Positions 1 through 35,770 of a stretch of DNA of 35,770 nucleotides are shown here, one piece after another. The translations under genes and the position numbers were made by a program. Location of the stretch: contig CBDUCI010000002.1 of NCBI GenBank assembly GCA_965365605.1, positions 1 through 35,770 of the forward strand, read 5' to 3'. The notes under the pieces are model-generated. The model searched no databases. It had not been told where the DNA came from and saw nothing but the letters and a program-made list of their open reading frames with translations. How positions within the stretch are numbered: the first letter of the stretch is position 1; each line of letters opens with the position of its first letter. The stretch is from an uncultured bacterium. Its GTDB lineage: Bacteria; Gemmatimonadota; Gemmatimonadetes; JACCXV01; JAHWKZ01.

Positions 1-301
1 CCTGATCCAACAGCCACTCCGCGCCCCTCTCGGCCGCGCGTGCGTCGAGTCCGCTCAGCGCCAAGATCGCCAACGGCGTCGCCCAGCCAGTCAGATCGAC
101 GCTCGGCCATGGCGGCCAGGCGCCGTCAGGTCGTTGATGGGCGGTGAGCCACTCGACCCCGCGCGCCGCCGGAGCCGCAGACCCAGCTGCCAGAACAGCC
201 AGCGCAGTGGCTTCGGTCTGGCTCTGCCCGGATCCGTCGACGCTCCATCCGCCGTCGTCGTTCTGAGCTTCCAGCAGCGCGGTGTTTAGTCGGTTCGTCA
301 T
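1..301 (-). CDS. Partial CDS (N-terminal part, continues past left edge): prenyltransferase / squalene-cyclase-like repeat protein
   Basis: Hand translation of minus strand from ATG at 301..299: MTNRLNTALLEAQNDDGGWSVDGSGQSQTEATALAVLAAGSAAPAARGVEWLTAHQRPDGAWPPWPSVDLTGWATPLAILALSG... It stays open to position 1. Repeated Q/x-DG(G/A)W plus A-L-x-x-L motifs are typical of terpenoid-cyclase/prenyltransferase alpha-toroid repeats. Absent from the ORF track because it has no stop in the window. Confidence 0.5.
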   Translation of the reverse strand, partial: MTNRLNTALLEAQNDDGGWSVDGSGQSQTEATALAVLAAGSAAPAARGVEWLTAHQRPDGAWPPWPSVDLTGWATPLAILALSGLDARAAERGAEWLLDQ

Positions 302-359
302 CTCGCCGGTCCCGGCCATTGGCTCGACCCCGAGTCCAGTTTGCAAGTTCAGAGCCAGT

Positions 360-1490
360 TTACGCCAGTGCGCGTGCGATCGTGCCCCCGCCCAGCAGCC
401 GTTCGCCGGCGTAAAAGGCAGCCGACTGGCCAGGGGCCACCGAGCGCTGCGGGTGCACGAAACGGACCTCGGCCCGGCGACCAGGCAGCGGTATAATCTC
501 GGCTGGTGCCGGCTCGGACCGATACCGGATCTGGACGCGGGCGCAGAAAGGCTCGGTAGCCGGTTCGCTCAGCCAGTTCGTCTCCTCGGTCTCGAGCCCG
601 CGCTGGTACAACTCCTCCTTGGCTCCGACGATCAACGTATTCGAGTCTTCGATCGCGGTGACGTAGAGTGGCTCTTGAGCGGTCACGCCGAGCCCGCGCC
701 GCTGACCCACGGTGTAGAACCCGCTGCCAGCATGTGTGCCGACCCGCTCACCGCTCGCCATGCGGATGGTGCCGGGGGCGAAGCGATCACCGGCTGCCAC
801 TTCGGGGTGGGTTTCTTGATGGCGCGTGAGAAAACCGCGCAGATCACCATCGGGGATGAAGCAGATGTCCTGGCTCTCGGGCTTATCCGCGGTGGTAAAC
901 CCGAGCTCCTCGGCTCGCGCCCGTACCTCGGTCTTAGTCAGCTGACCGAGCGGAAAGAACGCCCGCTCGAGAAGCTGTGACGACAACCCCCACAGATAGA
1001 AGGTTTGATCCTTGCTCCGGTCGGTCGGGCGCCGTAGCTCGACGGGTCCTCCGTTTTCCGGCCGTATCGCGCGTGCGTAGTGGCCCGTTGCCACGCCGAC
1101 GGCACGCAACTGACGGGCCTTGCGCCACAATCCCGGAAAGCGGACCAGCCGGTTGCACCGAACGCACGGGTTGGGGGTTCGACCGGACGCGTACTCGGCC
1201 ACGAATGGATCCATGACCGCCTGGCGGAATGGGCCCTCGAAGTCGAGCACGTGGTGATCGATCTCGAGCGTTCGCGCCACACTGCGCGCATCCTCAATCG
1301 CCGACAACGAGCAGCACGCTGCATCGGCATACTCTTCCGGCACCTCGCTGTAGCAGAAGTTCTTCATCGTGATACCGACGACGTCGAGGCCCCGCTCGAC
1401 CAACATCGACGTCGCCACGCTCGAGTCGACCCCGCCGCTCATCGCCACTACGACCCGGGTGCCGGGCCTGAGATCTCGCCATGTGCCCAC
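360..1490 (-). CDS. mnmA: tRNA-specific 2-thiouridylase MnmA
   Basis: PP-loop motif VVVAMSGGVDSSV, conserved Cys-containing blocks (CCS...; NPCVRCN), and a length and C-terminal region typical of MnmA. The ORF is open to 1673, but residues before V62 fall in a ~29% GC intergenic stretch. GTG at 1490 has GGTAGG 9 nt upstream, so the start is placed there (uncertain). Confidence 0.85.
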   Translation of the reverse strand: MGTWRDLRPGTRVVVAMSGGVDSSVATSMLVERGLDVVGITMKNFCYSEVPEEYADAACCSLSAIEDARSVARTLEIDHHVLDFEGPFRQAVMDPFVAEYASGRTPNPCVRCNRLVRFPGLWRKARQLRAVGVATGHYARAIRPENGGPVELRRPTDRSKDQTFYLWGLSSQLLERAFFPLGQLTKTEVRARAEELGFTTADKPESQDICFIPDGDLRGFLTRHQETHPEVAAGDRFAPGTIRMASGERVGTHAGSGFYTVGQRRGLGVTAQEPLYVTAIEDSNTLIVGAKEELYQRGLETEETNWLSEPATEPFCARVQIRYRSEPAPAEIIPLPGRRAEVRFVHPQRSVAPGQSAAFYAGERLLGGGTIARALA

Positions 1491-1783
1491 CCGTTTCAAC
1501 CTACCGTGGCCTCGTGTAGCTCGCACCGGTGAGGCGGGCTGCAGCCCCCCGCCGCCGTGAACAGATCGACCCGAGTGGGGCAATCTTTTTCCCACCTGTG
1601 GAAAGAAAATACACATGTTAATGTAAGTTTCTTCCCCAAATTGAAAAATATTACCATAATTCTTGATCGACATTCACTGTTCGCGTACAGTGAGACACCC
1701 CCCGAGGAAAACTGTTTGAGGCGACAGCAAAACCGGTCCAGGGAGAGTCGGAAACCGTCGCCCGTGGAAAAACGGAGGGAGTA

Positions 1784-2233
1784 ATGAAGGCAGGTCGATT
1801 CAATTGCCAACGCGGACAGACGATGATCGAGTTCGCGATGGTCATCCCGATCGTGGTGCTCCTCTTCATGGGGATCTTCGATTTCTCGCGCTTCTTTTAC
1901 ACCCGGTTGACGCTCCAGCACGCCGTTCACGAGGCGACGCGCTTCGCCGTGACGGGAGCCGCGCTTGACGACGCCCAGGGCAACACGATGACCCGGGCGG
2001 AGTCGATCAAGAGCGTGATCACGAGAGAAGCGACCGCGCTCGACCTCGACGTCGATCAACTCATCATCGATCCGGCCGACGGTGGGGGCCCGACCGAAAT
2101 CGTGACCGTCACCGGGAACTTCGAGTTTCACTTCGTGACCCCCGGTGTCAGCGTGTTCTTTCCCAGCGGCAAGTATGACTTCACGGTCGCGACGTCGATG
2201 AAGAACGAGCCATTCCTAAACGGTGGCCCGTGA
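1784..2233 (+). CDS. tadE: TadE-like Flp minor pilin / pseudopilin (module A, gene 1)
   Basis: N-terminus QRGQTMIEFAMVIPIVVLLFMGIFDFSRFFY is the TadE-type signature (basic residues, G, then xxxE-F/A hydrophobic helix). About 150 aa. SD-like GGAGGGAG lies just upstream. Paralog of 4316..4774. Confidence 0.8.
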   Translation: MKAGRFNCQRGQTMIEFAMVIPIVVLLFMGIFDFSRFFYTRLTLQHAVHEATRFAVTGAALDDAQGNTMTRAESIKSVITREATALDLDVDQLIIDPADGGGPTEIVTVTGNFEFHFVTPGVSVFFPSGKYDFTVATSMKNEPFLNGGP

Positions 2234-2752
2234 GTGATTCTCGATCGGGTGGGAAACACGGGTCGAAGGACGGGGTCGCAAAGCGGGACGGCGACAGTCG
2301 AGGCCGCGCTCATGACGACGTTGTTGTTATTGGTCTTTCTCGGCGTCATCGAGTTTGGGAACGCGATCAGCGTAGACCATACGATCACGAGCTTGAGCCG
2401 CGAGGGGGCCAATATCGCCGCTCGCGGGTCGACGCTCCCGGACGCGATTCAAACCGTCTCCGACAACGGTGGGTCGATCAAGTTGTCTTCACGCGGCGGG
2501 GTGATCGGAACACGACTCGTTGTTACCGGCGGCGTACCGATGGTCGCGGAGCAGGCGGCGAGCACCGGCTACGCGAGCGTGAGCCGGATCGGAGCGGTCG
2601 GGGACCCGGTACCATCATTGGCCACATTGGGCCTTCAAGAAGGCCAACAGATTCACGTTGTCGAGATCTTCTACGACTATCAACAGATGACGCCGCTCGG
2701 GAAACTGATCCCGGCGATTCCAGGCACACTGTACACCCGAGCGGTCTTCTAG
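2234..2752 (+). CDS. TadE/TadF-like Flp minor pilin (module A, gene 2)
   Basis: GTATVEAALMTTLLLLVFLGVIEFGNAI N-terminal TadE-type helix. GTG start abuts the stop of the upstream gene. Paralog of 4752..5255. Confidence 0.75.
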   Translation: MILDRVGNTGRRTGSQSGTATVEAALMTTLLLLVFLGVIEFGNAISVDHTITSLSREGANIAARGSTLPDAIQTVSDNGGSIKLSSRGGVIGTRLVVTGGVPMVAEQAASTGYASVSRIGAVGDPVPSLATLGLQEGQQIHVVEIFYDYQQMTPLGKLIPAIPGTLYTRAVF

Positions 2753-2786
2753 CAGCCCGGGACAACGGAGGAAAGAGGAACGAAGA

Positions 2787-3968
2787 ATGAAGATAGGTTT
2801 CTGGCATCGAGTGATTGGCAACGAACGGGGAACGGTGTTGGCGTTTGTCGCCGTGAGCCTGGTCGGACTCCTTGGGATGGCCGGCCTGGCGCTCGATTCG
2901 GGGCGCGCTTACGTCGCGCGCGCCGAGTTGGCGCGTGCGGTGGATGCGGCTGCGCTGGGCGGCGCTGCGGCGCTGCGCCAAAGCCAGGCCGATGCCGAGC
3001 GGAGGATCATAGCGCTCGCCAGGGCCAACGGAGTCGATCCGGCTTTGCTCAACTACTCGTTTGGTGTCAACGCTGAAGGTGAGAATACCGTCTCGGTCAG
3101 CGCCAGCGAGGTCGTGCCGACGACCTTCATGCGCGTTCTCGGGCGCGATCAGGTTGGTGTGGTGGCAGCCGCAGAGGCGACCGTCCCGCCTCTCGACCTC
3201 GTGCTGGTATTGGATCAGTCGGGCTCGATCGCTCGCGAGGGCGCATGGGACGACCTGCAGAGTGCGGCCAAGGATTTTATCGACAATTTCAGCGAGTCGA
3301 TCGACCAGGTCGGGTTGGTCTCGTTCCAGGTCCGAGCCGGCCAACACGTTCCGCTCAGCCAGCCATTTCGGAGCAACATCCGGGCGGCGATCGACGGTAT
3401 GACGTCGGTCGGCGACACCAACACCGGCGAGGGGTTGAGGCTCGGTAAGGAGACGCTCGACACCGGTCCGACCCGGAATCGCTCGGTCCGGGTAGTGGTG
3501 TTCTTCACCGACGGTCGGCCAACGGCGTTTCGTGGAATGGTCAACGGCGAGGATCGCGCGGTGGCCGTCTCGACCCGCATCACCGGCAAGGTGCGCGGCT
3601 ACTTCGACGACCCCGACACCCTGCCACTCGATGCGCTGGCGCGCGCCGACGGATGCGGCTGGGTTTCATCGTGCTTCGGTTTGACTGAGGACACTGTCCG
3701 CACTCTCGGCCGCACCAACGGGCGGCAACAGGCCGATCGGATCCGCAGCGACGATATCTATCTGTTCACGATCGGTCTCGGGAACCCCAACAACCCGGAT
3801 CCGATCCTGACCCCGGACATGGACTACCTGCGCGAGCTGGCGAACGAGGACGGCGTCACCGATCCCAGCCAACCCAAAGGGAGTGCGTACTTCGCGCCCA
3901 CCGCAGCCGAACTCGACGATGTGTTCCAAGCCGTGGCCCAGGACATCCTGGTCCGGCTGAGCAAGTAA
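2787..3968 (+). CDS. tadG: TadG-like pilus protein with C-terminal von Willebrand factor A domain (module A, gene 3)
   Basis: N-terminal TadG-type helix ERGTVLAFVAVSLVGLLGMAGLALDSGRAY plus AVDAAALGGA block. vWA MIDAS residues are all present: DLVLVLDQSGSI (DxSxS), GDTNTGEG (T), VVFFTDGRPT (D). Strong SD GGAGGAAAGAGGAA upstream. Confidence 0.85.
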   Translation: MKIGFWHRVIGNERGTVLAFVAVSLVGLLGMAGLALDSGRAYVARAELARAVDAAALGGAAALRQSQADAERRIIALARANGVDPALLNYSFGVNAEGENTVSVSASEVVPTTFMRVLGRDQVGVVAAAEATVPPLDLVLVLDQSGSIAREGAWDDLQSAAKDFIDNFSESIDQVGLVSFQVRAGQHVPLSQPFRSNIRAAIDGMTSVGDTNTGEGLRLGKETLDTGPTRNRSVRVVVFFTDGRPTAFRGMVNGEDRAVAVSTRITGKVRGYFDDPDTLPLDALARADGCGWVSSCFGLTEDTVRTLGRTNGRQQADRIRSDDIYLFTIGLGNPNNPDPILTPDMDYLRELANEDGVTDPSQPKGSAYFAPTAAELDDVFQAVAQDILVRLSK

Positions 3969-3999
3969 CCCAGGCCTCCCCCGTTTCTCCCTCCCTCCA

Positions 4000-4030
4000 G
4001 GCGCGGTCGGTCCCCGGGACTGGCCGCGCC
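4000..4030 (+). terminator. GC-rich hairpin after module A tadG (possible terminator, no U-tract)
   Basis: GGCGCGG ... CCGCGCC 7-bp stem with a 17-nt partly self-pairing loop, 32 nt after the stop at 3968. Confidence 0.3.
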
Positions 4031-4231
4031 GCCCTCCAATTGCAGGTCGCGTTTTGCAAGACCAGTCGTAAGAAACGGTATGAGATGGGCCAATGGTTTC
4101 TCCGACCCATCGGTCAGTGGTCTTGCGGTACCTCCCGGTCGGAACGCTTTGTCCGCGTCGACAGAATTCCGTTTCCAAGATTGTACCCCTTTTACGAGAA
4201 ATCGGAAAAACCTGTCAAAACAACCGACAAG

Positions 4232-4247
4232 TGGTACACACTCTGCA
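4232..4247 (+). promoter_or_regulatory. Weaker sigma-54-like -24/-12 element upstream of minor-pilin module B
   Basis: TGGTACAcactCTGCA. GG/GC spacing is canonical and 9 of 12 defined positions match. It lies 69 nt before ATG 4316. A match of this quality could arise by chance. Confidence 0.35.
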
Positions 4248-4315
4248 CATTCAGGAAGCCGTAATCACCGGGCGAGAAGGCCCTTAGAGAACTCATTCGA
4301 AGCGAGACTAGATAG

Positions 4316-4774
4316 ATGATAAAACTACGGAATTTGAGCCGGCTCTATCATGGCAGACGGGGCAGCACAGTCTTGGAGTTGGCGCTTGCCATCCCGGTCG
4401 TGATGGTCCTGTTCATGGGGATCTTCGAGTTCGGACGCCTCTTCTACGCTCGGGTGACGATGCAGCACGCGATCGCCGAGGCGGCGCGGTTCGCCGTGAC
4501 CGGGGGCACGCTCGATGACGATCAGGGTAACCCGCTGACCCGCGCACAATCAATTGTAGCGGTAATCAAGCGACAAGCGATCGCGCTCGACATTGACGTC
4601 GACAACCTGTCGATCGATCCGCCCGATGGCGGGGGCCCGTCACAAGTCGTCACCGTCAGCGGAAACTTCAGTTACGATTTCGTCACTCCGGGGATCAACA
4701 AGGTGTTTCCGAATGGCGAATACACGTTCACCGTTTCGACGTCGTTGAAGAATGAACCGTTTTTCCAGAGCTAG
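4316..4774 (+). CDS. tadE: TadE-like Flp minor pilin (module B, gene 1)
   Basis: RRGSTVLELALAIPVVMVLFMGIFEFGRLFY. Collinear with 1784..2233 along its whole length (roughly 60% identity by eye). Confidence 0.8.
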   Translation: MIKLRNLSRLYHGRRGSTVLELALAIPVVMVLFMGIFEFGRLFYARVTMQHAIAEAARFAVTGGTLDDDQGNPLTRAQSIVAVIKRQAIALDIDVDNLSIDPPDGGGPSQVVTVSGNFSYDFVTPGINKVFPNGEYTFTVSTSLKNEPFFQS

Positions 4775-5255
4775 AAGCGAGCGCGGAAACGCGCTGATCG
4801 AGACCGTCCTCGTGTCGATGATCCTGTTGGGCATGGTGCTCGGGATCGTCGAGTTCGGGACCGCGCTCAGTCGCGAACACACGCTGACGAGTCTGAGCCG
4901 CGAGGGCGCCAACCTAGCCGCCCGAGGCTCGTCGCTGGGTGAATCGGTCAACGTCGTGATAACCAACGGCAGCAGCATCAACCTTTCCAGCCAGGGGGGT
5001 GCGATTGCGACGCAGATCGTCATGACCGGCGGTGCGCCACTGATTGTCGGTCAAGCCGCTAGCACCGGCTACGATGGGTTGAGCCAGGTCGGCAACGTCG
5101 GCGACACCGCCACCGGTATGGACGACTGGGGTCTGGTGGAAGGCCAGAGCGTCCACACCATGGAGGTGTTCTACAACTACAACCAGATAACGCCGTTCGG
5201 GAACTTGATGGGTGTGCTGGTGCCCACCCAGCTCTACGAACGCGCGGTCTTCTAG
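4752..5255 (+). CDS. TadE/TadF-like Flp minor pilin (module B, gene 2)
   Basis: ERGNALIETVLVSMILLGMVLGIVEFGTAL. Collinear with 2234..2752, including the shared LTSLSREGAN(I/L)AARGS block. 23-nt overlap with the upstream gene. Confidence 0.75.
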   Translation: MNRFSRARSERGNALIETVLVSMILLGMVLGIVEFGTALSREHTLTSLSREGANLAARGSSLGESVNVVITNGSSINLSSQGGAIATQIVMTGGAPLIVGQAASTGYDGLSQVGNVGDTATGMDDWGLVEGQSVHTMEVFYNYNQITPFGNLMGVLVPTQLYERAVF

Positions 5256-5299
5256 TGTCTCTAACGGGTCGCCCCCGCACCCCTATGGCAGGAGGTAAC

Positions 5300-6472
5300 A
5301 TGCTACAACTGATACGAAACCGACGGGGGGCGATCATCGCTATGGTGGCGATCAGCCTGGTGGCGATCCTCGGCATCGGCGGTTTGGCGCTCGACGGCGC
5401 CCGCGCGTACGTGACGCGCGCCCAGCTGTCACGAGCCGTCGATGCGGCCGCATTGGCCGGAGCGGCATCGCTACGGTTGGGACGAGCGACGGCTCGGCAG
5501 CGGATCGAGTCGTTGGCCGTGGCCAACGGCGTCGACCCGACGCAGCTGAACATCAACTTTGGTGTGAACGAGCAGGGTGAAAACACCGTGTTGGTGTCGG
5601 CCAACCGGATCATGCCGACGACGTTCATGCGGGTGTTGGGTCAGACCCAGGTCGACGTCGGATCGGTTGCCGAGGCGACGGTTCCGCCACTCGATATCGT
5701 GCTGGTCTTGGATCAGTCGGGGTCACTGAAATCGATGGGCGCGTGGGATGATCTGCAGAAGGCCGCTCGCGGATTCGTCGATCACTTCGACGACAACATC
5801 GATCAGATGGGCTTGGTGTCGTTCCAGCTGCGGGCGACCGACCGATTCATGCTGAGCCAACCCTTTGTCGGACAAGTGAAGGCAGAGATCAACGGGATCA
5901 CCTCGGACGGCGATACGAACACCGGTGAGGGGCTAAGGCTGGCGCTCAACCAGATGCAAACCGGTCCAGTCCGCGAACGCTCGGTGCGCGTGGTGGTGTT
6001 CTTCACCGACGGTCGTCCGACCGCGTTTCGCGGGGACATTAATAGCCAGGACCGTATGATGGCGGTCTTTACCACTTCCAAGGGCGGCAAAATGCGCGGC
6101 TACTTCGACGACCCCGATGGGCTGCCGAGCGATGGCATTATTTCTCCCGATGGCTGTAGAGGGCAGATCTCGCCGTGCTTCGGCTGGACCGAGCCGACGA
6201 TCCGCGACGAGGCCAAGGATTTGGGCATTCAGTGGGCCGAAGCGACTCGCAGCGATGGCGTCTTTCTGTTCACGATCGGGTTGGGCAACCCCAATGCCGC
6301 AGATCCACTGCTGGTCCCGGATAGTGATTACCTGAGGTACTTGGCCAACGAGGATGGCGTGGCCAATGCGAGCCAGCCCCAAGGATCGTATTACTTCGCG
6401 CCCACCGAAGCCGAGCTCGATAACGTTTTCAACGCGGTCGCCCAGGACATTTTGGTGCGCCTGACCCAGTAA
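5300..6472 (+). CDS. tadG: TadG-like pilus protein with vWA domain (module B, gene 3)
   Basis: Collinear with 2787..3968 (roughly 65% identity by eye). MIDAS DIVLVLDQSGSL, GDTNTGEG, VVFFTDGRPT. The ORF is open from GTG 5255, but ATG 5300 is preceded by a perfect AGGAGG (5290-5295), so it is preferred as the start. Confidence 0.85.
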   Translation: MLQLIRNRRGAIIAMVAISLVAILGIGGLALDGARAYVTRAQLSRAVDAAALAGAASLRLGRATARQRIESLAVANGVDPTQLNINFGVNEQGENTVLVSANRIMPTTFMRVLGQTQVDVGSVAEATVPPLDIVLVLDQSGSLKSMGAWDDLQKAARGFVDHFDDNIDQMGLVSFQLRATDRFMLSQPFVGQVKAEINGITSDGDTNTGEGLRLALNQMQTGPVRERSVRVVVFFTDGRPTAFRGDINSQDRMMAVFTTSKGGKMRGYFDDPDGLPSDGIISPDGCRGQISPCFGWTEPTIRDEAKDLGIQWAEATRSDGVFLFTIGLGNPNAADPLLVPDSDYLRYLANEDGVANASQPQGSYYFAPTEAELDNVFNAVAQDILVRLTQ

Positions 6473-6507
6473 GCCAGCCCACCGGCGCACAGCGACCGCA
6501 GTTACGG

Positions 6508-6546
6508 GGCGCGATCGGGAAACCGGTCGCGCCTTCTTATTTGTTG
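6508..6546 (+). terminator. Intrinsic terminator after module B tadG, at the convergent junction with the ABC ATPase gene
   Basis: GGCGCGATCGG-GAAA-CCGGTCGCGCC (11-bp stem with one G:U, GNRA-type loop) followed by TTCTTATTTGTTG. Confidence 0.6.
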
Positions 6547-7275
6547 CTAGGAGACCGAGTTCGCCTTGGTCGGTGCCGGACGCCGCGTATCGCGCTCGAT
6601 GCGACCATCCAATAGGTGTACCTCGCGGTTGGCGTGAGCGGCGATATCGGTTTCGTGGGTGACGAGCAGGATCGTGTTCCCCTCGCCGTGCAAGCGGTCC
6701 ATGACCACCATGATCTCGGAGCTCGTCCTCGAGTCCAGGTTGCCCGTTGGCTCGTCGGCGAGAATGATCGAGGGGCGATTGACGAGCGCTCTGGCTATCG
6801 CGACACGCTGCCGCTGTCCGCCGGATAGCTCGCTGGGGCGATGGTCAGCTCTGTCCTCGAGATCGACCGCTCGAAGTGCCGCACGAGCCATCTCGATACG
6901 CTGCTCCGACGGCCTCCCGCCGTACACCAAGGGGAGCTCGACATTCCTCAGCGCGGTCGCCCGCGGCAGCAAGTTGAAGGTCTGGAACACGAACCCGATC
7001 TCGTGGTTGCGCACGAACGCCAGCTCGTCGTCATCGAGCTGGCTCACTTCGCGTCCGTTGAGCCAATACTGGCCGCCGGTCGGTGTGTCGAGACAACCGA
7101 TCAAGTTCATAAGCGTCGACTTGCCGGACCCCGAGGGGCCCATGATCGCCATGTACTCGTTCCGCTCGACGTCCAGATCGACGCCGTCCAGCGCGTGAAT
7201 CTCTTCGGTGCCCATTTGGTAGTACTTGGTCAAGCCTCGCACCTTGATTAGCGCCTGATCGGAGCTCTCGGTCAC
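6547..7275 (-). CDS. ABC transporter ATP-binding protein, MacB/LolD-type (ATPase only)
   Basis: Walker [11 protein letters not shown]-loop FQTFNLL, signature LSGGQRQR, Walker [14 protein letters not shown]-loop LVTHE. 242 aa with no transmembrane domain. Confidence 0.9.
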
Positions 7276-8507
7276 GACTCGTCGTCTTCCTGGCGTTCGA
7301 TCTTGACGGTGTCGCCGTCTGACAGATCCCGCAACGCCTGATAGCTACCGCTCACCACTTGGTCGCTCTCGTCGAGACCGCTCCGGACCTCGAAGTAACG
7401 CTCGCCGCTGATCCCGACGCGTACGGGAGCGAAACGCACCGTTCCGTCGCGCACAACGAACACACCCTCGCGTTCGACAACGCCGTCTGACCCGGCAGCG
7501 TCATCGGCCATCGATCGCACGACCAATGATTGGATCGGTATCGTCAACACGTTCTCGCGTTCGGCGGTGACGATCTCCGACGAGCACGACAGCCCCGACT
7601 GCGCACTCGGCAGTCTGTCGTCCAGCGTCACCACGACCTCGAAATCGGTCGAGTCGTCGGCCGGGCCGCTCGCGGTGGCCACGATCTTCGGGCTGGTGCC
7701 GACCTCGGTCACATGGCCGATGAATGTCGTATCGGGGAACGCATCGACGGTGACCTCGGCCGTCTGACCGACCTCTAGGTCGACGACGTCGGTCTCATCG
7801 ACATCGATCGTCGCCTCCATGACCGCCATATCGGCGATGACGAGCAATACCGTTCCGGGCTGGTTCATCGTGCCGATCATCGCCACCTCGCCCGGCTCGA
7901 CGTTAACCCGCGTCACGACTCCGTCGATCGGGCTGGTGATCGTGACCTGGCTCAGGTCGTGTTTCGCGCTGCGGAGCATCGCCTCGTTTTGTCGGATACG
8001 GTTCTTGGCCGCATCGACCGCGGCGCGGCGAGCCCGGAGCTCGGCCCGGGCGGCGTCGAGCTCGGCACGCGGGATGAGATCGGCATCGGCCAGCCGGCGC
8101 TTGCGGTCGAACTCCTCGGTGGCGAAAGCAAGTTGCGCCTCAGCGGAGGCGAGATCGGCGCGCGCGACTCCGACCGCGGCCTCCTGCCCACTGGCGCCGG
8201 CAGCGACGTTTACCGGATCGAGCTGCAAAAGGAAATCACCCGTCTTGACGCGTTGACCCTCGGTGACGTCGACCCGGACGACCTCGCCCGAGGTCGTCGC
8301 GCTGATCGATACCGAGTGCTTTGGCTCGAGCGTGCCGCTGGCGCTGACGACGGCGGTCAAGTCGCGCCTGACGACCGGCTCGACTTCAATCGCGGTGCTC
8401 TTGTCGCGACGGCTCAACACGGCCACCGCTACGAGCGCCACAATGACGACACCGCCAGCCAGGATGAGCCACTTCCTATCGGGACGCTTCATCTCGGGAC
8501 GCTTCAT
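7272..8507 (-). CDS. Efflux periplasmic adaptor (membrane fusion protein, MacA/HlyD family)
   Basis: N-terminal anchor [20 protein letters not shown] long coiled-coil hairpin ([21 protein letters not shown]...[23 protein letters not shown]) is flanked by lipoyl/beta-barrel-like segments. 4-nt overlaps with both neighbours. Confidence 0.85.
8478..8507 (-). repeat. 15-bp tandem duplication spanning the adaptor-gene start codon
   Basis: Plus strand ATCGGGACGCTTCAT / CTCGGGACGCTTCAT (14 of 15 identical). On the coding strand this gives ATGAAGCGTCCCGAG ATGAAGCGTCCCGAT, i.e. [10 protein letters not shown]. Confidence 0.9.
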
Positions 8508-9877
8508 CGGTTCCCCTGCTCTGGGAACAGGTCCAGCCCGGTGCCTCGTTCGAGTTCCACCAGGGCAACGTAGAAGTCGTACGTCGACGCGATCAGATCT
8601 GTTTCCGCTTCTGCGGCGCGAACTTGTGAGTCGAGCAAGTCGACGAACGACCCGGCACCGGTTTCGTACCGTGCCTCACCGAGCCTTAGATCTTCGGTTG
8701 CCAACTCGACGCTCCTTAGGTTGGCCTGGTGAGCGGCGTGGCTGGTCATGAGACGCGAGAAGGCGGTGCGCACGGTCTCCTCGATCGACAGTTCACGTCG
8801 TCGCCGCTCGGCACGCGTCGATTGCAGCGCAGCGTTGGCTCGGCTCGTCTCGTTGCGTCGACTGAACCCATCGAAGAGTCGCCAGTTGAGTGAGAACGCC
8901 CAGAAGTTGCGCGAGTCGAGATCCGAGAATTGGAAGTCACTCGTGTCGGCGGCGGAACTCGACAAGCTGTATTGGAATTGGAGACCCGGAAAGTACGCGC
9001 TGCGAGCGATCCAGAGGTTCGCGCGGTCGGCTCGCTCCTGGGCCGCTGTCTCACGGACCGATGGGTGTAGATCGAGTGCTCGATCGACGAGAGTTTCGAC
9101 TTCAAACGGAGGGGAGAACACTACGAAGTCGGTGGTTAGCTCGATCGGTCCGGCGGGCAAGCCACCGACCAGGCTTCGCAGTGACAACTGCGCCTCCTCG
9201 GCGGCTTGTTGCGCCTCGAGTGCGGCCACCTGACCCTGGTTCAGGCTGAGCTGGGCCTGCAGCACGTCGGACTTGGTAACCTCGCCGACGGCGTACCGCG
9301 ACTCCGCTAGCACGAGGTGTTTCTCAAGGCGCTCGATCTCGCGCGCGGCTTGCGTGACTAGTGCTTGTTGCCGGCGCGTGCCTAGGTACTGCTGCTTGAT
9401 GTCGGCGCGGGTTTCCCACCACTGCGAATCGTAAGCCGCAATGGCGCGCTCGGATTCGGCTCGCGCTCCACGGATCCGGAAGATGTCACGACCGGCGTCG
9501 AGCAAGCTGTGGGTGAAATCCCATTGATAGATTGTGGTGTACGTGAGCGGGCTGGAGAACTGCGACCCGCCGAGGTTGAAGTTGCCAGACTCCGCGCGCT
9601 GAGCTAGGCCTTGAAAGCCTACCTGCGGCATCAAGTTGCCGTATGCGTCCCACACTCCCGCCCCAGCGGCAGATCGACTGAAAGCCGATTGAAGAACGAC
9701 CGGGTTCTCCCGCTGTCCGGTCTCGAGCGCGGCCGCTAGTGACAATCGCAACGTATCGCGCGCCTGCGCCTGGGTTGCCGCGGCACCCGGGGTCGGCAGG
9801 AGACAAACCAGGGTCAATGCCAGCTGAAGGAGCGCGCGGGGGTGCTGATTGGGGGAAGACATATGGCCTCGCTTCAT
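8504..9877 (-). CDS. tolC: TolC-family outer-membrane efflux protein
   Basis: Signal peptide (LALTLVCLLPTPGAAA). Internally duplicated helix-rich OEP architecture, with a terminal block YDFYVALVELERGTG typical of the family. First gene of the tolC-adaptor-ATPase run. Confidence 0.8.
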   Translation of the reverse strand: MKRGHMSSPNQHPRALLQLALTLVCLLPTPGAAATQAQARDTLRLSLAAALETGQRENPVVLQSAFSRSAAGAGVWDAYGNLMPQVGFQGLAQRAESGNFNLGGSQFSSPLTYTTIYQWDFTHSLLDAGRDIFRIRGARAESERAIAAYDSQWWETRADIKQQYLGTRRQQALVTQAAREIERLEKHLVLAESRYAVGEVTKSDVLQAQLSLNQGQVAALEAQQAAEEAQLSLRSLVGGLPAGPIELTTDFVVFSPPFEVETLVDRALDLHPSVRETAAQERADRANLWIARSAYFPGLQFQYSLSSSAADTSDFQFSDLDSRNFWAFSLNWRLFDGFSRRNETSRANAALQSTRAERRRRELSIEETVRTAFSRLMTSHAAHQANLRSVELATEDLRLGEARYETGAGSFVDLLDSQVRAAEAETDLIASTYDFYVALVELERGTGLDLFPEQGNR

Positions 9878-9962
9878 CGCCGATTGTGCGTTCGATTCGT
9901 GATGTGACGCTACCGCGCGTTCTATCGTTCGATCGCGCGCGACGCGTGGGATGGGGACTCCG

Positions 9963-11189
9963 TCAGTAGTTCTCCAGAATCTGTACCCGATCGCCGTCCC
10001 ACGTCATCTCCAAAGTCCTTTGCTCGGCCTCGAACCGGAACCGGCCGTCTCCCGTTGTCATCCGTGCCGAGCCACGAAAGCGCTGCGCTGTGGCTTGCGC
10101 ATAGGTAGTGGCAAAGCGCTCGGCGTCGTCCGCCGAGTCCCACACGAGTGTCCACCCGTACGCCAGCTCTCCCGAAGGTTTTTCGTAGAGCACGTAGCGA
10201 TCGCCATCCCAGCCGGCGGCTCCGGTCGCCGCTGCCGAATCGCCTAGCGCGGCTGCCAAGATGAGCCCGGTGCCGAACTCTCCCCAACTGCCATCGGTCA
10301 ACTCGCGGCCCAACTCGTCTCGGCGGGGAGGAGTTGGAGTCCGAGGCTGATCGCGGGTCTGCCAGTAGCGGGTGGGATGCAGGATTTGCTCTGTCGACGC
10401 CGGTGGGTCCCGGTACAGCGCATCGACCGATTCCCAACCACCTTCGCGAAGCGCAGCGATGACGAAACTCGCGCCTTCGACGTATGGAAACAGCAGCAAC
10501 CGTTGCAGCGCTTCGGGTGCCTGGTCAAAGGCCGGATACGCCTGAGCGATGGCTCCCGAGCTTCCGGCCAGCAGATCGGTGGGGTCGGGTAACTGCTCGA
10601 TCGAGACACCGGTTGGAGCCAGCATAAAGGCGAGCATCGCCGCCATCGCGTCGCCCTCGGCCACCGCCACACGGGCTAGCGCACCGTCCTCGCTAGGTCC
10701 GAGTTCACCCAGCCAGGCGGCGAGATCGAAGTGTTGGTCCTGGAGGGCGTGAGTGACCTCGTGGGCCACAACCGCCCGCTGGAGCAACTGGGGCAACCAA
10801 TCGGCCAGATAGAACGTTTTCCTGTGCGGATCGTAGTAGCCTGCCACCTGTTCGGTGTAGAGGCGGACGACGAGATCCTTGAGGTCGGCGCCGACGGGAA
10901 GCAGGCCGCAGTGCGACAGGAGTGCGCTTTGCGCGGTCCAGTCCGCTTGCGACATCTCGCGCTCAAGCGCCTGGGTTGCATACTGCCGGATCGTTTCCCG
11001 GTCGCTGACCTGGAAGTCGACCGGGCCCCGCCAGTCGAGCTGACGGATGGCGGCCAACTCTTCACCGACGGCGCGGGCTGCGACGACCAGTGCCGATGGC
11101 GCTTCGCGCTGAGCGGCGAGTGATTCTGGGAACGATACGAGCGCGCCGGCGACCAGCGCTGTAATCGTGAGCCAGCGAAAGGATCTCAT
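9963..11189 (-). CDS. Secreted zinc metallopeptidase-like protein (HExxH, MA-clan-like)
   Basis: Signal peptide MRSFRWLTITALVAGALVSFPESLAAQ. HEVTHALQDQH motif with a downstream AVAEGDAMA block that could supply the third ligand. The family is not identified more precisely. Confidence 0.6.
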   Translation of the reverse strand: MRSFRWLTITALVAGALVSFPESLAAQREAPSALVVAARAVGEELAAIRQLDWRGPVDFQVSDRETIRQYATQALEREMSQADWTAQSALLSHCGLLPVGADLKDLVVRLYTEQVAGYYDPHRKTFYLADWLPQLLQRAVVAHEVTHALQDQHFDLAAWLGELGPSEDGALARVAVAEGDAMAAMLAFMLAPTGVSIEQLPDPTDLLAGSSGAIAQAYPAFDQAPEALQRLLLFPYVEGASFVIAALREGGWESVDALYRDPPASTEQILHPTRYWQTRDQPRTPTPPRRDELGRELTDGSWGEFGTGLILAAALGDSAAATGAAGWDGDRYVLYEKPSGELAYGWTLVWDSADDAERFATTYAQATAQRFRGSARMTTGDGRFRFEAEQRTLEMTWDGDRVQILENY

Positions 11190-11905
11190 GGGCGAGACCA
11201 GGTGACGTCGCGCGTCACTTCTTCGATACGGAGCAGGTCATGAGGTGGATCGGCTGCAAACCAATACCGCTCTTCGAGCCACGAAACGCGGAGATGAACG
11301 GGGTATGCCCGCACCCTCGAGCCGCCAAGCGAGACTGGCGTCGGGGCGCCGATCTCGAGTCGCGCAGGTATCGCTCGTTGCTCGAAACCGAGCACGAGGT
11401 TGAAGCTCACGACCCGGCCGGTTTCGAAGTCGAGGGCCGTGAGGGTCAGCGGAAGCTGCGCCTGGTCGAGGGTCGGCGGCGGGGTTCGCACGTTCGTTTC
11501 GCGTTTGCCGGTCGGGGTGGTGATCGCGAGCCGCGCTTGGCCGTCGAACCCACGACCGTAGCTGACTTCGGCAGTCAAGCTCCCGTCGTCCCGATGTACG
11601 CGCTGGAAACTCGAGACCGGGGTGTGCGAGCGCGGATCGATTATTGCGACCAAGCTGTCGAGCCCAAGATTCGTGCGGCGGTAGCGAGCGAGCCGCAGAT
11701 CTCGGCGCCGCGAAATGACCGCGAACCGAAGCGTGTCGCCTCTGGTGCTGACCAGAGCGAACTCTCCCTCTCGCAGGGGTCGATCTGCGAACGGGATCGG
11801 CGGTGTACCTCCAGGTCCGTTCTCCGATCCATCACCGGAGCTGCAGGCCATCAGCCCGGCGAAGACCGCGGTGGCGACGATGTTTAATAGTGGAATACAA
11901 CGCAT
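11186..11905 (-). CDS. Hypothetical lipoprotein
   Basis: MRCIPLLNIVATAVFAGLMAC|SSGDG, a lipobox-like LMAC followed by a Gly/Ser-rich linker. Its stop overlaps the start of the peptidase gene (ATGA-type 4-nt overlap). Confidence 0.55.
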   Translation of the reverse strand: MRCIPLLNIVATAVFAGLMACSSGDGSENGPGGTPPIPFADRPLREGEFALVSTRGDTLRFAVISRRRDLRLARYRRTNLGLDSLVAIIDPRSHTPVSSFQRVHRDDGSLTAEVSYGRGFDGQARLAITTPTGKRETNVRTPPPTLDQAQLPLTLTALDFETGRVVSFNLVLGFEQRAIPARLEIGAPTPVSLGGSRVRAYPVHLRVSWLEERYWFAADPPHDLLRIEEVTRDVTWSRP

Positions 11906-11932
11906 CGAAGGGATAAGATAAGGATTCGACGA

Positions 11933-12856
11933 ATGGACATGCCAAGACGATCCAGGTGGCTTTGTATGCTCATCTCAGCGGCGGTCGTTCTCGCGCCGGT
12001 GTTCGGTTTCGAGCTGCGGGCGCAGGACATCCAGCCGCTGGCGCCGGTGCTCGAACCGAACGACCGCGAAGAGCCTGCGGACGGCGTCGAGACACCGAAT
12101 CCCGATGAGCCCGGACTCATCCCATTGCCCGAGGCACCAAATCGAACCACTGCGGCTTCCAGGGACCGGATCCGTGTGACGACCGTGCTGCCGGCGTCGT
12201 GGAGCGGCGTCGTGGCCAGCTATCAGCCGCTATGGATAGGGATCTTGTCGCCGAACGGCTTTGGCTTGCATCGCTGGACACCCTATTTCGCGTCGTCGGC
12301 GTTGGCCCCAGTGCTGACCGCGCACCCGTTTTTTGGACCGTGGGGGGTGCTGAGCTACGATGGCTGGATCCTCGATCGCTACCGCCAGGTCTGGACCTCG
12401 GCTCAGCCACCCGAGCGATTCGCTGAGGCCGGCCACTGGTTGCAGCTCGGAGATCGCGCGATGGCGGAGCGGAGCGCGCGCGAGGCAGCCACAGCCTACC
12501 GCCACGTGACGCTTGTAGCCCCCGATTTTCCGCTGGGTTACCTCGGTCTTGGCGCCGCGCTGGCAGAGCTCGGTGACGACGTCGGCGCGGCACAGGCGTT
12601 TCGGCAAAGCCTAGATCGCTACCCGGCGTGGCTCGGGCTGTCCGTTGATTGGTCGCTTCTGTATGGCCGCCGAGACCGGCTCGAGGCGGTTCAGGCGGCT
12701 GCCGACCAACGGGCCGAGAGCGGCTCGGCCAATAGCCAGTTTGTGGCTGGCGTTTTGCACATGTTCGGTGACGACCCAACGCTGGGACGCGAGATGCTGA
12801 GCGGGCTCCCGGACGACCCCCACGCGGTCCACCTGATGGCCCGGGGACCCCGCTAG
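11933..12856 (+). CDS. Secreted TPR-like repeat protein
   Basis: N-terminal hydrophobic signal-like segment (WLCMLISAAVVLAPVFG). C-terminal half has TPR-like helices (AATAYRHVTLVAPDFPLGYLGLGAALAELGDDVGAAQAFRQSLDRYP). Coding-like codon usage. Confidence 0.55.
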   Translation: MDMPRRSRWLCMLISAAVVLAPVFGFELRAQDIQPLAPVLEPNDREEPADGVETPNPDEPGLIPLPEAPNRTTAASRDRIRVTTVLPASWSGVVASYQPLWIGILSPNGFGLHRWTPYFASSALAPVLTAHPFFGPWGVLSYDGWILDRYRQVWTSAQPPERFAEAGHWLQLGDRAMAERSAREAATAYRHVTLVAPDFPLGYLGLGAALAELGDDVGAAQAFRQSLDRYPAWLGLSVDWSLLYGRRDRLEAVQAAADQRAESGSANSQFVAGVLHMFGDDPTLGREMLSGLPDDPHAVHLMARGPR

Positions 12857-12909
12857 GCGACCCCAGCGGACGCTGACCGACCCGATCGCGGAAGCGATCC
12901 CCCAAAAAA

Positions 12910-12925
12910 CGGTACAGGACTTGCA
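12910..12925 (+). promoter_or_regulatory. Weaker sigma-54-like -24/-12 element upstream of the EBP-like regulator gene
   Basis: cGGTACAggacTTGCA with canonical spacing. It would leave only about 5 nt of leader before ATG 12941, or about 29 nt if TTG 12965 is the real start. Confidence 0.3.
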
Positions 12926-12940
12926 GCTTCCGGTCGCGTT

Positions 12941-13927
12941 ATGAAGACCGAAAGGGACCTAGCTTTGGTTCTGCCCGATCTCCCCCCCGAGAGCGTCGCA
13001 TCTGACTACTGGGAGATCGGAGCACACCCCAATTACCTGCTCAGCGTGAATGAGGACGTTGTCGGGGCACGGGACCGGTTGTCACAGGTCTCCGACACTT
13101 CGCTGACGGTTGTCCTCTACGGTGAGCGCGGGGTAGGGAAGGAAGTTCTGGCGCACGGAGTGCACAGTCTCTCGAGCCGCGCCGAGAAGAGCTTTACGGC
13201 GCTCAACGCCTACGCAGTCCCGAGAGCTTCGATCGATCGCGAGCTGTTTGGTAACGGTTATGGAGGCAAGCTCGATAGTGGCCAAGACGGGACGATGTAC
13301 ATCCATGGCATCGAGTCGCTCTCTCAAGACATTCGCGAGCGACTGGTGGAGTGGAAACGCGATCGCGAGACCTCATCCGAACCGAGCGCGCGTATCATCC
13401 TAAGCTGCGAAGCGCCGTCGATGAACGCCGACGGACTCACGGAGCTCGAGCGGATGTGGGCGCCGGCCGGAGGCGCGGTGCGGGTCGAGATCCCCCCGCT
13501 GCGCGAGCGACCCGAGGACATTCCGCTGTTAGCGACCCACATCGTTCAGAAGTATGGACCCTTTTACGGCTCGAGCATCCGAGTTCTCCGGGGTAGCTTC
13601 CTGCGGTTCTTACAGGCTTACCAGTGGCCTGGAAACACCCGTGAGCTCGAGCGCGTTTTGAGACGCTTCCTGGTGATCGAAGACGAAGAGGTGATCCGTG
13701 CCGAGTTGGGCAGCAAGCAGCCGGTGCAGGATACGTTCGACGACGAAGCCGAGACGGGGGGCTCGCTGAAGGCGATGGTCGCCCGTGCGGTTAGCCGGGT
13801 CGAAAGCCGCGAGATCGCCCGCGCATTGGAGCGCGCACGCTGGAACAAGAAACGCGCGGCGGCAGACCTCGGGATCAGCTACAAGTCCCTCCTGAACAAG
13901 ATCAAGCAGTACGAGATCGAGACGTAG
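12941..13927 (+). CDS. Degenerate sigma-54 enhancer-binding-protein-like regulator (AAA+ core plus Fis-type HTH; no receiver domain, no GAFTGA, no Walker B acidic pair)
   Basis: Walker A LYGERGVGKE. IPPLRERPEDIP and YQWPGNTRELERV blocks match NtrC/PspF-type cores. C-terminal HTH ALERARWNKKRAAADLGISYKSLLNKIKQYEI. The stretch ELFGNGYGGKLDSGQDGTMYIHGI replaces ELFGHExGAFTGA...GTLFLDE, about 10 residues shorter. An alternative TTG start lies at 12965 (AAGGGA upstream). Confidence 0.75.
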   Translation: MKTERDLALVLPDLPPESVASDYWEIGAHPNYLLSVNEDVVGARDRLSQVSDTSLTVVLYGERGVGKEVLAHGVHSLSSRAEKSFTALNAYAVPRASIDRELFGNGYGGKLDSGQDGTMYIHGIESLSQDIRERLVEWKRDRETSSEPSARIILSCEAPSMNADGLTELERMWAPAGGAVRVEIPPLRERPEDIPLLATHIVQKYGPFYGSSIRVLRGSFLRFLQAYQWPGNTRELERVLRRFLVIEDEEVIRAELGSKQPVQDTFDDEAETGGSLKAMVARAVSRVESREIARALERARWNKKRAAADLGISYKSLLNKIKQYEIET

Positions 13928-13951
13928 GAGCCGGGTTTCGGCTCTCGTTTT
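13927..13951 (+). terminator. Possible intrinsic terminator after the regulator gene
   Basis: GGAGCCG-ggttt-CGGCTCT hairpin (6 bp plus G:U) followed by CGTTTTG. Confidence 0.4.
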
Positions 13952-13968
13952 GCAACCGCGGTTGCAAA
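13949..13968. promoter_or_regulatory. Perfect 20-bp palindrome, candidate regulator binding site (UAS/operator)
   Basis: TTTGCAACCGCGGTTGCAAA equals its own reverse complement. It lies just after the regulator gene and about 200 bp upstream of the sigma-54-like promoter at 14159. Confidence 0.45.
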
Positions 13969-14158
13969 TCCCCGAAAATTCTGCTGTAACTGCATGTTGG
14001 ACAATTTGTTAGCCGGTTTTGTCAGAGGTCGGAAAGGGCTTCGTAGACCTCCTCGACGGTACTCGATTCCATGATTGTGGAAGGGGGCTTCCGCGCCGGT
14101 GTTCCACCGGGGTGCATCGGGCCGCCAAAACGTCCGGATCACCGCCTCTGGGGCTTTG

Positions 14159-14174
14159 TGGCACGCGAAGTGCA
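14159..14174 (+). promoter_or_regulatory. Candidate sigma-54 (-24/-12) promoter upstream of flp1
   Basis: TGGCACGcgaaGTGCA versus consensus TGGCACG-N4-TTGCW. GG and GC have exactly canonical spacing and there is only one mismatch. The -12 C is at 14173, predicting a start near 14185, about 40 nt before the flp1 ATG. Confidence 0.6.
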
Positions 14175-14225
14175 TTTCCAGGGGGCGAGTAGCGTGAAAC
14201 GACCAACCTCACGAACAGAGGACGG

Positions 14226-14453
14226 ATGATCGCAAGAGTCGCAGAAACGCCCGTGCAAACTGGGGAAGCGGCAGTTCCGCTAACTCTCGGCAGTGCGCTG
14301 CGGGCTGATGCAGGACAGGACCTCGCAGAGTACGCGATCCTCATCGGGCTCATCGCGCTGGTCGTGATAGGAGCGGTCACGCTGTTCGGAACACAACTCG
14401 TTGCGGCGTACAACAACATCGCCGCGCAACTGCCGTTCGTCGGCGGATCGTAA
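14226..14453 (+). CDS. flp: Flp-family pilin (flp1, long 30-aa leader)
   Basis: G|QDLAEYAILIGLIALVVIGAVTLFG matches the Flp processing motif G/XXXXEY followed by a hydrophobic helix. GAGGA lies upstream of the ATG. Ends ...FVGGS. Confidence 0.85.
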   Translation: MIARVAETPVQTGEAAVPLTLGSALRADAGQDLAEYAILIGLIALVVIGAVTLFGTQLVAAYNNIAAQLPFVGGS

Positions 14454-14499
14454 GTCGAAAACCCCACGTGGCCCTGAGTGGGCCGGGAGGAAACAACCG

Positions 14500-14682
14500 A
14501 TGGTAGCACTTTGGAACGCTTTCTGGAACGATGAGTCAGGTCAGGACCTGGCTGAGTACGCGCTGTTGATCGCGCTGATCGCGCTGGTCGTGATCGCCGC
14601 AGTCACGCTGTTGGGTCAGAACATCAACACGGTGTTCACCAACATCGCCAACGCTCTGACTGGAGCTGCTGGCGGGTCGTAG
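14500..14682 (+). CDS. flp: Flp-family pilin (flp2)
   Basis: MVALWNAFWNDESG|QDLAEYALLIALIALVVIAAVTLLG. ATG 14500 is preceded by GGGAGG (14485-14490). The longer ORF from 14401 overlaps flp1 and is rejected. Confidence 0.9.
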   Translation: MVALWNAFWNDESGQDLAEYALLIALIALVVIAAVTLLGQNINTVFTNIANALTGAAGGS

Positions 14683-14705
14683 TCACTACGACTCTCCACC
14701 GAGGA

Positions 14706-14751
14706 GCCGGGGTCCGAAGCACGGGGGAACGGGCCCCGGCCTTCCTTGTTT
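14706..14751 (+). terminator. Hairpin plus T-rich tail between flp2 and cpaA (possible attenuator)
   Basis: GCCGGGGTCC ... GGGCCCCGGC (9 of 10 positions pair) followed by CTTCCTTGTTT. Confidence 0.45.
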
Positions 14752-14808
14752 AGAGAACCCAAGAACCCCCCGAGTCGGGCCCAGGCCGATGGCTCTATTA
14801 ATCAGGTC

Positions 14809-15318
14809 ATGATTCACGTTCTTAGCACCTTCGCGTTAACGGTCGTAGTGGTGTTGGCTGTGGCATCCGATCTTCGTACGCGCCGCATCCCGAACGCACT
14901 GACGGTTTCCGGCCTCGGTGTCGCGCTCGCGCTGCGTGCGGTTACCGGCCTCGATGCGTTTGTCGCGGGCTTGGCAGGCGGAGCGATCGCGCTCGGCCTG
15001 ACGCTGCCATTAGTCGTGCTTGGTGGATTGGGCGGTGGTGATTCCAAGCTGCTCGTCGCGGTCGGGGCGTTTCTCGGTCCCGCAGGCCTCCCCATGGCCC
15101 TGCTCGTCACCGCACTGGTTGGTGGCGTCATGGCGCTGGGGTTGGTCGTATACCGCGGAGTGCTCGGCGCGACCCTCGCACACTGCTGGCAGTTGACCCG
15201 CCGGTTGTGGACCCCAAGCACGGCTGAACCTCTTCGGACACTTGGAACTCCTGGCGCGATAGCGATCCCATATGGCGTCGCGATCGGGGCCGGGGCAATC
15301 GCAGGATGGATCCTATGA
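14809..15318 (+). CDS. cpaA: Flp prepilin peptidase (A24 aspartic peptidase, CpaA/TadV)
   Basis: Two catalytic-Asp blocks, DLRTRRIPN and GGGDSKLL, in a polytopic hydrophobic protein. The ATG 14809 start gives the same N-terminal spacing as the paralog at 34508. Confidence 0.85.
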   Translation: MIHVLSTFALTVVVVLAVASDLRTRRIPNALTVSGLGVALALRAVTGLDAFVAGLAGGAIALGLTLPLVVLGGLGGGDSKLLVAVGAFLGPAGLPMALLVTALVGGVMALGLVVYRGVLGATLAHCWQLTRRLWTPSTAEPLRTLGTPGAIAIPYGVAIGAGAIAGWIL

Positions 15319-15770
15319 GTTGCGAAATTCGTCGCATTTGCCGGCGTTTGTGCCGCCCCGTCCCCGAAAAGGAAACAGGCCAGACCCTAGTCGAGTTCGC
15401 CCTAGTCATTCCTATCCTTTTGGCACTCGTTATCGGGATTTTCGAGTTTGGGCGAGCTTGGAATGTCTACCAGGTAATCACCAATACGGCTCGGGAAGGC
15501 GCGCGCCTTGCAGTCATACCGAGCAGTGACGAAAACGGGGTACGGACCGCCATCGATCAAGGTCTCACGGCGGCCGCGCTCGATCCCGGCGTGAGCACGG
15601 TGACGATCACCGGGCTTGGCGGCGGGACCGGGACCCCGACGACGATACAGCTCGATTATCCGTACCAGTTTCAGTTCATAGGCCCGATAGTTGCGTTCCT
15701 GGACGGGCCCGATGACGACATGAACGGGGCGATCACCCTGTCGACGACCGTCATCATGCGTAATGAGTAG
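15306..15770 (+). CDS. tadE: TadE-like Flp minor pilin (locus 1)
   Basis: ETGQTLVEFALVIPILLALVIGIFEFGRAWN. An alternative start at ATG 15315 forms an ATGA overlap with the cpaA stop. Confidence 0.8.
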   Translation: MDPMSCEIRRICRRLCRPVPEKETGQTLVEFALVIPILLALVIGIFEFGRAWNVYQVITNTAREGARLAVIPSSDENGVRTAIDQGLTAAALDPGVSTVTITGLGGGTGTPTTIQLDYPYQFQFIGPIVAFLDGPDDDMNGAITLSTTVIMRNE

Positions 15771-15828
15771 TAAACGCTCAATGAGTAGGACCGAGTAAAC
15801 CAGTAGTAGCTAGTAAACGAGGGACAGG
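15762..15828 (+). repeat. AT-rich, stop-codon-dense short direct repeats in the tadE-cpaB spacer
   Basis: AATGAGTAG occurs at 15762 and 15780. (T/G)AGTAAAC occurs three times, with GTAAAC at 15770, 15795 and 15823. TAA/TAG/TGA are present in all three frames. Confidence 0.6.
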
Positions 15829-15855
15829 CCTGCTACCAGGCACGGGAGGAAACCA

Positions 15856-16668
15856 ATGAACCGCAAGCGTAGAAAATGGATGGCGCTCGTGCTGGCGCTC
15901 GTTTCGGGCGGCACGGCGGGCTATCTCGCGATGAACTACTTACGTGAGCCAGTGCAAACGGCAGTCAGGAGTCAGCCCAGCGCCGCACAGGTGGCGGTTG
16001 CTGCGCACGACCTGCCGGTCGGATCGGTGCTGAGCTCCGCTGACATCAAGATGGTCGATTGGCCGAGCAACAACGTTCCGCCGGGCTACGCAAGAGACGC
16101 TCAGCAGATCGTGGGTCACGGTCTGATCCAAGCGGTCAGCATGAACGAGCCGCTGCTGTCTACCAAGATGGCTAGCAAGGAATCCGGTGGTGGTCTACCG
16201 ATCGTGATTCCGGAAGGGATGCGGGCGGTCAGCGTCAAGGTCGACGAAGTGATCGGTGTGGCCGGTTTTGTCCTGCCGAGCACGAGGGTCGACGTCTTGG
16301 TCACGCTGAACCCTACCTCCGAGCGCGAGGCAGCGACGACGCGAGTGATTCTTCAGAACGTCCAGACGCTCGCCGCGGGCCAGACAATTCAGCGCGACGA
16401 ACAGGGTACGCCACAGACGGTCACCGTCATCACGCTTCTCGTTACACCTGAGCAGTCGGAGAAGCTGACGTTGGCATCGACCGAGGGCCGGATCCATCTT
16501 GCGCTGCGCAACATGCTCGACATGGAAGAGGTTGAGACCGACGGGGTTCGGGCCGGCACACTGGTGCGCACGGCTCGTCCCGTGGTTCGCCGTTCCTCGG
16601 GCCCACGCCGCGCTGCTCACAGCATTGCAGTGTACAACGGAACCACGCGTACCGAAACCACCTTCTAG
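15856..16668 (+). CDS. cpaB: Flp pilus assembly protein CpaB/RcpC
   Basis: N-terminal anchor RRKWMALVLALVSGGTAGYLAMNYL, then a SAF-like block VAVAAHDLPVGSVLSSADIKMVDWP. GGGAGG SD upstream. Position between tadE and the secretin. Confidence 0.85.
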   Translation: MNRKRRKWMALVLALVSGGTAGYLAMNYLREPVQTAVRSQPSAAQVAVAAHDLPVGSVLSSADIKMVDWPSNNVPPGYARDAQQIVGHGLIQAVSMNEPLLSTKMASKESGGGLPIVIPEGMRAVSVKVDEVIGVAGFVLPSTRVDVLVTLNPTSEREAATTRVILQNVQTLAAGQTIQRDEQGTPQTVTVITLLVTPEQSEKLTLASTEGRIHLALRNMLDMEEVETDGVRAGTLVRTARPVVRRSSGPRRAAHSIAVYNGTTRTETTF

Positions 16669-16681
16669 GCGGAGGCCAATC

Positions 16682-18064
16682 ATGAGAGCCAAAACCCCCC
16701 AACTCATCAACCGCCGTTGGCACTTCTCGGCGCGCCTGCTCCCGCTCGTCGTCGGCATCGCTGTGTATGGCCTGACGCAGCCCGTCGCGGCAGCGGGACA
16801 GGCCGCCGGATCCCAAGAGGGTCGGACGGTCAACCTGGCCAAGGGTACCGCTCAGCTGGTTACCCACCCGGCCTCGATGCGTCGAGTGTCAGTGGCGAGC
16901 GCGGACGTCGCGGAAGCCGTCGTCGTGTCGCCAAACGAGCTGCTCATTCACGGGCGGGAGATCGGCACCACGAGCCTGGTGATCTGGGATTCCGAGGGCG
17001 GGCGTACGCTCTACCCGGTCGAGGTGACCCTCGATGCGGCCGCTCTGGAGACCCATTTCCGGGCCTTGTTCCCGAACGAGCAGATCGAAGTGCGGGCCAG
17101 TGGCAACACGTACATCCTGTCAGGAAACGTGACCAACTCGACGACTGCAGAGAGAGCGGTCGAGATCGCCGAGGCCACCGAGGCGATGGTGGTCAACAAT
17201 ATGTCGGTGCCCAGGCCGCACCAAATCCTGCTGCAGGTAAGGTTCGCCGAGGTGAGCCGGACCGCGATGCAGGAGCTGTCGGTAAACTTCTTGTTGCTCG
17301 ACCCGAACAACCCGCGGGGTGAAGATGAAGGTCTGATCTCGACGGGTCAGTTCAACCCGTTCAGCGAGAACTTCGTCAACTCGCGGCGCGGTCCAGAATC
17401 GGGGTTTTCCGACAAGATCAACCTGTTCTTGTTTCATGATAACGAGCGCTTCAGCGCGTTCATTCGCGCGCTGCAGAGCCGCGGTGACTTCAAGAGCCTA
17501 GCCGAGCCCAACCTGCTGGCGCTCGACGGCGTCGAGGCTTCCTTCCTGGCCGGGGGTGAGTTCCCGTTCCCTGTCTCACAGGGACAGTCCGACGCCATCA
17601 CGCTCATCTTCAAGGAGTTCGGGATTCGGCTGGTGTTCACACCCAAGGTGCAGAACAGCGGCAACATCAAGCTGAAGGTCGAGCCTGAGGTTTCGACGCT
17701 CGATTTCGCGAGCGGTTTGCAGGCGTTTGGCTTCCAGATCCCGACGATCCTGTCGCGGCGGGCGACGACCGAGGTCGAGCTCAAAGACGGGCAAACCTTC
17801 GCCATCGCCGGCCTGATCGACAACTCGATCGCCGAGAACCTGTCCAAGGTTCCGGTGTTGGGACATATCCCGATCTTGGGCAAGCTCTTCCAGTCGCAGG
17901 ACCTGCGGCAGAACCGGAGCGAGTTGCTCGTGTTGGTAACCCCGCGTCTGGTGCAGCCATCAGACGATCCACCGCCGATCCCAACCGGCGAGGTCGAGAG
18001 TTGGAAGTGGAAGAAGTCGCTGAAGAACGCCCCCGGTCAAACCGAAAGAGACGGAGGTGTCTAG
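16682..18064 (+). CDS. cpaC: Tad secretin CpaC/RcpA
   Basis: Signal peptide, then N-domain VSVASADVAEAVVVSPNELLIHGREIGTTSLVIWD. Secretin core LAEPNLLALDGVEASFLAGGEFPFP ... VPVLGHIPILGKLF ... ELLVLVTPRLV. The track ORF from 16499 overlaps cpaB, so ATG 16682 is preferred. Confidence 0.9.
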   Translation: MRAKTPQLINRRWHFSARLLPLVVGIAVYGLTQPVAAAGQAAGSQEGRTVNLAKGTAQLVTHPASMRRVSVASADVAEAVVVSPNELLIHGREIGTTSLVIWDSEGGRTLYPVEVTLDAAALETHFRALFPNEQIEVRASGNTYILSGNVTNSTTAERAVEIAEATEAMVVNNMSVPRPHQILLQVRFAEVSRTAMQELSVNFLLLDPNNPRGEDEGLISTGQFNPFSENFVNSRRGPESGFSDKINLFLFHDNERFSAFIRALQSRGDFKSLAEPNLLALDGVEASFLAGGEFPFPVSQGQSDAITLIFKEFGIRLVFTPKVQNSGNIKLKVEPEVSTLDFASGLQAFGFQIPTILSRRATTEVELKDGQTFAIAGLIDNSIAENLSKVPVLGHIPILGKLFQSQDLRQNRSELLVLVTPRLVQPSDDPPPIPTGEVESWKWKKSLKNAPGQTERDGGV

Positions 18065-18067
18065 CAC

Positions 18068-19219
18068 ATGATGCGCGCACTTTCGGGCCGAAAGACCAAC
18101 CCCCTGAGCAATGAACGCGGGACCTCCGTGATCCTGGTGGCGATCACCATGACCGCGCTCCTGTCGGTGGTCGCGCTAGCGGTCGACGTGGGCATGCTGC
18201 TCAACTCGAGGAGCGAAGCTCAGCGCGCCGCCGACTCGGCGGCACTAGCCGGTGCCGGCTCACTGATTGTCGCCCCAGACGACGAGCCCCGCGCGCGAAA
18301 CACCGCCATTCAGTTTGGGAGTCTGAACACGGTCCGAAAGACCGCGGTAACGGTCTTGCCCGAGGACGTTGACGTTGATCTTGCGCAAGGCCGCGTGACT
18401 GCGCGGGTGCGCCGGACAGGGGATCGCGGGAGCGCGGTGGCGACTTGGTTCGCCAACGTGTTTGGCGTCAGTGAGGTCGATATCGCCGCGACCGCTACGG
18501 CCCAGGTGCAACCAGCCGGCCGGGCGACATGTGTGAAGCCGTTTGCGATCCCGGATCAGTTTTTGGATATCGATGGCGACGGCGAGTTTGACAAGGGCGT
18601 CGACCAGTACGACCCGAACGTGCACGGCTACGGCGGCGATTGGCGCAACCCGGGTCATTCTGGTGACGACGGGCAAGGATACGTCAACGACTTCGGACGG
18701 CCAGTTGATCTCAAGCAGGGTGGTCCAACTTTTTTCCAGCCCGGCTGGTACTACCCGTGGAATGTGCCCAACGTCGATGATGCTCCCGACGTAGGTGCCG
18801 ACGAGTACCGGTGGAACATCAAAAACTGTAATCCTGCCATCATCTCGATCGGTGAACAGTACCAGATCGAGACCGGGGACATGGATGGCCCCACTCGGTT
18901 GGGTGTCACCGACCTCCTGGGTAAAGACTCGGGCGCATACTGGGACGACTTCACGAACTCCGTTGAAGGCAGCGCATGGGCTCCCAACTGGGAGGGTGGT
19001 CCGCGGGTCGGCATCATCCCGGTGTTCGATCCGTCACGCGATTTCAACCCCGGCAAGAAGCCGGTCGAGTTCACGAACTTTATCGCCGTCTTCTTCGAGG
19101 ATGTTGTGGGAGGCGGTTACAACCAGCAGGTCATTGCACGGATCATGTTTGCGTCGGGCATCGGTGGCGGCAGTGGCGGCACCGGTCCCGGACTCAAATT
19201 CGTGCAACTGGTCGAGTAA
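18068..19219 (+). CDS. tadG: TadG-like pilus assembly protein (no vWA domain)
   Basis: NERGTSVILVAITMTALLSVVALAVDVGMLLNSRSEAQRAADSAALAGA is a TadG-type N-terminus. It sits between the secretin and tadZ. Confidence 0.75.
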   Translation: MMRALSGRKTNPLSNERGTSVILVAITMTALLSVVALAVDVGMLLNSRSEAQRAADSAALAGAGSLIVAPDDEPRARNTAIQFGSLNTVRKTAVTVLPEDVDVDLAQGRVTARVRRTGDRGSAVATWFANVFGVSEVDIAATATAQVQPAGRATCVKPFAIPDQFLDIDGDGEFDKGVDQYDPNVHGYGGDWRNPGHSGDDGQGYVNDFGRPVDLKQGGPTFFQPGWYYPWNVPNVDDAPDVGADEYRWNIKNCNPAIISIGEQYQIETGDMDGPTRLGVTDLLGKDSGAYWDDFTNSVEGSAWAPNWEGGPRVGIIPVFDPSRDFNPGKKPVEFTNFIAVFFEDVVGGGYNQQVIARIMFASGIGGGSGGTGPGLKFVQLVE

Positions 19220-19235
19220 CCAAGCGAGGTACCCC

Positions 19236-20534
19236 GTGACCGATAACACCCCCATCAGCGGCGCCGTCATATCGACGGACCCCAAGTTCCGGGCCGTCCT
19301 TCACGGCAACGGCGATGGTGAAGCACAACCGGTCGAGGTGGCGTTTGAGATCATCGTCCCCTTCGCCGAAGTCAGCCACGGCCACCTCGAGGAGCTGAGA
19401 GTCGTCCAACCCTCGATCGTGTTCATCGATCTCGAGGACGACCCGATTCTCGGTTGCAAGCTGGCGCAGTTCCTGGTCGAGACGAACCCGGCGCTGCGGT
19501 TGGTCGCGGCCGGAACCGATGGATCACCGGAGTTCCTGATGACGGTGATGCAGGCCGGGATCAGTGAGTACCTACCCAAGCCGGTCACGGAGGACGCGCT
19601 GGTGGCGGCGATCGGCCGCGTGAGTCGAAAGCTCGGCGCCAAAGTGACCCAAAGCGCCGGCCCGGCTCGACGCGAGCCCGGTAAGTTGTTGGCTTTCTTT
19701 GGCACCAAGGGCGGGTCCGGTTCCACGACCGTTGCCACGAACCTGGCGATCCAGGTCCACCGCATGACCGGCAAGCGCACCGTGCTCGTCGACCTCGATC
19801 TCGAGCTCGGTGAGATCGCCCTTTATCTCGGTGTCGAGCCGCGGTTCAACTTCGTCGATCTGGCCAAGAACTTTCACCGCATGGATGCGGGGTTGCTGGC
19901 CTCGTTTATCGAGTGCCACGATTCCGGCGTACACCTGCTGTCCGCTCCGTATCATCCGGAGCGGGCGGAATCGGTGACCGCCGATCACGCCAAGCAGATT
20001 ATCCAGTTCTTGAAGCAACACTACGAGTACGTCTTCGTCGACGTGTCGAACTCATTCTCGGCGCGGACGTTGGCAGCTTTTGAAAAGGCCGACGAGGTGT
20101 ACTTGATCGCGACCGCCGACTTGCCGTCGTTGCGCAACATCCAGCGTTGCCAACATCTGATCGGTCGGTTGTCCAACATCGGTGAGCTGCGGTTGGTCGT
20201 CAACCGCTATCACCCCGACTGCGACATCACACTCGAGGATGTCGAGAAGTCGATCGGGATGGAGATCTATTGGGCCCTGCCGAACGATTATCAGTCGGTC
20301 ATCTACGCTATCAACACGGGTCAGCCGGTCATCCTCGATGACGCCAGCCCCTACACGCACGAGCTCGAGGCTTTGGCCGCCAAAATGACCGGCCTTCCTA
20401 GCGCCGGCTCGCATCGCAAGGGGTGGTTCTCCCGCAAGGTGGTGGATCCCTTGAAGAGTTTCCTTGGTTCGGAGGCCAATGAGGAAGAAGCCCTCATGCT
20501 GCCACCGGCCGTAGTCGGAGGTGAGCGCGCGTGA
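19236..20534 (+). CDS. cpaE: TadZ/CpaE: atypical receiver domain plus ParA/MinD-like ATPase
   Basis: Receiver-like N-domain (IVFIDLEDD...YLPKPV). Deviant Walker [22 protein letters not shown] 19236 is in frame with the track ORF 18795..20534, whose 5' part overlaps tadG and is rejected. Confidence 0.85.
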
Positions 20535-22030
20535 GCGATAACAAAGATCCGTACACGATCCCGCTGTTCTCGGAAGAGGGCGCGGTGAACAGGGAGAAAC
20601 TGCCTTGGGACAGCGCCGACGACGGTGGTGCCGAGGCAGGCGCTACAGCGACGGAACCCCTCGAACCGGTGAGGTTCGATCCGGACGAGTTCGATCCGGA
20701 GATGGCTTCGATATCGCCCGATGGCATACATCGGGGCGATGACACTACACACGAGATCAAGAGCCGGATTCACAAGCTGCTGCTCGAAAGGCTGAACCTC
20801 ACCAATCTGGATCAGTACGATCAGGATCAAGTAGTGGCCGAAATCCGGAAGGTCGTCCAGGGGTTGCTCGACCAGGAATCGGCACCGCTCAACTACGACG
20901 AGCGCGAGGCCTTGGTAGAGCAGGTCTTGCACGAGATTTTCGGTCTCGGACCGCTCGAGCCGTTGCTACAAGACCCGACGGTTTCCGATATCCTCGTCAA
21001 TACGTACGATGACGTTTTCATCGAGCGCGATGGAAAGCTCGAAAAGACGGACGTCCGGTTCAAGGACGATCGGCACTTGTTGCAGGTCATCGACCGGATC
21101 GTGTCTGCCGTGGGACGTCGAATCGACGATTCGAGTCCGATGGTTGATGCGCGACTTGCCGACGGATCGCGTGTAAACGCCGTCATTCCGCCGCTGGCGA
21201 TCGATGGGCCGCACGTTTCGATTCGTAAGTTTAAGAAGGATGCGTTGTCGGCAGAGGACCTGCTCCGGTACGACACGCTGACGCCTCAAATGCTGGAGCT
21301 CCTTCAGGGTATCGTCAAGGCGCGCCTCAACACGCTTATCTCGGGCGGTACCGGCTCGGGTAAGACGACGCTGCTCAACGTGCTGTCGGGCGCGATCCCG
21401 GTGACCGAGCGGATCGTGACGATCGAGGACTCGGCCGAGCTGCAGCTTCGTCAGCCGCACGTCGTGCGGTTGGAGACACGGCCACCCAACGTCGAGGGGT
21501 TGGGTGAGGTTCCGGCTCGTCAGCTGGTGATCAACGCGCTGCGTATGCGACCCGACCGCATCATCGTCGGTGAGGTTCGTGGCGCGGAGGCGGTCGACAT
21601 GCTGCAGGCGATGAACACCGGACACGATGGCTCGCTGACCACACTTCACGCGAACGCTCCGCGCGACGCGGTGAGCCGCCTAGAAACGATGATCGCGATG
21701 GCAAACCTGAATCTGCCCGACAAAGCGATGCGACAGCAGATCGCCAGCGCGATGGACGTGATCATCCAGGTCAACCGCATGGCGGACGGAACACGCCGAC
21801 TGATCTCGATCTCCGAGGTCGTCGGGATGGAAGGCGACGTGATCACCATGCAGGACATCTTTGTGTTCGAGCGTCAGGGAATCGATGAGAATGGCAAGGT
21901 CATCGGGCAGTTCAAGGCGACCGGGATTCGGCCGCGATTCGCCGAGCAGCTCAAGACCTGCGGCATCGACCTGCCGACCGCCATGTTCTCGAACCTCGAG
22001 TACGGCCTCTCGACCAACGAGGAAGCATGA
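20531..22030 (+). CDS. cpaF: Tad secretion ATPase CpaF/TadA
   Basis: Walker [14 protein letters not shown], Asp/His boxes ([12 protein letters not shown]; [12 protein letters not shown]; [12 protein letters not shown]). GTGA overlap with tadZ. Confidence 0.95.
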
Positions 22031-23022
22031 TGGATCGACTTCCGCCGAACGTGATGCTGGCGATCCTCGTGTTCGCAGCGGTGGCGTGTGCGGTCATCGT
22101 CCTCGCTGTGTTGTGGGAGTGGTGGGGTGACCGGAGGCGTCAGCGTGACCTGGCCCGGCGGCTGGGAAGCGTCGAACCCAGCGGGGAGGGTCAAGGCGGC
22201 GATCCGTTCGGTGATCTCTTTAAGGAGGCGACGAACGCGGATGTCAAGTGGCTGCAACCGGTCGTAGCCCGTGTGCCTCATACGCGAGACCTGCAACATC
22301 TGCTCGACCAGGCCGACATGCCGTGGCAGGTTGGGACTTTCCTGCTGACCACGATCGGTGCGGCGATGGCCTTTGGTACGATGGCGCTGCTGATCACGAA
22401 CAACACGATGGTAGCGATCGCAGCAGCGACGCTCGCGTCAACGTTGCCATACGTCTACATACGGCGTCGCAAGACGAAGCGATTACGGGCTTTCGAAGAG
22501 TGCTTCCCCGAGTCGATCGACCTGCTGGGGCGCGCGATTCGAGCCGGTCACGCCTTCTCGACGGGGCTCCAGATGGTGGCCGATGAATCCCCAGAACCGA
22601 TCGCCGGAGAGTTTCGTCGAGTCTTCGAGGAGCAAAAGTTTGGTTTGAGCATAGACGATTCGCTGCTCGCGCTGGCCGATCGGATAGAGCTCGTCGATAT
22701 GCGGATCTTTGTTACCGCCGTTCTTATCCAACGCGAGGTCGGTGGTAATCTGGCTGAGATCCTCGACAAGATCTCGTATACGATTCGTGAGCGGTTCACG
22801 ATCGAGCGGCAGGTCCGTGTGTACACCGCCCAAGGCCGCTTCACCGGATACCTGTTGGGTATCCTGCCGATCGCTGTTGGTTTCCTGATCTTCCTGTTGA
22901 ACGGCGAGTACATGACTGTGCTGTGGGAGAGGGACATCGGCCGTATGCTGATCTCCATTGCCGGCGTGCTCCAAGTCATCGGTTTCTTCGTAATCCGGAA
23001 AATCATCAACATCGAAGTGTAG
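22027..23022 (+). CDS. tadB: TadB (T2SS-F family inner-membrane platform protein)
   Basis: T2SSF-type repeat ([28 protein letters not shown]...) with flanking TM segments. ATGA overlap with cpaF. Confidence 0.9.
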
Positions 23023-23032
23023 GTAGAGAGCG

Positions 23033-23974
23033 ATGCTGTTATACCTCGTCGTCGGCCTAATCATGTTCTCCGTCATCGCGCTCGTGTGGGGCTTGGCTTC
23101 AATGGCCCCAGCACGGTCGCGCTCTATCTCGCGACGTCTGAGCGAGCTCCAGGCTGGAGGCGGCGATCGGTTCGCGATTCAACACGCCATGCAGCGTCGT
23201 CGTCGCCAGGAAAAGCGGGAGAAGATGCAGGGCATCCTCGAATCGTTTGGCGAGCGGGTCGCCCGCCGTGAGATCGATTGGGGGAAAACGCAAACGATGC
23301 TGATTCAGGCCGGCTACCGTGGTTCCGGGACGTTGCCGATCTACTTTGGTGTCCGGATCGTCGCCGCAATGACTCTCGCGGCCGGGGCCCTTTTCACAGG
23401 GACCGTCTCGGGCGCCGGACCGAGTACGATGATCGCCGTTGGTGTAGCCGGGCTCATCGGTTGGGTTATCCCGTCGATGACCGTGAAGCGGAAGATTCGT
23501 AAGCGGCAGAAGAGCATTCAGCTGGCGTTAGCCGATACGCTCGACCTACTGGTCGTCTGCGTGGAGGCCGGTCTCGGCTTGAACCAGGCGCTGCTCAGAG
23601 TGTCGGACGAGATCGAATACGTGAGTAAGATCATGAGCGAAGAGTTAATGGTGCTCAACTTCGAGATTCGGGCCGGTACACCGCGCGACGAGGCGATGCG
23701 GAATCTCGGTGAGCGGACTGGCGTCCCCGACCTCAAATCGTTGACCGCTATGCTCATCCAAACGGATCGCTTTGGGACCTCGATCGCCAAGGCGTTGCGC
23801 GTCCACTCGGACACGCTGCGCATCAAGCGTCGGCAACGGGCCGAGGAGGCCGCGGCCAAGACGACGATCAAGCTCGTCTTCCCACTCGTGTTGTTCATCT
23901 TCCCGGCGATGTTCGTGGTGATTCTCGGTCCGGCGATCATTCACATCACCGAACAGATGAAGGGACTGATGTGA
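23033..23974 (+). CDS. tadC: TadC (T2SS-F family inner-membrane platform protein)
   Basis: LADTLDLLVVCVEAGLGLNQALLRVSDE... T2SSF block, TM segments at both ends. Follows tadB. Confidence 0.9.
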   Translation: MLLYLVVGLIMFSVIALVWGLASMAPARSRSISRRLSELQAGGGDRFAIQHAMQRRRRQEKREKMQGILESFGERVARREIDWGKTQTMLIQAGYRGSGTLPIYFGVRIVAAMTLAAGALFTGTVSGAGPSTMIAVGVAGLIGWVIPSMTVKRKIRKRQKSIQLALADTLDLLVVCVEAGLGLNQALLRVSDEIEYVSKIMSEELMVLNFEIRAGTPRDEAMRNLGERTGVPDLKSLTAMLIQTDRFGTSIAKALRVHSDTLRIKRRQRAEEAAAKTTIKLVFPLVLFIFPAMFVVILGPAIIHITEQMKGLM

Positions 23975-24336
23975 AGATGTTGCGCGTCGTTAATGCGACC
24001 CGTGACCGCGAGTTGGGCAATCGCGTCTGGCTGGCGAACCGGTGGTGGCCGCGTCTTCGCGGACTATTGGGCCGGGGGCCATTGCAGCCGGGCTCGGGCA
24101 TGGTTCTGGAACCCTGCAAAGCGGTTCACATGTTCGGGATGAAGTACTCGCTCGACGTGGTGTTCGTGAACGCAGAGGGAGAAGTGGTCGCGATGTACCC
24201 CAAGCTGGACCCTGGTAAGCGGACGCCCTGGCATAAGCCGGCGCGAAAGGCGATCGAGCTGCCCGTCGGTACGCTGGCTGCGACCGGGACCGAGGTCGGT
24301 GACGTTCTGACTTGTCAATTTGCGGAGGCCGTCTGA
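23971..24336 (+). CDS. DUF192-family protein
   Basis: RLRGLLGRGPLQPGSGMVLEPCKAVHMFGMKYSLDVVFVNAEGEVVAM...AIELPVGTLAATGTEVGDVL fits the DUF192 (COG1430) pattern from memory. 4-nt overlap with the tadC stop. Confidence 0.7.
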   Translation: MKMLRVVNATRDRELGNRVWLANRWWPRLRGLLGRGPLQPGSGMVLEPCKAVHMFGMKYSLDVVFVNAEGEVVAMYPKLDPGKRTPWHKPARKAIELPVGTLAATGTEVGDVLTCQFAEAV

Positions 24337-25910
24337 TGAACGCTGGATTCGGAGTCAAAACCGCCGCTCCCAAGGCGGGATCACGCAAACCGCCGATTCC
24401 TGAGTCGATCGAAGAGACCGGCCTGCTCGACGAGGCGATCAGCGACCTGATAATCAAGACGCTCTACACCAAGGGCGCTCTCACCGGACAGGAGCTGAGT
24501 GAAGCCGTGTGCTTGCCGTTCCGGTTGCTCGACGATCTCTACCACGATCTGCAACATCGCCAGTTTCTTGAGGTTCGCGGAACCCAAGGCCACGGCCGTG
24601 GCGGCTACGTGTACGACCTCACCGGTCAGGGACGAGATCGGGCACGCGAGGCGATGATTTCGAATCAGTACGTTGGACCGGCTCCGGTACCGATCGACGT
24701 GTATCGAACCTGGGTCGAGGCTCAGACGATTCGCAAGGTGCATATCACCGTCGATCGGATCCAATCGGGTTTTGGTCACCTGGTACTGGACCCGGCATTT
24801 ATCGAACACCTCGGTCCAGCGATCAACTCGGCGAAATCGATGTTCCTCTACGGTGACTCCGGCAACGGCAAGACCAACATGGCGGAGTCGATCGCCCGGA
24901 TGTTGGGTGGTGACATGTACGTTCCCTACGCGGTGGACATCGAGGGGCAGATCATGATTACCCACGATCCGGTGTACCATCGGCCAAAAGCGGACGAAGC
25001 GGTGACCGTGTCCGTCGACGGTGAGGAGTCGACCCTACTAGAGTCGGCGCCCACGTACGATCGACGGTTCGCCCGCGTCGCGCGTCCGGTGGTGTTCACT
25101 GGTGGCGAGCTCACGCTGGAGCAACTCGATCTGCAGTACGATCCGACGGCCAAGGTGTACCAGGCACCGTTCCAGGTAAAGGCCAACGGTGGGGTGCTCA
25201 TTATCGATGACTTCGGCCGGCAGCAAGTACGACCGCGTGATCTGCTCAACCGATGGATCGTCCCGCTTGAGAAGCGGATCGATTTTATGACGTTGCACAC
25301 CGGCCACAAGTTCCCGGTGCCGTTCGATTGCCTGCTCATTTTCGCAACGAACCTGAATCCGTTGGATCTCGTGGATGAGGCTTTCCTGCGTCGGATTCAC
25401 TACAAGATTCATGTGCCGAGCCCGGACTACGAGCAGTTCGTTCAGATTTTCCGGCGGGTCTGCGTTTCGAGACAGATACCGTTTGTGGCGGGTCGCGTTG
25501 CGTACATTTACCGCCAGTACTACGAGCCGAACGGTATCTCACCTCGATCGTGTCACCCACGGGATATCGTCGATCACTTGTGCGATTCGGCCCGATATCT
25601 GGGGACCAAGCCGGAGTTGACGGTTGATCTGCTCGACCACGCATGCAAGTCGTACTTCCTCGACATGCCGGATGAAGATTACGTCGTCGATCCGTTAGAG
25701 TTTATGGGGGATCAGCGGGCCCACGCGGCCGCAGCTATGGCGATGACGGTGACCCATGGCGGTTCGGGACACGGGGAAGAAACGCCCCCGGCCGAGTCGG
25801 TCGAAGCCGGTGGTGTGGACGAGGTGCCAGCAACCGAGGGCGAGCCGGTGGTGGCAACCGAGGACGAGCGAGCACCCGGGCAGCCGCCCGGTAGCGCACC
25901 CGCGCCATGA
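24336..25910 (+). CDS. AAA+ ATPase of unassigned subfamily, with an N-terminal ~170-aa domain and an acidic/Pro-rich tail
   Basis: Walker A LYGDSGNGKTNMAE, Walker B GGVLIIDDFGRQ, sensor-1 LLIFATNLNP, DEAFLRRIHYKIHVPSPD. The ATG overlaps the DUF192 TGA (TGATG). Confidence 0.8.
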   Translation: MNAGFGVKTAAPKAGSRKPPIPESIEETGLLDEAISDLIIKTLYTKGALTGQELSEAVCLPFRLLDDLYHDLQHRQFLEVRGTQGHGRGGYVYDLTGQGRDRAREAMISNQYVGPAPVPIDVYRTWVEAQTIRKVHITVDRIQSGFGHLVLDPAFIEHLGPAINSAKSMFLYGDSGNGKTNMAESIARMLGGDMYVPYAVDIEGQIMITHDPVYHRPKADEAVTVSVDGEESTLLESAPTYDRRFARVARPVVFTGGELTLEQLDLQYDPTAKVYQAPFQVKANGGVLIIDDFGRQQVRPRDLLNRWIVPLEKRIDFMTLHTGHKFPVPFDCLLIFATNLNPLDLVDEAFLRRIHYKIHVPSPDYEQFVQIFRRVCVSRQIPFVAGRVAYIYRQYYEPNGISPRSCHPRDIVDHLCDSARYLGTKPELTVDLLDHACKSYFLDMPDEDYVVDPLEFMGDQRAHAAAAMAMTVTHGGSGHGEETPPAESVEAGGVDEVPATEGEPVVATEDERAPGQPPGSAPAP

Positions 25911-26635
25911 ACGACCGCAAACCCCGGATCTCGGATCGACGGGGCGAGTACGACGAGGTGACCTATCGCGAGGCGCTACGGTCGCTCGGTCTGTTCGCTC
26001 CGGTGATGCTCAATGACATCCATCGCGCCTATCGATCGCGCGCCAAGCAGATCCATCCCGATCGGTTTGCGGCTAACGGTGGTTACGATGAGGCCACCCA
26101 CCGCATCCAGAAGCTAAACGCTGCCCATGACTACGTGATCCACTTCTACGCGAAGTTCGAGAAGTCACAGGGCCGCATCGCTCGCCATCACATGCCACCG
26201 GGACAAGCCGGTTCAATGAACCCGTTGTTCGAGATGCTCTTGCTCCCGATCGCGGCCGTCTACTCGCTAACGACGGTATTGGCGGCGGTACCGGCAGCGC
26301 TGCTCGACCGCTTTAGCTTCGAGGACGACGAGGACGATCCGGTCAAAGAGAACGCAACCGATGTGAACGTGAGTGGTGGGGACGCCAAGGAGCAGCGAGA
26401 CATGACGCCGTCTCGCGAGGGGTGGCTCGTCGTCGGGCCGCACGTGATGGCGCTCGTCTTGTTCATGCTCGTGGAAGCATCAGGGATCGCTTCACCACTC
26501 TTCAAGTGGTGGGTAGGGCTTTCGCTTTTGATCATGTTATCGACCGACATCGCCAGCCGTGTCACGGGCGAGGAGAATCCTCTGCGGGATCACCGCGCGT
26601 TTGGCCGCGTGGACGCTTTCGTCCGCGGCCTCTAG
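25907..26635 (+). CDS. Membrane-anchored J-domain (DnaJ-like) protein
   Basis: J-domain YREALRSLGL...IHRAYRSRAKQIHPDRF...IQKLNAAHDYV with an HPD tripeptide. Three hydrophobic segments (LLLPIAAVYSLTTVLAAVPAALL; VVGPHVMALVLFMLV; WWVGLSLLIMLS). ATGA overlap with the AAA+ gene. Confidence 0.75.
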   Translation: MNDRKPRISDRRGEYDEVTYREALRSLGLFAPVMLNDIHRAYRSRAKQIHPDRFAANGGYDEATHRIQKLNAAHDYVIHFYAKFEKSQGRIARHHMPPGQAGSMNPLFEMLLLPIAAVYSLTTVLAAVPAALLDRFSFEDDEDDPVKENATDVNVSGGDAKEQRDMTPSREGWLVVGPHVMALVLFMLVEASGIASPLFKWWVGLSLLIMLSTDIASRVTGEENPLRDHRAFGRVDAFVRGL

Positions 26636-26692
26636 CCACTCCTCCAGCATCATCCGGTGGGCGGCGCCCGCCGGCGCCGATCCGGATACGCA

Positions 26693-26719
26693 ACCCGACC
26701 TCGAGTCGGGTGTTTTTTT
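26693..26719 (+). terminator. Strong intrinsic terminator closing the tad-DUF192-AAA-J transcription unit
   Basis: ACCCGAC-ctcga-GTCGGGT perfect 7-bp stem followed by G-TTTTTTT, 58 nt after the J-domain gene stop. Confidence 0.8.
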
Positions 26720-26773
26720 GTTCGGGGGAAGCGAAAGGCGACCTCTGAGCGTCCCACTATATTGGATAATTCG

Positions 26774-27658
26774 ATGTCGATGCTCGAAGATGACTCGTCG
26801 CGCTTTGCGTTGCTCTTTTCGGTGCTTCTGCACGCGCTACTGGTAGCCCCGGTCTGGGGATGGTTGGTGAGCGTCAAGCCGGTAGCGGCCGGAGCCGATG
26901 CGCCGCCGATGCAGTTCACGTTTGTGGAGGCCCGGGACGCACCGGAAGAGCCGCCCGACGCACCCACCCCGCTCCTCTCGACGCGGGACCAGCGAGCCGC
27001 GCAGGAGAGCGCCCCCTCAGAGCTGCCAGAGGGTTCGGCGTTCCAGTTGGGCCAAACGCCATTGCCGGTCGCCCCGCGGGCGCCGGGGTCAGTGGCTAAC
27101 GCGGCGCCGACGGTTCCGCAGCCACCATCGAGCAACAACCGCGCGTCGGGCACTGAGTCGGTCGAGCGGCCGGCCGGAGAGGGCCCGATGACCCCCAGCG
27201 GCGACGCTCGGCTGGCGGTTCGTGAAAAGCCGATCGGACTGGCTACTGGTCGTTCGTCGAACCCCGGAAGCGGCGCCAGACTTCCGGCCCCAGAGGTCGA
27301 TCAGCGACTCACACGGGCTCGCGCGGGCAGCACGTTTAGCCTGAACACCACCGCTTGGGAGTATGGACCTTACATGGCGCGCCTCAAAGCGCAGATCGAG
27401 GAGCACATCTTCCCACCGCCGGCGTTCTACTACGGCACCGCCGCGTGGGCGACACGGGTGCGATTCCGGATCGCACCTGACGGCCGGCTCATGTCACTCG
27501 AGCTACTCGATCACCGTGGCGTCCCCAATCTTCAGTACGTGGCGACATCGTCGATCGAAGCGGCCGCCGATTATGAGCCGCTGCCGCCGGGTTTCCCCGA
27601 ACCGCTGCTGGAGATCACCGGGAACTTCTACTTCAACGTGGCTCCACCGGGCCGTTAG
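26774..27658 (+). CDS. tonB: TonB-family energy transducer
   Basis: N-terminal anchor FALLFSVLLHALLVAPVWGWLV, a Pro-rich spacer (PEEPPDAPTP...PLPVAPRAP...PQPPSS), and a C-terminal TonB-like domain (WATRVRFRIAPDGRLMSLELLDHRGVPNLQYVATSSIEAAADYEPLPPGFP). The start must lie after the terminator at 26693-26719, so ATG 26774 (or 26780). Confidence 0.75.
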   Translation: MSMLEDDSSRFALLFSVLLHALLVAPVWGWLVSVKPVAAGADAPPMQFTFVEARDAPEEPPDAPTPLLSTRDQRAAQESAPSELPEGSAFQLGQTPLPVAPRAPGSVANAAPTVPQPPSSNNRASGTESVERPAGEGPMTPSGDARLAVREKPIGLATGRSSNPGSGARLPAPEVDQRLTRARAGSTFSLNTTAWEYGPYMARLKAQIEEHIFPPPAFYYGTAAWATRVRFRIAPDGRLMSLELLDHRGVPNLQYVATSSIEAAADYEPLPPGFPEPLLEITGNFYFNVAPPGR

Positions 27659-27675
27659 CGCTCGGCGAGGGACGC

Positions 27676-28305
27676 ATGTTGGAGACACTGGGTCAGGGGG
27701 GCATCGTGATGATCCCATTGGCGCTGAGCTCCGTGCTCGCGCTGTGGGTGATTCTGGATCGAGCCTGGCGGCTCCAGCGCCGTCGGGTCCTGGTGCCGGA
27801 GATCGTGAGCGTGCTCGAGAGCCTGAGGAGGCCGTCCGACATTCCGCTCGCCCAGCTGATTTGCGATCGCAATCCTGGACCGTTCTCTACGATCGTCCAA
27901 GCCGCTCTCGACCACAAAGACCGATCTCGGGACGAGATCCGTGAGCGAGTGGAACATCAGGCTCGGCAGGAGATCGTTCACCTGGAGCGGGGGTTGGGAC
28001 TGTTGGAGACGATTGCCGCCATCGCCCCGTTGCTGGGTCTGTTGGGCACGGTCTTGGGAATGATCGAGGTCTTCGACGTCGTCGCACAGCAAGGTGCCGG
28101 TCAGGCTCAGGAACTGTCGGGTGGAATCTCCCAGGCGTTGATCACCACCGCGACCGGTTTGTCGATCGGCATCCCCGCTTTGGTCGCCTACAACTACTTC
28201 GTCGGCAAGGCCGAGCGGCTGGTACTCGATATCGAGGACCACACCGACCGTCTCATTCAATCCGTACTGCTTTTCCGCGAAACGGAAGACGACGATGCAT
28301 CTTGA
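27676..28305 (+). CDS. exbB: MotA/TolQ/ExbB-family proton channel
   Basis: Three TM segments with the conserved C-terminal block IAAIAPLLGLLGTVLGMI...GISQALITTATGLSIGIPALVAYNYF. Confidence 0.9.
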   Translation: MLETLGQGGIVMIPLALSSVLALWVILDRAWRLQRRRVLVPEIVSVLESLRRPSDIPLAQLICDRNPGPFSTIVQAALDHKDRSRDEIRERVEHQARQEIVHLERGLGLLETIAAIAPLLGLLGTVLGMIEVFDVVAQQGAGQAQELSGGISQALITTATGLSIGIPALVAYNYFVGKAERLVLDIEDHTDRLIQSVLLFRETEDDDAS

Positions 28306-28714
28306 GCCCGGTCGTCGCCGCAAGACGCTGATCAACGTCACCTCGCTGATCGACGTCGTCTTCCTGTTGCTCATCTTCTTTGTCGTTACGTCCACCTTTC
28401 TCGAGCAGCCCGGGCTCGATCTAACACTACCCGAGGCCGGATCGGCGGAGATGACCGTGCGCGAACAGGTCACGCTCGGTGTCGACGCCGACGGTGAGAT
28501 CTTTCTGAATGGCGATCCGGTCGTGCTAGAGGGATTGGCGGACCGAATCGAGCAGGCGCTCGAACGAGCGGAAACCGAACGCGTGTTGCTCGAGGCGGAC
28601 TCGCGCGTTTCGCACGGTCGTGTCGTGGCGCTGATGGACGCCGCCCGGCGGGCCGGCGCCGGGGCGCTGCTGGTAGCGACGCGTCCCCCCGAAGAAGCCG
28701 CCCGAGAACCGTGA
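28295..28714 (+). CDS. exbD: ExbD/TolR-family protein
   Basis: INVTSLIDVVFLLLIFFVVTSTF (conserved Asp in the TM helix) plus a periplasmic domain. Overlaps the exbB end by 11 nt. Confidence 0.9.
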   Translation: MHLEPGRRRKTLINVTSLIDVVFLLLIFFVVTSTFLEQPGLDLTLPEAGSAEMTVREQVTLGVDADGEIFLNGDPVVLEGLADRIEQALERAETERVLLEADSRVSHGRVVALMDAARRAGAGALLVATRPPEEAAREP

Positions 28715-31700
28715 GCCAACCGGCGCGAACCTTCGTCGCGGCGGCGGTGTTGGGGGGCGTCTTGTTTATCACATCACCAGGGCCGCTGGCGGTCGGACTG
28801 CTGATCGCTGCTTTGGTCGCGTTGGTGGTCGGCCTCGCCCGACGTTGGCCCCGGCGATGGGGATTACGCATCGCCCACCTGCTGTTGTTCGCGTATCTCG
28901 CGGCATGGGCCTACACGCACCTCGATGATTGGCGTCTGGCTCGCGGTGGCGCGGCGACTTCGACGCGGTTGGAGACGGCCAAGCTTGAGCGGGTGGCTGC
29001 GGTTCTTGGCGGGCGGCTCCAGACTGATCGCGCGCTGGCGGTTCGCGTTGCCGGTGCATTGGCGGCCGAGAGCGCGACCGGCGGACGCGACATGGTGCAG
29101 GACCCAGAGCTTTTCGTGTCGTTGGGTCGCGCGGTTCCGCCACTGCTACCGACCGGCGTCGGGATCGAGGTGTACGACGCAGCCGGCAGCTTGCGCGCAT
29201 GGTGGGGTGAGCCACGAGGTGGCCGGCTGCCGGCCGATTCGGTGACGGCGCCACTGACCGGTGGCGTAGTGCGTCGGCCAGCTGGGTACACGTTGGCTTA
29301 CGCCGCCGTTCCCTGGAGCGTCGAGTCGGACAGTTTCGTTGTCGCGGTAAAGGACCTCTGGGCGGTCGAAACCCCGTTGCGGCGAGGTGTCGGCGAGACC
29401 GATTTGATGCTGACGACGCTGGAACGAGGCGAGGACCTCGCTTTTCGTGTTCTGACGCTCGGTGACGAACCCGAGCAACGCTCCCCATCGGCAGCCATTC
29501 GAGGGTCGGATGGAGAAGCGGTGGCGTCAGTCGTGAGCGAACGGTTCCTGCTCCGGCGCTATCTGGCCGAACGGAGACGCGAGGCGCAGCGGATGCTGGC
29601 TGGTCTCTATATGTGGCCGCTTTTGTGGGCGACAGGCGCGATCTGGCAGCTGGCGCGTCGCCGTCGCGAGGGTGCGAGCTTGACGCGCTGGGCGATCGGT
29701 CTCACCGGACAGACGATCGTCTTGATCGGGCTTTGGGGGTTCGTGATCGAGTCCCGTTTCGCGGCGCGGTTGTTGCCTGAAACGTGGTTTAGCCCACTGA
29801 CGTTTGCAACCGATTCCTTGGGACCCGGCGGCCGCTCGCCTGGGGATTTGATGTTCACATCCGCGATCGTGTTCTTGATCGTGTTGTCGGCCTACACCCT
29901 TATTCCAGAATCGCGAAGACGGCTGTCTGCAGTGTTTGTGGTGCCCGTGGTGGTCGGAGCTGCAGCGTTGGTACTCCAGGTCATGCCAGCTATCGCGACG
30001 ATCGTCGAACGCGCGCTGCAGAACATGAGCCCAACCGTCTTCTTTAGCTCGACGCTCCTATTTTCGCCGCCATATCTGCTGGTGTTGTTGAGCTTCGCAT
30101 TGTTGAGCGCGGCGGCGATCGGAGCGCTGGCGATAGTCTTCCGGTGGCTCAACATGCCGACCGGCAAAGGATGGGTGCTGGGTGCGGCGACGGTAACTGC
30201 GGCGATGCTCGCTCTAGCGGCTTTCAATCTCCAGAGTGCCGCCATGGCGGGCCGATTCTCGGCGATCGGGCCGTTGCTTGGCCTCGGTGCGGTTGGTGCG
30301 GCTGCGCTGATCGACGCTGCCGGGCGCCGGCGGGACGACTTGCAACCCGCTTCCAGTGTTCGTTTCTCACTCGTGGCGGTGGGGCTAGCGTGCTTGCTCA
30401 CGTTCCCGATCATGACATTCGCGCGGGTCCAAGCGGCGCACGAGCTACTGGTGGAGCGAGCCGAGCGGATCGGCGAAGCCTCGACCCAGTGGCTTCAGTA
30501 CACGATGACGCGGACGATCGAGTATTTGGCGACTTCTCCGGAGGTCAAGCGTGCGATTCAGGATTCGAATCGCGACGCCGCGTTGCTGCTGTGGAACCAG
30601 AGCCCGCTTCGGACGCTCGACTTTGCATCCGGCCTGTACCTGTTTGATGCGGATGGTTCGACGGTTAGTCAGTTCGCGCTGTCGGCTGTCGACTTGTCCG
30701 GTCGCGCTCGGCGCTACGCGCGGGAAACATCGGTTCCAAGAGTCGAGATCGAAGGCGCGCCGCGCGACCGTGGCATCTGGTGGGCGATCGTTCCGGTGAA
30801 CGAAGTCGTCGACGAGGTCGAGCAGCGCGTTGGCGCGGCGGTCGCGATGACGACTGGAGCGCTCGAGCTCAGAGAGCCGGCGACCGGATCGGCGTTTGTC
30901 CTCACGGACCTCTTGGCTGGTTCCGGGCCACCGGCCAACGCGCCTCAGATTTCCGCGCTGGGTTCCGATGACGTGCCACCGCCGGGGACGTTGCTGACGA
31001 CTGTCGTCCGCGAGGGTGAAGAGCCGGTCCAGCTCGCGATGCCGCTCGAACCGCTGTTGCCCACCGCACGCTCCTACGCGGTATTTGGTTTCGTCGGGGT
31101 TATCTTCGGAATGTTGTTGGGGTTGATCGAACGTTGGGGAGACGTGCGTACCCGAGGTCGATGGTGGGCCAGTCTCAGGGCCGAGAATCCGTTGCACTCC
31201 TTTCGCCTGCAACTGCTGTTGGCGTTTCTCGCGGTGGCGGCCGTGCCGCTCACGTTGTACGCGGTGCTTGGCTATCGCGCGACACGCATAGAACTGCAAG
31301 AGGCGACTCGTGGCGCGGCGGCCGAAGCGCTTGCCGCCGCCAGCCGCATGGTCGTTGATGACCCCGCGCTCGAACGCGGAACGCCGCGTCTCTTGACCGA
31401 CCGTTTGCGAGACATCGCCGAGGTTCTGCAGCAGGACTTGGTTCTCTATTGGCGCGGTCGAACGGTGGCGTCCAGTCGACCCGAGATTTTCGCCTCAAGA
31501 CTGTTTGCCGATCGCATGCCAGGGGAAGTGTACGCGGACTTGTTCGCCGTTCGCCGACCGCTGGCCTTTGATTCGATGGTGCTCGGCGAGCGATCGTTTC
31601 TGGTTGCTTACCAACCGCTGGTTGAACCCGAAGCGCCGGCGGGCTACGTGCTCGCGACACCGTTGTTGATCCGCGAAGACCGCGCTCGTGCCGACTTGCA

Positions 31701-33015
31701 GCGATTGGGCGAGGGCGTGTTCCTGCTGTCGGCGTTCTCGCTGGGGTTTCTGTTGATCGTGAGTGGTGGGCTCTCGAGATACATGGCGCGCCCGCTATCA
31801 GCGCTCGAGCGTGGTACTCGACAAATCGCCGCCGGAAGGCTCTCATACCGTCTTCCGTCACCCGCTCGACGCGACGAGTTCGGACGCCTACAGGGAGCGT
31901 TCAACGCGATGGCCGAACAGCTCGACGTCGGTCAGCGAGCGCTCGAGCGAGAGAAGTCCAGGGTCCAGGCGATTCTGGCTTCGGTCGGTGCCGGCGTGGT
32001 AGCGCTCGACGAGCGGGGCAAGATCCGGCTGCTCAACGATCGGGCGGCTAGCCTGCTAGGCCTCGACCCGCGTGATGTCGTTGATCGCCCGGTGCGCGAA
32101 CTCGTTGATGACGACGGCGAAGCGAGCTCGTTCTGGCGCGCGGTTGGGATAGAGTTCGACCGTGGGGGAGGAGACGATCACGACCTGGTGGTTCGCCGAA
32201 ACGGCGAAGAGCGGCATTACCACATGGTGGGAACGGCGTTGCGCGATGCCGTCGGACGAGAGCGGGGATTGGTGGTGGCGTTCGAGGATATCACTGCCAA
32301 CGTGCAGTCGCAGCGCGTTCTGGCGTGGGGTGAGATGGCCCGACAAGTCGCGCACGAGATCAAGAACCCACTTACGCCGATGAAGCTTTCCTTGCAACAC
32401 CTCGAGCGGACGGTCGAAGATCGCCCGGACGATTTCCATCAAGTGTTTCACTCCAACCTCGACTTGATCTTGGCCGAGGTCGAACGATTGGAGCGAATCG
32501 CCAGCAACTTCGCTCGCTTCGCGGTGCCCGATCCGGCCGTCAGTGAACCGTTTGATGCCGAATCCATCGCCCGGGAAGTGGTGGCGCTGTTCGAGCCCGG
32601 CGAAGACAACGTGGTGTACTCGCTCGACGTGGTCGGACAGCCACGGGATCTGCGCGGTGACCCCGAAGGGTTCCGCCGCATTCTGGTCAACCTGCTGCAG
32701 AACAGTCGCGAAGCGGTGCTGGCTGCAGACGGTGGGAGCGTGAGCCTGCGACTCGATTGGAAACGCGAATCGGGGTGGGCACGAGTCTCGGTCGTCGACG
32801 ATGGGGTCGGCCTGCCCCCAGACGGGATCGATCGGCTGTTCGAGCCCTCGTTTTCGACCAAAACGCGCGGTACCGGGCTCGGTTTGGCGATCACGCGCCG
32901 GATCGTCGAGGCGTGGGGCGGGACGATCGAGTACGAGCGCCGCTCCGAAGGAGGCACCGCGATCCACGTTCGTCTGCCATCCGCCTCGATCGAGGACGAC
33001 GTCACAACGCCGTAG
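28711..33015 (+). CDS. Very large polytopic sensor histidine kinase (multi-TM sensor regions, then HAMP-PAS-HisKA-HATPase; NtrY-like H-box)
   Basis: At least a dozen hydrophobic segments and two to three large loops in the first ~1000 aa. HAMP (RPLSALERGTRQIAAGRLSYRLP...FGRLQGAFNAMAEQL), PAS (VQAILASVGAGVVALDERGKIRLLNDRAASLLGL), H-box MARQVAHEIKNPLTPMKLSLQHL, N/G boxes (LVNLLQNSREA; DDGVGLP; GTGLGLAI). GTGA overlap with the exbD stop. Confidence 0.9.
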   Translation: MSQPARTFVAAAVLGGVLFITSPGPLAVGLLIAALVALVVGLARRWPRRWGLRIAHLLLFAYLAAWAYTHLDDWRLARGGAATSTRLETAKLERVAAVLGGRLQTDRALAVRVAGALAAESATGGRDMVQDPELFVSLGRAVPPLLPTGVGIEVYDAAGSLRAWWGEPRGGRLPADSVTAPLTGGVVRRPAGYTLAYAAVPWSVESDSFVVAVKDLWAVETPLRRGVGETDLMLTTLERGEDLAFRVLTLGDEPEQRSPSAAIRGSDGEAVASVVSERFLLRRYLAERRREAQRMLAGLYMWPLLWATGAIWQLARRRREGASLTRWAIGLTGQTIVLIGLWGFVIESRFAARLLPETWFSPLTFATDSLGPGGRSPGDLMFTSAIVFLIVLSAYTLIPESRRRLSAVFVVPVVVGAAALVLQVMPAIATIVERALQNMSPTVFFSSTLLFSPPYLLVLLSFALLSAAAIGALAIVFRWLNMPTGKGWVLGAATVTAAMLALAAFNLQSAAMAGRFSAIGPLLGLGAVGAAALIDAAGRRRDDLQPASSVRFSLVAVGLACLLTFPIMTFARVQAAHELLVERAERIGEASTQWLQYTMTRTIEYLATSPEVKRAIQDSNRDAALLLWNQSPLRTLDFASGLYLFDADGSTVSQFALSAVDLSGRARRYARETSVPRVEIEGAPRDRGIWWAIVPVNEVVDEVEQRVGAAVAMTTGALELREPATGSAFVLTDLLAGSGPPANAPQISALGSDDVPPPGTLLTTVVREGEEPVQLAMPLEPLLPTARSYAVFGFVGVIFGMLLGLIERWGDVRTRGRWWASLRAENPLHSFRLQLLLAFLAVAAVPLTLYAVLGYRATRIELQEATRGAAAEALAAASRMVVDDPALERGTPRLLTDRLRDIAEVLQQDLVLYWRGRTVASSRPEIFASRLFADRMPGEVYADLFAVRRPLAFDSMVLGERSFLVAYQPLVEPEAPAGYVLATPLLIREDRARADLQRLGEGVFLLSAFSLGFLLIVSGGLSRYMARPLSALERGTRQIAAGRLSYRLPSPARRDEFGRLQGAFNAMAEQLDVGQRALEREKSRVQAILASVGAGVVALDERGKIRLLNDRAASLLGLDPRDVVDRPVRELVDDDGEASSFWRAVGIEFDRGGGDDHDLVVRRNGEERHYHMVGTALRDAVGRERGLVVAFEDITANVQSQRVLAWGEMARQVAHEIKNPLTPMKLSLQHLERTVEDRPDDFHQVFHSNLDLILAEVERLERIASNFARFAVPDPAVSEPFDAESIAREVVALFEPGEDNVVYSLDVVGQPRDLRGDPEGFRRILVNLLQNSREAVLAADGGSVSLRLDWKRESGWARVSVVDDGVGLPPDGIDRLFEPSFSTKTRGTGLGLAITRRIVEAWGGTIEYERRSEGGTAIHVRLPSASIEDDVTTP

Positions 33016-33115
33016 GAATCCCACCTCCTTGTAGGCACGCGAGCGCTCCTGTATGGCGCCGGTTGCCGCTCCGGTGAACCAATTTTCCATAATTGAGAAC
33101 TACGGTGCACTTTCG

Positions 33116-33145
33116 TTGACAATCTGGATAGATAAATGGTAGGCT
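33116..33145 (+). promoter_or_regulatory. Possible sigma-70-type promoter for flp3
   Basis: TTGACA (33116-33121), an 18-nt spacer, then TAGGCT (33140-33145). The -35 lies inside the shared 10-mer TTTCGTTGAC. Confidence 0.3.
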
Positions 33146-33191
33146 GGAGCCTGCATAGAGAACTAATGCACTCTACGGGGGGTAGCTGCAG

Positions 33192-33401
33192 ATGATCAAC
33201 CTTGGAATCGAGCATGTGGCAAGATCATGTAAGTCAATTTACTGTAACGAATTAGGTCAGGACTTGGCGGAATATGCGATTCTCGCCTCGCTCATCGCGA
33301 TCGTGGTCATCGCCGCCGTAACCCTGGTTGGGGGGACACTGACCGCCACGTTCAACACCATCGCCAGCGCCATGACCGGCGTCGCCGGCGGCGGGAGCTA
33401 G
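33192..33401 (+). CDS. flp: Flp-family pilin (flp3)
   Basis: MINLGIEHVARSCKSIYCNELG|QDLAEYAILASLIAIVVIAAVTLVG; ends ...VAGGGS. Confidence 0.85.
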   Translation: MINLGIEHVARSCKSIYCNELGQDLAEYAILASLIAIVVIAAVTLVGGTLTATFNTIASAMTGVAGGGS

Positions 33402-33424
33402 ATCACCGTGGGGTTTTCGACTAC

Positions 33425-33447
33425 CCCCGGCCGTCGCGGAGCCGGGG
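33425..33447 (+). terminator. GC hairpin after flp3 (no U-tract)
   Basis: CCCCGGC-9 nt-GCCGGGG perfect 7-bp stem, 24 nt after the flp3 stop. Confidence 0.3.
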
Positions 33448-33548
33448 CCGCCCCCATCTTGCCACCGGCCTCGGCCTCCCGCGGCGGCAACTTCTTTCCA
33501 CTTTTTTGGAATAGAATTGCTATCGACTGGAATTACCGGACCATTTCG

Positions 33549-33577
33549 TTGACTCTTTTTTCTCGACGTGGTACCGT
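33549..33577 (+). promoter_or_regulatory. Possible sigma-70-type promoter for flp4-6
   Basis: TTGACT (33549-33554), a 17-nt spacer, then TACCGT (33572-33577). The same TTTCGTTGAC 10-mer is present as at 33111-33120. Confidence 0.35.
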
Positions 33578-33680
33578 AATCTAACCCGCATTGTCCTCTG
33601 GTCTCCGCGCCAGGCCCGCGAAGCGACGGGAAGATCCCACGGGGGGCAGTAACAAACCGAACCCGGAAAGGCTGGTGTTC

Positions 33681-33941
33681 GTGACTTTTTTGCTAGCTCA
33701 GGCCAGCCGGCTCCTTTGGGGGCCACGGCCCCTTCGGGGGCCAACCGACGACCGAGAAAGCCCGACCCCCCGAGACGGGTGCGGCTTGGACGAAAGCGGG
33801 CAGGATCTCGCGGAGTACGCGCTCCTGATCTCGCTCATCGCGCTCGTCGTCATCGGGGCGGTCACACTGCTCGGAACTCAGCTCATCGCGGCGTACAACA
33901 ACATCACCGCGACGCTGAATTTCGGCGGCGGTGGTTCTTAG
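33681..33941 (+). CDS. flp: Flp-family pilin (flp4), start codon uncertain
   Basis: ...LDESG|QDLAEYALLISLIALVVIGAVTLLGTQLIAAYNNITATLNFGGGGS. No ATG lies in frame upstream. Candidate starts are GTG 33681 (GGAAAGG 9 nt upstream), GTG 33675, TTG 33786 (no SD) and TTG 33591. The mature part is most similar to flp1. Confidence 0.7.
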   Translation: MTFLLAQASRLLWGPRPLRGPTDDRESPTPRDGCGLDESGQDLAEYALLISLIALVVIGAVTLLGTQLIAAYNNITATLNFGGGGS

Positions 33942-33991
33942 GTTCTTAACTCGCGAAGTAACAAAACCTAAACTCGGAGGGACCCATCCCG

Positions 33992-34174
33992 ATGAGCCTC
34001 TGGACTCGCTTTTGGGCCGACGACTCAGGTCAGGATCTCGCGGAGTACGCACTCCTGGTTGCGCTGATCGCGCTCGTCGTGATCGGTGCCGTCACCTTGC
34101 TCGGCACTCAGATCCAAACCGTGTTCAACAACATCCCCGCAGCCCTCGCGGGCTCGGGTGGTGGTGGATCGTAG
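33992..34174 (+). CDS. flp: Flp-family pilin (flp5)
   Basis: MSLWTRFWADDSG|QDLAEYALLVALIALVVIGAVTLLG...GSGGGGS. GGAGGG SD upstream. Confidence 0.9.
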   Translation: MSLWTRFWADDSGQDLAEYALLVALIALVVIGAVTLLGTQIQTVFNNIPAALAGSGGGGS

Positions 34175-34208
34175 TCAACCGCAACTCAACCCGGAGGGGA
34201 CCCATCCA

Positions 34209-34391
34209 ATGAGCCTCTGGACTCGCTTCTGGGCCGACGATTCCGCTCAGGACCTAGCCGAGTACGCGCTGTTGATAGCGCTAATCGCGCTGGTTGTGAT
34301 CGGTGCTGTCACCCTGCTTGGTACTCAGATCCAAACCGTGTTCAACAACATCACCGCTGCTCTCGCAGGTTCGGGTGGTGGTGGGTCGTAA
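34209..34391 (+). CDS. flp: Flp-family pilin (flp6), Ala instead of Gly at the predicted -1 cleavage position
   Basis: MSLWTRFWADDSA|QDLAEYALLIALIALVVIGAVTLLG...GSGGGGS. GGAGGGG SD upstream. 57 of 60 residues are identical to flp5. The track ORF from 34086 overlaps flp5 and is rejected. Confidence 0.85.
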   Translation: MSLWTRFWADDSAQDLAEYALLIALIALVVIGAVTLLGTQIQTVFNNITAALAGSGGGGS

Positions 34392-34413
34392 CCACGGCTG
34401 AAGAAAGTGGAAT

Positions 34414-34441
34414 CGGGGCGTCCGGCCGTGCCGGAGCCCCG
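34414..34441 (+). terminator. Strong GC hairpin between flp6 and cpaA paralog (possible attenuator, no U-tract)
   Basis: CGGGGCGTCCGGC-cgt-GCCGGAGCCCCG, a 12-bp stem with one bulged G. Confidence 0.4.
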
Positions 34442-34507
34442 AGACCATGACACTCGTGTCGTGTCAACCTTTAGCGTTCCAGGACCCCCGCCTGGTCGAG
34501 AGGTCCT

Positions 34508-35023
34508 TTGACCGCAAACCCTAGTCTGATCGCGCTCGTTCTCGTCTTGGCGGTGGCCGTAGTGTGGGATCTGCGTACTCGCCGCATCCCAAACTGGTTG
34601 ACCGTTGGGGCGTGCGGCGCCGCGCTGGGCTTGCGCGCTGTGCAGGGCTTCGAGCCGCTGGGGGCTGGCATGCTAGGACTGGCGCTGGGGTTGGCGATGT
34701 CGTTGCCGCTCGTCTTTGCCGGCGGGCTGGGTGGCGGCGATGCCAAGCTGCTGGCGGCGGTGGGAGCGTTCTTGGGGCCGGGGCGACTGATCGTTGCGCT
34801 CCTTGCGATGGCGCTCGTCGGTGGCGTGCTGACGGTGGCAGTTGCTACGCGTCGCGGGGTTATGTACGAGACGCTTCGTCACACGTGGCGGCTCACCGGC
34901 CAGCTGGTCGGATTGGGCCCCGAATCTGAACCGCGCCGAACGCTCGGCACCGCCGGGGCTTTAACGATTCCATACGCGGTGCCGATCGCTATTGGTGCTT
35001 TGGCAGGCCTCATCTACGGATAG
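34508..35023 (+). CDS. cpaA: Flp prepilin peptidase paralog (CpaA/TadV, locus 2)
   Basis: DLRTRRIPN and GGGDAKLL catalytic-Asp blocks. Collinear with 14809..15318. TTG start with GAGAGG upstream. Confidence 0.85.
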   Translation: MTANPSLIALVLVLAVAVVWDLRTRRIPNWLTVGACGAALGLRAVQGFEPLGAGMLGLALGLAMSLPLVFAGGLGGGDAKLLAAVGAFLGPGRLIVALLAMALVGGVLTVAVATRRGVMYETLRHTWRLTGQLVGLGPESEPRRTLGTAGALTIPYAVPIAIGALAGLIYG

Positions 35024-35047
35024 TTGAGCAACGCACGGGGGGTGCTC

Positions 35048-35506
35048 ATGATCAATCGTCTTTCTAGAACAATCACCGCGCGCCGTTGTTGGCTGCGATC
35101 GAACTCTGGCCAGTCGATCGTCGAGGTCGCGATCGCGATGCCGATTCTGCTCGGGCTGGTGATCGGGATCTTCGAGTTTGGCCGCGCCTGGAACATCCGT
35201 CAGGTGACGACCAACGCGGCCCGCGAGGGCTCGCGGTTGGCGGTTATTCAGGGATCCGATCAGCTGGTCGTCCAATCGCAGATCGAGGGTCGGATGAGTG
35301 ATGCCGGCCTGGACCCCAGCCTTGCCACCATCAACATCAGTGGCATGTGCGCAGGGGCGGGGTGTGTCGGCCAACCGGTTTCGGTTCAAGTCGATTACCC
35401 GGTTCAGTTCACGTTTATCGGGCCAATCGTCGATTTGCTGGGCGGCGGAGGCTCGATCCCCGGCTCGATCAACATGACGACGACTTCGACCATGCGACAC
35501 GAATAG
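35048..35506 (+). CDS. tadE: TadE-like Flp minor pilin (locus 2)
   Basis: NSGQSIVEVAIAMPILLGLVIGIFEFGRAWN. Collinear with 15306..15770 (shared blocks IGIFEFGRAWN, AREG(A/S)RLAVI and F(Q/T)FIGPIV). ATG 35048 follows a GGGGGG run. The track ORF starts at TTG 35024. Confidence 0.8.
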   Translation: MINRLSRTITARRCWLRSNSGQSIVEVAIAMPILLGLVIGIFEFGRAWNIRQVTTNAAREGSRLAVIQGSDQLVVQSQIEGRMSDAGLDPSLATINISGMCAGAGCVGQPVSVQVDYPVQFTFIGPIVDLLGGGGSIPGSINMTTTSTMRHE

Positions 35507-35516
35507 GTGGTGACAA

Positions 35517-35770
35517 ATGCGACGTAGACGAATCCTCATCGCGCTGGTACTGGCCGTAGTCTCGGGTATCGCGGCAGCGTACTTGGCGCTTGGCTACCTG
35601 CAGCGAACGAACATCGTGCCGACGCCGGCGGTGGCCTCTTCGGGCACCTTGGTAGCGGTGGCGGCGCGGGACCTGGCGATGGGAACCGTGTTGGACCCGG
35701 CCGACGTCGAGATCGTCGACTGGCCGACCGCTACGGTGCCGGTCGGTTACGCCCGGTCCGCCGACGAAGT
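35517..35770 (+). CDS. cpaB: CpaB/RcpC paralog, partial (runs off right edge)
   Basis: Hand translation: MRRRRILIALVLAVVSGIAAAYLALGYLQRT...VAVAARDLAMGTVLDPADVEIVDWP. It parallels the CpaB N-terminus at 15856. Confidence 0.8.
   Translation, partial: MRRRRILIALVLAVVSGIAAAYLALGYLQRTNIVPTPAVASSGTLVAVAARDLAMGTVLDPADVEIVDWPTATVPVGYARSADE

Follow-up and report, generated by a model that had tools for sequence, protein, structure and literature searches.

Tad/Flp (type IVc) pili are built from a canonical component set comprising flp, tadV, rcpCAB and tadZABCDEFG, or the cpa genes of Caulobacter. Tad loci have been described as mobile 'widespread colonisation islands' (Tomich et al. 2007), and PMC12019362 presents Tad systems as devoid of a PilT-type ATPase, with a reportedly bifunctional CpaF that drives both extension and retraction. 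Firmicute tad operons with a DUF192 gene at their 3' end have been noted, independently of the present survey, in a 2025 paper (PMC12786226), the only one found to mention such a case. For the AAA+ family described below, no link with tad genes was found in the literature search.

Other machines are accompanied by accessory ATPases or membrane-bound co-chaperones of their own. GspA (ExeA) of type II secretion is a membrane-anchored protein, which combines a periplasmic peptidoglycan-binding domain with an AAA_22-type ATPase, and together with GspB (ExeB) it illustrates how an ATPase and a membrane protein can jointly serve a type IV filament machine as accessories. ClpV of the T6SS and EccA of the T7SS are soluble AAA+ rings encoded in the machine locus, where they remodel or recycle machine components. 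In E. coli, DjlA and DjlB/DjlC tether an HPD-containing J domain to the inner membrane, with an expected local stimulation of Hsp70; the transmembrane segment of DjlA is N-terminal and its J domain C-terminal.

The window, i.e. the whole analysed stretch of 35,770 nucleotides, contains a complete tad locus (flp, tadV, tadE, rcpC, secretin, tadG-like, tadZ, cpaF, tadB and tadC) and shares the core set of canonical Tad/Flp systems in one operon. It differs from them by three additional coupled genes after tadC, encoding a DUF192 protein, an AAA+ protein and a J-domain protein. The initial annotation had placed this trio outside the canonical set, and none of the three appears in the component lists of the Tad literature examined.

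The 3' end of the tad operon

The four last genes of this Gemmatimonadota-type tad operon are joined by consecutive stop/start overlaps (Table 1). The DUF192 gene begins with a GTG at 23971 that runs into the tadC TGA (23972-23974), an ATG at 23977 being the alternative start; the DUF192 stop and the AAA+ start share TGATG at 24334-24338, and the AAA+ stop and the J-protein start share ATGA at 25907-25910. The hairpin and T7 run following the J-protein gene constitute the sole strong terminator-like site in the scan. Both elements are kept in seven related loci, in which the spacer 5' of the hairpin has diverged. The scan revealed no credible internal promoter or terminator; one promoter-like 9/12 match is located inside the AAA+ gene, and the scan total was 2 sites against 3.3 expected. 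The view that the trio is the translationally coupled 3' end of the tad operon, closed by this terminator, is supported by the overlapping codons and the conserved hairpin, and no uncoupling element contradicts it. At the other end of the operon, a bEBP-type regulator gene stands immediately 5' of flp.

Table 1. Features of the tad locus and of the genes at its 3' end. Coordinates of the core tad ORFs are those of the longest possible starts; the true starts of some are probably further downstream.
Feature	Position	Strand	Basis
flp	14401-14682	+	Pfam match above gathering score
tadV	14746-15318	+	Pfam match above gathering score
tadE	15306-15770	+	Pfam match above gathering score
rcpC/cpaB	15856-16668	+	Pfam match above gathering score
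secretin	16499-18064	+	Pfam match above gathering score
tadG-like	18068-19219	+	Pfam match above gathering score
tadZ/cpaE	18795-20534	+	Pfam match above gathering score
cpaF	20531-22030	+	Pfam match above gathering score
tadB	22027-23022	+	Pfam match above gathering score
tadC	23033-23974	+	Pfam T2SSF, 71 bits
core tad operon, 5' of module	14401-23974	+	Pfam; gene order same in related loci
DUF192 ORF	23971-24336	+	PF02643, 61.5 bits (cut-off 27); 121 aa
AAA+ ORF	24336-25910	+	524 aa; only generic sub-threshold AAA matches
winged-helix N-domain of AAA+, residues 25-109	24408-24662	+	AF2 secondary structure, pLDDT >90
Walker A GDSGNGKT, residues 173-180	24852-24875	+	sequence reading
Walker B VLIIDD, residues 287-292	25194-25211	+	sequence reading
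sensor-1 strand FATN (336-339) and arginine pair FLRR (350-353)	25344-25397	+	aligns with Vps4
acidic/Pro-rich AAA+ C-terminal tail, ~residues 445-524	25668-25907	+	pLDDT <50
J-protein ORF	25907-26635	+	242 aa; Pfam DnaJ, 25.6 bits
HPD tripeptide CAT CCC GAT, J-protein residues 50-52	26054-26062	+	sequence reading
intrinsic terminator ACCCGAC-CTCGA-GTCGGGT and T7 run	26693-26719 (hairpin 26693-26711)	+	terminator scan

The AAA+ protein and its fold

The intact Walker A, Walker B, sensor-1 and FLRR motifs reported in the initial annotation are all present, and their key residues (G173, G176, G178 and K179; D291 and D292; N339, R352 and R353) do not vary among 60 homologues. Walker B ends in Asp-Asp, not in the usual Asp-Glu, a variant associated with slow, switch-like hydrolysis elsewhere among AAA+ proteins. 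The TM scan revealed neither a transmembrane segment nor a signal peptide. Neither Pfam nor NCBIfam has a model covering the protein, all generic AAA matches being sub-threshold, and no solved relative detectable by sequence was found. The family is nevertheless large: clustering at 90% identity gives more than 8,000 clusters, and at 50% about 1,377. Sequence identity across phyla amounts to 45-60%. Some members carry fused N-terminal FHA or HDOD signalling domains, which is in keeping with a regulated machine-associated ATPase.

Foldseek classification of the AF2 model (pLDDT 88.9) assigned the core, as modelled, to a LonB/RuvB/chelatase-like type with a winged-helix N-domain; the best PDB matches were P. 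furiosus Q8U0N8 (8p49, E 1e-12), the LonB ATPase, RuvB, BchI and NorQ. The N-terminal region of about 170 residues, previously left unassigned, is present as described and can be assigned as a winged helix followed by a helical linker. The N-domain comprises elements H32-46, H51-58, H62-74, E78-83, E91-95 and H97-109, gives weak SufR and MarR_2 profile matches, and has an acidic and hydrophobic helix (PFRLLDDLYHDL, with conserved LDD) in the position of DNA contact. The acidic/Pro-rich tail noted earlier was found as well. It is probably disordered, judging by model confidence, and it is poorly conserved, being missing or different in homologues of 431-500 aa.

Q8U0N8 and the archaeal LonB module (4zpx, 3k1j) are the closest fold matches (E 1e-12 to 2e-11; TM-score 0.6, normalised to target length), but identity to them is only 14-18%, with no sequence-level match. 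In the 8p49 structure six subunits form a ring and the N-terminal domain is flexible, Q8U0N8 itself being uncharacterised; unlike LonB, the window protein has neither a protease domain nor a membrane insertion. MoxR/chelatase-type systems (NorQ-NorD, BchI-BchD, RavA-ViaA) share the fold class (Foldseek E about 1e-7 to 1e-8), the beta inserts before Walker B and the pre-sensor-1 hairpin, recurrent weak Mg_chelatase, AAA_5 and bpMoxR matches, all under family thresholds, and the encoding of an accessory ATPase with the complex presumably served. However, no VWA partner adjoins the AAA+ gene of the window, where the VWA-bearing TadG-like proteins are exported pseudopilins 18 kb away, and MoxR proteins do not characteristically start with a winged helix. 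The likeness to ClpV and EccA is a functional analogy only; they represent other AAA+ clades and architectures, and Clp_N and TPR domains are missing from the window protein. Two other assignments were rejected: a classic Vps4-type AAA, with the fold nearest to LonB/RuvB/chelatase-type modules, and a GspA/ExeA homologue, with AAA_22 matches sub-threshold and no TM or peptidoglycan-binding domain.

Distribution of the three genes

Genes of the AAA+ family recur inside tad loci or beside them in no fewer than four groups of phylum or class rank. It was found, in varying positions, in Gemmatimonadota, Alpha-, Beta- and Gammaproteobacteria and one further clade, and relatives of Burkholderia pseudomallei are among the carriers with a tad link. 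All Gemmatimonadota loci inspected have the AAA+ gene beside or inside the tad locus. The gene order of the window is kept in close relatives (L001-L007, L017), and in L023-L031 (58-77% identity) the order tadC-DUF192-AAA+-third gene is followed by differing flanks, so the module ends at the third gene. Among proteobacterial replicons the AAA+ gene was likewise beside or inside a tad locus in 8/8 inspected (33-40% identity). It follows tadC in Rhizobium and Sinorhizobium and, at a distance of 2 kb, in Pseudorhodobacter; Burkholderia, Paraburkholderia and Photobacterium have it between tadV and cpaB, and in Salipiger it stands alone, convergent with tadC. Many of the proteobacterial matches lie on plasmids or chromids. 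In the metagenome sample 26/80 loci were tad-linked, with both tadC-DUF192-AAA+ and tadC-AAA+-DUF192 orders, and tad-linked members occupy several deep branches of the family tree. A large Chloroflexi-type clade, however, has no tad gene within 10 kb (28 informative metagenome loci and L008-L022), its AAA+ gene usually being followed by a GDPD phosphodiesterase gene. Therefore, the family is not restricted to Tad systems, and its conserved winged-helix domain cannot serve as an adaptor for Tad alone.

The DUF192 protein of the window has no signal peptide, hydrophobic or TM segment in the TM scan and is therefore predicted to be cytoplasmic. Its homologues (41-50% identity) directly follow a T2SSF (tadC-type platform) gene in 5/5 distant contexts from other phyla, namely Desulfitobacterium, a Chloroflexi MAG, a Myxococcota MAG and two others. 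Short signal-less DUF192 genes directly after tadC occur in Gemmatimonadota, Firmicutes, Chloroflexi and Myxococcota, with the AAA+ gene present or absent, and on an Alkaliphilus plasmid the DUF192 gene stands right behind a prepilin peptidase gene. Since DUF192 is absent from the proteobacterial AAA+ tad loci inspected and several phyla carry DUF192 without AAA+, the two may act independently. The one DUF192-AAA+ fusion observed (P0085) may result from a frameshift in the assembly; its junction has its own RBS-like site and ATG, and a G5 run.

In the J protein, the J domain is N-terminal (about residues 18-80) and is followed by an acidic linker and by hydrophobic segments at 110-128 and 174-192, with a weaker one near 197-215. 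Of the three segments proposed initially, the Kyte-Doolittle scan thus gives two clear ones and a weaker third. The Pfam DnaJ match (E 1.3e-5) is just under the gathering threshold of 27.8, and the HPD tripeptide, as annotated, is present and kept in four orthologues at 36-86% identity. From the sequence, the J-domain part is predicted to be cytoplasmic, and almost no periplasmic part exists. The proposed resemblance to DjlA was not borne out, as the topology is reversed, with the membrane segments C-terminal as in DjlB/DjlC, and the DjlA model reaches just 17.4 bits, where its cut-off is 162; beyond that, no similarity to DjlA/DjlB/DjlC was found. Orthologues were seen in L001-L006, L025 and L029, and the J protein is confined to the window's sub-lineage and two relatives. 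Elsewhere, unrelated membrane proteins replace the J protein, so that the synteny survey bears out the AAA+ and DUF192 genes as recurrent companions of tad but not the whole trio as a conserved unit. The third gene always encodes a small membrane-anchored protein with a cytoplasmic N-terminus, non-homologous between lineages (J-domain, SPOR, periplasmic repeat or coiled coil).

Proposed role and alternative explanations

It is considered moderately likely that the three genes form an accessory module at the cytoplasmic face of the Tad machine, encoded at the co-transcribed end of the operon. Gene coupling, fold class, catalytic motif conservation, cross-phylum synteny and predicted topology were observed or computed. 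The AAA+ and DUF192 genes accompany tad genes in several distant phyla, and therefore both proteins probably contribute to the pilus machine as helpers that have been overlooked. What we infer for this module is its oligomeric state, its partners and substrate, and the direction in which it acts. By analogy with 8p49, the AAA+ protein probably forms a hexameric ring, and DUF192 probably pairs with the TadB/TadC/CpaF platform and, where the AAA+ protein is present too, with that protein as well. The third gene would provide a lineage-specific membrane anchor, which in the window would draw DnaK to the inner membrane and activate it there through its HPD J domain. The membrane partner and DUF192 would bring the AAA+ ring to the Tad platform, where ATP-driven remodelling may help to assemble, quality-control or recycle a Tad component, with platform proteins, prepilin or CpaF as candidate substrates. 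The relation of the AAA+ protein to the Tad machine would then resemble that of the dedicated AAA+ of another secretion machine.

The AAA+ protein might also be a regulatory switch, a winged-helix DNA-binding or signal-integrating ATPase controlling the adjoining operon (tad or GDPD), with DUF192 and the membrane protein as modulators or passengers. The MarR/ArsR-type fold of the N-domain, the Asp-Asp Walker B, as in some switch-type AAA+ proteins, the fused FHA or HDOD domains, weak Sigma54_activat matches, the solitary gene of Salipiger and the second conserved context beside GDPD are consistent with this explanation. It is nevertheless unlikely: the acidic and hydrophobic helix in the recognition position appears unlike DNA-reading helices, the Sigma54_activat matches are under cut-off, both a GAFTGA loop and a C-terminal HTH are lacking, and the identity across phyla is very high for a transcription factor. 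Moreover, a bEBP-type regulator is already encoded at the locus, and the AAA+ gene mostly lies within a structural operon next to a membrane-partner gene. There is also a small probability that the proteins act as a GspA/GspB-like trans-envelope factor, the analogy drawn in the initial annotation, in which the ATPase, through a bitopic partner, remodels peptidoglycan or aids secretin/RcpC assembly. Some indirect support comes from one tad-linked clade, where AAA+/DUF192 is followed by the gene of a bitopic protein whose periplasmic part is a SPOR (peptidoglycan-binding) domain. The periplasmic repeat domain of the partner in other Gemmatimonadota, the L,D-transpeptidase in AAA+-bearing Rhizobium and Salipiger tad loci and the AAA_22 (GspA-type) ATPase adjoining the AAA+ gene in one locus agree with it too. 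The window ATPase is, however, soluble and not homologous to GspA/ExeA, its partner bears a cytoplasmic J domain, and monoderm Firmicute tad loci without secretin have DUF192 without AAA+.

A dedicated motor for Tad retraction or disassembly, in place of the missing PilT, is very improbable. An extra ATPase gene in a tad locus would fit such a role, but extension and retraction are both ascribed to CpaF in PMC12019362, the AAA+ fold is unrelated to the platform-acting PilT/VirB11 (T2SSE) ATPases, the gene is missing from most tad loci, model ones included, and part of the family has no tad linkage. Equally remote is a chance adjacency, the genes being carried as mere passengers next to tad loci by mobile islands or plasmids. 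The described mobility of tad loci and the plasmid- or chromid-borne proteobacterial matches agree with it; however, the tad linkage recurs in distant phyla with differing gene orders and flanks, start and stop codons overlap at the junction with tadC, and in Burkholderia the AAA+ gene is inserted between tadV and cpaB.

Tad operon and the genes coupled to its 3' end

Pfam searches place a single, tightly packed tad (Flp pilus) operon on the + strand from 14401 to 26635. The Flp pilin, TadV, CpaF/TadA, two T2SSF proteins, TadZ, RcpC/CpaB and the secretin, all encoded within 14401-23974, score above the Pfam gathering scores. The stop/start overlaps by which the DUF192, AAA+ and J-domain protein genes follow tadC are exactly those described in the initial annotation. 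The terminator noted behind the three genes is the strongest of a 15-kb scan, and its hairpin and T-run are kept in seven related loci, with a diverged spacer in front. An internal promoter or terminator uncoupling the three genes from tadC had been named as evidence against the trio as an accessory module of the Tad machine; the scan of the region gave no credible one. The trio is thus coupled within the tad operon.

Just 5' of flp lies a gene for a receiver-less sigma-54-type activator (12941-13927; partial Sigma54_activat, AAA_lid_14 and HTH_8). A perfect palindrome, TGCAACCGCGGTTGCA (13951-13966), is located between this gene and flp, and a -24/-12-like element, TGGCACGCGAAGTGCA (14159-14174), about 240 nt ahead of flp. 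The operon may be sigma-54 dependent. Directly after the terminator, a conserved intergenic element, GCGTCCCACTATATTGGAT (26740-26775), is shared almost unchanged by seven relatives; it may serve as promoter for the following gene.

Features of the tad operon and predicted domains of its AAA+ protein
Feature	Position	Strand	Basis or remark
flp	14401-14682	+	Pfam
tadV	14746-15318	+	Pfam
tadE	15306-15770	+	Pfam
rcpC/cpaB	15856-16668	+	Pfam
secretin	16499-18064	+	Pfam
tadG-like	18068-19219	+	Pfam
tadZ/cpaE	18795-20534	+	Pfam
cpaF	20531-22030	+	Pfam
tadB	22027-23022	+	Pfam
tadC	23033-23974	+	Pfam
DUF192	23971-24336	+	GTG at 23971 overlaps tadC TGA
AAA+ protein, 524 aa	24336-25910	+	TGATG at 24334-24338
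J-domain protein, 242 aa	25907-26635	+	ATGA overlap
Terminator, hairpin and T-run	26693-26719	+	terminator scan
AAA+, winged-helix domain	residues 25-109		AF2 model
AAA+, helical linker	residues 120-165		AF2 model
AAA+, core (beta inserts separate the two Walker motifs)	residues 166-360		AF2 model
AAA+, hairpin before sensor-1	residues 315-329		AF2 model
AAA+, helical lid	residues 365-441		AF2 model

Recurrence of the module at tad loci

Gemmatimonadota MAGs are the source of all close relatives of the AAA+ protein, which show 85-98% amino acid identity and an unchanged gene order. At 58-77% identity, the order flp ... tadB-tadC-DUF192-AAA+-third gene was found in every Gemmatimonadota locus examined, usually with overlaps of 4 nt, and the downstream flanks are unrelated, which marks the third gene as the last of the module. 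Gene order was taken from tblastn and HMM matches and database gene calls, since the greedy ORF caller gives spurious antisense ORFs in the GC-rich loci compared. Outside this phylum, tblastn retrieved AAA+ homologues from 76 proteobacterial plasmid and chromid records at 33-40% identity, with the N-domain included in the match, and the contexts inspected were tad loci in eight cases out of eight. In Rhizobium etli, R. bangladeshense and Sinorhizobium fredii NGR234 the gene directly follows tadC, and in Pseudorhodobacter it lies 2 kb past tadC. Burkholderia pyrrocinia, Paraburkholderia terrae and Photobacterium have it between tadV and cpaB, and in Salipiger it is convergent with tadC. Many Burkholderiaceae, among them B. 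pseudomallei and B. thailandensis, have chromosomal homologues, labelled only 'ATPase' or 'ATP-binding protein'. In AAA+-bearing alphaproteobacterial tad loci of Rhizobium and Salipiger (L032, L034, L036), an L,D-transpeptidase gene is placed between tadZ and cpaF.

The family is large: one search gave more than 8,000 clusters at the 90% identity level, and at 50% identity there were 1,377 (E of 1e-30 or lower). In a metagenome scan, 80 loci carried an AAA+ gene at 43-61% identity; tad genes adjoined it in 26 of them, 28 had no tad gene (each with an upstream flank of 1.5 kb or more), and the remainder were too short to judge. A rough neighbour-joining tree has tad-linked loci on the proteobacterial branches, in the Gemmatimonadota clade and in another large clade; loci without such linkage group for the most part in a single clade, which includes Anaerolineae/Chloroflexi MAGs. 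In this unlinked clade, a GDPD phosphodiesterase gene follows immediately downstream on the same strand (28 loci). Therefore, the AAA+ family is broader than Tad. Loci with the GDPD gene comprise L009-L022 and about 28 metagenome loci (e.g., L011:9950-12086), and in the Anaerolineae ones a 2,000-aa alpha-2-macroglobulin gene stands ahead of AAA+. The linkage of AAA+ to tad is nevertheless recurrent and position-independent, and looks ancient.

The DUF192 protein of the window matches PF02643 (COG1430) with 61.5 bits against a cut-off of 27, over profile positions 2-95 of 96. It has neither a signal peptide nor a hydrophobic or transmembrane segment and therefore belongs to a predicted cytoplasmic subtype, unlike many annotated DUF192 proteins, which are exported. 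An HMM of the Gemmatimonadota proteins found it in all Gemmatimonadota loci and in 20 tad-linked metagenome loci, either before or after AAA+, and detected no protein of this subtype in the proteobacterial AAA+ tad loci. Moreover, a tblastn search of plasmids gave one match only, in Alkaliphilus, which indicates that proteobacterial plasmid tad loci are devoid of this subtype. In this clostridial plasmid (L040:10912-12225), the DUF192 gene begins 4 nt after a prepilin peptidase gene, and no complete tad operon is present in the 24 kb shown. A database search also found short DUF192 proteins at 41-60% identity, and wherever the context of a distant DUF192 gene was readable (5/5), it came directly after a T2SSF (tadC-type platform) gene. 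Among these contexts are a Chloroflexi MAG and a Firmicute-like contig, each with DUF192 directly 3' of the T2SSF gene, a locus with the order tadC-DUF192-AAA+, and Desulfitobacterium metallireducens, whose complete monoderm-type tad operon contains DUF192 and no AAA+. In a Myxococcota MAG (L123:8081-14029), T2SSF-DUF192 is followed by three FHA proteins, one of them FHA+TPR, in a Kil-like arrangement. Independently, the single paper found to report DUF192 in tad operons (PMC12786226, 2025) places a DUF192 gene, with no role assigned, at the 3' ends of those of Bulleidia and Helcococcus. Taken together, these contexts identify DUF192 as a cross-phylum follower of tadC, and as a neighbour of AAA+ where both exist.

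One ORF of 635 aa (P0085, L023:10001-11908) seems to fuse DUF192 with AAA+; it was considered as Rosetta-stone evidence for this pairing and set aside. At its junction the usual AAA+ start is still recognisable, with an RBS-like GAGGTGA and an ATG, and there are a G5 homopolymer and a read-through linker of low complexity, so the ORF may represent an assembly frameshift and not a real fusion. The long N-terminal extensions of 10 other AAA+ family members never contained DUF192; they held FHA, HDOD or nothing.

The third gene behaves differently. The initial annotation proposed a search for synteny of the whole trio with tad across genomes, which held for AAA+ and DUF192 but not for the J protein, confined among the loci compared to the window sub-lineage, L025 and L029/L030. 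In other Gemmatimonadota, its place is taken by a protein of 200-230 aa with one transmembrane segment and periplasmic repeats, in Rhizobium by one of 189 aa with one transmembrane segment and a coiled coil, and elsewhere by a polytopic protein that has a long coiled coil in the cytoplasm. What these proteins have in common is architecture, not homology: they are small and membrane-anchored, with a cytoplasmic N-terminus. The membrane partner is therefore swappable between lineages. In a second tad-linked clade, AAA+/DUF192 is followed by a bitopic protein with a peptidoglycan-binding SPOR domain (L076:9635-10987, L052:11721-13166, L054:8348-9850, L069:2849-3940), and at L069 an AAA_22 (GspA-type) ATPase also comes after AAA+. 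The J protein itself reaches 25.6 bits with PF00226, below the cut-off of 27.8 (E 1.3e-5), and its L025 orthologue has a precomputed DnaJ match with E no greater than 1e-5. The HPD tripeptide is present, as annotated, and is kept in four orthologues; of the three hydrophobic segments described, two to three can be recognised. The proposed likeness to DjlA was not borne out, as NF006948 (NCBIfam) gives 17.4 bits against 162 and the domain order is reversed: DjlA has an N-terminal transmembrane segment and a C-terminal J domain, whereas the window protein has its J domain N-terminally and its hydrophobic segments C-terminally.

Fold and class of the AAA+ protein

The nucleotide-binding motifs are intact as first reported. 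Walker A (GDSGNGKT), Walker B (VLIIDD, with Asp-Asp and not DE), sensor-1 N339 and R352/R353, all of them invariant, place the protein in the AAA+ superfamily. A first AF2 run with 34 Gemmatimonadota-only sequences was discarded (pLDDT 52.6), and the model used here was obtained with a 60-sequence alignment including Burkholderiales (pLDDT 88.9, pTM 0.84). The N-terminal region of about 170 aa, previously without an assignment, is present but resolves in the model into a winged helix and a helical linker. The acidic/Pro-rich C-terminal tail is variable and modelled with low confidence. Foldseek matched the model to many AAA+ structures with a probability of 1.0; the nearest fold was Pyrococcus furiosus Q8U0N8 (8p49; E 1e-12), an uncharacterised protein that in its own structure forms a hexameric ring and has a flexible N-domain, followed by the LonB ATPase module, RuvB, BchI, NorQ and ComM. 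As modelled, the protein is of the AAA+ fold class with intact nucleotide-binding motifs.

Pfam and NCBIfam gave only sub-threshold, P-loop-level matches for the window protein and 60 family members. No sequence relative was found in the PDB, where hits of the single sequence and of the family profile were confined to the P-loop/SRH motifs of Vps4, midasin and spastin and were counted as uninformative on clade. The classic AAA clade (Vps4, FtsH, p97) was rejected, PF00004 scoring 20.4 bits against 21.2 over the P-loop only. A Vps4-type reading, prompted by an SRH-like stretch, is countered by the pre-sensor-1 hairpin, the beta inserts and the Foldseek placement with LonB, RuvB and BchI as best folds. 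A sigma-54 activator (bEBP) was discarded as well (PF00158 19.6 bits against 20.2, VVFTGGELT at the GAFTGA position and no HTH_8). The MoxR/Mg-chelatase profiles PF07726, PF07728 and PF01078 remained below threshold across the 60 members (best E 6e-4 for Mg_chelatase and 8e-5 for AAA_5), and no VWA gene, as a MoxR/chelatase partner, adjoins AAA+. An anti-phage defence protein was likewise rejected: PADLOC gave just P-loop-length IetA matches (37 bits or less), and its defence models matched neither DUF192 nor the J protein. Some family members carry N-terminal FHA domains and one carries HDOD (P0417, P0419, P0436); the fusions to FHA bring to mind the Kil system of Myxococcus, which is Tad-like and rich in FHA.

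Possible roles and neighbouring features

DUF192 and the AAA+ protein are both predicted to be located in the cytoplasm, and their linkage to tad, specifically to tadC, is recurrent. We propose that the AAA+ protein would form a ring, which the membrane partner, together with DUF192 where present, may bring to the TadB/TadC/CpaF platform. There, ATP would power the assembly, quality control or recycling of a Tad component, and in the window lineage the J domain of the partner could add local DnaK activity. The winged-helix AAA+ family, DUF192 and a swappable anchor would then constitute an unrecognised, ATP-driven assembly/recycling subsystem, analogous to ClpV in type VI secretion, of a widespread Tad subclass, including the Burkholderia pseudomallei group and rhizobia, with DUF192 as a universal cytoplasmic factor binding TadC or the platform. 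We put this forward tentatively, as a possible reading.

A regulatory DNA-binding switch would be consistent with the winged helix in the N-domain, the Asp-Asp of Walker B and the occurrence of the family in a second genomic context, yet it seems rather improbable, because the 'recognition' helix is acidic, the sequence is highly conserved, the gene is embedded in structural operons and a separate bEBP is already present upstream of flp. The initial annotation had drawn an analogy with GspA/GspB, which does not extend to homology: the AAA+ protein has neither a transmembrane segment nor a peptidoglycan-binding domain, and AAA_22 is sub-threshold only. A GspAB-like trans-envelope or peptidoglycan role, as the SPOR-domain partners and L,D-transpeptidases of some loci might suggest, is difficult to reconcile with the J protein as the window's own partner and with the monoderm DUF192 loci, and we consider it doubtful. 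A PilT/PilU-type ATPase was rejected, as PF00437 (T2SSE) is absent from the AAA+ protein and occurs only in CpaF; a retraction motor is unlikely. It is very unlikely that AAA+ and DUF192 merely hitch-hike beside tad.

In many bacteria, adhesion, biofilm formation, colonisation of hosts and contact-dependent killing are driven by Tad pili. To our knowledge, their parts list is considered essentially complete, and we know of no function assigned to DUF192 (PF02643) since the early COG era. As first noted, the trio falls outside the canonical tad set. The AAA+ type is not listed in the published tad and Kil component tables examined, nor was a description of it in tad loci found in the literature on Tad, DUF192/COG1430/UPF0127 and the Burkholderia and Sinorhizobium tad loci; DUF192 is likewise not listed in the published M. 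xanthus Kil component tables. A known machine thus appears to have a previously undescribed, widely distributed accessory module, for which a function is suggested here from sequence. If the assembly/recycling proposal is correct, a substantial subclass of Tad machines would depend on further cytoplasmic factors, namely an additional, unrelated ATPase and a small conserved protein. The AAA+ family (about 1,400 clusters at 50% identity, no Pfam model) would acquire its first functional context, and DUF192 would at last be given a role. The hypothesis is directly testable, since tractable bacteria carry AAA+ in their tad loci (Burkholderia thailandensis, B. cenocepacia, Rhizobium etli CFN42, Sinorhizobium fredii NGR234).

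Further features surround the operon. Two TadG-like proteins (2787-3968 and 5255-6472), encoded 10-20 kb upstream, combine an N-terminal Tad/pseudopilin domain with a VWA domain and are possible pilus-tip adhesins. Between their genes and the tad operon, a tripartite exporter is encoded on the - strand (6547-9877; ABC ATPase, HlyD-type adaptor and outer-membrane efflux protein). Downstream of the module lies the gene for a 1,434-aa HAMP-PAS-HisKA-HATPase sensor kinase (28711-33015). A homologue also follows the loci L003, L006, L025 and L029, whose third gene encodes a J-domain protein, so the kinase may belong with this variant. A second tad locus begins at the window end (tadV2, 34508-35023; tadE2, 35024-35506) and continues in the relatives L003 and L006 with an RcpC paralogue of about 60% identity.

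Follow-up and report, generated by a model that had tools for sequence, protein, structure and literature searches.

Motors of the TonB type are used by bacteria for nutrient uptake, for envelope upkeep (the Tol system) and for gliding. To our knowledge, signalling by such motors is understood only through receptor-anti-sigma relays. In Pseudomonas aeruginosa, the PocAB-TonB3 homologues of ExbB, ExbD and TonB are tied to pili and not to uptake; the mechanism is unexplained, and an action via PilQ, the N0 domain of which resembles the receptor signalling domain, is a published speculation (PMC5285504). In the Agl-Glt system of Myxococcus xanthus, GltG and GltJ carry TonB-CTD-like periplasmic domains, which bind partners in the periplasm instead of nutrient receptors (PMC11761067). 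Sensor kinases have been connected with Tad pili as well: in Pectobacterium, a two-component system located beside the flp/tad cluster regulates flp/tad (PMC3767616).

The window (the whole stretch of DNA analysed, 35,770 nucleotides) contains a tonB-like gene, exbB and exbD followed by the gene for a giant sensor histidine kinase (Table 1). Comparison of about 45 related loci, all relatives being metagenome-assembled contigs, suggests that the TonB arm provides input to the kinase and does not drive the pili. Re-reading of the ORFs returned the same positions for the TonB-like gene, exbB, exbD, the kinase and the GTGA overlap as the initial annotation, and its limits of the unit were also correct: the unit starts just past the terminator of tad locus 1, and the kinase stop lies exactly 176 bp before the first Flp pilin of tad locus 2. 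The start codon of exbD lies 11 nt inside exbB. The terminator closes an operon of tad locus-1, AAA-like and DnaJ-like genes and is also kept in the close relatives L004, L007-L009 and L028, as seen in the upstream alignment. A TATATT element ends 10 nt before the TonB-like ATG, so that the mRNA probably has little or no leader. This element is unchanged in all 18 aligned upstream regions and in every further locus with upstream sequence, and it is the sole copy on either strand of the 35.8-kb window. Co-expression of motor and kinase had been proposed from the overlap; the unit's own conserved promoter-like element, the upstream terminator and the retention of the overlap in about 30 loci support it and the prediction of a single operon.

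Table 1. Coordinates of the features discussed (nt, positions in the window; aa, residues of the encoded protein)
Feature	Position (nt)	Strand	Size, residues or role	Basis
OEP/TolC-like protein	8504-9877	-	outer-membrane protein	Pfam scan
tad locus-1 genes	14746-24336		one flank of the Ton-kinase unit	Pfam scan
Secretin	16499-18064		outer-membrane protein	Pfam scan
Intrinsic terminator	26693-26720	+	7-bp stem with 5 G-C pairs, then GTTTTTTTGT (T7)	terminator scan
TATATT, -10-like promoter element of the Ton-kinase operon	26758-26763	+		conservation across loci
TonB/TolA-type energy transducer	26774-27658	+	294 aa	motif, predicted fold, TonB_C-positive relatives
TonB-like C-terminal domain	27269-27655		aa ~166-294	
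ExbB/TolQ-type proton-channel subunit	27676-28305	+	209 aa, three membrane helices	PF01618, E=2e-34
ExbD/TolR-type subunit	28295-28714	+	139 aa	PF02472, E=5e-32
GTGA, kinase start/exbD stop overlap	28711-28714	+	translational coupling	ORF coordinates
Sensor histidine kinase	28711-33015	+	1434 aa	Pfam HAMP, PAS, HisKA, HATPase_c
Kinase periplasmic alpha/beta module 1	28858-29661		aa 50-317	
Module 1 stretch with W74, G80, P144, Y193, R224	28930-29382	+		covariation with TonB-like gene
Kinase six-helix membrane block			aa 324-540	
Kinase periplasmic alpha/beta module 2	30352-31050		aa 548-780	
Kinase periplasmic alpha/beta module 3	31285-31665		aa 859-985	
Kinase HAMP-PAS-HisKA-HATPase_c	31771-32982		aa 1021-1424	Pfam
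Flp pilin 1 of four tandem copies, tad locus 2 (genes from 33192 on)	33192-33401	+	downstream unit boundary	Flp_Fap matches for neighbouring copies

The gene order tonB-exbB-exbD, the channel threonines of ExbB and the membrane aspartate of ExbD are shared with described Ton systems. T125 and T158 of ExbB, both unchanged across the aligned loci, correspond to T148 and T181 of E. coli ExbB, and D20 of ExbD, present in 18 of 18 sequences, corresponds to E. coli D25. The roles of these three residues have been described (PMC5903867). From these intact motor residues, a proton-driven activity is predicted. The window set is nevertheless very divergent from known Ton systems. Its ExbB is 24% identical to that of E. 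coli and has a glutamine at the column of E176, the TonB-like protein falls below Pfam cut-offs, the set has no known receptor partner, and the operon runs on into a translationally coupled histidine kinase. With Agl-Glt it shares the principle of a TolQR/ExbBD-type motor acting through inner-membrane proteins with TonB-CTD-like domains. However, AglR, AglQ and AglS form a three-paralogue stator, whereas the window has one ExbB and one ExbD in a single triple with a kinase, and Pfam scans found no Glt-like genes in the window.

The TonB-like protein has the architecture of TonB, namely an N-terminal membrane helix with an SxxxH motif (aa 8-35), an extended linker, here variable and rich in Pro and Ala, and a small C-terminal alpha/beta domain. 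In the helix motif S16xxxH20 (within FALLFS16VLLH20ALL), H20 is unchanged in all 18 TonB-like sequences and S16 in 16 of them, with Ala in L015 and L016. No Pfam family was matched at E<=0.01 (TonB_2 and TonB_C reached only E~0.01-0.02), and the best NCBIfam match was the TolA C-terminus at 2e-5. The C-terminal domain was modelled by AlphaFold with moderate confidence (pLDDT 66); the 16 best Foldseek matches to this model were all TolA or TonB C-terminal domains (probability 1.00, TM-score <=0.72), headed by TolA domain III. An HMM of this domain found 349 cluster representatives at E<=1e-10, mostly of 270-320 aa, and 2156 at E<=1e-3. Several of these relatives pass the Pfam TonB_C model, for example P0170 with 34 bits against a cut-off of 24.6. 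The "tonB" label, weak by sequence alone, is confirmed by the S16xxxH20 motif, the predicted fold and the TonB_C-passing relatives. As expected for a transducer of this family, its gene shares an operon with ExbB/ExbD-type genes; dependence of the protein on this motor is putative, as two loci have the TonB-like gene and no exbBD.

The kinase has all the features of a class I histidine kinase (HAMP, PAS, the HisKA phospho-acceptor His and the HATPase_c boxes). Its H, N, G1 and G2 boxes are legible as HEIKNPLTP, NLLQN, DDGVGL and GTGLGL, and its best NCBIfam resemblance is to AtoS (aa 960-1428). Hydropathy indicates about 10-11 membrane helices. In the AlphaFold model (pLDDT 69.5), which is reliable up to about aa 820, the Foldseek matches are dCache/PDC sensors, including 2p7j, 3lid, LuxQ (2hje), CpxA (8uk7) and CitA, at a probability of 0.93-0.99 with E-values of only 0.01-0.3. 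These PDC-type periplasmic modules resemble the sensor domain of LuxQ, which binds the accessory protein LuxP. Unlike LuxQ and the Pectobacterium kinase, the window kinase combines three periplasmic modules with about 10 membrane helices, and no cognate response regulator was identified nearby; an NtrC-like regulator in the vicinity lacks a receiver domain. The accessory proposed below also differs from LuxP in being an energised, membrane-anchored TonB-type protein, and we know of no kinase that has one.

Pfam scans of all sizeable ORFs in the window detected no TonB-dependent receptor, Plug, ECF sigma or anti-sigma domain, as had been noted initially, and the secretin and the OEP/TolC-like protein are indeed its only outer-membrane proteins. 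In uptake systems, the TonB C-terminal domain docks onto the TonB box of outer-membrane transporters. A set for TonB-dependent cell-surface signalling (transducer-type receptor, FecR-like anti-sigma and ECF sigma) is absent from the window, and the annotations of about 15 relative loci with gene annotations list no receptor genes. The weight that the initial annotation had placed on the missing receptor could not be maintained. The orthologous triples of five outgroups are all stand-alone operons set among housekeeping genes, and no receptor lies within 8-10 kb of them; since receptor-free stand-alone triples are normal for this family, a missing neighbouring receptor is uninformative.

The order tonB-exbB-exbD-kinase and the GTGA/ATGA overlap recur in about 30 independent Gemmatimonadota loci, the kinases of which are only 50-60% identical to that of the window. 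This junction, in the reading frame of the kinase, was observed at 17 of the 18 unique genome loci and at 12 of 12 further loci, and the clade-specific TonB-like gene always lies beside the kinase in the same order (14/14 metagenome loci and about 20 genome loci). Judged by these recurrences, the arrangement is more than chance. A lack of synteny with the kinase in relatives had been named in advance as a finding that would speak against the earlier reading; the synteny is present, so that reading survives on this point. By the same comparison, the window triple is a member of a widespread family of stand-alone tonB-exbB-exbD operons. In outgroup L034, the triple lies directly upstream of dnaX-ybaB-recR-pgsA-pgpA-cinA, the genes that come after the kinase in L003, L006 and L001. 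As the triple stands alone in 5/5 outgroups, once at the same site, its adjacency to the kinase and the tad genes could be largely historical.

In the window, as in close relatives, tad loci flank the unit on both sides, and one explanation is that a PMF-driven Ton set powers the Tad pili at some assembly or outer-membrane step, with the secretin as one conceivable route. The PocAB-TonB3 precedent and the tad locus 2 of relatives, which has no secretin of its own, would fit this explanation. However, at least four deletions removed the whole Ton cassette and left the promoter, a full-length kinase and intact tad genes, which argues that the pilus machine does not need the motor. TATATT still precedes the kinase in L001, L002, L017 and L026, all of them without the cassette, and the cassette-less kinases keep their full architecture. 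Five loci possess a complete tad locus 1 (secretin, CpaE, CpaF, TadB and TadC) and no Ton cassette. Moreover, tad locus 2 is itself variable among relatives, the terminator and a promoter element of its own set the unit apart from tad locus 1, and the triple is older than the tad association. PocAB-TonB3 (PA2983, PA2982 and PA0406) is needed for pili and the flagellum to be expressed and localised. Compared by description only, the Poc genes also differ in occupying two loci, in not being kinase-coupled and in concerning type IVa pili and the flagellum, whereas the pilus genes of the window clade persist without the cassette. The earlier suggestion of a motor that powers the pili at the outer membrane is therefore not supported, and we consider it rather improbable. 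An equivalent of TolA-TolQ-TolR for outer-membrane integrity or constriction, with the kinase monitoring the envelope state, appears highly improbable. The motor superfamily is shared with Tol-Pal, the C-terminal fold fits TolA domain III as well as TonB, NCBIfam slightly favours TolQ (91.5 vs 85.9 bits) and TolR (62.8 vs 46), and the kinase matches include a periplasmic fold like that of CpxA. Every one of these NCBIfam scores is far below the family cut-off, however, and profiles against solved structures prefer ExbD (67.5 bits) to TolR (32.7), with ExbB tied with TolQ. Relatives of the C-terminal domain pass the TonB_C but not the TolA model, and the gene order is A-Q-R, unlike that of Tol-Pal. 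Neither the window nor the roughly 15 annotated loci contain tolB, pal or cpoB, and at the other loci the conserved gene order allows no space for them next to the cassette. The dispensability of the cassette in several lineages is unexpected for a Tol system, and L034 has a second, more canonical ExbB/TolQ-ExbD pair.

A simpler explanation is that of an ordinary Ton system, a general energiser for outer-membrane transporters encoded elsewhere, behind which the kinase merely landed. The kinase would borrow the promoter and ribosomes of the triple and have no mechanistic link to motor or pili. TonB-dependent receptors are usually unlinked to tonB, and the housekeeping contexts of the outgroup triples, the breadth of the TonB-like family, the canonical motor residues and the repeated clean deletions with kinase and tad genes unharmed all agree with this explanation. 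The comparison covers loci, so the window TonB could still be a working uptake TonB. We regard this as possible, on the doubtful side; if the link is only historical, the locus would be a clean case of a gene grafted onto a housekeeping operon and outliving the deletion of its host genes. Several observations are left unexplained by it, among them the 4-nt exbD/kinase overlap maintained over about 30 loci. Inside the kinase-linked clade, and only there, the TonB-like C-terminal domain exceeds the rest of the region in conservation, with 71-83% identity as compared to 64-72% for ExbB, 55-67% for ExbD, 56-60% for the kinase and 70-78% for CpaF. In the outgroups it is the least conserved part (34-54%), and across the clade boundary its identity is only 29-47%. 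These values show a rate shift of the domain in the kinase-linked clade, and such conservation is unusual for a Ton system. Likewise unexplained are L024 and L027, which lost exbBD and kept the TonB-like gene; in L027, its stop overlaps the kinase start again. Finally, kinase residues in module 1 decay once the TonB-like gene is gone. W74, G80, P144, Y193 and R224 are retained by 15 kinases whose loci have a TonB-like gene, the two TonB-only loci included, and are altered in at least four of five cassette-less kinases. Six kinase positions in total are lost in at least 4/5 cassette-less kinases, five of them in the module 1 stretch, and none of 500 control sets gave five or more such sites in module 1. 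This covariation comes from four independent losses only, with a module 1 region defined after the data had been seen, and a sliding-window version of the test was not significant (11% of controls reach it).

By these three signals, the link between the TonB-like protein and the kinase is somewhat strengthened. The earlier proposal of a stator serving a sensor kinase gains accordingly from the rate shift, the retention and the covariation, and its other half, a motor driving pili, does not. The reading that we favour, tentatively and with slightly less than even confidence, is that a Ton motor was recruited to provide a sensor kinase with an accessory input, within the proposed four-gene operon. 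A stand-alone tonB-exbB-exbD operon of the type common in related phyla, once upstream of dnaX, would have been the starting point, as the comparison of loci indicates. In one uncultured Gemmatimonadota clade, the kinase would then have been grafted onto the 3' end of the triple, beside Tad pilus genes. The resulting operon would be transcribed from its own TATATT element, with the kinase translationally coupled to exbD. Through ExbB and ExbD, the proton gradient would power the TonB-like protein, whose periplasmic C-terminal domain may serve as accessory kinase input, on or through module 1; this step is inferred from the rate shift, the retention of the gene after exbBD loss and the covariation. 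The kinase would combine this input with whatever the other two periplasmic PDC-like modules bind, autophosphorylate at its NtrY/AtoS-like H-box and signal to a regulator. That regulator would probably control the flanking Flp/Tad genes, the kinase being linked to pili by synteny only. The motor would be outside the pilus machine, and the kinase would be able to work without it.

A more specific version, in which the TonB-like arm is a PMF-powered mechanical probe and module 1 directly reads how it engages the outer membrane or a partner in the envelope, so that force or contact sets Tad pilus production, is unlikely, and mechanosensing specifically is pure speculation. If true, it would represent TonB-type signalling of a new kind, without a TonB-dependent receptor, anti-sigma or ECF sigma factor. 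For the accessory-input reading, the significance is broader. A TonB arm and a kinase with signs of joint evolution would provide a simple, testable proton-driven transducer feeding a two-component system. It may also be a first handle on the regulation of Tad pili in Gemmatimonadota, a widespread, almost uncultured soil phylum, and the kinase family was found in this phylum only.

The TonB-like gene, exbB, exbD and the gene for the 1434-aa histidine kinase constitute a conserved operon, which has a promoter element to itself and is translationally coupled. Window proteins were mapped by tblastn onto about 45 related loci (denoted L001, L002 and so on), which were collected via kinase-homologue look-ups (6), species-representative genomes (25), a TonB-like homologue (2) and a metagenome scan for which the TonB-like protein was the seed (14); all of the compared sequences come from MAGs or metagenomes. 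The order CpaE-CpaF-TadB-TadC-DUF192-AAA-like-DnaJ-like-TonB-like-ExbB-ExbD-kinase recurs across these loci, and the full TonB-like-exbB-exbD triple (the cassette) followed by the kinase is found in about 30 of them. Of 18 unique genome loci, 17 have the exbD stop and the kinase start overlapping in frame, as GTGA or ATGA, and 12 of 12 further loci do so too. Upstream of the TonB-like start, every locus with sequence at that position carries a TATATT element, which occurs only once in the whole window. It ends 10 nt before the ATG in the subclade of the window, and the transcript is therefore probably leaderless or nearly so in this group. The recurring order, the overlap and the shared TATATT show the four genes to be one conserved transcription unit, and they bear out the earlier proposal that motor and kinase are co-expressed. 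The unit is distinct from tad locus 1, since a terminator and a separate promoter element lie between them, and also from the pilins of tad locus 2, the first of which lies 176 bp beyond the kinase stop. A GTG at 26657 was rejected as the TonB-like start, because it would cross the terminator and relatives begin at the ATG. Every coordinate that the initial annotation gave proved correct, the GTGA and the 176-bp gap included.

Features of the window, with the strand and the basis of assignment where reported
Feature	Position	Strand	Basis
Pseudopilin/von Willebrand A cluster	1784-6472	+	Pfam/NCBIfam
TadG-like proteins with von Willebrand A domain	2787-3968 and 5255-6472	+	
MacAB-TolC-like efflux set	6547-9877	minus	Pfam/NCBIfam
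NtrC-like regulator	12941-13927	+	Pfam/NCBIfam
Tad locus 1, Flp genes (two)	14226-14682	+	
Tad locus 1 after Flp: prepilin peptidase, TadE, RcpC, secretin, TadG, CpaE, CpaF, TadB, TadC, DUF192	to 24336		Pfam/NCBIfam
AAA-like protein	24312-25910	+	
DnaJ-like membrane protein	25907-26635	+	
Terminator	26693-26720	+	
TonB-like ORF	26774-27658	+	
exbB	27676-28305	+	
exbD	28295-28714	+	
Histidine kinase	28711-33015	+	
GTGA (kinase start and exbD stop)	28711-28714	+	
Tad locus 2	from 33192	+	

The window has a GC content of about 62%, and its relatives place it in an uncultured Gemmatimonadota lineage. Genes were assigned by Pfam and NCBIfam scans of its sizeable ORFs, among which no TonB-dependent receptor, ECF sigma or anti-sigma domain was found, as had been noted previously; an Rfam scan of the window gave zero matches. 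Besides the two tad loci, a third Tad-related cluster consists solely of TadE-like pseudopilins and of the two TadG-like proteins that carry a von Willebrand A domain; these could be tip adhesins. Tad locus 2 opens with four tandem Flp pilin genes (33192, ~33750, 33992 and ~34209; span 33192-34391, +) and runs off the edge of the window at 35770. The core GQDLAEYALLIALIALVVI is common to all Flp pilins of both loci, four in locus 2 and two in locus 1. In close relatives, locus 2 comprises Flp x4, peptidase, TadE, RcpC, TadG, TadG, CpaE, CpaF, TadB and TadC; a secretin gene is absent from it and present in locus 1 (L004 14441-24263, L007 14536-23029, L010, L011 and L012). The genes for the AAA-like protein (~530 aa) and the DnaJ-domain membrane protein come after TadC-DUF192 in every relative and look like lineage-specific Tad accessory genes. 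Extra copies of the AAA-like gene trail second tad loci in L001 (18287-19570) and at the ends of L013 and L015.

ExbB (PF01618, E=2e-34) and ExbD (PF02472, E=5e-32) are unambiguous. The residues with described motor roles (PMC5903867) are invariant across all orthologues, namely the ExbD membrane aspartate D20 (E. coli D25) and the ExbB channel threonines T125 and T158 (T148 and T181). The motor was placed in neither the Ton nor the Tol clade, since the tests conflict: NCBIfam scores lean to Tol names for the triple, whereas PDB profiles prefer ExbD and leave ExbB tied with TolQ, and the window ExbB is 24% identical to E. coli ExbB and 22% to TolQ. In alignment A7, the TM3 glutamate column of ExbB/TolQ (E. 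coli E176 and E173) holds Gln in most kinase-linked ExbB proteins (Q153 in the window, 28132-28134), Glu in L015, L016, L029 and four of five outgroups, and Val in L034. The exchange of Glu for Gln may reflect a functional shift in the kinase-linked clade, which would be a further sign of a tie to the kinase. In L003, a frameshift splits exbB (8979-9589) and leaves the TonB-like gene, exbD and the kinase intact; this exbB is either a pseudogene or a MAG assembly error.

At default stringency Pfam does not match the TonB-like ORF, and allowing E up to 10 brings up TonB_2 and TonB_C, both sub-threshold; the profile of the protein reached at best E=0.08 among PDB sequences, with the H. pylori TonB C-terminal domain. 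Four lines of evidence nevertheless support its identity as a TonB-type protein. An S16xxxH20 motif with an invariant H20 lies within the single membrane helix and a variable Pro/Ala-rich linker is present. The C-terminal domain was modelled by AlphaFold (pLDDT 66) from a shallow alignment of database fragments, and a PDB fold search with this model returned exclusively TolA/TonB C-terminal domains as top matches (probability 1.00, TM-score up to 0.72). A word-based homologue search with the domain gave close Gemmatimonadota fragments only; a profile of it found 2156 cluster representatives, 349 of them at E<=1e-10. Most of these measure 270-320 aa and end in the domain; several exceed the Pfam TonB_C cut-off. 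One of the closest relatives (representative P0161, 610 aa, E=1e-30) is a Ser/Thr protein kinase domain fused to a C-terminal TonB_C-like domain, a further case of this domain type linked to a signalling kinase.

The C-terminal 415 residues of the histidine kinase form a standard HAMP-PAS-HisKA-HATPase_c core with every catalytic box present and an NtrY/AtoS-like H-box, AtoS being the best NCBIfam resemblance. Residues 1-1000 are not matched by Pfam. For the architecture of the protein, hydropathy and an AlphaFold model (pLDDT 69.5), which can be relied on up to about residue 820, point to 10-11 membrane helices, with three alpha/beta modules in the periplasm (aa 50-317, 548-780 and 859-985). 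In fold searches, these modules resemble the dCache/PDC sensor domains of LuxQ, CpxA, CitA and chemoreceptors with high probabilities and weak E-values; the N-terminus gave generic PDC/Cache matches only, and nothing among them suggested a plug or signalling domain of a receptor. The kinase family is small and limited to Gemmatimonadota.

The distribution of the cassette suggests a history for the operon. ExbB homologues fall into two groups, orthologues at least 65% identical and a second tier at 51-60% from KSB1, Cloacimonetes and unnamed bacteria. In all five second-tier loci inspected, a stand-alone triple of TonB-like protein (290-298 aa), ExbB and ExbD is located among housekeeping genes, with no kinase, tad genes or receptor within 8-10 kb; the triple is thus ancestrally stand-alone. 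The L034 triple lies directly upstream of dnaX-ybaB-recR-pgsA-pgpA-cinA, genes that in L003, L006 and L001 are found behind the kinase or tad locus 2. The simplest history would be that the Ton operon is the older resident, with the kinase and the tad genes arriving on either side of it later. A further pair, ExbB/TolQ-like (241 aa) and ExbD, is encoded at 19775-20672 of L034, 9 kb away from the triple, and is the more canonical of the two; paralogous motors therefore coexist in these lineages.

Repeated loss of the cassette has left the kinase and the tad genes in place. In five loci (L001, L002, L017, L019 and L026) the kinase directly follows the DnaJ-like gene with zero Ton genes, and in L024 and L027 the TonB-like gene is kept and exbB-exbD are missing. 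Cassette-less kinases are interspersed among cassette-bearing ones on the kinase tree, which implies at least four independent losses. TATATT still precedes the kinase in L001, L002, L017 and L026, and L017 retains a scar (9900-9965) in which TATATT and the first TonB-like codons (ATGCTCCGTGACCGC, MLRDR) are joined to the last exbD codons and the GTGA kinase junction; these remnants indicate deletions rather than primitive states. In L019, two opposite-strand ORFs (251 and 94 aa; 2785-3721, minus) take the place of the Ton genes in the interval that separates the kinase from the DnaJ-like gene. Further downstream, the second tad locus varies between loci as well.

Three comparative signs tie the TonB-like protein to the kinase. 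Within the kinase-linked clade its C-terminal 125 residues are 71-83% identical, compared with 64-72% for ExbB, 55-67% for ExbD, 56-60% for the kinase and 70-78% for the CpaF ATPase. In outgroup triples this domain is the least conserved part (34-54% versus 53-62% for ExbB), and across the clade boundary identity is only 29-47%. Such a rate shift is the pattern expected if the domain gained a specific partner upon arrival of the kinase. Moreover, the domain is intact where exbB-exbD are deleted, and in L027 the TonB-like stop overlaps the kinase start again. Finally, a set of 15 non-redundant kinases with a TonB-like gene has 619 positions that are conserved to at least 85%; of these positions, only six are altered in four or more of the five kinases that lack the cassette. 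All but one of the six (W74, G80, P144, Y193 and R224) lie inside the first periplasmic sensor module (module 1), home to just 82 of the 619 positions, and both TonB-only loci retain all five. Among 500 control sets from cassette-bearing kinases, none had five such module-1 sites and 0.2% had three, in a test that covers four independent losses and in which module 1 was singled out after the sites were seen. A sliding-window comparison of cassette-bearing and cassette-less kinases was not significant (11% of controls reach the observed value), and significance is confined to the per-site test.

The motor is apparently functional and has a TonB-type arm. On the evidence of rate shift, retention and covariation, we tentatively favour, at somewhat below even confidence, that the kinase has co-opted this arm as an accessory input; the arm would act on or through module 1. 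This part of the initial proposal, a motor-kinase link, is plausible. An ordinary uptake Ton system, next to the kinase merely by history, is a possibility to which we give lower but substantial weight. At the motor level the set resembles a Ton system, and in structure it belongs to the TonB/TolA and ExbB/ExbD families. The same three signs bear against a purely historical adjacency. The absence of a receptor, on which the initial annotation had leaned, loses force here, because the Ton operon appears to be older than its kinase and tad neighbours and has no receptor within 8-10 kb in the five outgroup loci.

The other part of that proposal, a motor that energises the pili, fares worse: tad locus 1, including the secretin, is complete in cassette-less loci, and we consider such a motor unlikely. 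A Tol-like system, towards which the NCBIfam names lean, seems more improbable still: the gene order is unlike that of Tol-Pal and tolB, pal and cpoB are absent from the window and from the roughly 15 loci with gene annotations, and the locus was rejected as the Tol system of the genome. A small remainder of weight goes to none of these readings. Nor is the set Agl-Glt or receptor/anti-sigma cell-surface signalling, since the window lacks defining components of each. The operon has its nearest functional analogies in PocAB-TonB3, Ton homologues needed for pili by an unexplained mechanism (PMC5285504), and in GltG and GltJ, TonB-CTD-like proteins of Agl-Glt (PMC11761067); unlike the window operon, neither is coupled to a histidine kinase. 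The literature searched describes neither an operon of tonB, exbBD and a kinase nor the regulation of Tad in Gemmatimonadota. All of this evidence is comparative; it makes the operon a candidate, and a tractable one, for a TonB-type transducer that feeds a two-component sensor.

As for the output, we infer from synteny and from precedents that the kinase may regulate the flanking Flp/Tad genes; in Pectobacterium, a two-component system is located beside flp/tad (PMC3767616). A cognate response regulator was looked for in the window and none was found. In the CpaE/TadZ protein of the window, for which a receiver-like domain was considered, the MinD/ParA part is the only clearly seen portion. 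Ahead of the Flp genes of locus 1 lies the NtrC-family regulator, in which an AAA+ domain is combined with a Fis-type HTH. It has neither a receiver domain nor the GAFTGA loop, and the Asp-Glu of Walker B is missing as well (the sequence there is '...GTMYIHGIESL'), so that it is probably not a working sigma-54 activator. Its orthologue in L026 is found directly after the kinase and DUF192, ahead of the Flp genes.
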